A DNA stretch of 64,000 nt from Lama glama. Taxonomy: Eukaryota. The stretch spans positions 2,170,001 to 2,234,000 of the forward strand of contig CM052837.1 of NCBI GenBank assembly GCA_028534125.1, given 5' to 3'. Made by a program: the position numbers and the translations under genes. How positions within the stretch are numbered: the stretch's first letter is position 1; each line of letters opens with the position of its first letter. A model generated the notes under the pieces. That model had not been told where the DNA came from and did not search any database. It saw only the letters and a list, made by a program, of their open reading frames with translations. Positions 1 through 64,000 of this stretch are shown piece by piece.

Positions 1-246
1 AGAAGTATTAGCAGAGAGGGACACTGGGCAAGGTGGGAAAGCCCATGTAAGTCTCTCTGGACAGCCCAGTCTCCCCCTGAATTCACAGTTCCACCTGAAG
101 TCACAGTCAGCCCTGAGAAACAGCCCGGGGTCCCCGCCACAGGGTCTGACAGCATCCAGATCCCTCGCAGGAGGGGCATCGTGTGTTTTGTGTTCCATCC
201 TTCACCACTGAAAATGTCGTGCACGCAAAACCAATACACCAGGGCC

Positions 247-708
247 GGGCTTGGCAAATGATGGCCCGTGGGCCAAACCTGGCCCTGCTCCTGTTTCGCA
301 TAGCCCGGGAGTTGAGAAAGGTTTTTTGTTGTTTTTTTTTTACCTTTTTCAATGGTTGAAAAGATTCAAAAGAATCATAATACATCATGATACGTGAAAA
401 TTATATGAAATTCAAATTTCAGTTTCTATAAATAAAGCTGTGCTGAAACAGCCCTGCGCCCTGAGCGGTTGTGACAGACACCATCTGGGCTGCAAAGCCT
501 AAAGTATTTGCTATCTGGCCCTTCACAGAAACTTTAAAAAATTTTCATTTACTTATTTATTTTCTTAGGGGGGAGGTAATTAGGTTTATTCATTTTTTTT
601 TTTAAAGTGGAGGTACTGGGGCTTGAACCCAGGACCTCGTGCATGCTGAGCACACGCTCTACCTCTGAGCTCTACCCTCCTCCCTTCACAGAAACCATTT
701 CCCAGCTC
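247..708 (+). mobile_element. MER58B-like hAT-Charlie DNA transposon relic, interrupted by a SINE
   Basis: Recognisable blocks ggcaaa..ggcccgtgggccaaa, gaaaattatatgaaattcaaatttcag and gcaaagcctaaagtatttgctatctggcccttcacagaa. Confidence 0.8.
533..681 (-). mobile_element. tRNA-Ala-derived SINE (Vic-1-like, long form)
   Basis: tRNA-like head with A/B boxes; exact 14-bp TSD cccttcacagaaac at 519-532 and 682-695. Confidence 0.88.
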
Positions 709-862
709 CACCCCCCCAGTCCTGAATGTCCCCGCAGGCCTGGCCTCGGAGGGACTCTGGTGAGGAGAATTTGTTTTGCCCTCAGGTTAGTATTTCCACG
801 TTTCCTTTGCCCTGAGACAAAGTCACAAAGCCAAGGCCACCAAAAGCTGAAAAGCCACTTAC

Positions 863-975
863 GTAGGATCCGTAGTCCACAGCCAGGGTCTGCAGGGCCC
901 AGGGGAGGCCGAGGCCGATGAGGATGTCAAACACGTTGCTCCCGATGGAGTTGGACACGGCCATGTCCCCCATGC
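863..975 (-). CDS. SLC24A3: SLC24A3 coding exon (probably exon 15), MGDMAVSNSIGSNVFDILIGLGLPWALQTLAVDYGSY
   Basis: 113 nt, phase 1-0; acceptor tcgcag, donor gtaagt. Confidence 0.96.
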
Positions 976-2105
976 CTGCGAGGACAAGAGGTCGTGCGAG
1001 TGAGGGAGGTGGTCCCGGGAGCGCAGCCCCGCCAGGACCCTCCCAGCCTTTGGCCTGAGAGCTGGGGACCTGGCGGACAGATGTGCCAGCCCAGGAGCTC
1101 GGCCCTCCCCCAGGCCATCGCTGTAGGATGACGCCGATTGTGAAACAGTCTACGGACCGTGCGTTGTCAACAGAATAGAACAGAACAGCATGAAACACAC
1201 ATCCTGTCTGCTGACTTCCACTTAAAGTATGGTCGCTGGTCAGATGTAAGTGGTTCAAAAAACCAGATACGGTTCCGAAAATTCTGAAACACCCTGTAGA
1301 AAGGAACCAACTCGACAGTCTCTAAGGGCTCCTGAGTTCACCAGCCCACACGGCGCAGCTTCGTCCCCCAGGTGTACCCAATGCTTCTTCTAAATAGCTG
1401 AGCAACATGAAGCAAAATAATGGAACCAGTAGAATTTCGTGAGGACCCGTGCAGGACGCTGTGCTAAGGGTTGCACTAAATGCGGTGTTTGCTGAAAACA
1501 AATGTCCTGTAGCACAAACCAGGCATATAATCAGAGTGGGTGCTGGGCACGGGCAGGGCCACCTGGGGGGGCGTCCACCTGGGAAGGTAAACTGTGAGCC
1601 TGGTTTTGAGGATGGGAGGGTCTGTCACACACTAAAGGGTGACCTCTGGCAACTGCCACTTTGAGGGGCACTGCAGCAGGTAACCCTTAGGCTGTAGGGG
1701 CCTGTCCTCTCTAAGCCTCAGTTTCCTTGTCCATAAAGTGGGTATATGAGTGTCCAAAACTCCGAGAACTGTTGTGTAAGTTTCACAAGATAATTTGTCT
1801 CAGTTGCTTTGTCCAGTGTGCGCTGCTCAGCAAAGATTATCACTACAGTAAAGAGTGTCACTACACTTATTACTCTTTTTAATGATAAAAGTAACACCAC
1901 CTCGGGAGGGGTGCGGGGCTGCTGAGAAAATGTCCCTGCCTTCCTCAAGGGCGGGTCCTCTGACTTGTTCTCTGTTCCTCTGATGCCAAGAACCCTTTTG
2001 ACCATCATGGCACCAGAGTTGCCCGTGGCTCCTTCCCAGCCGGGATCTGGCGTCCCGGTGATGGCCACGTGGCCCCGTCCCCTCCCTGCCCCCTCGAGGC
2101 CCCAC

Positions 2106-2220
2106 CTTGTCTGGCCACGATGAGGCTGGCCATGCAGTCGGGCACGCTGGTTCCAGCCGCCAGGAAGGTGATGCCCATGATGACGTCGGGGATCCCCAGG
2201 GTGTAACCGATGACGGTGAC
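2106..2220 (-). CDS. SLC24A3: SLC24A3 coding exon (probably exon 14), [38 protein letters not shown]
   Basis: 115 nt, phase 0-1; alpha-2 repeat motif; acceptor ccccag, donor gtgggg. Confidence 0.96.
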
Positions 2221-2759
2221 CTGGGGGGGCGGGAGGAGGCGGTGAGCTGAGGGCAGGCCCAGCCCCACCAGTCTGGGGACCCTCTGATCAAGAAGCAGAA
2301 AGGCCTGTGATCAGGACAGTCTCCCCGGGGGGCCAGGTCTGCTCTCTGCACCAAGACAGAATGCAAGGAGCATCTCGTGGAGCAGAGCGGGGCTGCAGGC
2401 GGGGGGCCGGCGTGCGGCTACCGAGCACGTGCTTTCCACCTGAAGGCTGGCCTTTTTCACTTGTTGCTTTCTGGACAGCGAGGGGCTTAAGAGAGGAGAA
2501 ACAGCTCCAGAAAAAGCTGGACAATATCTGAACTCAGGACGCTCCTGGGAAACCCAGACCGGATGCTGCCAGGTTGTGCAGGGAACCTGAGCGTCCGAGT
2601 CCCACCTGCACAGTCAGCCTTTACTAGACCTGCAGAGGGGCTGACCCCCGCCACCCAGTCTTGTAGGAACAGCCAGGAGCAGCAGGCTCCTTTCCTCTCT
2701 TCCTCCAAGCTTGGGAACACCATCTCTCTCCACACCATCTTCCATACTACGCTGGCTTC

Positions 2760-2950
2760 TGTTTGCTTAGTACTTGGGCTCTGTGCTCAGGGGTGATCAC
2801 GGGCTTTAACTTTTTTAATCCTCACCACAACCCCATAGAGGAGGTGCTAATATTAGCCCCATTCTGCAGATGAGGAAACTGAGGCCCTGTCCAAGGCCCG
2901 CACGCCAGGAAGCAGCAGAGGGCCATTCACACCCTGCAGTCAGGCCCCTG
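2760..2950 (-). mobile_element. MIR
   Basis: aatcctcaccacaacccc...cccattctgcagatgaggaaactgaggc core. Confidence 0.8.
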
Positions 2951-4599
2951 AGCCGGGGCAGGGCCCCTTTGTTTACACAGGAGGGATTAAGTCAGCGTGG
3001 GGTGGGAACACCAGACACCAGAGGCGTTGCTTCCTTTATGCAAATGAGCCCACGCTGGCTTGGACCAGCTGGGCAAGCTGAGAGGAAAGCAGGTGGTGAG
3101 AGGGCAGGAGGAGGGGCCGGTGGCAACAGTGAGGTCAGCGGAAAGAGACCAGTGTGGTGGACATCACCCCAGGAGAGGGTAAATTGCAAGAGCTGAAATG
3201 ATCAGGTCATTCTGGATGCCACTCGACCCCCCACTTTCTATAAAATTATAAAAAATGCAAACTGCATGTGGTTAGAAGCACACTCGGGGGGCAGCAACTG
3301 AAAGGGACACCTCTGCTGGAACCTGGCCTCGCTCCTTCCCTGCCCAGACCTGGAGGATGGTAGTGACATCCGGGGGGTGCCTGGCTCGGCCCCTTTCAAA
3401 CCAGAGACTGCACCTCACTTCCACTCAGGGCTGCACTCAACTCGGGGCGGCCTCGGGCTCCAGGGAGGACAGTGCATGCAGAAACACAGCATTTCTTCAG
3501 GTTCTTCTGGAGCCTTCTGTTAAATGAGCTCCCGCACCCTTTCTAACCCTCCGTGGGGTCCCTGCGGGAATCCGTCCAGCTCCGTGGGGCTCCGCCTGGG
3601 AAGGAGCCGCCCCCGCCCCGCCCGCTGTTACTGCGGTTACCATGGTTACGGCTGAGGCTGGAGTTTTGGGGAAGCGATTCTCCAGGTGGCTGGACCAGGT
3701 CTCGGGGCTCCTCCTGGTTTTCCCTCACTCCCAGCCGTTCCTCAGGGCTTCTCAGAACCCCCCAAGAGAGCCAGGAGGCAGACAGGAGGAAGGGGAACCT
3801 CGGGTCCCGGGGCTAACCTGCGTGTTACTGGGCTTTGGAGAAAACCATCGGGCCACCAAGGCTACTCCCCAGACCTGCCCCCAGCGCGAGGTCAAGTGAG
3901 AGTGTGCGTGAACACGGGGTGAGGGCGACACCTCTGGCTAAAAGATTTGAGTTGAAAAAAAAAATCACTTGTTTGTGAGGTTGAAAGCAAGGGATAAACA
4001 CAAGTTAGTTGTGTCAAGTTTATACAGCTGTTATTACCTCCAAAATAATCTTTTCAGAACCTTGTTTTCTCAGCTCTTAGGTTTAATTCTCCAGAATTTA
4101 CACTGTATTTCTATCCGACACTCAGGCACCATCAGATGTGCGTAACTTTGTCATGGCTTTTAATTTCTGCCCAGCTCTAATTCTAATGAGTTAGGCTCCC
4201 TCCTCAGGTAAAAAGCAGAGTCCTGCGTGGACAGGGCACTCTGCATGGCTGGGTTTCATAAAACGGGCTTTGGGGCAGAGGATCTGGTAAGCCACAGCCC
4301 TTCAATTAATGCCAATCCCTGGATCATTATTTCAGCTTCAGAAGGGACCCTTGGGTGGTCAGCTGGTCCAACGCCCTTCTTTTCTGGTTGAAGAAACTGA
4401 CCTGAGATCGGGGAAGTGGCTGTGATAGACGGATTCCCTCTCCCCCGTGCCTTACACCTTTCCTCCAGGCCCTTTGCTGTGACTCTGCTGTTCTTCCTAC
4501 TCGAGCGTCCCACTGTGTTTTCCCCACTCCACTGACACTGGGCTTGGTTGATGGAGTGTGGGTGGGAGCCACGAGTCAAGGCCCAGGAAGCACCTGTGT

Positions 4600-4891
4600 T
4601 TGCCCACACCCTCTGGCTGTGCAGTGACCCACCAGAAGACATCCCCCAGGTAGCCACTGGTCCAAAACAGATGAGCAAACACACAGAGTGAACATGAACC
4701 CCACTTGCTGCCTGAATCAAAGGTAATCAGGCTGGAGCTCGAAGCAGACTGCTTAACCAGTGCCTCCTAAGATTAATCACCCCACAGTCCACCTGCTGAC
4801 ACATGAGTAGGAGGAAACATTCTTGTGATTCTAAATCACAATGTTAGGGCTGGTTGTTATGCAGCATACTACCACAGTAGCTGACTGATAC
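4600..4891 (+). mobile_element. MLT1 (MaLR) LTR relic
   Basis: Typical end ggttgttatgcagcat...agctgactgataca. Confidence 0.65.
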
Positions 4892-4988
4892 AGTTACTGG
4901 GCTGAAACCCCTGCCCCTTCTCCCCTCGGGTTGAGAGTTTTTCTCTCTGAAGAGCTCCGTCACTGCCTGGGGGCCTGGACACACTCAC

Positions 4989-5155
4989 CATCCACACCAT
5001 GATGTAGGAGAAGGCTGCGATCCACAACGTGGAGGAAGCGAACGTCACCATAAACCACTTCTCCCAGCGGGGCTTGTTGCAGTTGGGGACAGTGAAGTAT
5101 AAGACGAAGCTCAGGGGCCAGGTGAACGCCCATTTCACTGTTTCCAGTTTGCCAG
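4989..5155 (-). CDS. SLC24A3: SLC24A3 coding exon (probably exon 13), GKLETVKWAFTWP...FSYIMVWM
   Basis: 167 nt, phase 1-0; poly-T tract then ccccag, donor gtgagt. Confidence 0.96.
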
Positions 5156-5939
5156 CTGGGGAAATAAAGGCAAAAAAAAAAAAATCAGCGAGCTGCGTTT
5201 CTCTGCTCCTCAGATACTGACACCCCAACGCAAGGCCTGTGACATAAATCTGATCACATTGCTCTTTTGCTCAAAGACTCAAGTGGCTTTCCACCACCAA
5301 CAGAAGAAAAAATTATCCACTGCCCACCTGCTCGTTAGGCCTTAAAATGACAGGATGAGTCACATCTGAGTAACACAGGGCTCGGGGGAGAGTTTGGCAG
5401 ATGGAGCCAGTGGAAAAGGATGAGGAAGAGTCTCAGGACACAGAAGGGGGTGTGGGGCATGTGTGGGGGTCAGGAGGAGATGAGGGAGGGGAGGTAAAGG
5501 CCACCAGCTGCCTCTGGTCCTTCTCCCCAGGGATGCAACAATGTGGTCCCAGACTACAAGGCGTCAGTGGTCACAGCGCCATCTAGTGGGGTTGCTCAAC
5601 ATCGCCTGTCAATTCGCTGAAATCGCGAAGGAAGGACAGTATGTACGCTCTCAAAGCTGTCAAAACGCTGCTGGAGTGTTTGCATTCCAAGCTGCTGCGG
5701 ATTTGCATATTAATGATTGCTTCCTGGCTCTCTCACTAGCTGCTGCCACGACCAAGAGGAGGGATCTGTCAGTGATGACCCGAGCCTACATCTCGGCTGC
5801 CCGAGTGCTGGGGATCTGCGACAGCTGTGACGGCTTATTCGGGGACTGGATTACCGTGAGTTCTTGTGGCCTCGGATTTAAAAAACACATTCGGTCTCCT
5901 CCTTTAGTCGTTACCCTCCTGCTTAAGTGCCAACTCACC

Positions 5940-6440
5940 TCCGAAAAGAATTTTGTGCACATATACATACTTCCTTCTTCAATCAGTATCTCCACCTTCC
6001 AGAAAGTTCCCTGTGCCTCCTGCTGGTCTACATTCCACTGCCTACTACCACGGATTAGGTTTTCCTGTAAAACTTCCAATAAATGAAATCATAGGGCGTT
6101 TTGGGGATCTGCCGTCTTTTATTCAACACAATGTCTTTCTGAGTTTCATTCGTGTGTCAGTATCCGGTCCTAATTGCCCTGGACCGTTCCATCCTGTGAA
6201 CACCCCGCGGGTTGTTTATCCAGTCTCCTGTGCGTGGGATTTGGGCTGCTGCCAGTTTTCAGGTATCACAGCTAGAGAGGCTGTGCGCTTTCTTGGGCAA
6301 GTCTTTCCGTGGCATGTTTTCATTTCTCTGGGGCCAAGACCCAGGAGGAGAATTGCTGAGTCATAAGGGAGGGTGTTATTTAACTTTATGAGAAACTGCT
6401 AAACAGACTTCTAAGATGATTGTGTCATTTTATATTCCCC
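5940..6440 (-). mobile_element. Old L1M 3' relic
   Basis: gtttatccagtctcctg...gttttcatttctctggg...ggagaattgctgagtcata...gagaaactgctaaacag. Confidence 0.65.
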
Positions 6441-7499
6441 CCAAGGTTAAAGAGGTATTTTTAAAATTACATTTTGAACAGTGATTAATACAGTGTTTAA
6501 CAAAATTGATTTCATAATTTTACCCTGGCATCCAGCACTTACTTCATGTCTCTCTTACCAGTCTCCAGTTTCTTAAAACTGCAGAGTGAAGTTACAGAAG
6601 GTCACTTCTGGCCCCTGGTCTCCCTGGATGGTGGGGTGGCCCCTCAGGGGAGGGAGGGCTTTCTCATCAGACAGCACTGGGTCGGCTCCCTGCTCTGTCT
6701 GAGTCGAATGGCCCAGTTAATTAAATTCCCTAAGCCTCAGTTTCCCGGTCTGTAAAACGTGGACACAGAGGCACTGAGCTTGCAGTTTCAGGCAGAATTC
6801 AATGAACCCTTAGGATAGGGGCTGGGACCATGTAAGTCTGCAAGTTGCTGGAGTCAAAATCCTCAGAATCTTCTTGACTCTTGCCAATCTTTCACCCCGA
6901 CCCCGACCCTGGCAACCAGCCCAGGGCACTCAGTCTGTCTGCAGCTGCCTCTCCCCACCGCCCCGCCTTGGGCCAGGTCCTCCATCTGTGAGCTGGCAGG
7001 AGGGCTGGCTTCCTAAGGGGACTCCCTGCTCCCTCACCTGGCCCACCTCCAGCTGCTTGCCACGGAAAACAAACCGCTCTAGAACCTTCCCCTGGCTTCC
7101 ACTGCCCTCGGAGCAAAGCCACCAAGGCAAATGACTGACTGATTGGACTCCCACTTACCATCACCCTCCTGACACATGCCCCTGCCTCCAAGCCCCTTCC
7201 TTTCTGCCCCAGGGACTTTGCTTTGGTGGTTCCCTTTATGTGGCTCTCGGGGCTGAGTCGTCCTGTCGCGCAGGGCACCTCCAGCCCAAGTGTCACCAGA
7301 CCCCTCAGATCACCCGGTCTCAGCCAGGTCCCCACTCGCCCCACCCCATCCTTCGCCCTCCCATCACCTGCATTTATTTGCTTCTTAGCAAGTGTTTTCT
7401 ATCTGAGATTATCATTATTTATTTCCTCACTTATTCTCAGTTACTCCCAAACCAGAATATAAACTCTACAACGACGTGTCTTCTCCAGCTTGCTCACTC

Positions 7500-7661
7500 T
7501 TCTGTTTTTGTTTTTTTTAATAGCTTGGCGAGCATCTCTTTTTTGGAGGGGGTGGTTATTAGGTTTACTTATTTCCTTTTTTAGTGAAGGTCCTGGGGCT
7601 TGAACCCAGGACCTCGTGCACGCTAAGCATGCGCCCTACCGCTTGAGCCAGACCCTCCCCC
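7500..7661 (-). mobile_element. tRNA-Ala-derived SINE (long form)
   Basis: Same head (cttgaacccaggacctcgtgcacgctaagcat) and same gg..tattaggttta linker as the copy at 533. Confidence 0.85.
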
Positions 7662-9510
7662 TCTCACCCCTGTTCTGGTGCCACGAACAGTGCAGGGCAT
7701 ACATCACGTCCTCAGAACATATTACATCAACAGTAATAACGTCGCTGTGAACAATCTAATCAGACCAAAGAAAATGATTTGTTTCTGAGAGCCTAACGGT
7801 ATCCCACTTACAGGCGCATAGTAAAGCAGAGAAAACACCTTATGAAGAAAGGGGAAGTCTCTTCCTACAGGCTGCCCTGCATCTTGTCAGATTTAAGGTT
7901 TGGAGATGGCAAAGTGGACAATGAGGCATTGGCTGTGTCTGGCGGGATTACGAAGCAAGACTGCTTGGGAGTTTTTTGTGAGGAGCTTTCAAACGCTGCA
8001 CAGCCCACAACACGGCCAGACCCTTGGCCCCCACGCGCCTCCTGGAATTCCGCGTGTTCCTGAACCCCGCACTGTGGTGACAAGTGATGCAGCCACCTGG
8101 GGCTCTCGGCATCCCCTCCCCGCCTTCCGGTCCTCCTGACGCCCTCGCAGGGAGAGGGGGAGACTTGGTTTGCTTTAAAATACACGTTCAATAAAGTCAC
8201 AAAGAAACACACGGATGGGAAGAGAAATGACTTCGCCCTGGCTCTCTCTCATTCTTCAGAAAATAAAAAAGAGGAGAAAATAGAGTCAGAACCATGACTG
8301 CAAGAGCTTAGAAAATGATACTGAGGAGGGAAAGTTGCAAGCAGGGTCAGCTCCAGGGAGTTTAGAGTTTTTTCCTTTCAGCTGCTTTAAAAAGCCTGAC
8401 TTCGACTCTGGGAGGGCATTCTACCTAGAAAGCAGTTTTCACCATCATTAAAAATGTTACAGGCGCTTTCTTTAAGTTATAGATCCATCGTAACAACCGC
8501 AAACAGTGGGCAAGTTCAATGAGCTTTATCTGGAAAGTGCCCGTGAGCGCAGAGTAACAAAGGTAGCTCGCTGAACAAGCCAAGTGATGCAGACATGTGC
8601 TTCTGAAGAGATTTTGAGACATCAGATGAGAATCATCTAGATTTTAGCTAGTCTAAATTTCCATTTCTGAAAATAAAGGCGTAAAAATCGTTCCTTTCCT
8701 CTTTAAGTCAACAGTCCTTCTGGGCAGTTTTCCATTTTTTGCTCCATTGCCGCGTGGTCTAATAGAGCCCCCGCCCCACTGCGGGGAGGCGGGTGCATTC
8801 ATCAATTTAACAAATATTCACTGGACGCCAATGCCGCCGCCCCTCTGTGCCGGCACTGCTCAGCGCTGAGGGTACAGCAGCGAACAAAGAAAACACAGCT
8901 CCCTGCGCCTGAAACCCATGTACCAGCGATCACGGGACCTCTCGAAAGTCAGCCTGAAAGTCCGGGATGGAAGCAAGCGTGTGAGCCGGGGTCTCTGAGC
9001 ACAGAGCATCCCTTGGAGAGCCACTGCCCCTAAAACAAGGGACTTGTTCCTAAGTTGTATTCCTTTAAACAGTCATCTAAAATTTTGCATTAATTTTTTA
9101 TTTTTATTGTGTTATAATGAACATGCAGTATGATATGAACACTGCAGGTGCACACGATGAGTCGATATTTTTATGCACTGTGAACAGATCACTGCGTTAC
9201 CTTCCGTCAGCCAGCATACTAAGTTACAGTCCTTAGCAAGCTGGATGGAGAAAAAGTCATCGCTCAGCATTGCAGACCTAGGGCTAAGGATGTAAATTTG
9301 TTCTAATTATGTGGGCAATAAAAATGCACCTTGTGTTAAAATGGAAAATATAGAGAAAACAAAAAATAATTCCACCAGGGTAAACCTACTCATATTTTGG
9401 TGTATTTCCTTTCAGCGTTTGTTTCAGGGAAGTGCATTTACCTACATACACATGTTAGTGTTTCTCCTTCTATCAGCAAGAAGGCTATCTTCTCACAAGG
9501 GATAAGAATT

Positions 9511-9646
9511 TACAGGGAACAATATTTAATAGCTTGTAATAATTTATAATGAAAAGAATATGAAAAATAATATATATATAACTGAATCACTGCGCTGTAC
9601 ACCAGAAACTAACATAACAATGTAAATTAACTCTGCTTCCATAAAA
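9511..9646 (+). mobile_element. Short LINE-1 3' terminal fragment
   Basis: acagggaac...actgaatcactgcgctgtacaccagaaactaac matches the other L1 ends in the window. Confidence 0.82.
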
Positions 9647-9654
9647 CAGTAAGA

Positions 9655-10000
9655 CTATGTGTACAATCTACATGCATGCAGACATGTGTGTATAGTACGC
9701 ACAGGTGTGTAGAACAAAAAAACCTATGTAACCTCTACGTACGTTACATGCACATATAAACGCGGGTATGCTAGTATCTGTGTATACATTATATAGTATA
9801 CAATATATTAAATACACAGAAATTTTGTATATAAATGTACAATCTGTTAACATGTATAAATAGTTGCCTATTAATATACAATACATTGCATGTGTGCAGC
9901 ATGTAGAAAACATGTTGTATGCATATGTTACGCACCTGCACACGGCATGCATGTATGCACACACACCTATGCTCACGTGCACACGCGTGTCCCACATATT
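9655..10000. repeat. Low-complexity alternating purine-pyrimidine (TA/CA/TG) region
   Basis: catgcatgca, tgtatacattatatagtataca, gcatgcatgtatgcacacacac. Confidence 0.7.
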
Positions 10001-11685
10001 CCTATAGTTCCATAAACCCACGTGATTACTACTTGTTCGTCATACACAGCAGAGTCACGCCCTGATGGCAGGAACAGGGTGCCCAGGACGTCGCAGGATA
10101 CCATGCGAGGGAGGGGGACGTGGCCTCACCCCGTAGAGGGCCCTTTGTCAGACCAGGAGCTTGGCGTGAGAGGACCCTCGCGTGCCCTCTGCTGGCCTGA
10201 GGCACCTGCCGCCTGCTCACTGGGGCTGCGAGGAGGTCAGCCCCCGGGGGAGGGCCAGCCTGGACGCCGGGCCACCAGCCTCAGGGGGCGGTTTCTGAGT
10301 CTGGGAGTGGGGTTTCTCAGCAGCTGGTGGAGGAGAACAGGGGGCCATCACTGGACAAGCCCATTCTCCATTCCAGAGGCGGAGCCTGGCCCTGAACTAG
10401 TGTCACAGAGGAGCCGTGAGGCTGGCTGCAGGGACTCCGGGCCTCTGGTCCTGCCACCCCGCTGTGGCCCACAGACCTGCAGCATCCGCGGTGGAATGCA
10501 GCTGAGAGCCCCTGGGGGCGGCAGGACCACACAGAGCATCCTTCCTCCTTGCGGGCCTGTGCTTCTAAAGGACGCAGGATGCCTGAGGGGGGTTCCCGAG
10601 CCCACACCTGTAGGCAGCCTCGTCTCCTAACACAAGGGAGGGCATGGCGGTGGGGCTAGAAGCCCTGGGTCCTCCGCACCCGCATCCTAATCACAGAGGC
10701 GGGCCGGGAGGAGTTCCAGGTGCCCTGAAACCTCACAGCTAGGTCTGGCATTGATCTGACCAGGTGAGAAACAGGGAACACGGGGCCCGAGAGGCCCTTC
10801 CGTCCTGAGCGACGGTCTGTCTGCTCACACACGTGTCCTTGTCCACCTGGAGGGGTGCGTGTGGGGCCTCCTGGGCTCCGACGGCCAAGGCAGCACATGG
10901 CCACTTACAGCCTCTTCAGTTGGCCCCGCTGTCTCCCTCATTAGGGAAGGGCTTTAGCCACGTGAGCATTCCTGGAGCTTGGTTATGGACTGAGAACAAG
11001 GGCTGGGGGGGACAGGATTCCAGACACAGCCCCGAGACTCTGCCCCCCGACTCTCAGAGCCCGTGGGGAGGATGAACCACCTGTCCCGCGACTCTGCCAC
11101 ACTGTGGGGCCAAGCTGACCTGCAGGCCAGGAGGTCACGATCCGTCACCGGAGCCCTCAGAGGCAGAAGGGGAAACCAGAGGGGAGAGCGATGAGGAGTG
11201 TGAGGAGGACCAGACGCGACACACGGGACTGGTTTGAAGAGCGAGGGGCCACGCGACATGGAAGGTGGGGGTCCCCGGGGGCAGGGAGCAGCCCCCAGTG
11301 ACAGCCACAGCCGTACACCCAACAGGAACCGCCTCCTGCCAGGAACCCGCATGTGCGGGGCCCCCGGCAAGGGCCACAGCCCGGCTGCCACCTCCATCAC
11401 GGCCCCTCCAGCCTCGGGGCAGCCAGCCAGGCTGTGCCTGACTTCTGACTGCCAGAATCCACAGCCACCCAGTGGGTGGGTAAGCCACGCAGCTTGCGCT
11501 GATTTAGGAAGGAACAGAAAAGGCACATGAGGGCTTACGAGGGAGGCGCGGAGGGTTTGGTCATTTAAACTCCAACATATTTCTGTCCTGGCAGACAGGA
11601 AGGTTGCCAGGAAATATCGACAAAGGTGGCAAAAGGGGTAAAGAGGCAGGGGACTCTTTTCTATCAAGATAACCTGCTAACAGCA

Positions 11686-12072
11686 GACCTAGAGATGCTC
11701 ATACTAAGTGAAGCAGGCCAGACACGGAGAAACATCATATGACGTCACTTATCTGTGGAATCTTAAAAATCGATACAGATGAACTTCTTTACAAAACAGA
11801 AACAGACTCACAGACACAGAAAAGAATCTTACATTACAAAGGGGAAGGGTGGGAGGGATAAATTCAGACTTTGGAATTAACAGATACACACACTGTCTAT
11901 AAAATAGATAAACCACAGGGTCCTACTGTAGAGCACAGGGAGCTACGTCCAGTGTCTTGTCACAGCCTAGAATGGAAAGGAATCTGAAAAGGAATATATA
12001 TATATCTAACTCACTATGCCGTACACCAGAAACTTATACATTATAAATCAACTATACTTCAATTTAAAAAAA
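11686..12072 (+). mobile_element. LINE-1 3' end
   Basis: Same 3' UTR family, A tail; degenerate TSD aacct(g/a)ct(a/g)acag. Confidence 0.9.
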
Positions 12073-13201
12073 AACCTACTGACAGTAATTTACCTTTGGT
12101 GGGCGGTTCTGGCTCTGGGGCACAGGGACCTGGGTGGTTACTTTCTAGTTAGTTTTGGGAAGGACTTAACCAGGTGGAGATCTCAGCAGCCCCGTGGGGG
12201 CCTGGGAGCAGTTCTGGCTGGAGCTTTATTTGCTGTCCCTGGACACAGAGAAGGACCCTGCATCTGAAAGCAACACGAACTCTGACACTCTGCACCCACG
12301 TCCCACCATTAAGTGGCCTTTCGAGTGGGTCCAGCCTATCCAATCCCTCCTCAGAATTTACTGTCCTCCCATAAACTGAAACATCTCAGAGAAGACACAC
12401 AGGCTAATTAAGCTTCACATGCTTGACAGTGAAAATGAACCAGACCAGCGCACTCTTTCTCGAAACAGCCGGAAACTTCTGGAAGGTCCAGCACATAGGC
12501 AGAATTCTTTGGGCTTGGTCCACCCATTCCACTAATGGATGGGGCGGGGGTACAAGGTCACTGGAACGGCCAAGGCTTCGTTGGAGGCAGCAGTCAGGGG
12601 AGTCCTGAAAGCTGGCGGGGGTCCTGAAAGCTTTACAAGCCCTGCCCGTCCCTGTCAAGGTACCAGGAGATTCCCGGGCCGGCCCTGCTGTGAGATTTGG
12701 ATGCTTTCTGCCCAGGTGTGCATCTCCCGTGGGGGAAGCAGCAGGCTATGGGACAGGAGGGACCCGAATGGGGACGAAAGAAGAACAAAAGCCAACGGGG
12801 AGGATGCAGTGTCCCCAGGGCTGGCCTTGTCAGGACAGCGCCCCCACTGACGCGCGGGATGGTGACGGTGGGAGAAGCCCCTCCTCCCCCGAGCACCAAG
12901 CTGCCCTGCCCACAGGTCGCGTGCCTTCCTCCTCGGCACCACAGGCCCTGAGGAACAGCTGAGAGACAGCCTTCCTCCTCCACGTGCCCACCTTTCAACC
13001 AGTGACCGCCAGCCGCCATCCTGGTCACCTCTGGACCCTCCACAACTGAGTCTTACCCACTGTCAAATTAATACAATATTTCTGTGTTCATACAGAAATA
13101 TTTCCCTGAACTCAATGCCAGAGGGACCACCAGAGTCCAGGGCGTCTGCTCAGGGGCCTGAGAGCGGCTCCGGGCCCCAGCCCCGCCGCAGGACCACTCA
13201 C

Positions 13202-13469
13202 AGGGGGGGTCGAACGGCGTGTAGGGTCCCTCCTCGCCCTCCTCGTCCTCCTCGTCCTCCTCGTCCTGGTCGTTCTCGTTGTCCTCGTTCTCATTCTCCG
13301 CCTCGTCGCCAGCCTCAGCGACGGCGTCGTCCCTCCGGGCCCGGCTGCCGCCTCTGTCCGGGGCGCTGCCTGGCCCCGTCCCGTTCTCCACCGTGTGCTT
13401 GATGGGGATTCTGATGGCCACCTCGGACTCCCCGTTGGCATAAGCCCTGCTGTTGATCAGTCTCTGCCT
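13202..13469 (-). CDS. SLC24A3: SLC24A3 coding exon (probably exon 12), cytoplasmic loop with acidic tract
   Basis: 268 nt, phase 0-1; RQRLINSRAY...ENEDNENDQDEEDEEDEEGEEGPYTPFDPP; acceptor ttccag, donor gtgagt. Confidence 0.95.
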
Positions 13470-14231
13470 CTGGAAAGAGAGAGGCACGTGCTAACGCGGC
13501 CAGAGGGGTTGCAAATCCTCACCCACATCACCAGCTACTGGAACCTTTCTCGGTCAGCGGACAAGGGAGGTGCTCCCAGAAGACTCTTCAGACAAGTTTT
13601 AAGGGATTCCTCAAAGTAAGGACCAACTCAGACGCCCTGCTTCTGGGAGGAGGGGATTATCTTTTATGGCCCCTGGGAACGCGCAGGTCCCTTCAGAGGA
13701 AGCTCTGCGCGTCTCAGACGCGCACGTGCTCTCTCCCGGGGGTCTTGATCGCATAACGTGGTGTTAACGCTCTGCCCCAGGTTGTGGGGACTCCTTGGTC
13801 CACATGTGGGAAAGCCACACAGACGTGTTTGGATTAGTCTATCAATAAGGCTGCCACTCTGGAGAAAGGAATATCCAGGAAAATTCAGGTCGCAGACTCC
13901 GAATTACTGTAAACCAGCGTAACCTTGATTTAGCAACTACTTCTGTGCAAGTTCACATCAGAGGACTTTATCCAAAGAAAGATGAAAGGAAGAGATCGGT
14001 GGAAGGGACACACAAGTTTTCCTATCTGCCTGGGAGCTGGACTGCAAACACGTGGAGGGGAGAGCAAGGGCCAGGAGGCACGGGTGGGCCAGGGAGCAAA
14101 GACGTCAGGAAACGGCTTCGGGATACTGACGTGTGAAACGTGGAGGGACGCTCTCCTCCTTTCAGACCTAGAAACTTTCTCCCCTTCCCGGTGCCCACCC
14201 CCGCCCAGCGGCAATGTGCTTGCCCAGATAC

Positions 14232-14392
14232 CTCATTGATCAACATGCGGCTGGCCATGGAGAGTCGGGTCTTGGGGGGGAAGTGGCTGGTGATCATGAT
14301 TCGAAGACCGGCCTCAGAGAAAGACAGCTGGTGTGGGTAGGCTGACAGCAGCTCGTCCACCATGATCACTGACGCTTTGCGGTGGAAATTGG
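14232..14392 (-). CDS. SLC24A3: SLC24A3 coding exon (probably exon 11), NFHRKASVIMVDE...SRMLINE
   Basis: 161 nt, phase 1-0; acceptor ttcccag, donor gtatct. Confidence 0.95.
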
Positions 14393-14454
14393 CTGGGAAA
14401 ATTAAAACCATAAAATAAAAGTAACTCTGCGGTTAGGAGCAGGGAAGAGACACT

Positions 14455-14646
14455 CATTCCTCTTCCCTCCCTTTCTCTTTTCTCACGCCTTCCTGCTTTT
14501 CTCCTGTCTTCACTCTCTCCCTCCCTCCCTTCTTTCTTTCCATCCATCTATCCAACCAAACATCCATCCATCATCTATATATCTATCCAACCTCCTATCC
14601 ACCAATCCATCCATCATCCATCCGTCCATCCATCTATCCATCCATG
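14455..14646. repeat. CT-rich tract followed by degenerate (CATC)n microsatellite
   Basis: ccctccctttctc... then ccatccatct/ccatccatcc repeats. Confidence 0.85.
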
Positions 14647-15829
14647 GAAGGTTGTAGTGATCAAAATTTGGAGAAGAGTAAAAATCTTCTTTCCACGGGG
14701 CTCATCAATACCTCTTTTGAAATGACTCGAAACAATCTGTGTAGTTTGCTGACATGGTCACAATGAGTAATAACATAATAGAATCCTTTGTCCTTAAAGG
14801 ATTCTTTTCTCGTCACTCAGATCTGGGGCACAGGAAACATCCCAGTGGTCTTTAGTAACCGTTTATACCCTTACATGTCAACAGTGTACACAGTGAGCTG
14901 TTAAAAGCCACAGGACTGATGTTAGTCCTAGTGGAGGACATGGTGGGAAAATGTCCATGCTGTCGCGGCCACGCCCATGTGCAGGGCTGACCGCGGGCTT
15001 AGGGGCCGGGTGACCTGGCCACCTCACAGAGGCTCAAGTCCAGGAGGGGCTTAGGGTAAATCTTCTGTAATGATTTGCTGGCAGGCCTGAAAAAAAAAGT
15101 GCCACCACAGCCCAAGCCCCTCTCTGTGGATGTTTTAATACGAGTGCACGGCTCACAGGTACCTGGCCGCAGCCTCACTCCTGTTGTCCAAGCCACTAGA
15201 CCACGAAATGATCTCTGGAAACACTGACTAACAGCAGGTGGCTCTCCCTAGTCCTGAGAGTGGCCCGTTTATGGTTATAAACTACCCTGAAGAGAAGAAA
15301 CTAAATGAGATCCTGCTGTGGGACGGCACTGAATACCTGTAAGTCTTCTGTCAAACATGCATATAATTAATGAGAAAAGTATATCAAATAACTGATTTTC
15401 AAACTCTAATAGTTACCCACGATTACCCAGATTTTGAACTCAGATATATATTTGAAAATAACCTATAGATCTTCTAACTTCTTTTTTGTTTTTCCTGCAA
15501 GGCAAACAAAATGGGACCGAGGAGAGATAAACCCACATATTTCAAGGGGAAAGTTTAAAAAAATTAAATGAAAAACACCTTCTAGGCAAAAGTAAATGAT
15601 AATTCTTCTCTAAGAAAGAATATTATGTATTACAGAGTGCTGTGTTACTTCTCTTTGTGTATCAGAGATGTTCAGTAAGCATCGATGGGATATAAAAATC
15701 CCATTAAAAGAAAACCCAGGTACTTTTCTGTGTCATTTTGCAGTTTGGAGACTGAGGTCACGTGGCCTGAGAGTGAATCTGGGTGTCATAATACACTAAT
15801 AACAACGATCATGAATGGAGTATTTTACG

Positions 15830-15950
15830 TACTGTATCTCCTTTACTTGTTACAAAAATCATCCTCATTTTGAAGAAGAGAACATTGAGGCTCAGAGAGG
15901 TTAAGTCACTTGCTTCATGGTCACACAGCCGGAATGAGACATAATCAGTA
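15830..15950 (-). mobile_element. MIR (further probable MIRs near 1700, 6700, 18500, 33220, 36830, 41650, 48200, 59810)
   Basis: tgaggctcagagaggttaagtcacttgc...ggtcacacagc core. Confidence 0.7.
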
Positions 15951-16202
15951 CCTTACAACCCGCAGTCTTCTCCCCTTTACCGTCCAGTCCCAGTCTCCCT
16001 GTATCACCCCCCGCACATTTGGCCCAAGAACTTCCTGGGACTTTCAGAGCTGCTCATCACCGGGCCATGCGGCCAGTGGGAGGGAGGACAGAAGCCCCTC
16101 TCCCTGGCCTCCCCTGGGGCGGCTGTGCACCAGCAGCACCCCTGTGCGGCCCTGACAGGGTCCGGGACGCCCCGGGTGTCCCCCGGGATGCGCCCGGCTC
16201 AC

Positions 16203-16336
16203 CTCTCTTCAGTAGCACCACAGTCGCGTCACAGTTGCTGCTGTCGTCCACCTCGGCGTTGCTGGCCAAGCCGTTGACCATGTTTCCAGCACCTTTCGTC
16301 CTCCTCTCGAAGCACTGATGCATGCAGGCGTTGTAT
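16203..16336 (-). CDS. SLC24A3: SLC24A3 coding exon (probably exon 10), YNACMHQCFERR...ATVVLLKR
   Basis: 134 nt, phase 2-1; acceptor atgcag, donor gtgagc. Confidence 0.95.
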
Positions 16337-19300
16337 CTGCATGGCCACGGGTGCAAAGAGCCCATCAGCGCCTGCCGATCCTCCAGCCCGGCTCCCGGCT
16401 CCCCGCTCCCCGCAGCTCTCCCAGCTGGACGCGTGGCGGGGACCCCGTGCCTCAAGTGACAGTGATTATTATTTTGTCATCGCATTTCCCTTAGAAAATA
16501 CAACCTGCCCCACCTCCCGGCTTCAGGACGGCAGTGAGTGAACAGAAAGCCAGCGCCGCATGGGTGAACCCGGGCGTCCTGCAGCGTCTGCAGCGCCGCT
16601 GCGGGGCCCGGGACGGCGCTCCCTTCTCGGGGTCTGCGCGTGGAAGGGCTCGGATGCCACTCAGTGGGGTGGACGGGGTCCCCCCGCTCCGGGCCGCGTC
16701 CCCAGGGGCCTGCTGACCGGGGAGGTAGGGGTCGTGTCCTGGCTGCTGCCCAGTGCTGCGCGTCACCATCCACGTGCACCGGAGGCTGGCTGGCGACGCC
16801 CCTGACTTTGGTTTCCTGAGGTCCCAGATTAGGGTCCTGGGACTGTCACTGTTGTCCCATAATTCCAGGTCTGAGGGGCTCTTGGTTCCGTGAGAAAATT
16901 CTGGGCTATGATGCTCCAGACAGAGTGAAAACACAAACGCTGTGCAGCGCTCCCCACGTGGGCGCTGCAAGGGAGAACCTTGGACAAGTTCCGAGGATGC
17001 TTCTGGCAGGTGAGTGTCCTGGTCCTTTATCGTTGGTGTGAGAAGATTCTAGGAGAGGAATCCTAGAAGACTCACAGGCAAAGAGCCACTGGGCAGTTCC
17101 CAGGGCACTGCAGGCCATGGCTGTTTCCCCTACCCCGAGACTGGAAGGCCTTGATGGCTTCCTGGCCATGGGACAAGCCATCGACATGGCCCACCAGCTT
17201 GGTCTCTGGCCTCCCAGAGACCGGCAGCCAGGCATGGGGGCTCTAAATCCAGCTGGCAGGCCCCTCAACGTGTTTTCCCCTCCTCCTCCTCATCCCTTGT
17301 CCTGCTATGGACGTGAAGCCCCGTGGAGTCCCTCCCCACTGCATCCTGCGGCCTGTTCTTCACCGAGCGCAGCTCTGGGTGGGTGGACCTGTGGGGGCTG
17401 GACCACCATCGTGGTACAGGTGGAGGGTCCTCTGTGGCTGGGACCTCCCTGTACATCCTGGGAGCCCATGGTTCTTCCTACAGGCCTGAGGGAGAAGAGG
17501 AAGCTAGTCTAAAGGGATGGAGGCAGCTGAGAAAAAGGGAAGCGTGCAGGCCAGTCCTGGGGTTTACAGTCTCGGGTTCACAGGAGGCAGGGACTGGAAT
17601 TAGAACATCTCTATTCTGCAACCTGGTGACACAGTGGAGCCAGACACGGGAGAGACAGAGAGATGGGGCATCCACGTGCCCGCTGCCGGGGGGCCACACC
17701 ATCACTTAGGACACAGTGTAATCTGAAGCGGGTCAGTGTCTGCCAGAGGCCAGAGGAACCGGCCACGTTACCCCCCGGATGTAACTGACAACCTCCAAAC
17801 CGTGGGGAATTCTGCGGAGCAACCAGTCGGATTTCATCAAAAACTAAATTGCAAGGAAAAACACAATGGGGCTGGGTGGGGGTGTTATAAATTTGAAGAG
17901 AACCAAAATGGAGCAACCAATTGTAACGAGTGGAATTTATTTGGATTCTGGTTTTTGAAATATTTATGACATTTATGAGATGAAAACTGTAAAAATGGTA
18001 TTTATGAGCCATTGAAAATCTGAACACTGATGGGAAACTTAATCATATTAAAGAATCAGTGTTAATTTTAGGTATGGTAATAATCTTGTGTGCAGGCTTA
18101 AATGAGTCCTTTTAGAGACTTGCACTGAACTGGCGTGATGTCTGGGCCTTCAGATCACGTGGAGGGAGGGCAATGGCTAGGGGGCTGGGCGAGTGGATGA
18201 AGGAACCGGGCTGGCGGCTATCGGGGCTCGTGCTGAGCACGCGGGGTGCGTCATGCTATCCTGCTGACTGTTGCCACGGCCAGTGTTCGTAATGAAAAGG
18301 CCTCCCCACCTTCTAGATTCAGCGCGAACACCTTGCCCTCCCGATGGGGCTCTCGGGGAGGTGATTCTGTCATCTTGACTCAGAATCCATTTTCCCCAAA
18401 GAAATACTGACTTGCCTGAGAGCTTGCTTTTGAAGTTAACAACTGTGTGTTGTACGTTTATTTGGACGTGGATAACGGGATGGTAATACTACGTATCGTG
18501 AGCATGCGCGCTTGCTCGGCACCAGGCGCTGGTTAATTACTTAACACCTCCACCACGTCCCATCCTTACAGACACCCTTTCAGGTGGGAAGCATCATTCA
18601 TTCCGCTTTTAGGAGAGGAAACTGAGATTTGAAATGGCTGAGTCACCTGGCTAAGGACCCGCCGGGGACCCCCGGCCAGTATGTGGCCAGGGCACCTGTG
18701 GCCAGGGCTGAACGTGAAACACCTGATCTCCACCGCCAGCCCACACTGCCTCCCCTGGAGCCCAAACCCCAGGGAAGTGACGCAGAGGGATGGAAATCAA
18801 TCCTTGCCGAGGCCGGGTATCCTCACGCTCCCTCAAGGCTTCCACCTGTCAGGCCAAACTGAAGTTGCTTTTTGACCTTCAGACAATGTTTAAAGTCATT
18901 TTAAAAAAGCCACCTACCCAGGAGGCAGCTGACGGTTCTAATATATGCTGTTTTCAATGGCTGCTGCTCTGTTGTGTACTTTTAATTGAGCGTTTTCAAT
19001 TTTGTGCTTGTCCCCCGAAACTATTTTATGGTGAAGCATGCAATTTTATAAATCAGATTTTATAAAACCCAATGATTAAAGCCTCTGATTACGGAGGGGG
19101 ATGGCTAAAGAGCAGAGATTTCCATTTAGAACTTAGAATCCGAATTTATGCAGAAAAAATCCCGCGAACGCGGTAGCTGCCTTCCCTCGTTTTATTTGCA
19201 CCCTGCTGGTTTTAACAGCTGCAAGGTTGGTTGAGCTGGGGCAGCAGCACACCTCACCAGCTTCCACGCTGGGCACGGTTTGGGGGCAGAGAATTGTTCA

Positions 19301-19508
19301 CCGTGTTCTCTTAATGCCCACGTGCCCCGCCAGCAACTCTCAGACTTCACGATGGCCTGGTAGGGGGGCGTGGTGGTCACAGGATACAAACTAGCAAAAA
19401 TCCCAGAGTCTTCCTTCTTTTTAGGTGAAACAAAAGTTGAAACCTCCGTATTCTGCAAAACCCCTAGTGAATTCACTATGAGACATTCTTTCATCTAAAT
19501 TCAGATTT

Positions 19509-19594
19509 TTTTTTTAAATGGAGGTACTAGGGGTTGAACCCAGGACCTCACGCATGCTAAACATGTGCTCTACCACTGAGCTACACCCTCACCC
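19509..19594 (-). mobile_element. tRNA-Ala-derived SINE (short form)
   Basis: Head plus A tail only; TSD tct(a/g)aattcagattt at 19494-19508 and 19595-19609. Confidence 0.88.
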
Positions 19595-20749
19595 TCTGAA
19601 TTCAGATTTAAAACCCAAGCTCCGTGTTGGGCTTGTAGCAGACACTCGGTCAGTCCTTCTGGGGTAGTTGATGAACCACCTTTTCACAAAGGAAGATGCG
19701 AGCTCATGACTCTCTGGGGTCTCAAGGCACCAAAATGTTTTTTTTAAAACAAGATGAAATAAATAAAAAATGCTGAAAGAAGAAGACATACGTGTATCGC
19801 TGCAGCTTCCTGACGGTGGCCTGAGTTCCTGGTAGTTTTGCTCTTTGAGGGAAAAAGGAGCAAGACGGCTGCTCCCACCTTTACAGGCTTTTCCTTGGAG
19901 TCTAGAGAGGGTGGAGAGCCTTTGGGCCAACTCCGGTTTTCATGGGAGCTGATGGAAGGTGATTCGTGGTCGCTGTCAGTTACCTCACCAGGACATGTTT
20001 GGGAAAGGTTCTGTTCTAGAAATGCCCCCTTCCAGGACCAAGACCCAGACACTGGGTCCACACTGACCCCGGGACACATGGAAACTGGGCGCCATGTTGA
20101 GTGGAAGGGCGGCAGGTGGCCCACAGCCCGCCCTGGACATCGGCCAGGCCAGTTCCTCCCTTCACCGTCCCTGTGACATCTGCCAAGGGCCACGCTGATT
20201 TCTCTCAACAGGGCTCTCGGCCACTAGTGGCCGGAATTAGTTTTTGTCAGGCCTCAACAGCAAGGAAAACGTGACATGTCCGTTGCAGAGGGCTACTCGC
20301 TCTGCACAAACTGGTTCTACTTTCCTGCCCGCCAGGGAGGGCAGTCACGCCTGCAGTCACACACGCTAGGGGAGAGTATGGGCTAATTTAGAGCAAAAGA
20401 GCCCGCTCCCGGGGGGCAGGCAGCTGCAGCACAGAGTATCTCTGCGCTATTTATCAGCTCCTCATCCTGATGGTATTTGGCACAAAGAGGAACCAGAAGG
20501 TGCACCCCAGGGTGCTCACGTTCTACCTCGGAGAGCAGGAAGCGTGAGCAACAGCGTTCCTGACATAAACAGGAAGCTGCCCAGACTCCAAGGGGAGAAG
20601 GACCCACAATAAGGTGGTTTAAAATCCACCCACAAACCTTTGCCATGTCTCTCTTTGAAAGGTGAAGTAGACCCCTTATCTGTGGACTGGACTTAGGGAT
20701 GCGCTTCTATTAAATCGAATATGGTGGAAGAGACAGTGTGTGACTTGCA

Positions 20750-21131
20750 AGACCAGGTCACAAGAGGTGCGGCAGGGTCCTCCTTGCTCCCTGTCGAACC
20801 ACCTGTTCTGCTGGAAGCCAGCTCCCCATGTGGGGGGCACTGGAGCAGCCCTAAGGAGAGCCCCACACAGTAAGGAACTGGGGCCTCCAGCCGACGGCCA
20901 GCACCAGCTTGCCCGAGGTGTGAATGGGCCATCTTGGAGCCCCAAACGGATGACGGCCGCCCTGGCCAACCTCTCACCTGCAATCTCAGGAGAGACTCTG
21001 GGCTGGAACCTTCTAGTTAAGCTGCTCTTGCGTGCCTAACTCTCAGAAACCATATGAGATAACACATGTCTGCAGTTTTAAGTCACTAAATTTGGGGGTC
21101 ATTTGTTAGGTGGCAGTAGGTGACTGATACA
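20750..21131 (+). mobile_element. MLT1F-like MaLR LTR
   Basis: aaggaactggggcctccagcc...ttttaagtcactaaatttggggg...gtgactgataca. Confidence 0.75.
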
Positions 21132-21574
21132 ATATGAATACTGGATGTCCACATATATTCAATCCATGGTTTTAGTTCTCTCTCATTCAGCTCTGGTCCC
21201 ACCTTCCCTCCACCTATACAGAAGCACAGCACATTGAGTTGTACCTCCTTTCTTGTTATGAAAGAGAGTGAAGGCACAGACAAAAGCTAGGTTGCCCAGT
21301 CCTGAAGAGGGGCGAGGGTTTGAGAGATTTCTCAGACGAAACCCTGAAGCTCTGGTTCTGTCACACACGTGGGTGGCAGGGTCTGTGCTTCTACTGCCAG
21401 TGGAAGCTGCAGTGGTTCTTAGAAGGGTGCCGAGGGGGCCAGGGAGCCTGAGACGGCCGCGCCTCCCAGACCAGCCGGGCCCCCGCCCTCTCCCCATCCC
21501 TCCCTCTGCACCGCCACACGGTGTGGAGCGAGGACAGAGTGTGGGGAAAGGAACCACCAAGGCCTTTTACTTAC

Positions 21575-21628
21575 TTCATAATGACGATGTAGACGAGGTA
21601 CATGAGCACGAGGACCAGGGACTCCCAC
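21575..21628 (-). CDS. SLC24A3: SLC24A3 coding exon (probably exon 9), (W)WESLVLVLMYLVYIVIM(K)
   Basis: 54 nt, phase 2-2; acceptor ccgcag, donor gtaagt; encodes a hydrophobic TM segment. Confidence 0.95.
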
Positions 21629-22689
21629 CTGCGGACCAGCCAAGACGGTCAGTTGACGGAAGCCGCCCCCGGCAGACGCGCAGCGTCCAGGCCGGCCTCG
21701 AACACGCCGCGCGGGAGCCGAGCCCGGCGACGCGGAGGCGGGCGAGCCCACGGGTCGCAGGCGCGTCCTGCTCTGCGGACGTTTCCTACGCTGCACCCGG
21801 CTTTCAGGGACCGCTCTCTCCCTCCTCCGCTTTTAAAAGGAAAATGCTCCCTCTTCTCTGTTACTCACTCACCCCAAAGAGTTTGTGGAACACAGTGAGC
21901 CTTCTACAATACTGTTGAATGTAAGTCTGTATTTAAAAATCTGCCCACAGCTCGATCATTCACTAAAATGATGCAGATACAAGGACAAACCAGAGGAACT
22001 GACTGGGGCAACCGATTGTTGGACACCTGGGAGCAAGGCACACACGAGGGAGGGGGGAGGGAGGGGGAGGGAGGGGGGAGGGAGGGGGAGGCCCCTTGGC
22101 CAGGGGACAAGAAGGATAAAAATGAACGAGTGGGGAAATGGGCAAGAGAAAGAAAGAAAAAAACCCCCAAATCTTCCAGAATGTACCTTGAACTTCTGAT
22201 ACTTTGACTACTTCCCCTATTTCCCCATTTTAGTAACTTCCAGCTAAAACGCAAGAGAACTTGACGTCTAGGTGTCTCTTCAGCTGCAGAACTTAACTGG
22301 CTCACTGAGGGAGTCACTTTGGCTTCAAGAACACAGGTTCCTGGAGGACGGACTATGAAGAAATTCTAGGTTACGGCTTTCTTTTCTTTTTGCTTTTTGA
22401 GTTCTGTGTCTAGAAGTCAATCCTAGGGAAATATGTGGTCAAACGTGAAAAGGATGCACACACAGGGTATTTTTTTTTTTTTGGTCGCAGAGTTTTATAA
22501 AAATGAGGTGTTGGAAAGAAGCAAGATGGTCATCAGTTGAGCATTTGGGTGCGTGAGTCACGGTGAGTGCATCTGTGCGGTGGGTGGGAATGATTATGCA
22601 AACATGCATCTGTTAGAGAAGGTGCTGGCGATGCCACGGAAGGAAGTCGGGGGTCCAGCCCCCTCCAGCTTCTGCCACATTTCTCCACG

Positions 22690-23830
22690 TCTCTCAGCGA
22701 ACCTTCTCAAAGGGGTGTGAGCACTCCAGTCAGTACCTCCGTTCACTTGGCAAATCTCTCAGTTAACTTCCACACCCATGGATCCCCTGAAACGCTTGTC
22801 CAGGGCACCAGCGACCTCCATGTGCACAGCCCCAGGGACGGTTCTCTGTCATCCTGTTCAATGTCTCCGCAGCATCTGAAGCTGACCCCCCGTCCTCCCT
22901 GAGAAAACACTCTCCTCTCCTGACTCCGAGGGGCCACCCTCCTGGTTCTCCTCCTGTCCCCTAACGTCTGCTTTCTCCCCTTTGTGTCCTCTATTTCTTC
23001 AGTCCCACTGCTAAATACGAGACCCCCTTCTCTTGTCCCCTGCACGTTCTCCCCAGGTGATGTCACCTTGTCCTATTGCTGTGAAACCAGCCGATACGTC
23101 CACCCCACACCCCTCTCCGGCTCTAGGTCATGTATCCATCCACCTGTCAACACCGCCCCTCCACGCGGCATCTAAATGTGCGTCATAAGAGAATTCTTAG
23201 TCCCTGCTCACTTGCTTCGTTTCTCCAGGGTTTCCCAACTCAGTGACTCTACCACGCCCTGGGCAGTCCAGCCCCACGTCTGGAAGTCACTGGGGAGCCC
23301 AGCTTTGCTCCCCCCGCCACGTCCACCAGGACCCAGTGTCCAGGATTTCCTGAGTTGTTGGTGTCTGCCCTCTCTACTGCTACCTCCCTCATCCACCTTA
23401 ACTTCAGCCTCTGAACCAGTTTCTGGCTGCTTCTGGATCATGTCATTCTTCTGCTTGAAATGCTTCAATTGCTTCCCAACATACTTGAGGAAAAAAATAA
23501 AAGGTGCCCCCCACCTCCTGGCAAGACTTGGTTCTTTTTCCTCCTTCTCCAGATCCTCTCGCGTCTCGTCTGTCTGCGTTCCAGTGGCTCCTTTCATTTG
23601 CACACACCAAGCCTCTGCCTTCTCCCCAGAGCCTTCACACTTACTGTCCCCTCTGCCAGGAATGCTTTTCCCTTCACTCCTTGGTTAGTCACTTTTATCC
23701 TGCAAATATCAGCTTCAGTGTCACCTCCTCCAAGGAGTCTTCCCTGCCTACTCCTCCTTCACTTTCTATCACGTGACCCTGCTTGTGATTATCCTGTTTC
23801 TTTACTTATTTATATCTGATGACTGTCTAG
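22690..23830 (+). mobile_element. L2 relic
   Basis: C/T-rich, with ccctctgccaggaatgcttttcc...cagcttcagtgtcacctcctcc. Confidence 0.65.
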
Positions 23831-25339
23831 CAGTCACCTGACCCCACTCCTGACACCGGATTCCTGTCTCAGTAATCTGGTTTCTCCTTAGAGCGGCCTC
23901 CCCGACAGACTCCCCGCGAGCAGACAGCCCCTCCCTCCCTGGCACAGAGCAGCCCTCAGCTCATCTGCACACTGTGAGACTTCCCTAAACGTCTTGCAAA
24001 ACACCTCTGATGGCCTGAACATGGTTCTTATCTCACTGCAATCAATGATGTGGCATCAACCTAACTGGGAAAAGTGAGCTTTTATTCCCAGCATTCATTC
24101 TGAAGGAAGAGACACCCAGGATCTGAAGGGAAGCCACACAATTGCTCAGATGCGTGTTAGCAGACTTGGGGAGGGGAACCGAGCCAATGTCAGCAGAACA
24201 CTCCAGGTGGGCTGAGTTGAGCCCACACCTACAACAGGCACATGTACACCCTCTAGTTCCTTGAGATCTTTCTGATTTTTCACTCAAAGCAAACCCTTCC
24301 ACTGCAACATGTGAGTAAGGTTCTCTGCCGGCACATTTCAGGGGTGCCTGTCAGATGGGGGCTCCCTCTCCTGCTGATGATTCAGGTTAGCTTTGTTGGC
24401 GCCCAGACTCGGGGCCTCCCTGCGGCCTCCTGTGCACCAAGAGCAGGCTCCCTGCGGCCCCTCTGCTGTTAACCTGCCATCCCCTCTGCTTTTGCCTGAT
24501 TCAGGGTTGGAGCATTGAGTCTTGGCCGGATGCTCTTTGGTGTCCCTCCTCGATGCCCCCAACCCCCGTCCCCAGTGCTGCGAATACCTGCCAACGACGC
24601 CATGACTCCTTGTCTGCTCCCCTCTGGCCCCAGACAGCCCCAAGGCCAGGGCCGCACTGGGTTTTGTGTTCTGTCTAGTTCTGGAATGGAACGAGGCGTC
24701 CAGCAGGTGCTTCGGACCTGAAGTGACTCCACATGCGGACCTCAGAAGTCACATGGGTGGTCCCCACCGCCTCTCCCGGCCACAGCGCACCCGCTGTCCT
24801 CCGAGGGCCTGGCCTCGTGTGGGATCTGGCTTTGTTCTTTCCTTCCCGCAGACGCCCACCGTGAACCACCTACAGCTGCCCCGAGTCTCCTGCCAAAGAG
24901 TGTTCTTCCCCGGGCGGAGGGCTCCTCCCTGCCGCTCCCTGTTCTCATCCGGAGGGCACGGCTCCGAGTTCCTAACCAGGGTCCAGAACAGCGCAAGCCG
25001 GTCCCCGACACCACGCAGGTGGATGGTGTCCAGGTCGTGTCCCCAGGCTCTCCTTTCTCTCCCAGAGTCACGACTCGCTTGAAGAAACAACAAAGGCATC
25101 AAACTGGGGCCTTTCATTCTCTCGTCAGGCCTCCGGACACTCCAAGAACACAGCCTAAATGCCTTCTCGCAATGCTGTGGGCTCGTGGCCTCGCTGCCTT
25201 GCTGCGCAGGCTGCACACACACCCTGCAGGTGGACCTCTGACGCTTTCTAGTTTAGATGTCTTTCGGGATAACTGTCTAACAGAAAAGCACCCAACTGCC
25301 TCATCCTGCTAACAGAACCCCACTATGTTGAGGCAGTAA

Positions 25340-25700
25340 ATGGGGACCCTCAATCTCAAGGAGGGTGGGCCCATCTCTACGCTGAATAATTGGCTTAAAG
25401 TTGTAATTCTGTTTCCCCTGGCCACTTATTGGTCAAGGCAGACACAGGTGTGACCGAAGAGATATAAAGTGGAAAGGTGTTAAGTGAAACCACATAGATC
25501 CTTTTTTTCCTTCTTGCCTTCAATCCAACGTTGATGGCTGGAACCACAGCAGCCATCTTGGGACCGTTAGGGAAAGGCCAGGAGAAATGCAGAGGTATTG
25601 TACCACCCACATCTGGGGTACTTGTTAGGTAAGAACAATAAACCACTATTTCTTTAAGCCATTGTGGCTGGGTTTCTATTACCTGCTACCAAAAACCTTC
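25340..25700 (+). mobile_element. Old MLT1 (K/L-like) MaLR LTR
   Basis: gatggctggaaccacagcagccatcttg...tttaagccattgtggctgggtttctattac. Confidence 0.6.
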
Positions 25701-27209
25701 CAACCACCACTTCTTGGCTGAGTGTGACTTGCTGTGGAATGACGCTGCAGGAAAGGGAGTGGAATCTAAACCATGCATCATGGGGATACTTGGCCTGGTG
25801 TGTTTGTATTTGACAAGACTCCTTTCCTCCTAGAGTGCACTCTAGTGTCAAAATAAACACAACCGAAATTAGTTTCCTTTGAGGATTTGGTTACCTGCCT
25901 TGAAATTGCTAGAACATACTGGAATGTTCCACAACAAGAAATGGAATTCACTGGTTCAGGTGCTATTGAAATGCTGAAATATGCTTTAATTGCACCGGTT
26001 GAGGAATCTGCCTTGGAAGAGAGAAACAAGAGAGACCAGCTCTTAGACACACCCTTTCAGCCAAACAAATACTTGTGGTTGGCTGGGCAGGAAAGTAAGA
26101 GAAGTGGAGAGGAAAAAAGTACCCTAAAGTTCAGTATATTTCACATTCAGATGGGGAGCTGAAATCTCTGCAGGTCCCAGAGCAGCTACGGACCACGGGG
26201 CCGACTAATTTCTCAGCCTCGCTCACGTGGAGAGTGTTCACCGGCTGCTCATCTACACGTATCAGTAATGACGTGACAGCCCAGTGGCCTCAGAGTGACA
26301 TTCTGGTGCCACGAAACCTGCCCCTGAGTTCTTCCTGCAGCTACATCTGCGCACGAGTTATGATTCCAGGCTGGAACAGAAGCTGCTCGGGAATCTGCAG
26401 CTCATGCACCCGTGGTCCTCCCGCCTGCTCCCTCGGTGGGAGCCAGGGTGCTCGGGCAGGGGGTATGATGACCTCAGAATCTGGCCTTGACTTGGCACAG
26501 GCTTGGGGTTCAGCCCAGGACCCGAGGTTTTAACCTCCTAACATCCCGGGAGGGCCAGCCTTTGGAAAGAAGAGGAAACAGACTCTCCTATCTTGCTCCA
26601 TCCCATCTGAAATGCCCAAGAAGACATCTTGAGGGTAAGGACTGCTGTAGGCTTGTCCACGCATCCCCCCGCCAAGGTTTCCACGAGCAAAGCCCGGGAG
26701 GCGTGGAGAGAGGGCTCCAAGACTGACAGACGGGACACCACCCGTGCACATCCTTTCTTAAGGTTTTCTGCACAAAAGCAGCAGAAATATTTCCGAGGGC
26801 GACTGTGATCATAACTTGCTTGTCTTTTGGGCAGCGATGTTAGCAAAGGGCAGCGACACTGAGCCACAAGTCGGCACCTCCTGTTTGCCAAGGCAGGGCG
26901 GAGCTTGTGCTAACCGAGCCGTTGGTCTGAGCGGGACCACATCTGCAGCTTTTTCTGTGCTGCATTTCACCCCCAAGGACGGGGGAGATGTCACCCCTGC
27001 AGTTGGCAGCCACGTGCAGGTGGGTTCTGTGAGGAGGTTCTCCCTGACCTCTGGCCTCTGACCTCTGACCTGAGGTGCTTCCAGACATCTTGCTCCCTTT
27101 CAGCCTGTTGATCATGGTTATTCGGAGAAGACTCCCTTCTTATGGGTCAATATTTTTTATGGGTATATATATATACCCATACACAATATACACAATATAG
27201 ATACTGTGT

Positions 27210-27312
27210 CTTTTTAAATTTTTTTTTCTGATGGAGGGACTGGGGATTGAACCCAGGACCTCCTGCATGCTAAGCACGCGCTCTACCACTGAGCTGTACC
27301 CTCCTCACCCCT
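27210..27312 (-). mobile_element. tRNA-Ala-derived SINE (short form)
   Basis: Head with B box GGTTCAATCC and AGC anticodon loop, A-rich tail. Confidence 0.85.
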
Positions 27313-28283
27313 GAGACTGTCTTAAAACAAGTCCTCCCAGATGTCTCCTCCTCGCCCTCTTGGACAGATGAGAGAAGGGGTAAAAGTATCTTAACACCCT
27401 GGATAGTGCGTAACATTCATGGTCAACGCGATGTGCTCCCTGCTGCACCATCTGAAAATCACAGATTCTGAAAATCACAGAGGTGTCGCTCCAACAAAGC
27501 TAGTGCTCATTCTGCTGAAAATGAAGACCAGCAGGCTCTGTCCTTTTTCTGTCTCATCCTTGGCATTATATAAAACCACGAAAGTTGTCTACCGACAGCG
27601 CTGCAAATACCTATTTCTGAGACGTTATTTCACATAATCTTACTCCCACAGATCAAACATTGGAAAAGCATAACAACATGCTCAGCAAGTCCCATTTCTA
27701 GCTCCATTTCAAACGTATTTGACTTGCTCAGAACCCATCTCAGAAAAGGGGATTGGGACATTGACCCCAATGCAAATATTCCTATATATTTAACTTGAGC
27801 AAATTTTTAAAAAAAATCTATCAAAAAATCACTGATTTGTCAGAGCTCTAAGACCTTGAATGTCAGGCAGAACTTTACTGCGTTAAAGGTCACCGACGTG
27901 CCTCCACCTCTGGTTCCTGAGACAGACATGGTATTCGGAATATGCTGATGCGATCTGGACAACTGGAAAATATTCGCCAAGTGTTAACCATGGCCTAGCC
28001 AATGGCTGCTGCAGAAAGACGCAGCTACGTCGCACCGCCTGACCTCGGTGACAAAGCCCGAGAGAGAGGAGGACCCCAGAAGGAAGCCCAGCAGCCCAGC
28101 AGCCCAGCCAAGGGAGAAGGTCTCCGCTCCGTGGAAGCTGAGTTAATTTCTTTGCTGAGATGGCCAGAAGGTTCCGAGCCACCCTGACGCCCCCACCTCT
28201 TTCCTAAACCCTGACCCTGGTCTTGCATCCACTGTCTCTACAACACAGCAAGGGGAAACCGGGAGGGAAAAGGAGGGACTTAC

Positions 28284-28309
28284 CAGGAAACTTGTTCATC
28301 ATAAATGAA
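28284..28309 (-). CDS. SLC24A3: SLC24A3 26-nt microexon (probably exon 8), FIYDEQVS(W)
   Basis: Minus strand reads tttttcacag|TTCATTTATGATGAACAAGTTTCCTG|gtaagt. It supplies the phase 0->2 bridge required between the flanking exons. Confidence 0.93.
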
Positions 28310-30816
28310 CTGTGAAAAAAATCAAAAGGAGAGAAGATTAGATACACACATGCACACACACGCTTTACAAACGCATGTTATCCGCCCTTGCTGCTGGCTG
28401 GGGGGAACTGGGGCTGGGCTGGGCTGGAGGATGCAGCACTGGTGGGCACGAGACGAGAGCATCATGCCATCCCGTCCCTCCTGCGTTTTCTCTCCAAGGG
28501 CGGAGTGAGTGGGAAGCCCCTCCAGCCTGGCTCAGTACAGCCAGACGCGCTGCAGGACTTCAGCTCTGCAAGGGGACGGATGCAGGAGCTGCTGGGTGCT
28601 CCCAAACACTCGCCCCTTCTGGGCCACCTGTAAGCTGTCTGCACATCTCTGCGTGTCGTATGGCACCTTCACGCTTTTATGGAGGCACTTGGACTTCCGT
28701 GGACTCCATCTTTTTCTTTCGGTCAACCTATTCTTTTGTTTCCTTAAAAGATTTTATTTTTTAAAGAAAATTTCGCATCGCTACCAGAGGTGGAGAGTCA
28801 GCACCACTTGGCAACACGTGGAGAGAGGAAAAACACTCAATGCAGTAACAGTGAAAACCCTGGCTGGACACTGTTGGTGCCGGTGTCCTTAGCCACAGGC
28901 CTGCCCTTTTGTGAGAGGGGATTAGTGAGGATAGGAAGCCATGGAAGACATGCAAGTGCCAGACAGAGACCTCCCCCGATTGGTTAGGATCACACAGCAG
29001 GACTGGATTTATTTAAGCCCTCGTCCATAACGCATCTAAAATTGCTCCTCATTTTGGTGGAAAAAGTGGTAGAATCCTAGCCCTTTGATTTATACAGGGA
29101 GTGGAGCCACAGAGAATAGGAGGAATTTTCCTGGCGTTGCTCCATCTGCTGCAGAGTTGGTCCTAGAACCCAGCCCTGGCTCTTAATTTCACGTTTTTCC
29201 GTGACACCCTTATGTGCCCAGATGGCATGATGCTGACACAAGACGAACGCCCCCAGACTTCATCCAAGCAGATTCACAGTTCCTCCTTTGCACACTCACA
29301 GGACACCACTGATTTGAGTGCCATCACCTCCGAGTGGCCTTCCAGCAGGGGCAGTGGCCCTCAGGAGATTCCAGGGCAGAACCCTCTGGGCATAGAGGGT
29401 GTCGACCACACAGAGATGGTAAACTCGGCTGACAACTCGGCATCACTTCAGCAACCAGCGATTCTAACCACCGCCAGTAGTGGGAGACACAGAGAAAACC
29501 TCAAAGACCAGCAGGTACGGCTCAACAGGCACATGAAAGGAACCCCCTCCAATTATCCCAGAGAAGCACAGAGAAGGATGGGGAGAAACAGGCCACCCTC
29601 ATTCGTAACTTGCTCTTCCCAACAAGATGCTGGAAAAGACACCGGCTTCATCAGTTTGTCGTGCTGTTGCGCGTCATTATCGGATCCAGCAGGCCGACAT
29701 TTGGGTAAGAATGTCAAAGCAGAGCGGGAAGAGAAACAGAAGCAAAGGGATCCACCCCGTGGTCCTGGCTGGACGGTATGAAGTCCACTCCCCAGGGAGG
29801 CGCGCATTCACAGTCACCTGTATATAATCACTGGCTTTCAAAAAGTCCAAGGAATCAGGGAACAGAACAAATGATTTAAGTTGGAAAATGTTTTCTATTA
29901 ATTGAACTTAATTCAATATCGGCCCTGGACAGCCGGCTGGAACAATCAATTTGTAGCCACTTACGAGCACAAGATACTGGTGAAGAGTTTATCAGGGGAC
30001 CAACCTAATTTCCGTCTACGGGGAAGGCAGCCGATACTCTGTGAAGTGAAAGCAGCGTTGAGGAAGCCTTATTCTGTACCATCTAGTTGACAGGTGGGGG
30101 CGGAGATCCGTATGTCTCAGCTGTTGATTTTTGTCTCAATGATCGAATCAGTGAAAAAAAAATCAGAATGGGCTTAATTGTGCAAAAGATTCCAAAGTGA
30201 GGACAGAATTTACAGGGAACACAATAAATCAGAAATAGTGGGGCACGCCTGGACGAGACTGGACTTGACACACGATTAAGGACAGAGCCCGGAGCCTGAC
30301 GTCAAGGTGATGGCTGTGGCCCGGGGTGTTGGAGGTGGGGGTGTGGTTCGGGGAGGCAGTCGGGGAGCGAGAAATGCAGGCATCTATGCAAGTACCAGCG
30401 AACGGGCGATGGGAACCTCCGAACCCCAGGGGCAGTGATGCCGGCCACTGAGCACCCGGAGCCCCGACGACCTCGTGGCCCAGGAGCGATCGCGGTCTGG
30501 GTTGTACCCCACTACTCCAAGAGGGTTGGGTGGGAATACGAGGCGTCAAAAAAGAAAAATAAAATGGATAAAAGGGCTGGAAATCAGGCCTTTAAGAAAA
30601 CCTAAGCGGAAAGAGGCGTGTTGGTGGAGAGAAAGGCGGCGGAGGGTGAGCTACGACCTCCGGCCGGTGTCTGGTGGAGCCTGGAGGAGGCCGACCCGCG
30701 GACGGACACAACTCAGCACTGAGACGGGGGAGCTGCCCTGCCCACAGCGTTCCTTCCGGAGGGCACGTCACCGGACCATCCCGACGGGGCCCGGGCCCGC
30801 CGTGTCTGCCAAGGTC

Positions 30817-31652
30817 GGCGCAGGCAAAGGTCGCTCTGGATGAACCACGTGTGGGTCAGAGAGCAGCCCCCACCAGCGTGTGCAGCAGACGGCTCACCGG
30901 GTGTCGCTGATGGCTGCAGGGAGCGGACTTCTTGTTCCTTACACATTTTACTTTATTTAGTTCTCTTAAGACAAGTGCTTCATGTTCCTCTGTATTTCCA
31001 CGCTCTTTCTGGGAGTAAAAGAAGACATCTTCCGCCACCCACGAGGGCGGGGTGACTGGGGCGGAAGAAAATCATTCGCGCACCTGAAACAAGAAACCGC
31101 GCCCCCAGTTCCAGCCGGCCCCCACTAGGTGGCGCTCGCGTCCCAGCCCCGCGCCCGGCGGCGCTGCCCAGGCAGGCAGGTCAGGGAGGTCGACATGAAG
31201 TCGGACCAGGTCCCCTTCGTAGCTCCATTAAATCTCCTGGAAGGAGGGCAAGCACCTCAAGACAGACAGCCTCCCGCGGGCGCCTGCAGCCAGCCCACGG
31301 CTGTCACGGGGCGAGATGGCGGTCTGGAGGCGGCTCCTGCCCGGCGTCTTGAGATGGGGACGGGTGGGTCCCTCCTCTTACTCCAACACACAGTCTCCAG
31401 TCCAGGGACCTGCCTAGTCGCCTTCCGAGCTGACCCACCCTTTTCCCAGGAGGGATTTTGAAAATGAGCCTCGGGAAGGCAGCTCTCTGTGCTCCACTGG
31501 CTGTCTGGGGCCAGGCCCACAATCGCTCCAGGACACTGTGGGGCTGGCTGGCACTGATTATCTGGACCCCCATTTGCTGCACACGCTGGTTGGGGGAGGG
31601 GGCTGCTCTCTGGCCCACACGTGGTTCATCCAGAGCGACCTTTGCCTTCGCC
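30817..31652. repeat. Inverted repeat pair (30817-30892 and 31570-31652) with 677-bp spacer
   Basis: By hand alignment, 72 of 76 aligned bases are reverse-complementary, plus one 7-nt indel. Confidence 0.95.
31106..31137 (+). promoter_or_regulatory. Predicted CTCF site with upstream motif
   Basis: CCACTAGGTGGCGC (31122-31135) fits CCASYAGRKGGCRS exactly; CAGTTCC lies 9 nt upstream; CpG-rich context. Confidence 0.7.
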
Positions 31653-33319
31653 CTAAGCTTTCCACCTGTTCTGCAGATGTGCTAAATGGGAACACACAGG
31701 CGTGAATCTGAAAAAACACTCTCTTCCTCCAGGCCTGGGAGAACCGGTTGGGTACCATGGAAACCAGCTTTGCAGTGCTGGAGTCTGCTCCAGAATTCAT
31801 CTGAGAGGGACAGGCAGGTGAATCCCTGGATGGCATCCCAGGGGCCTGCCCGGGCAGCGGCCCACTCACGATGGAGCAGCAGCGGGACGACAGGCAGGGA
31901 TCACCCAGGTGAGGGGGCAGGAGGGGAGAGGCTGGGCTGGCAGGCCCTGGGTTGGCTGACCAGGAGTGCAGGGCGGCCGCCTTGCAGAAGCGAAGACCTT
32001 GTAACCTGGACCGTGATCACTGGCACCGTCGGCATTCTGAGCAGTGAAAGTAATAGTAAAAAAGCACATCTTCTCCCCTTTGCTGGGAAGGGACGCAGCC
32101 CCTTGGACACTTCTCACCCCAGAGCGTGGAGATGCCCTCAGGAGATGCGCCCACATGGAGGCCTGACTTCCTTAGCTTTGGGGACCGAGGGTGCAGGGTG
32201 GTCTAGCTGAGGCCACGGGGATACCCTTTGAGGAATCAGACAGAATACACTGGAAAACGGCTGTCAGGCACAGATACGGTTTCCCCGTGAAGGGTACACA
32301 GGAACTCCGGTATTAGGATTCCTGCTGGGCCCAGCTGGCGGTGACGGGGCTGCAGGAGGGTAGCGGTCGAGAGGATCTGGAGACCGGGCCTGAGCAGAGC
32401 TGGGCATCCGCCAGACACAGGCAGGGCAGGCCACAGGAGGAGGGAAGCGGCCAGAGGACGGAGTTAGGATGCAGGAGATGATGGTTTTCAACCGATGGCC
32501 ACGTTTGCTGAGCAGTGCAGAAACAGACTCATAACTGAAACGTCCAAGCTGCTGCCCTCGGGAAAGGGAGACGCTCCTCTGAGCATCCTGCAGTCTGGCC
32601 AACCAACTCCCGGGTCCGGGAGCAAACGCACGATGCCCCGGCTCCTTCCCTCTCCCGGCACCACTGATGGAAGTCCTTCCTCCTCTCAGTGGCAGGGATT
32701 TCTGAGCAGGTGACCCTTTGTACGCCCACAGGTGGTTTGTTTAAGGAACTTGAACATCCTTGCCTGTGAGAATCTTTCGGCTGCCGGACTCATTCCCACT
32801 TGGCCGCTTGGCCGGGGGAGCTGAGATGTAATTATGATCGTCAGGGCCTTGGGATCACTAAACTGGAGAGAGAGGAGGGGGTCGGACTGGAGGGGGCTGT
32901 GGAGCCGGGGTAGGGGTGGGGAGCTGAAGGACAGTCATCAGCATGAGCTGAAGGCATTTTCCTCTCACAGAAAGGGTGAGAGAAGACTTTGCATCATCTT
33001 AACGAAAGGACTCCAGGAGTGGGGAGGCAGACGCTCAGTCTAAGGACGTAAAGTAAGTGCTCCAGACACCCCAGTGGTGTTGGATTGCGTGGTGGGTGAG
33101 GTAAAATCAGACTGCACGAGGCAGACTGTGTTGGAGGGAAAATCCGAATTCTTTGCAGGGGTGATGTGACCGTACATCATATTCACCCGCTCTGGTAAAT
33201 CTGAGGTATCGTAGCTCCCTCACCTTGGGCAAATCCCTGAATTCCTACAGCCTCGGTTTTGCCACCTGTAAAATGGGACTCACGTAACTGCTAGCTTGCA
33301 GAGTTGTATTTTTCCCCCT

Positions 33320-33490
33320 TTTTTTAAAATTTATTTTTTATGTTTTGATTGGAGTAGAGTTGATTTACAATGTCATGTTGGTTTCTGGTGTACAGCACAG
33401 TGATTCAGTTATATATACATATGTTCCTTTTCCTATTCTTTTTCATAATAGGCTATTGCCAGATACCGAAAATAGTTCCCCGTGCAGTTG
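33320..33490 (-). mobile_element. Short LINE-1 3' terminal fragment
   Basis: Reverse complement of the same 3' UTR (gttgatttacaatg...ctggtgtacagcacagtgattcag). Confidence 0.82.
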
Positions 33491-36400
33491 TGAGTACTGA
33501 ACTAGAACATCTTCGTCCACAGACTCAGCAGGGCACTCAGTCCCACGGGAAGCAGGCGGCCTATGCTTGTTGGAGCCAGCGCGTGCCTGGGAGGAAGCAG
33601 GTTTTGTTTTGCTGGAAGGATCTGCTCTCCACAGCTGCGCTATCCAAGGTGGTAGGCACGAGCTGTCCAAGATGGCTACGTACAACTGAATTAATTAAAG
33701 ATTCAGTTCCTCGGTCTCACTAGCGGCATTTCAGGAGTGTGCCCTGGGGCTGCAGGACGGAACAGCGCCGCTCGGGCCGCCTCCGGTGGCCGGGTCGGCT
33801 GACTTGTGCCTCCTTGTCCGCACGGAGTCCCCTTCAGAGTGGGGGACCGCAGGGAGCAGAGGGGGCGTCACCTCAGATGAGCCCCGATGCCTGCCAGCAC
33901 CCAGGTTGCCTGGAGGGGCCCCCAGCTGGTGCCTTCTCCAGGTGGCCAGCACTCCCCAGGCTAGGTCCGTGATCCCTCTGAGTGACCTGGAACCTGCCTC
34001 AGAAGCCTGTCCACTCCCCCTGGAAGTTTCCCTTCTCTTGATGCTCATAATCCCGGATCTCAAAGCAGAGCTGAAGGGTAAAAATAAAGTATTCCTTTTA
34101 GGGCAGCTGTGAGATTGACGATATAATGAATCATTTGCATTTATGTAAATTATGTGATTATGTAAATTACAGTAACATTTCCATAACAGAGGCTGCCTGG
34201 GCCTGCCGGAATTTGGAGAAAGAAGAAGGTGGGGAGGCCTGAGCTGCCCATCCTCATCCTCAGCTGGGGGTGGGTGGTCTGTAAGGCTCGCAGACTATCC
34301 ACGGGTAGGGGCTCACAGGACATGCTCCGAAGAGCCCAGAGTGCTAGCGGGACCTAAACGGTGACACCTGTCGTGCAGAGGGAGACCCACATCGTGGGGG
34401 AGCCTCCTGGGCCACGTCCAGCTTCTCTGGGCTTGATGCTTCGCTGTAGAGAATGTCACCAGGGGTAAAGGGGGGACACCTGACGGGGAGGCGAAAAGGC
34501 ACCAAACATGCTGTATGTTTCTGAAACCATGACTGCTTTAGACAAGAGCACATTCTTATTTCCTTCTGCTCCCTCTTTAAAAACAACAACAAACTAGAAA
34601 ACAGCAGAGAGCAAAGGTTAGGTGGATTCCTGATGCTGACGTGGCATGAACTGAGTCCCTTGTCTCTAAGTTAGCTGTTTGAAGCTCTGTTGGTTTCAGG
34701 ATGTGCGCGCTGGTCTGACTCCTGTGGTTTGGCTTCTTGGCCTGTCCCTCTGCATCAGCTGTTTTGGAATCTGGGTAGTAATGACCCTCTGAGCACTCCC
34801 CTGGCCCAGCGGCCCTTCAGCATCCCGGGAGAAGTCATCTTCCCTGCTCTTTGGATCCCCAGCCCTCACAGATTGTCCTCAGGGCTCCTCTGCGTGGGTC
34901 TGAAGGGCCTCTCGCTGGGATGTACATGGAAGTGGCATCTGGTCCCACTCAGTCCAGACGTGCCCTCCAGGTGAATGAGTGCTTCATTCCATCACCTTGG
35001 GGGACCTGCAAGTCCATCTTCTGAACATTTCAGAACCATACAAAAGGGGAGAGGGTGAAAAAAAAACCCTAATAGTTAAAATAAATGACTGGAATGGTTG
35101 GTAATTATCTGTGGGTAGGAGGAGAGCTTTTAAATACAGGACTTTCCAGTGCCCATTGCCGGGTCTGATGGAGAAGCTTCGTGTTATGGAAGGAAAACCT
35201 GAAGAAAAGTGCTTCTGTTACCATAGAAACAGAAAGAGGAGACTAGGAAACCTTGACAAAAAGATTCAGCGTGTGGAGCGGCGGCCTGGGGCTGGCACTG
35301 GGGCAGATTTGGGGAAACCGAGAAACCCCTGTGCTAAGTGCTGCTCTTCTGGACACAAGGCTGCTTTGCTCCTCACACCATTTTTAAGTCTCAGGTGGAG
35401 ATGACCCCAAAAACTAACAGCTGTCAGAAATCCAGACAACCAAGCCACCACCATGCTCCACCTTGGCAATTCCCAAAATTTACCCTGGAGACGATCATTG
35501 CCACGCAGCAGACGAACATCATGTCCAACCATATTTGAGATTGTGTTTCTCCAAGTGTGGTGGGTGCCGCTGGCATCAGATTCACAAATGAGGATCTTGG
35601 TTAAGGTGAAAGTTTCCTGGGTCCAACCCCCGAACCTACTGAATTAAAATCTCTGGGTTGTGTATTTCCAGTAAGCATGCTGGGCGTTTCCAGGGCATGC
35701 TGAATTTGGAGGAACTTCAGTTAAAGTAAAAAGGATCAAGACTAAACCCTGAGGTCTCAGATTTTATCTTTTCCATTACTTCCTAACAGTGGAGAAATGT
35801 AATTTTTCTCAAGATCCTAAAACTCCAGCCCTGACGCCGGGTCTGTAAAGACTCTGTCCAACCTCTAGGTCACAGCAAAGAATCACTTGCTTTTACACTC
35901 TGTTGCTGTCGGAGCCGCTGGCGTCCCATGTGCAGCTGGCTCAGCTCTGATTCATCCACAGCAGACAGGTTGCTCTGCCCAAAATCCCTGCGCGGGTGAG
36001 CATCACCCACAGCCAGAGGAAGCAAAATCGCTTTACTATTTCACACGTCATTAGCAGCATCACACTTGTTCTATCTCAAACATGTCCAGATAAATTTGAC
36101 AGAAGACAGGCTATTTCACACACAGTCCAGGAAGCAACTATGTGAAAACAGAGTGAAGCCAACGCCGGCAGTTCTGCCACTGGGCGTGGATGTCTCTGAG
36201 TTTATGCTCCTGGGGAGGCCTTGGACTGTGCTGTTCTGTCTCATCACCTCGCCTCTAGCAGGGCAGGCATGTTTTTGAACTTCAGCAAAGTGCAGAGCTC
36301 TGTTCAATTACACCACCCCCTAAGATGTCTCTTGAAAAAAGTAACTTTCAAGAATCATCCTAAAATACCCCAAAGGCAGAAGAGCAGAGCGCACGTGATG

Positions 36401-37879
36401 TGCGTGGGCTTGGACGTCACAGGACAAAGCTCCTGCAGAGTGTGCTTGGGCAGTCTGGGCGGGGTGAAGGCGGGCTTCTAGATTTGGGGTGATCACACCT
36501 TTTCCACAGGTACAAGAACACAGAGTCCCTGTGTGTCCCTAAGTCTGCTGATCGGGAGTTCAACAGGCACACAAGCGTCTTCATTCCAGTGTGATCATTG
36601 GAGCCCTCCTGTTCCTGGGGGCTGGTCTTGACCCTGCAGGTCATCAGCTGCCCCTGGAGTGAGGAGGCTGTGGCTGTAAACCTAATTGACTGCAGACCTG
36701 CTGTTGACTGAAGGCCCCATCTGATTCCTTGGGGAAGGCCTAGTGTTAAACATCACTGTTGGTTCATCTGTATAGAGAGTTACAATTAAAGAATCTACAG
36801 GTGGTGCTCTGTGCACAGTCGGCCCTTCAGCGGATCTATTCCTGTTCTGTAGGTGAGAAAACTGAGGCCCATAGAGACTGATTCCCCCAAGGTCATTAGG
36901 GCCGATCAGGGGGGAGGGGGCCAGAGGAGGAGTCAGAGCTGCTGACACCCACGTCTGTGTCCTTCTGACTTGCTGTCCTCCTTCTCCTGGACGGCTCCCC
37001 TTGCCAAGCTGAGGGGTTTGGGTTTGTCCCCACAGGTGACATGGAGCCACTGGGCATTTAAACCAAAGACGGGCATTTGCAAGTATTCTTTGTAGAGATG
37101 CCACTGGGGTGGCTCTGAGGACCGACTGGGGCTGGAGAAGAAGTGGGTGGGCGGCTGGGAGGTTACTTGTTGCAACATTATCCTACAGGGAGCTTGGTCA
37201 GTTCAGGCCAGAGAGGCCGGAAACCTCAAGCAAAATGGGCTACGGTGGGCGGGACGCTGGGGAGGTTTTTCTAAAATGAAAACTCACAGGACAATTAAGC
37301 TGAGTGGGTGCGGTGGGAGTTGCGGGGAAGGTCAGTTTAACACACCCCTGGGTAGGGTGGGAATGGGAGCTAAAATACAGGAAGACAGCCCAGCCTTGGG
37401 GAAATCGTCCTGAGTGTAGAGACGCGTTGGGCTTGGGACGTGAAGCTGTCTGGTAGAAAGCTGCTTACCCACCACGGGCCTCAGGGATGCACTGCCAGGA
37501 ATGTGGTGAGGGTGAGGATGGCACCGGGCACTGTGGGTGGCCAGGGAGGCTGGAGACCGGGGGGTGGGGAGGGAATTCCCCACCCAGGGACACTGACGCC
37601 AAAGGGGGTTACCAAGGAGCCCGCGAGGAGAGGGAGGGGCGGGCTGGGGATCACAGGAGAACAGCAGGGCAGCTCGTGGAGCCCGGTGACCAGAGCCAGC
37701 CCCGGCTCAGAGCGCAGAGCACCAGGCTTGGGTCCTGGGTGATCAAAGCAGCTGGAAGAAAGAACAGCCGCCCCCACACACCTGCTCCGCCTGGAGAAGC
37801 CGCGCGCCACCCCGAGCGGGGGAGGGTGACTGGGAGGGAAAAGGCCTGGATCCTGGCGAGGTGCCCGCCACACACTTAC

Positions 37880-37954
37880 CACGATGAGCGCGACCACGGA
37901 CAGCGTGTAGTAAATCGAATCCCGCAGCAGGCACCAGGAGGAAAGAGCCACAAC
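37880..37954 (-). CDS. SLC24A3: SLC24A3 coding exon (probably exon 7), VVALSSWCLLRDSIYYTLSVVALIV
   Basis: 75 nt, phase 0-0; acceptor ...cttcccag, donor gtaagt. Confidence 0.96.
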
Positions 37955-38696
37955 CTGGGAAGAGGGGAGAGAAGGTGAGAAAAGGGGCAGCCTGGCAAAG
38001 GAGGCTCCCAGACACACAGCCTAGCGTTCCTCTCCATCCTGGACCCAGGCCTCTGCCGGCTGCCAGGGCTTTACTGAAGGTCTTTAGGGCTAATAGTCCA
38101 GAGCTCCTGAAAATCAGATGCCGCGATGGAACTGAATCTGCAGTGGCTTCACTGGGGGAGATGCCCAGGAGAGAGGACAGGGAGGGAGCCAGGGAAGGTG
38201 GGAGGGCTGCCCAGCCAGGACTGGGGTCTGACCCCTGGAGGAGAGGGAAGTCTGGGTGGACGGACAGACCAAGGCAGGTCCTGCAAGGCCGAGTCAAAGT
38301 CCCGCGTCTCCCAGGAACCTCAGCTCAGCATCCCTAACGCCAAGGGGACGGGAGGAGCCATCTCACCCTGTGTCCTTGTCAGCGCTCCACCCAGAGCCGG
38401 GCAGCTGCGGCCCTTCAGAAGGGGTGCAGAACAGCTGACCTGCTATCCCCACCCCCGGCCCTTTCTCTCGTCTCTGCTAAACGCCTGGCCCTGTGGACAC
38501 TTGACCCCTGGCTTAATCAGAATTTTTAAAATATTGTTTTGCATATTGATCTAGAGAAAATGTTATCTTAGCAGCGGGCAGATGTCCCTGTAAGACGTGG
38601 TGGCTCTGCTGAGACCAGTGGACACGCTGCTGGAGGCTAAGCGCCTTGACCCACTGTGTGCAGACTTCCTGCGGGAGAAGGAGGCCCCTGGTGCAC

Positions 38697-38830
38697 AGAG
38701 GAGGGGAGGGGCCGGGCCGGCGCTGTGGGAGGGGCGGGGCGTGGGGAGAGGAGGGGCGTGGTGGGGCGTGGCGAGGGGGCGGGGCAGGGCGGGGCAGGGC
38801 GTGGTGAGGGGCGGGGCGCCAACGCCGGGT
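38697..38830. promoter_or_regulatory. GC-box cluster and G-quadruplex-prone tract
   Basis: GGGGCGGGGC at 38731, 38776 and 38808; GGGGCGTGG at 38736, 38753 and 38763. Confidence 0.45.
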
Positions 38831-39659
38831 CAGGACCTCTGTTCTGGAGGAAGAGCCATTTCTCCTTAAGTCCTTCAGAGTCTCTTTGGCGGGAAACCCC
38901 GTGTTCTTCCTGAGCTTTGTGAGTGGGTCCGCTCTGGCAGACCCGCAGAAAGCAGCAGTGCCACGCGGGGGGCGCTTCCTGGGCGGGCAGGCACATCCCC
39001 CTCCCGCCTCCTGAGAAGAGTGCCGGCCCCCCCTCGGCCACAGGCCACCGACGTCTAGCTGCCTTTGCCCTCGGCCTCGGAAGCGGGGAAGGACGCTGCA
39101 AATGTCAGCTCTCAGCTGGGCTGGTGACAGCCACACGCTGCACCCAAGACAACAGGGAACCAGAGTCCAGGCAAAGGCAGCCCCCGGTGCCCCTCCCCCC
39201 GCCTGTCTGCAAGGGAAGGATCGGGCAGAGCCGAACCACAGAGGGCTTTCTGGATTCAACGAGCAGAAGAGACGCGACTTAAGCAGAACCGTCAGTGAAC
39301 AAGGAGGTCGGCCTCTCCCCACTCACGCCTTCTTCCGCTGCTGTGGGGGCACCGAGGTGTTTTCCTTATTAGGTTTCGTATTTGCAGATCTGGGTTGCAG
39401 ATGACGGGGATGTCCAGAAAAGGACTCGTGCCTCAAGACTCACATCAGGACTATAAGGCTCCCTCTACCCTTTATCAGGCTCCCCTTGCTCTGCCTGCTT
39501 TTAGAACGGGCGACCATCGCTCACCGTCCACGGAACAGAACGAAGTGGACCAGACTGCTCATTTTCCTTCAGGTCATAAAAGGCTGTGACTAAAATTTAT
39601 TAGAATTAGACAAGAGGACTTAGAGCATGTGGCAAATATCAATTCTGAATTTTCTTAAA

Positions 39660-41000
39660 GAATCGTTTGGGCTTTTAGTTGAAGATGGCAGATAGAACAT
39701 ATCCCAGCATCTTTGCTCTTTCTTGTTACACTGTAACAAGGTAACAGTGAAGGGATATTTATTTTAACAAGACATAAACCTGCGAGGAAAAAAATAATAG
39801 AAGAGCTGATCAGAGCAACAAGATTTTGGAGGCTGGGAACCAGAAGAAGAGATGGTCATTTGGCTGGCAGTGAGCCAAGCTCTAGACGTGGCGGGAAAGG
39901 TGGGCCTGAATGCTGGATGACCGAGAGACTGTTTAAGAATTTAACCCCAAACTTCCTCCCTCACTTCAAGCAGATCAGTCACTGCACATCCTGCACCCTA
40001 ACGGAAATAGGAGACCTGGCATTTACAGAGCAGAAGTTCCAGAAAACAAAGGAGAGGAAATAAATCAAATAAACAGAGACAAATTCCCAGACATGTGCAT
40101 TTTCTGGCACAGTGGACAAAGTGGTGTATACCAAGGCATATCATAATGAATTTTCAGAATACTAGGCCAAAAACTGGTCCTAGAAACTGCCAGAGAGAGA
40201 AAAGCTGGGTTATATGCAAATAGTCAACACCAGAGTGACATTTTATTTCTCAACAAAAGCACTGAAAACTAGAAGACAATGGAGGAATGAACGCCTTTGA
40301 AATAAGAAAGGAAAATGATTTCAACCTGGAATTCAACACCCAGCCACATTGTTCATTTAAAGTGAGAGAAGAATAAAAATAAGTTTAACTTTCTTAAAAA
40401 ATTTACTTTCTAGGTACCCTTTTTCAAAAAGCTCCTGGAGGATGTGCTCCACCAAAACCAGGGAGGAAACCACCTGTTACACAGAATTATGTCACAGTCA
40501 GTCATCACACCAAACAGTAAAAATCTGTGTAATAAGTGGAGATTTCCAGAATGGTGGTGAAGGAGGATTCTAGAAAGGTGGTGAAAGGAGATTCCAAAAT
40601 GAAACTTTTGCAGGTCAGAAGACTCAGAAGAAATGATGCCAAAGGGACAAAAACTGATCGAATATCTGGTAATTCTGAACCCACGGAAAGGAGACTGGAA
40701 ATCTCTGCGAACAGAACATCGAAACCTAAGCAAATGAACAGCAACAACAAAAAAGACAGTTAGAAGCCACGGGGACAACAGAGTTGTGCAGGAAAGGAAG
40801 GTGAGTCATTACGTACTCGTGGCTCAGCTGTATGCAGTGGTCATCCAGTCATGATAAACGGAGCACAGACTACTGCCTAACCACACTGATGGTGTGGTTA
40901 CTCGGGGAGGACGGAGGGGTGGGTAGGGCTGAAAGACACCTTAACCCTCCTCTTCCATACCGTGAAGCCACGGAGACTACTCGACACTGAAAAGTCAAGT
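39660..41000 (+). mobile_element. Old L1ME/HAL1-like relic
   Basis: A-rich ORF1-like blocks (ctagaagacaatggag...gaaaatgatttcaacctggaattc); boundaries approximate. Confidence 0.5.
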
Positions 41001-41984
41001 AGAAGCGTGTAACTTGGAGACACTGAGCACGTATCAGAACAGCCAAGCCAGTGGAAAGCAACTGCCTCTGATGGGCAGGAAACTGGTGCTGGGGCCCGGA
41101 GGGTGGCCGCCTGTCCTAACAAGCCCTCCGGGACTGGCTGCTTCCAAAAGATCTGTGCGTACAACTGTGATAAAAATAAAAACTAAAATAAAAACAAGAA
41201 AGTATAACCCAAGTTACGCACTTAGATTTATAGCTGCACGACACAGACCTCACCCTTGGCCTAGATGTCAAATCTGCGTGGATAACGATATATTTCACCT
41301 GTTTGTAAGTAGAATAGTTTTCAATGTATGGACTGTCTCCCAATTTCAACTCCAGATTCAGAGCCTACACTTACCAAAACCAATTTTTTTCTAGAGAAGC
41401 AATGAATCGGAGGACAAGTAAGAAGGCGCCAAATCAGAGAAGAATTTTTCTCCACGCTCTAGAGGGAAAGTGAAGGCATCCTTGATTCTGCGTATCCACA
41501 GTGAACGCTGTGACTGTGACCTCGTCTTCACCTCTGTCTTACCCTTCCGTGCCCACCGCTCATCACAATAGCAAATCAGTATCTCATGTTTCCTGTACAT
41601 AAGAAGATCTGGAAGGGTTATCTCACTCAGTCAGTTCAGTAAGGTGGGCACTGTCACCCCCACTGGCCAGCAATCTGGGCTTGGCCAAGTTTGAGGTCTC
41701 GACCAAGATCGTACAACTAGCCGCGGGGTGGGGGCCGGGCTCTGAACCCAGGAAGCCTGCGTCTCACAGCCCTGGCCCTGCACGCAGTGCTACAGGGCAG
41801 GCAGGGCGGCAGGAGTGAAAGCAGACCCCCGTCTGTGAAGCCTCCCGTGGAGACTTTCTTCCCTCCATGACTTTAAGCCATCAGGCAGGCATGGAGATAC
41901 GGCAGCCAGAGGACGGAAGAGGTGGAGGCACGAGACCAGAAAGCAGCAACCACAGCTCAGTTTCAAAAATATGCTGCTGTCATA

Positions 41985-42655
41985 GCTGCACCCCAGTGTT
42001 CACAGAAGCACTGCTTACAGCAGCCAAGACATGGAAACAGCCTAAATGGCCATCGACAGATGACTGGAGAAAGAAGGTGTGGTACGTATATATACAATGG
42101 AACACTACTCAGCCATAAAAGGAATGAAATAATGCCATTTGCAGCAACATGGATGGACCTGGAGATGGTCATTCTAAGGGAAGTAAGTCAGACAGAGAAA
42201 GAAATATACCATATGATATCACTTATCTGTGGAATCTCGAAAAAGTGAGACAAATGAACTTATTTATAAAACAGAAACACTTACAGACAGAAAACAAGCT
42301 TATGGTTACCAGGGAGGAAAGGCCAAAAGAAAAAAAAAAAAAAGACACGTCTCCAAAACCAAAAAAATACCCTCTTCTTTATTCCAAGGTTGAGGGGTGG
42401 GGAGGGATAAATTGGGAGTTTGGGATTTGCAGACACACACTACTAAATATAAAATAAACAACAAGGTCCTACTGTAGAGCACAGGGAACTATATTCAGTA
42501 CCTTGGAAAAGCCGATCATGGAAAAGACTATGAAAAGGAATATACATATATGAACACACACACACACACACAAAACGGAAACATGACGCTGTACACCAGA
42601 AATTAACACAACATTGTAAACTGACTATACTTCAACTAACAAAAGCCCCCAAATC
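41985..42655 (+). mobile_element. LINE-1 3' end (ORF2 tail and 3' UTR)
   Basis: AKTWKQPKWPSTDDW / [14 protein letters not shown] motifs and the acagggaactatattc...gactatacttcaa 3' UTR. Confidence 0.92.
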
Positions 42656-45091
42656 AAAAATGCACTGCTTTAAAGGGACTCAGGGCAAAGCAAGCAAAGC
42701 AGAAAGGAGTGACCGCAGTGACCTTAGATGTGGATTTGGATGTGGATATGGTGTGGACAAATTCCAGGAGGGAGAGAGTCAGTTAAATAACTGAAAACTA
42801 CTGTATTTAGCTGGTTTAGTTTAAAAAAACAAACACCAACACAGCACATTGTTTAGTGATTGAAAGTTTCACTTTGTCCCAGACGCGAATACACACGCTG
42901 ACGCTGGGGTCTCAGCCAGTGCCTCTGCTTCTTGGTGAAGGGTCTTTTATCTCTAGAAGGAGGCCAGCAACCATCTGGCTCAGACCCTGAACACATTTAT
43001 GGGCAGAGAGGGATCCGTCAGCACCTTTGCCTCAACATGGGAGTTTCTCCGGCATCCGGGGACAGGTGTCACCCAAGCCAGAGCAGGGGAGACGCTGATG
43101 AGAAGAGCGCTTTCTGAGCACTTGGCAAAATGTCTGCAAGAGACCAGGGCCAGGGTCCTGGGAGAGAACCAGCGGTGAGTCATGCTGCTCTTGGCCCCAT
43201 TAATCAACAATACGCATGCTGACAGTCGCCAGCGGCCACCGCTGGCAAACCCCTCTGTACACTAAGGCCAGAGGCTCTGATTCCTCCTGCAGCTCGAGGA
43301 TCCCCTCCCGGCTGGAATCTCATCTTGATGTTTCTTCTCTATTTCTGGAGTGCAGTTCACCCTTTTTCTATTGAATACGCAGCTTCAGTTTCCTTCTTTC
43401 TGATTTCAGAGTGGAGTAAGGCCAAAAGAAACAAAAAAGAAGACACTTACAAAACAGAAAAAAAACCCTCCTTTATTTCAATGTTGAGTGACAATCTGGA
43501 ATTTGGACGCCTTCTAGGAGGTTAACATTAATTGTTTATGATAAAACCATTGTCTGTATACGGATTCCTATTGCAAATTAGTAGACAGCTGTTTATATAC
43601 ATGGAAATATACAAGCGTAATACAATATTTCGGATGATTTTTCTTGATGGAGGATGGAATTTGACATTGCAGACACATTTTGAAAGGAACACATACCTCA
43701 GCTCATGAGCGGTTTGCCTTTTCAGAAAGCCATGGAAGCAGTCACAAGAGTTACGTGACATAAAACATAAAAACTGCTGTCGTCTGAGAAGCGTTGTTAT
43801 TTCACACAAATTTCACGGAAAAGGGATTTGAACATGGTAACATGAGTTTTATTCCAAGCTTTCGAGCTGGCACTATTCCTACAGCCAGTTCTCATCTCAG
43901 GAGAGACAGCCACGCAGTGTGGAGTAAGGGTGGGCTCTGCAGGTCCCCCCGTGGGGTGGGAAAACCCAGCGGCAGAGGGGCCGGAGCAGGGGAGGCCCTG
44001 TTCACCCACGGAGAGGGCTTGGCGCCATCGCCTGTTCATTATTCAAGTGCACTTTCCAAACACCGCAATCCTGAGAAAAGTCACTGGATACAAATGGCCC
44101 CTGCTTTCTAGACGTTCACTGCTGAGAAAGGACAGTAACGGTCAGGCCACATAAACAGACAGCCATGTGCTCTTGCAAAATACAAGTGAACCTCTGCTAT
44201 TAATCTTCACGAACAGGAACAGAAAATGAATTTGCATTTTTTTAATTTCTTTTTTTCCATGAATACCCATCGTGAGTTCTGGTTTTATGCAAGGAGAACA
44301 AATGACAAGTAAACAAACTGCTGCTGGAGACATTTAAATGAAAATGAGGCCACGCCGGGACCACGTGGGCACAGAGCCATCTCCCGAAGGCCCTTCAGCG
44401 ATCGTACTGAACAGTGGCCTCGGATGCTCTGACGGCCCGGAGCGCCCGGGATGCAGAAGTACTTTCTCAATCATCTGAAATATTGTGTGCAGGAGTTTTC
44501 ATGTTGAATGTAAGTGACTGCCCACTAGGCCTTCAAAACTCGGTCGCTCAGAGCAGTCTCGAACACACCAGAATTCATGGGGAGTCGACCCCGCCTTCGG
44601 GAAGGGGACCCCGGCTGTGCTCTGGGAGCCCTTCCCCCACTCACCCAGGCCCAGGCCCCGAGTTTTTCCCCTTTGTTTCTTGTTAATTGCAATAACTGCC
44701 CACACGTACATTACAACTTGGGGAGAGATTTCCACCACACCGAGACTTTTGGCTTCTCTTGACAACATCTGAAGGCCTGGCACCCTGGGGGAGTGCTGGT
44801 GCAGCCGTGGGGCTGTCAGCGGAGCCCTCTTCAGGTGGGACGTGTGGCTTTCAGCTTGCCACGGTCCCTCCACTCTACGGCCCCCCACTCCAAAGGCAAG
44901 AGTCAGCTCCCACGTACTCCACCCCTTCTGCTGCGGAGATCCTTAGGCCTGACCCCATCACTCATTTGCTCTCCATACCCGGGCCCTGCTGGAATAGGCA
45001 TCCGTGACCCCAGTTCTCAAAGAATTATTTTAATTAGTGTTGACAGCGCTGGACACACCAGCAGCTGTTCCTCTACTGCCCGACGCCATGC

Positions 45092-45545
45092 TCGGGGTTC
45101 TAAGCATCCTGTGCTGTGTGCCCCTTTGCACGCTGTGTGCCCCTTTTCAGAACTGTGTATTAAAAGGCATCACATAAACCACAAAGAATTATAAAGAAAC
45201 TGATTTTTCGAAAGCCAGCTATCAGAGCATTGAGAAATGGAGATACGGTGATGTCTGTTTCTTTATTAACAAGAGCCCACAAGTGTCCTCGTTACAGGAC
45301 GTTAGTCATTTATGCGTGGTAGTGAAGGGCGAGGGTCTGGCATGTCTGCACGACTGTTACAGAGCATGGAAACAGCTTAAGTTCCTGCTGGAGACAGAGT
45401 CCCAGCTAATGGTACTATGTCAGCTCCTCACGAATAATGAAATGAAATGTTAAATCTAAGTGGTCAGCAAAAGGAAGATGTATTTTTTTCTCTTCCAAGT
45501 TCACAGACCCCTTAATCTAGTTTTTGGACATGGAAGCCCTGAGGT
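45092..45545 (+). mobile_element. Charlie4a-like hAT relic
   Basis: ggggttctaagc...ccccttttcagaa...gatgtatttttttctcttccaagttcacagacccc. Confidence 0.65.
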
Positions 45546-45859
45546 TCTACTCCATCTTAGTTCCTGGCTCTTCATTTAATCACTTGTCCCTCCACCCGAA
45601 AGGGACGGGAGGTAATGTGGCTCTTAGTCCATCCTGGCTGTGCCGATAAGAACTTGGATGGAGGCAGCTGAAGCTAATGGCAAAAACACCGTTTGTGGCT
45701 GCCTGTAGATTTTGACTGCGTGTGCTGTATCTGTTTCATGCATAACCATGGAGAGCAGCTTGGCGATATTCAGAGCTTTCCGGGAGGGACTGAAGTGGCT
45801 CGCACGCATTCTCCTGTCTCAGCCCAGTAAGTCCCACTGAAGAGACACTCTCTCCCCAG

Positions 45860-46015
45860 CTCAGTGCTGCCCCGCTGTTCACCCGACGTGCGGCCCAGGA
45901 CAGCCCGGGAGAAATGCAGCTCTCAGGCCCCACTCTAGACCAGCTGCATCGGAGCCTGCATCTCAGCCAGACCCCCGGGTGACCGAGGTGCAGGTTAGTG
46001 TGAGAAGTGCTGGTG
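45860..46015. mobile_element. MER5-family relic
   Basis: gaaatgcagctctcaggcccca...ggtga...gtgtgagaagtgctgg. Confidence 0.55.
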
Positions 46016-48328
46016 TAGACGACAGAGAATTTCGGAGTCTGAGTCACACCTGAGAACTTGAAGTATAACCAGCAAGAGACGAGTGAGGCCACCCTGGGCA
46101 TTGGGGTCTGGACAGGATGCAGTGGGCATCGGCCGTCACTTAAGATCTTGGCCAGACGGCCACCGGGTGTGGCTGAGCTGCAGGGGCAAATTAGAAGCAC
46201 TGCTTGCGTGGGGTTTCCTCCTCCATCAGCTTCTAGCACCAACCTGCATAAGATGCTGGGGAAACCACTCGTCTGCACATCCCTCTGCAGGACCACGCCA
46301 TAACATTCCTGCTCCCTGCCCGGACTTCCTACTCCGTCTACTGAAAAGACAGTCCAAAGAAATCCAGACCAAAGTACTGAATTTGTTTTTAAATCTGTGC
46401 CACTTGGGTTAGTAGCCAGATACATGTCGGAGGCAAATATTTCCTCGCTTTATCAACTATGAACCCTGAAAGGACCGGGCCAAGCTTGAGGATGGCTTCG
46501 GAGCCCTGGTCTGTGCCATAATGTCATGGGGCTAGGGTCTCCCCGCTGGCGTGGGGCTCCTCTGCATCCGAAGTGCTGATGGAAAAGGAAGTTAAGCCGT
46601 ATCACGTGAGTTCAGAAATCAGACAGCTAAGACCACGTACTTGGGTGGAAGTAAGACCCTGGCTAAAATTACACCCACTGTTACATTAGCACTTGGCATC
46701 TATGGTGTTGCCACACGATGTTTTCTATGCTGTCCGAAAACCTGCAATGGAATTGTGGTGGAGGAAGGTGTTCCGTTTCCCTCTGGTCTCTCTGAAAACT
46801 AAAATGTTGGAGGCAAAGGGATGGAAACACAGGAGAGCCAGCCACTTTTCAGTCCCCGGGCTTGGATGTGGACTGAGAAGAGCCTGTTTGATACCTGGAA
46901 GGGCTCGCGTTTCTCTGGCTTCCTGCAGTTACAGAGGAGAGGAAATGTGGATTGGGTACTGTAAGATTTCCAGCTACTGTTTGACAAAGAGTGGGGCCTG
47001 TTTACTATCAGGAGCTAATCTGAGCGACGACGGAGGATGAGTCACATGGAAGTGCGGGTGGCCACCACCCGCAGGCGCTCTGGGTTGGAAAGGAAGCACC
47101 TGTCCCCCTCAGGTGCGGACGCGGGGTCACACTCTGATCTCGGGCGGGCGGTGATATGTGCCTACTAAGAATACTGGTTGCTGTGTCTGTGTGCCTCACC
47201 CGGCCCCCGCTGATCTGCTGTCAGGCAATTCATTTTAAGCAATTCCTTGACTCGGGGTAGGGAGAGCAGGGGACGCTCAGGAGCCCATTCTGCAGCCAGG
47301 GCGGACTGAACAGAAGAACATTTCTTTAACGTGCGCTTGGAAGATAACTTCCCCCGCATTAAAGATCTTGAGAATTAAAACATGGCAACATCGAGACACA
47401 GGCTTGATCTGTGCTAAGCCACGAAGCAGAGAGCTGAGGGCACCGTGCGGCTAAGGCAGCCAGTAAGACCTACCAGCCCCATTCCTGACCAGTTTTTAGC
47501 CAAAGTCAGGGGGAGAGGCTATCTAAGTATTTACGCGATTTTTCACTCTGCACGTGACGATGTAAATGGAGAGCAGCTCGTGTCTGAGCAGCGCCCAGAC
47601 TCAGGGCGCAGAGGGCAGGAGGGACAGAAGGACACGGTGCGTGTCCCGTGTGGGCTGCTGAGCCGCGGGGCGGGCTCCGGGCGCCTGCCGGGGTGGCTGT
47701 GGGACCTCTGCTCCCTTCTCCGTGCCCCGCGCCCCCTCCGCCACTTGGAAGCCTGGGTCTCTCCCCAGCTTCCTTCCTGTGCTGTGACCGGGAACGCATC
47801 CTGTGCTCACCCCCATTTCACTCTTCCACCTAGAATGATCGTATTCACCCACACCAGCCCCTCGGCAATATGTCAGGATCCAAACAGTATGTCAGGACAC
47901 AGAGCGTCCGAGAAGATCCTAAGATTTGGGGTGAGAGGAGTGCCGTGCATGTGTGCGTTAGGAGCAAGGAGTGGGTTTGCAAATCGTCGCTTTCCCTACT
48001 TGTCTTGTTTCCAGGAAAGAAAAAGCCTCCCTGAACGATCTGGGGCCTCAGGGACCCAGCGTTAGACTGTGTCCCGGGAGGTCGCGGCCGGCGATGGAAC
48101 CCCTTCTCATGACAGCTGACACTTAAAACCTGGTTCTGATGAGCCAGGGGCTGCACCTAGCACCTTACATGCCTTTTAAATCCCAGTCTCTTACTCTGCC
48201 CATTACAGGGAAGTCAGCTGAGGCTGGGTGAGGTTACGTAACTTGCCCGAGGTTCTCAGTCTGGAAGGGATCGGCCACATGTTGAACCAGGTCTGAGGAC
48301 CTGCTGCACACACACGGTCACCCCCTTG

Positions 48329-49100
48329 CAGGGGTTACTCAACCTAGCTGATCGTCGTCTAAAAAGATGCACAGCCTAAAAGCTGAGACTTACGTTATAG
48401 CTCGAAGACATTCTGAGGACTCGAACCCGGGAGGTGACCCCTCAGATCTCTTTAAGGGACGGCTCCGGAGAGGCAGGGGAGGAGCCAGGATATACAGGAG
48501 TTTTTGCCACAAAGACCAGGTAGTCAGAACATTAGAAGATGACTGTTAATTAAAGAAAGCCAAATATCCCAAGTGAAGGAATTTAAGCACTTTTTTATGT
48601 GTGGGAAGGTGCAAAAGGTCTGGGCTCACTGAAATCATTCCTTTGATGTGCACCTGGCTCTCTAGGGCCAGCGTCCTGTTCTTTTTCACCCCGAGTTCCC
48701 TCAGAGGTGCTGAGGGTGGCTGCAGAGGCCGGGCTGCCTGCTTATGTGCGCCCGGCGTTCCCTTCGCTCGCTGTCAGGGGCGCTGGTAGAGGCTGATGAT
48801 TTGATGGCCACAGCACCCTTTGTTTACTGATAGGCCTGGCAATATTTTTCAACCACATGATCATAAGAATGGCCTGGGTCTGTTTGACAATACAGATTCC
48901 TGGGCCCACTCTGGACCTTCTGAATCAGACGCTCAACCTTGGTTGCAAATTGGAATCACCTGGAAGTTTTAGGAACTACTTATGCCTGGGTCCCACCCAC
49001 TGAGATGGTGAGTTAGCTGGGCTGGGATGTGGCTGAGCTGCTGGGGTTTTTCAAAGCTTTCCAGGTGATTCCTAACAGCCAGCAGGGGTTGAAGCCCCTT
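48329..49100. mobile_element. MER5-family hAT relics flanking the solo LTR
   Basis: caggggttactcaacc...cagattcctgggcccac...tgaatcaga and ggaatcacctgg...ccaggtgattc. Confidence 0.65.
48353..48857 (-). mobile_element. Solo LTR, ERV1-class (MER41/LTR39-like), nested in a MER5 relic
   Basis: ~505 bp with (c/t)g...ca termini and 4-bp TSD tgat (48349-48352, 48858-48861); MER5-like sequence is continuous across the insertion. Family name and strand are tentative. Confidence 0.7.
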
Positions 49101-50179
49101 TCGATGAGCCGCTAGGCTGAGGGATGTCTAGGTAATCAGAAATGAGAAACTGCCAGGCACCCCCCAGCCCCACAGACGCAGAAGGAAGCTCCATTGGTGC
49201 GTATGAGGTTTTGAGAACCAACCACAGCTGTTTCTATGCATTCCTTATGACTATTCCAGAGCCCGCGCACTAGCAGTGTTGCCATTCGTGACAGCTGATA
49301 CAGCAGATCTGCTTTAATATCTCTTTCAGATTTATAATAAAAATGTACTTTGAGAGTCACATCAGTATAAATCAAGAAGTGTGGAATTGCTGGGTTTAGC
49401 TCAAGGCTGGGGGCTGAAAACACGGGAAGGTCTGTTCACTGACGTGGCTGGTACTGGTGCTGGCCGGCACGTGGGTCTCCAGCTGGGACTTCTGGCCTAA
49501 CCTACAAACGGCCCCTCCCCGTGGCTGCGGCTTCCGCACAGTGCACCGCTCAGGGCTCCCAGTGCTAGTGTCCCAAGAAAAGAGGCGGAAGCTATTTGTT
49601 CAGCCCTTTGTGATCTGGCCTCAATGGTCTTCACTCTTACAAAGTCGCAAGACTGGTGAAGTCAAATTGTTGTCTGGAGCCTTACAATTGGATGAAAGTA
49701 TTGGCAAGAAAATTTTAATATATCTCCCTTCAAATGAAACACACTTAAAAGATAAAACGTTTAAATCAAATTTCGTAAGGGTGCATTGGGTTACGCCATG
49801 CACACTTACACGCAAATGACTTCCCATCTTGGGAGACAGAAGGGGCACACATTGAGTTCTCATACATTTCTTCCTATTTCTATTTGATTTTAAAGCGAAA
49901 GTCCACTGAAATTTGTAGGTTTTGTGCAACAACTTTCAAACATAAAATCGACCATAATGGCTAAAAAAAATCAAGCAGTGCAACTGAGTATGTGTGAAAA
50001 TAAACATCTCCTTCCCCTCCCTGTCTCGCTCACCAGAGGCAACCGTTCTAACATTTCTGCTTTTGTTATTTTAAGGGTCACAAAAACTAACGTCAACTAA
50101 TTGGCTTTCACCTCTGTATCGTGGTTTCTGTTGACCTCTTATTATGAAACAGGAGGGAAGGACACATTCTTGCCGGCAT

Positions 50180-50440
50180 GACTATAGCCACCACGGCAGG
50201 TGGTGAAATGCATGGGCCCCACGGCCGGGGTCCCTGAGCTCCAATCCCAGCCCCGGCATTCCCAGGCATATGACCTTGGGCAAGCTATTATGTCCTATCT
50301 CTGACCTCAGTTTCCCCATCTTCAAAATGGGGATGTGAATAGCATTCCCCTGCCAGGGTTATTATAAGGATCAAATGCACTGATACATATAACAGGCTTA
50401 GAACTCCGATTAAAATCTACACGAGAAGAGACAGCTGCTG
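50180..50440 (+). mobile_element. MIR
   Basis: tgaccttgggcaag...cctcagtttccccatcttcaaaatgggga core. Confidence 0.8.
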
Positions 50441-51250
50441 TTGTGGTTCCTCCTCTCCCTCCTCCTCCTCCTCCTCGTCTCCTGGAGGGTCAGCTTAGTT
50501 CTTCTAGTGGGGATCTCAGTGACTTTATCTCCATATTAAGAAAATTAAATTGCACAATTAGAAAAACTGGATAGTACGTAAGTTTCTATAATGAAAAACA
50601 ACTGTCTTGCCTCCCTACCCTGCTTCCCAGCAGTATACACTTTTAATTATTTTCATTTTTGGTTGTTTTGTGCTTGTATCTATGACGCTGAATAAAAGGA
50701 CCATAACAGCTCTTTCTGGATGCATCCGTTTCAGACATCATCTAGTGAAGCCCACTGTGAAAAGATAAGGACTTAGCTCGTTTACCATCCTATTGTGCTC
50801 TTAATATTTGAAAGTTATATTATGATTATTGGTTGCACTAGTATATCTTTGAAGGTTTCTTCCTCTGTTTCATATTCCATTTGCTCCCAGAAGTATTTCT
50901 TGATTCCATAATAGGTAGAGTAAGAGTGTTCACATCCCCACCTCCACCCACCTCTGTGACCCCCTTCCTACTTTTTAAATTTCTTTCAGGTACAACTTGA
51001 TTTTCACGTTGTCAACATTAAAAACATTTACATTCTGGTCTATCACAGTCTTGTAATTGTCTGTGTTTTATCTAAAGGTTGAGTCTAAATGTGGAAAAGC
51101 AATAAATAGCAGTTACATTATTACTATTAGTAAGTGAATACTGCACCCTCAAACAGTGTGCTCAGAATGTACTCTTTTCTTATGAGTCAGTGTCATGACC
51201 CACTTGCCATTCAAAGGACAATGCCCTTGTGTCAAGATAAAACAGTCTAT

Positions 51251-52809
51251 ACTACAGAGCTACAGTAAATAAAACAGCATGGTGTTGGCACAAAAACAGA
51301 CATACAGACCAATGGAACAGAACTGAGAGCCCAGAAATCAACCCACACACCTATGGTCAATTAGTCTTTGACAAAGGAGGCAAAAATATACAACAGAGAA
51401 AAAGTCAGTCTCTTCAGCAAGTGGTGCTGGGAAAGTTGGACTGACTCATGTAAATCAGTGAAGTCAGAACACTCCCTCACACTGTACACAAAAATAAACT
51501 CAAAATGGCTTAACGACTTGAACATAAGACAGGACACCATAAATCTCCTAGAAGAGAACATAGGCAAAACATTCTCTGATATAAATGGCAGCACTGTTTT
51601 GTTAGGTCAGTCTCCCAGAGCAATAGAAATAAGAGCAAAAATAAACAAATGGGACCTAATCAAACTTACAAGCTTTTGCACAGCAAAGGAGACCATAAAC
51701 AAAATGGAAAGACCACCAATGCGATGGGAGGAAATATTTGCAAATGATGCGACTGACAAGGGCTTAATCTCCAGAATATATAAACAGCTCATACAACTCA
51801 ATAACAACAACAACAAAACAAACAAACCACCCAGTCAAAAAATGGGCATAAGACCTAAACGGACATTTCTCCATGAAACCATATAGATGTCCAATAAACA
51901 CATGAAAAGATGCTCAATGTAGCTAATGATCATTGAAATACAAATCAAAACTACAAGGAGGTATCATCTTACACCGATCAGAATGGCCACCATTAAGGAG
52001 TCCACAAATGATAAATGCTGGAGAGGCTGTGGAGATGAGGGAGCCCTCCTACACTGCTGGTGGGGATGTAATTTAGTGCAGCCGCTGTGGAAAACAGTAT
52101 GGAGATTCCTTAAAAAACTAAAAATAGACCTACCATGTGATCCAGCAATCCCACTCCTGGGCACACATCCGAAGAAAACTCTAATTCAAAAAGACACCTG
52201 GACCCCAATGTTCACAGCAGCATTTTTTACAAGAGACAAGACATGGAAGCAGCCTAAACGTCCACTGACAGATGNNNNNNNNNNNNNNNNNNNNNNNNNN
52301 NNNNNNNNNNNNNNNNNNNNNNNNNNNNNNNNNNNNNNNNNNNNNNNNNNNNNNNNNNNNNNNNNNNNNNNNNNNNNNNNNNNNNNNNNNNNNNNNNNNN
52401 NNNNNNNNNNNNNNNNNNNNNNNNNGTGAAGTAAGTCAGACAGAGAAAGACAAATATCATACCACTTACATGTGGAATCTAAAGAAATGACACAGATAAA
52501 TTTATTTTATAAAAAGAAACAGACTCACAGACACAGAAAACAAACTTATGGTTTACCAAAGGGGCAGGAAGAGGAGGGATAAATCTGGAGTTTGGGATTA
52601 GCAAATACAAACTACTGTATATAAGGGAGATAAACAACAAGTTTACACTGTACAGCACAGGGAACTATATTCAGTATCTTGTAATAACCTAAAATGGAAA
52701 AGAATATGAAAAGAAATAAATGTGTGTGTGTGTGTGTATAAAATTAAATCACTATGCTGTACCCCTGAAACTAACACAACATTGTAAGTCAACTCTACTT
52801 CAATTAAAA
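51251..52809 (+). mobile_element. 5'-truncated LINE-1: disrupted ORF2 C-terminus plus 3' UTR
   Basis: Translates to L1 ORF2 motifs ([39 protein letters not shown]...HCWWGC knuckle) with frameshifts; exact 17-bp TSD aagataaaacagtctat at 51234-51250 and 52810-52826. Confidence 0.95.
52275..52425. other. Assembly gap (151 N) inside the L1
   Basis: Run of N. Confidence 1.
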
Positions 52810-53994
52810 AAGATAAAACAGTCTATTATCTTAAATATCATCCTTAAAAAACTATTCCATATTTTAGTTTGTATTATATAGTCACAATACCTTTCTTGCA
52901 TGGATTTTTGTCTTAGAGTTGGAAACCATGTTTCTCTCTCCAACATGTGCCTTCTTCCCCGTATTACCAACATGTGAAGACATTATTTTTTGTATGACTT
53001 GCAATTTATTCCACTCTTCTCCTTGGAGATCTTAGAACCCTCTTTCTTTGAAAATTTGTATCATTTTCTTTTTAGACTTGCTTGCTCAGCTGGTGTTTTG
53101 GGATTTCTTTGCATTGGACTTGTATGTTAATTTTTCCAATTGCTTTTTTAGATGTTACCCTCATTCTTGCTGGAGTATGTTCTTAAGTAGTTTCCTATAA
53201 AAGGTTATGTGAGAGGTAAAATTCTGAAGATTTTGTTAGAAAAATTTTTATTTTATCTACCACTTGATTGTTTCTCTAGCTAACTATAGCATTCTGGGTC
53301 CAAACTCATTACTTTCCCTAACATTCGAAGTCTAGTTCTCTTGTCTTCTAGCATTCAGCGTTGACAATTACAGTCTGAAGTTAGCCCCGTTCTGTTCCTT
53401 TGTACGTGATGTACATGACCTGTTTCCTTTCTGAAAATTTTAGGATCTTTAGTTTGACGTTTCAGCATCTCATGCAGATGTTTGTTTCTAGGTATGGGTT
53501 TATTTTCATTCTTTGTGTCTGCTACTGGGTTGACTCTTTCAATACATAGATTTATGCTTTCCTTCTGTTTAGAGGAAAGTTCCTACGATTATACATTTGT
53601 TGCCTTTCTCTCCTTCAACTTTTGTTCTCTCATCTTCTGGAATTCCAGTTAGAGTTCATATTGGAGCCCCCACATCGACCTTCCATGTTTCTTAATTTTT
53701 CTGTCATATTTTCCATTGCCTTTTCTTTCTGCTCTGAGCACTGAATGTTACTATTCTTCTGACGTCTCTCAAGTCTCTCTTCTGGCCATCAGCATATCGA
53801 TTTTATTATTTTAGTCCTTTTTATATTCTCTACATTTTGGGAGTCGTATTTAAACAATTAAAAATAATTTCTTTTTACTTTTTTATTGATTGATTCCCCT
53901 CTTCCACTTTTTTTTTTTAAATAGCAGTCTGTTCTGGTTTTCTGGCTTCAATATCTTTCTGAAACTCATGAGGATACTAGTTACATTTTTCTCC

Positions 53995-54582
53995 CATTTT
54001 TTTTGAAGTCTAGTCAGTTTACAATGTTGTGTCAATTTCTGGTGTACAGCCTAATGTTTCAGGCATACGTACACATACATATATTATTTTTGTATTATTT
54101 TTCATTATAGGTTACTATAAGATATTGAATATAGTTCCCTGTGCTGTACAGAAGAAACTTGTTGTTCATCTATTCTGTATATTGTAGTTAGTATCTGCAA
54201 ATCTCAAACTCCCAGTTTATCCCCTCCCACCCCCCTCCCTCTGGTAACCGTAAGTTTGTTTTCTATGCCTGTGAATCTCTTTCTGTTTTGTAAATAAGTT
54301 CATTTGTGTCTTTTTTTTTTTAAGATTCCATATATAAGTGATCTCATATGGTATTTTTCTTTCTCTTTCTGGCTTACTTCACTTAGAATGACGATCTCCA
54401 GGTCCATCCATGCTGCTGTGAATGACTTTATTTTATTCTCTTTTCATGGCTGAGGAATATTCCATTATATAAATATACCACAACTTCTTTAGTCATCTTT
54501 TGATGGACATTTAGGTTGTTTCCATGTCTTGGTGATTGTAAATACTGCTCCTGTGAATATTGGGGTGCATGTATCTTTACAA
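53995..54582 (-). mobile_element. LINE-1 3' end
   Basis: Antisense 3' UTR and ORF2 tail; flanking ta(g/a)ttacattttt is a probable TSD. Confidence 0.9.
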
Positions 54583-55174
54583 ATTAATTACATTTTTGAA
54601 GTTCATTTCTGCCACCTGAATTACCTTTTGGTAACTTGGTGGACAGCTGTTCTGTTTATCCATTTTGATCCTTCCTTTGGGAAATCTCTTCAAATGCCTG
54701 ACGGCCTCCAGAAGCATGCTCATGCATGTGAAGTAGAGGCTGAGTCCTAGGGAGACTGGCCTGAGCTCGCTTTGCAGGGGAGCAGACCTACCTCCCCAAA
54801 GTTCTCTCAGTGGAGAGCTGACTGCTGGCCCTGTGAAGGCGCACAGGGTGTGCAGACAGGCGAGCTTCACTTTAGGCTGTGTGGTCAGTGCTTTAGGGCC
54901 CCCAGAAGGCAAAATAAAGAGGAGACATAATACTGAGTGTGTTCACTTGGCTGCTTACCTGATGCATCCTCTTTGGTCCTGGACATTATATAGAGGTCCA
55001 GAGTTAGCTCAGACTTGGCGTCTCAGCCACAGACTCCTACGGCAGGAGTCACAAGGCTCCCTGGATAGGTCCTCACTTGCTCGAAAGACCGTTCTTCTGG
55101 GTTTCCCTTGGGAGAGCCACTCGTCAGCTGATGGAGGTGCATGAGGGCCCACTGATTTGATGGTTTAGGGTTGG

Positions 55175-55725
55175 GTGGTTTTCAAACACGGTTGCAAGGT
55201 CTTTGACACATCTCTCATCAAGAGTTGGGGATCTATGTTCCCATGTTGTCAGTCCAGATTGGCTTGTGGCTTTCTGACCAATGGAGTACAGCAGACATGG
55301 TGTTTTATGACTTTGAGGCCAGGTCATAAGAGGCCATCCAATGTCTGCTTTTGTTTCTGGAACACCCACCTCAGCTACCCTGAAGCTGCCCTGGGGTGAG
55401 AAGGTCCCCACCACATGGGGAGGCCACATGCAGATGCTCCAGATGACAGTTGTGGCTGAGCCCAGGCTCAAGTCACCCCAGCCAGGAATCTTCCAGATGA
55501 TCCCAGCCCCAGCATCCAAGTCACCTCCAGCCAGTCCAGCACTTCTGGTGACAATGCACACCCCTTGTATTTCCTGGTGTTTCCAGTATTTCCCCAGACA
55601 CTGTGGATCAGAGACAGAGCACCTCTCCTGTGCTCTGTCCAAACCCCTGGAGCACAGACTAACTGCGCAGAATGAAGCAGGTGTTATTTCACACCAGTAA
55701 CTTGGGGTGGCTGCTTACACAGCAG
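55175..55725 (+). mobile_element. MLT1G/H-like MaLR LTR
   Basis: tctttgacacatctctcatcaagag...tggggtggctgcttacacagcag. Confidence 0.7.
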
Positions 55726-56310
55726 CGGGAGCCCAAGGCCCAAAGAGAGTCCACCAACCTACTCACACACACCCTCTGGAAGCTCTGAGAGCTCCTCCAG
55801 GACCCATGACACCCCTCAGGTGGACCATCTCCACCTCATCCCCTTCCTCCGTGTGCTCTGGGTGGAGGTGTTCCCTGCTCTGGGTCAACACATCACATCT
55901 GCTTTCTGTGCTGTAGAAACTCATGAAAATGTCTGGAGCGTTCTTGGTCTCTGGGCAATGATGGACTCACCCTCTGCATGCACCACAGCTTTATTGCAAC
56001 GAGCTCATAGACAGGAGAGGTAAACGTCCCTTCCGAGAACCAACCAGATAAAGAGGGAGATGCTCTGCTCAAAAGAGGCACATTCCACAGCCATCAGTGA
56101 CTCAGACACGGGCTATGCCTGTGCGACCACGCATGCACAAGTATGAAAAACGTGGTTGAATATCTTTTTTCCTCATTTCATGAGCTGTGAAACTGATTAA
56201 CTTTCTTCTATTTGGTTGGATAGTGTTTTATTTGTTGATTGCTTTTTCAAGAAAAATTTTGAAGTTTCATTTACAAGCAATAAAATGTAGCCATTTAAAA
56301 CGTACGGCTG

Positions 56311-56480
56311 TAGAGGAAGGGCATAACTTAGGGGCAGAGTGCGCACTTAGCACGCACGAGGTCCTGGGTACAATCCCCAGTGCCTCTGTAAGTAAATAAA
56401 TAAATTCATAAATAAACAAACAAATTTAATTACCTTCCCCCTCCCCCCAAAAAGAGAATTCTAATTAAAAATAAAAAAAA
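56311..56480 (+). mobile_element. tRNA-Ala-derived SINE (long form)
   Basis: cttagcacgcacgaggtcctgggtacaatccccag head; TSD taaaa(c/t)gtac(g/a)gctg at 56296-56310 and 56481-56495. Confidence 0.85.
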
Positions 56481-56496
56481 TAAAATGTACAGCTGA

Positions 56497-56645
56497 TGTA
56501 ATGGAAAAGAATCTGAAAAAAATTTATGTATGTATGTGTATAACTGAATTGCTTTGCTGTACACCTGAAACTAACCCCATAAGTTGACTGCACTTCAATA
56601 AAAATTAAGAATTAAAAAAATGAAAAAAGACAAAACTGAAAAAAA
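56497..56645 (+). mobile_element. Short LINE-1 3' terminal fragment
   Basis: aatggaaaagaatctgaaaaa...gctgtacacctgaaactaac...cacttcaataaaa followed by an A tail. Confidence 0.8.
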
Positions 56646-57745
56646 AGTGTACAGCTAAGTGCATTATAAAGAAATGGGTATGTGCATGTCACCAGCACCC
56701 TAGCCAATACATAGAACATTTCTGTCACCCACAGCGTCCCCACTCCCCTTCCAGCCAGTCACTCCGTCTGTCCCCACCTAGTCAACCTCTGACCGGGTTC
56801 CTGTCACCATGGGTTAGATTTCATTGCTCCAGGACCTCGTCTAAGTGAAACCCCACACTTTGTGTACTTCTGTACCTGCTTTGCTTCACTCAGCACGTCT
56901 TTGAGCTTCACCAATTTTGTGTGTGTGTGTCGATCACTTGTTCCTTTTTATTGCTGACCACTAGTTCATGCGCTTACCCATCTACCTGTCGATGGATAGT
57001 TGGGATGTTTTGAGGTGTTGTGATGAAAGCTGCTCTGACAAGGTCAGTACAAGTCCTTGGATCTAGATAAGGATCTAGACCTACATGGTGCAAAGCCCTT
57101 CATCCCCTCCTTGCAGAGACCAGAGTCTTCCGGCAGAATTCCTGGTGCCAGCTGGGCGACTGGGATCTGTCAGTGAGAGATGCGTTTTCTCGATTTTCCT
57201 AGAAACAATAAAACTCTGGATCGCAGGAGCTAACGGCGATAAGCCAACCAAATCAGAAGTGGTCTAGGAGATTGAAGCCAGCTTCGCTCCACTGAAAAAG
57301 TTGACTCAGGCATGCCTCAAAAAGCACTTCAAGGAGATCAGCAGCCTCCCTTTAAACAGCATATAAATTCCACAACCGCGGAGTGAACAGCTGAAGGTTC
57401 AGTGCACCCCCGCGACTGGCCACGTGTCGGTATCCAGGCCTGGCCGAGGGTAAAAATAAACGCCGAGTAGGGAACTCCAAAGGAAACGGAAGGCAGAGGA
57501 GGCCTTTTTTTCCCCTCTCATAAACATGTGAACTATTTTATAGCAGATATAGAAAGGGGTGGGAGGGAGTGTTGGCCAACGTCCTTAAAAAGAGCAGCAA
57601 CAGCGGGGGCATTTTACTGAATATTTACGAGCCCCAGGCACCGTCCTGATGACTTCCCTCCAGCGCTTGAGCTGACTGAGTCCCCACGCGGCTCTGGAAG
57701 ATGGGTGGCGGCTACGGGCTCAGCCGTGCCCCCCGGGGTGCGTAC

Positions 57746-58085
57746 GCTGTGGACGGAACCCCCGGCGCCTCAGAACGCGACTGTATTTGGAGATGGGGCC
57801 TTGAAGGAGGGAATCCAGTTACAGTGAGATTCCTGGGCGGCTCTCATGCCGTATGACTGGTGTCGGATAAGAAGAGGAAATCCGGACGCAGGTGCCACCG
57901 AGGGAGGACCACATGGGGACACAGGAAGAAGGGAGCCGTCCGCAAGCCACGGGGAGACCTCGGAATCAGCCAGCCACACCACACCTCACGCTCTTTTAGC
58001 TTCCAGAAGTAGGAGAGAATACGTTTCTGTTGTCTAAACCACCCCGTCTGCGGTAGTTCGTCTTACAGATGTGGAAAACTGACCA
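57746..58085 (+). mobile_element. MLT1B/C-like MaLR LTR
   Basis: gactgtatttggagatggggcc...atgactggtgtc..ataagaagagga...tttctgttgtctaaacca. Confidence 0.75.
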
Positions 58086-58339
58086 TCAGTCACCTGCTAA
58101 GCTTCTATGCCCAGTAATGACGGACCCCGGAGCCCATGCTTGTAAGCATGATAAAAAGGATGCTTTTTTTTCCCCTCGAGTAACAAAAATAAAAGGAAAG
58201 GTGGGCCAATATCTTGCGGGCGCTTACAACACACTGTGAAGACCACCTCTTGCACAGGACATGGGGTCTACGTGGCCTTGGCTGTCCAATCCAAACAACC
58301 CACGAGGTTGCAGGGCCAGGCTGAACAGCTTTACACTAA

Positions 58340-59000
58340 AAAAAATTGTCAGTTGACTGGTCAATTTACAATGTTGTGTTAGATTCTGGTGTACAGCAGA
58401 CTGATAGATTACACATATATATTCCTTTTCACATTCTTTTTCATTACAGCCCATTATAAGGTACTGAATACAGTTCCCTGTGCTGTACAGGAGGACCTTG
58501 TTTATCTATTTTATATATAGGAGTTAGGATCTGCAAATCTTGAACTCCCAATTTATCCCTCCACCCCCTCCCTGCTGGTAACCATAAGTTTGTTTTCTAC
58601 CTCTGTGAGTCTGTTTTGTAAATAAGTGCATTTATGTCATTTTTTTTTAGATTGCACATGTAAGTGATATCATTTGGTATTTTTCTTTCTCTTTCTGGCT
58701 TACTTGCCTTAGAATGATAATCTCTAGATCCATCCACGTTGCAGCAAATGGCATTATTTCATTCTTTTTTTATGGCTGAGTAGCATTCCATTGTCTGTCT
58801 GTCTATCTATCTCAGTTTCTTCATCCAGTCATCTGTCAATGGATATTTATTTATTTGTTTGTTTGTTTGTTTGTGTTGTTTAATGGAGGTACTGGGGATT
58901 GAACCCAGGACCTCATGCACGCTAAGCATGTGCTCTACCACTGAGCTATTTCCCTCCCCTTAATGGCATTTCGGTTGCTTCCACGTCTTGGCTATTGTAA
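58340..59000 (-). mobile_element. LINE-1 3' end (host of the SINE at 58848)
   Basis: Antisense 3' UTR; probable TSD aggctga(a/g)ca at ~58318 and ~59001. Confidence 0.9.
58848..58961 (-). mobile_element. tRNA-Ala-derived SINE (short form) nested in an L1 3' end
   Basis: Intact A box TAGCTCAGTGG and B box GGTTCAATCC, (AAAC)n tail; L1 sequence resumes on both sides. Confidence 0.87.
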
Positions 59001-59155
59001 AGGCTGAGCATTTTGAAAAGGCTGTCTAGGACAACGTGTCCAGGCCTTCCAGCACATCAGAGCTGTTGTCAGGGATGCCTGCTCTGCACCCGCTGGGCTG
59101 GGCCCAGTGGCGACATGGAGGGTCTATTTGATAGTCTCCTGAAGAAACAGATGGC

Positions 59156-59614
59156 CTGGAGTGGCTGGCTGAGTCCCAGCCCCAGAGATGTCCGCCTCCT
59201 CTGCCCTGAAGATGGCAGCTTACACAGCAAGAGGGACTCTGCAGATGTGACCAAGTTACAGAGCTTGAGACGGGGAGATTCTCCTGGATCACCCAGAAGG
59301 ACCCAAAGTAATCACAAGGGTCCTTACGAGGGAGAAGGAGGAGAGCTGGGGGAGTGGTAGGAGATATGACAACAGGAGCAAGAGGCTGCAGTGATACAAA
59401 GAAGGGGCCCCGAGCCAAGACACGCAAGTGGCCTCTAAAAGCCAAAAAGGACAAGGAACTGGATTCTCCCCGAAGCTTCTAGAAGACACACAGACCCACT
59501 GACACTCTTAACTTTAGACTTCTGACCTCCGGAACTACAAGGAAATCAACCTGTGCTGTTTGAAGCCACTGAGCTTGTGGTGCTTTGTGACAATGGCAAC
59601 AGGAAATGAACACA
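59156..59614 (+). mobile_element. MLT1D-like MaLR LTR
   Basis: agggactctgcagatgtga...gtaatcacaagggtcctta...gtttgaagccactgagcttgtgg...ggaaatgaacaca. Confidence 0.8.
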
Positions 59615-59974
59615 CCTGTCCTAGCGGGAAACTCAGGTGCCAGGTGGTGCCGATCGCTACCAATTCCACGCCCCTCGAGAGCACAAATCAGAGGACGCTT
59701 CAGATTCTTTTTGAGATAAAACTGCCCTGCTTTCCCCAGGACAACTGGGGCCCCAAAGCCCTGCACTCGAGGCTGTGTCTCTAATGAACCTGCCGCACCC
59801 TGCAGTTCTCCCAGCAACCCTGTGCAGGAGCCCGTGGTCACTCCCATTTTGTGGAGGGGCAAACTGAGGCTTAGGCCAGCAAAGCGACTTGCCCGAGTCT
59901 GTGGCTGAGAGTGGCAGACTCAGTCCACACCCATGCTTGCCGGAGCCTGCAGTCCACACTGCTTGTATTTTTTA

Positions 59975-60735
59975 AAATTCTTTTTTGCAATAAAATATAC
60001 CCAACATAAAAACAATCATCTTAACCATTAAAAAAATTTTTTTGATCTACTTTCTTTTCACTCTTTTTTTTGGGGGGGTATTTAGGTTTATTTGTTTGTT
60101 TGTTTGTTTATTCATTTATTTAACAAAGGCACTGGGGATTGAACCAGGACCTCGTGAATGGCAAGCACACACTCTCCCGCTGAGATACATCCTCCCCCAT
60201 CTTAACCATTTTTAAGTGTACAGCTCAGTGGCTTTGTTGAATAATGTGGTCGTTAGTAGGATGTTAGTGTTGTAATTTAAAGGCATAAAAAATGATGTTG
60301 AAACACTGGGCATCTTCTTTGGAAATGACGCTGAAAAATGATGACCTAGGTTTTTTTTCCAGTGGAGTACATCAAACCTTTAACACTTTGAATCCTAGCT
60401 ATTAAACAAATGAATAGAATAAATGAATTTAGTAAATGAATAGACTCTATATCCATTTAAAGTCCTTGAAACAGTGGGAAAAAAAAGTTGTTGTGCACCC
60501 ATCACCACCATCCACCTTCAGAACTTTTTCATCTTCCCAAACTGGAACTTCATCCCCATGGAACACTCACTCCCCATCCCCTCTGCCCAGCTCGGGGCAC
60601 CCACCCTTCAGCCTTCTGTCTCTATGAACTGGACTCCTCCAGGCACCTCGTATGAGCGGGATCGTACAGTATCTGTCCTTTTGTGTCTGGCTGGTTTCAC
60701 TCTGCATAACATTCTCAAGGTTCATCCCCGTTGGA
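59975..60735 (-). mobile_element. L1MB-like 3' relic, interrupted by a SINE and an unassigned insert
   Basis: atcttaaccatttttaagtgtacag...ttgtgcacccatcaccaccatcca...ttttgtgtctggctggtttcactc...aggttcatcc. Confidence 0.7.
60030..60197 (-). mobile_element. tRNA-Ala-derived SINE (long form)
   Basis: Exact 13-bp TSD catcttaaccatt at 60017-60029 and 60198-60210. Confidence 0.87.
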
Positions 60736-61585
60736 CGCCCACACTTTCAACTCTTGCATGACTTCCTGCTGACACACAGAGGAGCTCTGGCATGGCGGAG
60801 GGTGGGGGCTGTGTGGGCTGCCTCAGCACCCCCAGCCCAAATTCACAGAAGCCCAGGACACATTCTTGATCCTAAAGAATGCTGTACCACTGAATTCCGG
60901 GACTAAAGTGTGGTCAAACAGTCCCTGCTTTGCCCACAGAGAGGTTTACTAATTATAACAGGATGAAAGATAATTGCAAAATCCTTCCTTAAGCCCATAA
61001 TTTCGACCAGCCCTCCCTTCCCACAAATCCCACTGACATGAAAGTACACAGAATGATGCTTCCACCTCATCTATCTCCTCTGCTCGTCCTGATTGTCAAA
61101 CTGGGACAGAAAGAGAAGCAAGGGGTTCTAGTGCGCTACAAAATTAAACATACAATAAAATAGAAGAGTTGATGTATCTTGGCTTGCCCTGAACATTCCA
61201 CAATGGATATGTGCTTACGTTCTCAGCAAAACCATATGACATTTTGATTCATCACTCACAATAAAAATATAATTCTTAAAACCCAGATTCTGCACGCACA
61301 CTGACCCAGTCATGGTGATTATGTTCTACGTAATTGTTGATGTAATTGGTTTTTATTTGTAAGCACCTAACACATTTCATCCACACAATAGCTCCTGGAC
61401 GGCCAGCACCTAAGTTCCATGAAGTCATTTTGAGGGCTCTGTCCTCGAAGACCCATTCTTCCTTGCTGTTCTGGTTCTGGGGCACATTTTCACTTTGGGG
61501 AACATCTCCCTGGCCAGCCTTATGTCCTAAGTCAGTCCTTCTCCAGTATAGTCTGATTAGATACTTCAAAAATGCTTTTGGTTTA

Positions 61586-61984
61586 TAAATCTCAAACTCC
61601 CAAATTTATCCCTTCCCCCTCCTTTCCCCCAGTAACCATAAGATTGTTTACTATGTCTGTGAGTCTGTTTCTGTTTTGTAGATGAGTTCATTAGTGTCCT
61701 CTTTTTTCCTTTCCTTTCTTTTTTTTTAGATTCCACATATGTGTGATATCATATGGCATTTTTTTGAGATTTGCAAATGCTAACCGCTATATATAAAAAT
61801 AGATAAAAAACAAATTTCTTCTGTATAACATAGGGAACTATATTCACTATCTTGTAATAATAGCCTTTAATGAAAAAGAATATGAAAACAAATATATGTA
61901 TGTATATGCGTGATTGGGACATGATGTGGTACACCAGAAATTGACACACTGGATCTGACTATACTTCAATAAAACAATTACAAA
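61586..61984. mobile_element. 5'-inverted (twin-primed) LINE-1 3' end
   Basis: Antisense segment ~61587-61762 joined to sense segment ~61763-61984; TSD aaaaa(t/g)gcttttggttta at 61568-61585 and 61985-62002. Confidence 0.88.
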
Positions 61985-63588
61985 AAAAAGGCTTTTGGTT
62001 TAATGGAGTTTGGCTTATGTCCTAGATAGGAAAATGAAGTTAAATAAACAAACGAAGTTAACTATTGCTGGTTCAGACAGGAAAGGACGCCGGAAACTCT
62101 GTTGCAGAAAAGAAGCCCTTTTTAGCTGGAGAATGCTCTGGGACAGTGACATTAAGCCATTCTTCCAGCATTCTGTCCTAGAACCAGACTTCGGATCACC
62201 TTTTTTCTCAAATGGTCTTCTTGATCCTAACTTGCTATTTATTTTCTTCATGAGAACCTCTTTCAAAACAAAGCCAGGTACCTGGTCAGCACACGCAGCA
62301 GAGGACCTGAGGATTCCAGAAGCTGACTTGGCAAATTCACGTCCTGTGTACCTCAAGTCAGCCCAGGCCATTCACGTCAAACATGGGGACGCCGTGTGGG
62401 TATTTGGGTAACTTCTTGCCACAAACCTGATTGCTATTAACATTATTCCTGAACAGAGATCTTCAAAGTCTCATGCTGTCTGGGTCTTATTTGACTTTGC
62501 CTAATGCTTGATTCTGTCTCCGCTACCCCCAGCTGGAGAGTTTTGGAGTTACTCAGAATAGAACGTCTTTCTACGCTTTCCATGTCTGTCTGTGACACTG
62601 CAGTCTCTCTGGTGCTGTGGCAAGCTGAGGGGCTCACCTTCGTTCTCAGTGGCTCCAGGCATCCCAGGCCGTTACAGCTTCCCCTGCCCGCACTCTGAGT
62701 CACCCAGCACAGAAGCTGGTCCCTTGGGCAGCACCCTAAAAAGCCGGAACACTGGACGTGCGCCCCATCTTTTGTTTCCCTCCAGGGGGAGAGGCAGTGA
62801 GCTGGGGGTTTTGCCCTGATGGCGCTGCACTGCGCTGGGACGGGGTGGGGTATGGCAGGGAAGTGCACTGGGCTTTCCTACCTGCCCCAATGCACCTCTT
62901 CTTGCCCTTGCAGCCTGCGGGGGCTGTAGCCTCTTAGCTGGCTTTTAAAGTTCTCACCAAGGCAACAGCTGGCTCATACACCTGGTCCACATTACTGTTG
63001 CTAAGCTGGTGTCTCCGTGGCGGAAGGATGCCTGAGGCTTCCTACTCCACCATCTTGCTGGCGTCGCTCAGACTCTCTCTCTCCTCCTCAGTGATGCGAG
63101 CATTCCTCACTTTTGTTGCTACTTCCTTATCTGCTCAACTTGGCAGCTGATTAAAATCTCCTTTCAAGTTGCTTCAGATTGGCTTCTGCCTGTGCTGGAC
63201 ATGTCTCCTTGAGAGAGCCTGCCACTCACCACTACCCAGTGATTATGCGTGTTCAGCACACATGACAATTAAACGTCTCACAAGTCACACAGCTGCAGAC
63301 TCTCCTCCAGGGAAGGCACCGCGGGGCTCCCTCCGCCGCGTGGCGGGACAGGCGAAAGGCTGCTGGGCAGGAGCTACTCAGTCTCCTCCTCCCCGCGCCT
63401 CACAGCTGGTGGTGCCTTTAACTTGGCATAAGCCTCCCCCCCAAGGACATTTGTTTAATAGTCTTCGTCCCATGCCTTTCGCTGGCTCCTCGGCCCGCCT
63501 GCCTAGTGAACACTAGAGTCAGGATGCCTTTAGTCCATAGACGGTGTGTAAGTAGCCTTGAGATTTCTAGAAGCAGAGTGGTCAAAAA

Positions 63589-63692
63589 TCACATTAACCC
63601 TATGGGTGCTGAGGCTCGGTGCCTCACGTTAGCCCTACGGGTGCTGAGGCTCGGTGCCTCACGTTAGCCCTACGGGTGCTGAGGCTCGGTGC
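63589..63692. repeat. 35-bp minisatellite, ~3 copies
   Basis: Unit acgttagccctacgggtgctgaggctcggtgcctc starts at 63591, 63626 and 63661. Confidence 0.95.
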
Positions 63693-63928
63693 AGGCAGAC
63701 ATTGTCTTATTGCTCTTTGCTTTATTCTGCTTCGCAGGTATTGTGGGTTTTTTGTTTGTTTGTTTGCTTTTTTTTTTAACAAATGGAAAGTTTGTAGCAA
63801 CCTTGTGTTGAGTAAGTCTATCAGCGCCATTTTTCCAACAGCACTGTTTTTAAATTAAGGTGTGTACGTTGTTTTTTTAGACTTAAGGCTTGCGCACCGT
63901 AGACTACAGTATGGAAAACAGAACTTTT
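63692..63928 (+). mobile_element. Internally deleted Tigger1-like TcMar element, followed by an antisense L1 3' fragment to the window end
   Basis: Tigger1 5' end (caggca...ttattg...agtctatcagcgccatttttccaacagca) joined directly to its 3' block (tttaaattaaggt...tagactacagtat). Confidence 0.75.
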
Positions 63929-64000
63929 TTTACATACACATGTACATACATATACTTTCAGATTCTTTTCTATTGTAGCTTATTACAAGAAATTGAACAT

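What the first reader, a model, noticed from the sequence alone, without database searches (positions are those of the whole stretch)
30817..31652. Near-perfect non-TE inverted repeat bracketing a textbook CTCF site: a possible flipped or flippable insulator cassette
Seen: 30817-30892 (ggcgcaggcaaaggtcgctctggatgaaccacgtgtggg...) reappears reverse-complemented at 31570-31652 with only 4 mismatches and a 7-nt indel. It resembles no repeat family I recognise. The 677-bp CpG-rich spacer contains CCACTAGGTGGCGC with an upstream CAGTTCC. Established: CTCF sites act directionally in loop extrusion, and inverted duplications at both ends of a segment are a signature of staggered-break or template-switch inversions. 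Inference: this lineage may carry a micro-inversion that reversed a CTCF site, or the arms may be kept alike by conversion or recurrent flipping. Caveat: ~76 bp is short for efficient mammalian NAHR.
Basis: partly seen in the sequence, partly recalled or inferred. Interest (0 to 1): 0.75.

Follow-up and report, generated by a model that had tools for sequence, protein, structure and literature searches.

The report
Short inverted duplicate beside CTCF motif
An 80-base stretch really does recur backwards 677 bases away, around part of a CpG-rich region with a strong CTCF-type motif, but it looks like an old one-off copying scar, not a switch, and whether the piece between was ever flipped could not be tested here.

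Summary
Bases 30817-30892 recur reverse-complemented at 31570-31652, with 4 mismatches and one 7-nt indel. Chance does not explain this: 0 of 300 shuffles reached the alignment score.

The pair is the only unique, high-identity inverted pair in the 64-kb window. It has sharp ends, no target-site duplication and no second pair.

The 677-nt spacer carries CCACTAGGTGGCGC at 31122-31135 (+). The CpG-rich stretch runs about 30201-31400, so the left arm lies inside it and does not bracket it.

The arms differ by 5.3% plus the indel, and their longest shared run is 34 nt. That fits neutral decay of one old event. It does not fit arms kept alike by conversion or efficient recurrent flipping.

My best reading is a one-off replication or repair accident. 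An inverted copy of the left arm was either pasted 0.68 kb away, or arose with a 0.75-kb micro-inversion through one staggered break. Only the second would have reversed the CTCF motif.

The scan has noted similar short inverted duplicates elsewhere in this genome, for example s1-861987. This is ordinary in kind.

The parts
30817..30892 (+). Left arm of the inverted repeat (76 nt). It lies inside the CpG-rich stretch and is probably the source copy.
   Evidence: It has 6.6 CpG per 100 nt, in surroundings of 7.7-10 per 100 nt.
31570..31652 (-). Right arm (83 nt), the reverse complement of the left arm with 4 mismatches and 7 extra nt in a C-run. It is probably the derived copy.
   Evidence: It has 4.8 CpG per 100 nt, in surroundings of 2.0-2.3 per 100 nt. 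One CpG of the left arm reads TpG here.
30893..31569 (.). Spacer of 677 nt. In order: an AT-richer 100 nt, a CpG-rich core (30993-31350, o/e 0.81), then a CpG-poor tail.
31122..31135 (+). CTCF-type core motif CCACTAGGTGGCGC.
   Evidence: It matches a recalled degenerate consensus at 14 of 14 positions. That consensus has 3 matches in the window against 0.05 expected. Against the printed consensus CCACNAGGTGGCAG (PMC5291250) it has 2 mismatches, both in the last two letters.
31106..31112 (+). CAGTTCC, 9 nt upstream of the core.
   Evidence: That it is an 'upstream motif' is recalled knowledge and was not tested.
30201..31400 (.). CpG-rich stretch that meets the usual CpG-island figures. It extends 0.6 kb to the left of the left arm.
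   Evidence: All 11 of 11 consecutive 200-nt windows starting at 30201 to 31201 have CpG o/e 0.62-0.88 and GC 0.49-0.70. The next windows fall to 0.51 and then 0.26-0.39.

Best explanation
This is the scar of a single, old replication or repair accident. It is not a device. An approximately 76-nt piece of a CpG-rich intronic region (the left arm) was copied in reverse-complement orientation and laid down 677 nt away (the right arm). The likely route is a template switch, or templated fill-in at a break, followed by a switch back. On this reading the spacer and its CTCF-type motif kept their orientation.

Since then the two copies have drifted apart neutrally. They have gained 4 substitutions, one of them a CpG-to-TpG change in the copy that lies outside the CpG-rich stretch, and a 7-nt indel in a C-run.

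What is shown: the repeat, its sharp ends, its uniqueness in the window, its divergence, and the absence of a target-site duplication.

What is inferred: the direction left to right, the mechanism, the age, and that the spacer was not inverted.

Likely consequences today are small. If the region is transcribed, the arms would pair into an imperfect double-stranded RNA stem of about 76 bp. The DNA arms are too short and too diverged for efficient recombination.
For: The repeat is real and discrete. The alignment ends sharply at both ends of the arms. Neither the outer nor the inner extension scores above shuffles: 127 and 187 of 300 shuffles did as well.

There is no direct repeat of 4 nt or more at the outer edges within +/-3 nt. 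The arm occurs nowhere else in the window. The other 27 of 28 inverted pairs in the window are multi-copy dispersed repeats at 65-79% identity.

Divergence is 4 of 76, JC 0.055 (95% interval 0.014-0.135), plus one indel. The longest identical run is 34 nt.

The right arm has twice the CpG density of its surroundings (4.8 against 2.0-2.3 per 100 nt). The left arm fits its surroundings (6.6 in 7.7-10). This hints that the sequence is native to the left site.

Template switching that creates new inverted repeats is documented. It occurs without spacer inversion in 31% of high-confidence human-chimpanzee events and with it in 23% (PMC5453318, passages read).

A run that may be the source sample holds 1.00 of 287 sampled 31-letter words of 29800-32700 in contigs assembled independently of this genome assembly. 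A second such run holds 0.99. This speaks against a scaffolding join that the reads do not contain.

Another agent read a similar 84-nt case in this genome the same way (s1-861987). That is an unchecked note, not support.
Against: Nothing here separates 'pasted copy, spacer untouched' from 'inversion with one staggered break'. Both give exactly this sequence.

The documented short template switches act over tens of bases, so a 677-nt jump is at the long end.

The CpG-density hint rests on 4 and 5 CpGs and is weak.

No microhomology longer than about 2 nt can be read at the junctions by eye.

No independent individual or species was actually examined at the junctions. The 12 DNA runs not marked as a possible source hold 0.88-0.95 of the words. 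The four junctions and one arm together make up only about 4% of the words, so those shares cannot show whether the structure is present.

Genome-wide copy number of the arm is unknown.
Confidence: 0.42

Rival explanations
1. A micro-inversion of about 0.75 kb occurred with one staggered break (the INVdup type). The left arm was duplicated by fill-in, and the whole spacer, including the CTCF-type motif, was turned round in this lineage. The arms are a by-product of the inversion, not its cause.
For: A single inverted pair of non-repetitive sequence at the two ends of a segment is the published signature. In Drosophila, 17 of 29 inversions carry such duplications. Twelve of them have a duplication from one breakpoint only. 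Sizes run from 46 bp to 1.9 kb, and mean identity is 88% (PMC1885836, passages read).

Inversions flanked by duplications (dupINV, INVdup, dupINVdup) are named classes of human complex variation (PMC5338099, passage read). Template switches that create an inverted repeat with an inverted spacer make up 23% of the short events in PMC5453318. The sharp arm ends and missing target-site duplication fit this reading as well.
Against: There is no positive evidence that the spacer is inverted. No second inverted pair exists: 30893-31092 against the reverse complement of 31653-31852 scored 12, and 34 of 300 shuffles did as well. Purine skew of the spacer is opposite to both flanks, but the window's own controls show that this means nothing: in 5 of 12 comparable places, this one among them, the middle block has the opposite sign. 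In the present orientation the CpG profile falls smoothly from the core to the right flank. The alternative order would be no rougher, so this is neutral.
Confidence: 0.3
2. The arms are the terminal inverted repeats of a DNA transposon or MITE-like element, or two fragments of a low-copy dispersed repeat that landed in opposite orientations.
For: Terminal inverted repeats around a segment of less than 1 kb are the form of a non-autonomous DNA transposon. Genome-wide copy number could not be checked.
Against: There is no target-site duplication of 4 nt or more. There is no other copy in 64 kb, whereas the window's real repeat families recur many times. No Pfam family was found in 8 of 8 ORFs between 29.2 and 32.6 kb, and there is no Rfam match. 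The CpG-rich stretch runs straight across the left arm into the flank, so the arms do not bound a discrete insert. Two independent fragments would not be expected to share both end points.
Confidence: 0.08
3. It is an assembly artefact: a small contig placed backwards so that its overlap with the neighbouring contig appears as an inverted repeat.
For: A reversed contig gives exactly X-a-M'-a'-Y. The scan's notes list many short inverted duplicates in this assembly. No reads could be laid.
Against: Arms produced that way should be identical. These differ at 4 bases and by a 7-nt indel. There is no N run nearer than 52275. Contigs built independently from the reads of two runs that may be the source sample hold 1.00 and 0.99 of the 287 sampled words, about 3 of which are expected to span each junction.
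Confidence: 0.07
4. It is a flippable cassette. The arms recombine repeatedly, so both orientations of the CTCF site exist in the population, and gene conversion keeps the arms alike.
For: Recurrent inversion between inverted repeats is real in primates (PMC3961182, abstract and passages read). Close repeats can recombine through matches shorter than 50 bp (PMC2583991).
Against: The longest identical run is 34 nt, and the arms are 76-83 nt with 5.3% divergence plus an indel. Reported minimal efficient segments are 134-232 bp in cultured cells and 300-500 bp in human meiosis (PMC2583991). The recurrent human inversions cited involve much longer repeats, for example 7-kb duplications. The differences are spread along the arm, with no homogenised tract.
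Confidence: 0.03
5. It is a selected RNA hairpin. The pair is kept because the pre-mRNA stem does something, such as acting as an ADAR substrate or looping out the spacer.
For: On the strand of the gene noted in this window, the arms pair in both the minimum-energy and the centroid fold of 30790-31680. The z-score is -10.6, and 0 of 20 shuffles fold as well. The duplex energy is -153.8 kcal/mol. Two RNA runs hold 0.22-0.23 of the words of 29800-32700.
Against: Any inverted repeat folds this way, so the fold is no evidence of selection. None of the 4 mismatches is compensated; in the minus-strand RNA three are unpaired. No exon was seen between the arms: no Pfam family in the ORFs scanned. It is not known which part of the stretch the RNA runs hold.
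Confidence: 0.05

Closest known systems
Template-switch mutations that create inverted repeats (four-point model; Loytynoja and Goldman 2017, PMC5453318; Monttinen and Loytynoja 2022, PMC8794818, seen in a search listing only)
   Same: A stretch is the exact-ended reverse complement of a nearby stretch. There is no target-site duplication. The result can form a hairpin. Event types exist both with and without spacer inversion.
   Different: Published events involve copied pieces of tens of bases over distances of tens of bases. Here the piece is about 76 nt and the jump is 677 nt. Here the ancestral state is unknown, so the event itself is not demonstrated.
Inversions with inverted duplications from staggered breaks (Ranz et al. 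2007, PMC1885836) and the dupINV / INVdup classes of human complex structural variants (PMC5338099)
   Same: Non-repetitive sequence is duplicated in inverted orientation at the two ends of a segment. Only one of the two breakpoints is duplicated. The duplicate size lies within the published range (46 bp to 1.9 kb), and identity is about 87-95%.
   Different: Those inversions span kilobases to megabases and were shown by outgroup comparison. Here the segment is 0.68 kb, and inversion has not been shown.
Microinversions flanked by inverted repeats (Potapova, Kondrashov and Mirkin 2022, PMC8755829, abstract read)
   Same: A small inverted segment flanked by near-perfect inverted repeats. Replication or repair mechanisms, not recombination, are proposed.
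   Different: Those are 17-33 nt long with short pre-existing flanking repeats. Here the scale is about 25 times larger.
NAHR-mediated recurrent inversions between inverted repeats (Aguado et al. 2014, PMC3961182)
   Same: Inverted repeats flank a unique segment.
   Different: Those arms are long with long identical tracts. Here the arms are 76-83 nt, the longest identity is 34 nt, and there is no sign of homogenisation.

Membership tests
Local inverted duplication by template switch or templated insertion | A segment is the reverse complement of a nearby segment on the same molecule, with discrete ends | tested here: met
   76 against 83 nt, 4 mismatches and one indel. No extension beyond either end.
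Local inverted duplication by template switch or templated insertion | The derived copy is absent from the ancestral or outgroup sequence | not testable with these tools
Inversion with staggered-break duplication (INVdup) | Inverted duplicates of non-repetitive sequence at the two ends of the segment | tested here: met
   The arm is unique in the window.
Inversion with staggered-break duplication (INVdup) | The segment between the duplicates is inverted relative to an outgroup | not testable with these tools
   No outgroup sequence is available. The purine-skew proxy has no power.
Inversion with staggered-break duplication (INVdup) | A second inverted pair from the other breakpoint (optional; present in 6 of 18 published cases) | tested here: not met
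   The score was 12, and 34 of 300 shuffles did as well. Case counts come from PMC1885836.
DNA transposon or MITE | Target-site duplication flanking the terminal inverted repeats | tested here: not met
   No direct repeat of 4 nt or more within +/-3 nt of the outer arm ends.
DNA transposon or MITE | Multiple dispersed copies | tested here: inconclusive
   No other copy in the 64-kb window. The rest of the genome and Dfam were not searchable.
NAHR flip-flop inversion | Arms with identical tracts at or above the minimal efficient processing segment | tested here: not met
   The longest identity is 34 nt. Reported ranges are 134-232 bp and 300-500 bp (PMC2583991).
NAHR flip-flop inversion | Both orientations present among individuals | not testable with these tools
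CTCF binding site or insulator | Match to the core motif | tested here: met
   14 of 14 positions of a recalled degenerate consensus, with 3 matches in the window against 0.05 expected. Two mismatches to the printed CCACNAGGTGGCAG.
CTCF binding site or insulator | CTCF occupancy and orientation-dependent loop anchoring | not testable with these tools
   This needs ChIP or CUT&RUN and Hi-C in this animal.
CpG island | At least 200 nt with GC about 0.5 or more and CpG o/e at least 0.6 (criteria recalled) | tested here: met
   11 of 11 windows of 200 nt from 30201 to 31400 have o/e 0.62-0.88 and GC 0.49-0.70.

The most novel reading that the evidence does not exclude
The pair marks a camelid-lineage micro-inversion of about 0.75 kb. 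It turned a strong, occupied CTCF site inside an intragenic CpG island from the minus to the plus strand. The site now faces away from the two minus-strand CTCF-type motifs at 5576 and 10182, which would have rewired loop anchoring in this locus. That would be a natural counterpart of the engineered CTCF-site inversions.
Probability: 0.08. Interest if true: 0.55.

Novelty: new member of a known kind. Interest (0 to 1): 0.2.

Why it matters
As it stands it matters little. Short inverted duplicates of unique sequence are a known by-product of replication and repair, and the scan's notes list other short inverted duplicates in this genome.

It would matter more if outgroup comparison showed that the spacer was inverted. 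Natural, fixed reversals of a single strong CTCF motif are rarely documented at base resolution. Such a case would give a clean test of the orientation rule of loop extrusion in an unmanipulated genome.

Separately, the scan's notes hold a number of 80-260-nt inverted duplicates in this assembly. A genome-wide census with reads could tell whether that reflects a mutational habit of the lineage or a habit of the assembler.

Tried and rejected
Transposon reading: rejected for now. There is no target-site duplication, no other copy in the window and no Pfam or Rfam match. The CpG-rich stretch crosses the left arm.

Eroded long palindrome: rejected. Neither the outward nor the inward extension of the arms scores above shuffles.

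Second inverted pair expected from two staggered breaks: looked for and not found.

Spacer orientation from strand composition: tried. The spacer's purine skew (-0.04) is opposite to both flanks (+0.20 and +0.13). The window's own controls show that this means nothing: the correlation between the middle block and its flanks is 0.35, and the middle block has the opposite sign in 5 of 12 comparable places, this one among them. I draw nothing from it.

Junction microhomology: read by eye. Nothing beyond an ambiguous 2 nt.

Shares of words in other runs: considered as a proxy for presence of the structure in other organisms, then rejected. The junctions and one arm make up only about 4% of the sampled words, and the shares are 0.88-0.95.

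I saw only an open frame on the minus strand at 13068-13487 with an acidic run. Its two Pfam matches are far below the curated cut-offs. I ran no further search on it, because a single exon cannot find a full-length protein under that tool's length rule and the answer would not change the verdict.

The recalled 15-letter degenerate CTCF consensus was not found in the paper library (0 papers), so it remains recalled. A printed consensus was found and used instead.

Supplementary files of papers were not opened. The event-length and distance tables of PMC5453318 may bear on how unusual a 677-nt jump is.

Full report
**What is there**

The repeat finder reports two adjoining pieces:
- 30817-30874 with 31595-31652: 58 nt, 95% complementary.
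- 30867-30892 with 31570-31595: 26 nt, 88% complementary.

A gapped alignment joins them into one pair, 30817-30892 (76 nt) against the reverse complement of 31570-31652 (83 nt). The pair has 4 mismatches and a single 7-nt gap in a run of C. The mismatches lie at 30821, 30856, 30888 and 30890. The longest identical run is 34 nt, at 30822-30855.

Chance is excluded. The alignment scores 60; 300 shuffles gave a mean of 8.5 and a maximum of 16, and 0 of 300 reached the observed score. A 33-nt core of the arm occurs just twice in 64 kb, once on each strand, and 0 of 100 shuffles gave two matches.

**How discrete it is**

The similarity stops sharply at both ends of the arms.
- The 200 nt outside the arms do not align in inverted orientation better than shuffles (127 of 300 as good). 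Nor do the 200 nt just inside (187 of 300 as good).
- There is no second inverted pair of the kind two staggered breaks would leave (34 of 300 shuffles as good). The mirror arrangement is also absent (157 of 300).
- No direct repeat of 4 nt or more flanks the outer ends within +/-3 nt.

**Is it a dispersed repeat?**

A minus-strand comparison of the whole window with itself lists 28 inverted pairs. Twenty-seven are members of multi-copy families at 65-79% identity. Several of these coincide with tRNA-like stretches that ARAGORN and Rfam pick up.

The pair under study is the only one whose sequence occurs nowhere else in the window, and it is the most similar pair. The 2.5 kb at 30000-32500 matches nothing else in the window. 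Rfam has no match at E <= 1 in 27000-35000 apart from a tRNA-like stretch at 27232-27303.

The rest of the genome and Dfam were out of reach.

**The surroundings**

CpG content is high from about 30201 to 31400. All 11 of 11 consecutive 200-nt windows have CpG o/e 0.62-0.88 and GC 0.49-0.70, and further right the values fall to 0.26-0.39.

This corrects the picture of a 'cassette'. The left arm lies in the middle of the CpG-rich stretch, and the right arm lies about 0.2 kb outside it. The arms do not bracket a unit.

The spacer (30893-31569, 677 nt) consists of three parts:
- an AT-richer 100 nt;
- a CpG-rich core at 30993-31350 (o/e 0.81);
- a CpG-poor tail (o/e 0.25).

CCACTAGGTGGCGC stands at 31122-31135 on the + strand. 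It fits a degenerate CTCF consensus that I recalled from memory at all 14 positions. That pattern has 3 matches in the window against 0.05 expected from shuffles; the other two are at 5576-5589 and 10182-10195, both on the minus strand.

The recalled consensus was not found in the paper library. A consensus that is in print, CCACNAGGTGGCAG (PMC5291250, passages read), is matched with 2 mismatches, both in its last two letters. At that looseness the window has 7 matches against 3.0 expected, so the printed pattern alone is a weak test.

CAGTTCC lies at 31106-31112, 9 nt upstream. That it is the CTCF 'upstream motif' is recalled knowledge, not a test. The motif is therefore a good CTCF-type site on paper, and occupancy is unknown.

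**Gene context**

I saw an open frame there on the minus strand with a long acidic run. I could not confirm the gene's identity, because Pfam gives only two matches far below cut-off.

**Age and maintenance**

Four differences in 76 aligned bases give a distance of 0.055, with a 95% interval of 0.014-0.135. With assumed (recalled) mammalian rates of 1.0-2.2e-9 per site per year, the point estimates are 12-27 million years, and the intervals run from about 3 to 67. Error-prone synthesis at the event itself could make it younger.

One of the four differences is a CpG in the left arm that reads TpG in the right arm. The right arm is the one outside the CpG-rich stretch.

The right arm carries 4.8 CpG per 100 nt in surroundings of 2.0-2.3. 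The left arm carries 6.6 in surroundings of 7.7-10. This hints, weakly because it rests on 4 and 5 CpGs, that the sequence is native to the left site and was copied to the right.

The differences are spread along the arms, and there is no homogenised tract. A 34-nt longest identity is far below the lengths reported for efficient mammalian homologous recombination:
- a 20-fold drop in recombination when the identical run falls from 232 to 134 bp in cultured cells;
- 300-500 bp in human meiosis;
- rare events below 50 bp between close repeats are recorded (PMC2583991, passages read).

**What made it**

Two known processes give exactly this present-day sequence.

(i) A template switch or templated insertion. 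Synthesis jumps to the complementary strand nearby, copies about 76 nt backwards, and returns. Loytynoja and Goldman's four-point model documents such events between human and chimpanzee. Of the high-confidence events, 31% create an inverted repeat without touching the spacer and 23% create one with an inverted spacer (PMC5453318, passages read). Those events are much shorter in range than 677 nt.

(ii) An inversion with one staggered break. Fill-in of the overhang duplicates the sequence between the nicks in inverted orientation at the far end of the inverted segment. Ranz et al. found such duplications at 17 of 29 Drosophila inversions. They are often from one breakpoint only, 46 bp to 1.9 kb long, with mean identity 88% (PMC1885836, passages read). 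The corresponding human classes are named dupINV, INVdup and dupINVdup (PMC5338099, passage read). Potapova et al. describe 17-33-nt microinversions flanked by inverted repeats and favour break-induced replication (PMC8755829, abstract read).

Only (ii) would have reversed the CTCF-type motif.

I tried to separate the two from the sequence alone and failed. No second pair exists. The CpG profile is about equally smooth in either order. The purine skew of the spacer (-0.04 against +0.20 and +0.13 in the flanks) looks suggestive, but at 5 of 12 comparable places in the window, this one among them, the middle block has the opposite sign.

I give (i) 0.42 and (ii) 0.30. These mainly reflect published frequencies, not anything in this sequence.

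**Reads**

The look-up of sequencing runs found 14 DNA runs, under five coded organism labels, that hold at least 0.88 of 287 sampled words of 29800-32700. Two of them are marked as possible sources of this DNA and hold 1.00 and 0.99.

About 3 sampled words are expected to span each arm boundary, and those contigs were built from reads independently of this assembly. The full shares therefore speak against a join that the reads do not contain. They are not independent of the sample.

The other 12 DNA runs hold 0.88-0.95. The boundaries and one arm together make up only about 4% of the words, so these shares cannot say whether the structure is present there.

Two RNA runs hold 0.22-0.23 of the words. 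Which part they hold is unknown.

I did not repeat it.

**Consequences today**

Folded as RNA of the minus strand, 30790-31680 pairs the two arms in both the minimum-energy and the centroid structure. The z-score is -10.6, and 0 of 20 shuffles fold as well. The arm duplex alone is -153.8 kcal/mol.

This follows from the repeat itself and is no sign of selection. None of the four mismatches is compensated; in the minus-strand RNA three are unpaired. If the intron is transcribed, such a stem would be a plausible target of A-to-I editing. That is an inference from general knowledge and was not tested.

**Comparison and verdict**

In kind this is a short local inverted duplicate of unique sequence, a known product of replication and repair. 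This instance is not described anywhere I could search.

The scan's notes list comparable cases in the same genome. Another agent read an 84-nt pair at GPX3 as a young neutral copy (s1-861987). Other notes describe 90-, 128- and 240-nt pairs with spacers of about 1 kb. These are unchecked notes and do not count as support. They do suggest that a census would be worthwhile.

The 'flipped' half remains open, and one outgroup alignment would settle it. I score interest at 0.2, and class it as a new member of a known kind.

Noticed in passing
window 5576-5589 (-) and 10182-10195 (-): Two further exact matches to the recalled degenerate CTCF consensus, both on the minus strand. With the plus-strand site at 31122 this makes 3 matches against 0.05 expected by chance. 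The minus-strand sites lie to the left and the plus-strand site to the right, so the arrangement is divergent.
   Followed up: no
window 607-679, 7584-7657, 19518-19591, 27232-27304, 58884-58956 (all -): Five tRNA-like stretches found by ARAGORN: four Ala-AGC and one Leu-CAG. One of them is also an Rfam tRNA match at 41.6 bits. Several fall within the multi-copy inverted matches (for example 27205-27306 with 56313-56418 at 75%). They look like heads of a tRNA-derived SINE family, not tRNA genes.
   Followed up: partly
window 30075-30750: Strongly G-rich and purine-rich plus strand in the left part of the CpG-rich stretch: GC skew +0.12 to +0.43 in 150-nt windows, and purine skew +0.20. Such skew is typical just downstream of some CpG-island promoters, which would here point to a plus-strand, antisense transcript. 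This is speculation; no transcript was examined.
   Followed up: no
It has no Pfam family above cut-off. Gene identity was not verified here.
   Followed up: partly
window 52275-52425: The only N run of the window (151 N). It sits between inverted copies of a dispersed repeat: 52182-52274 with 54494-54586, and 52426-52830 with 53973-54382.
   Followed up: no
same genome, other pieces (notes s1-859758, s1-863221, s1-859329, s1-860067, s1-862772): The scan's notes hold a number of 80-260-nt inverted duplicates of unrecognised sequence, with spacers of about 1 kb in some, in this assembly. 55 notes fit 'invert arm spacer'. This may reflect a lineage mutational habit or an assembly habit. A census against reads would tell which.
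   Followed up: no
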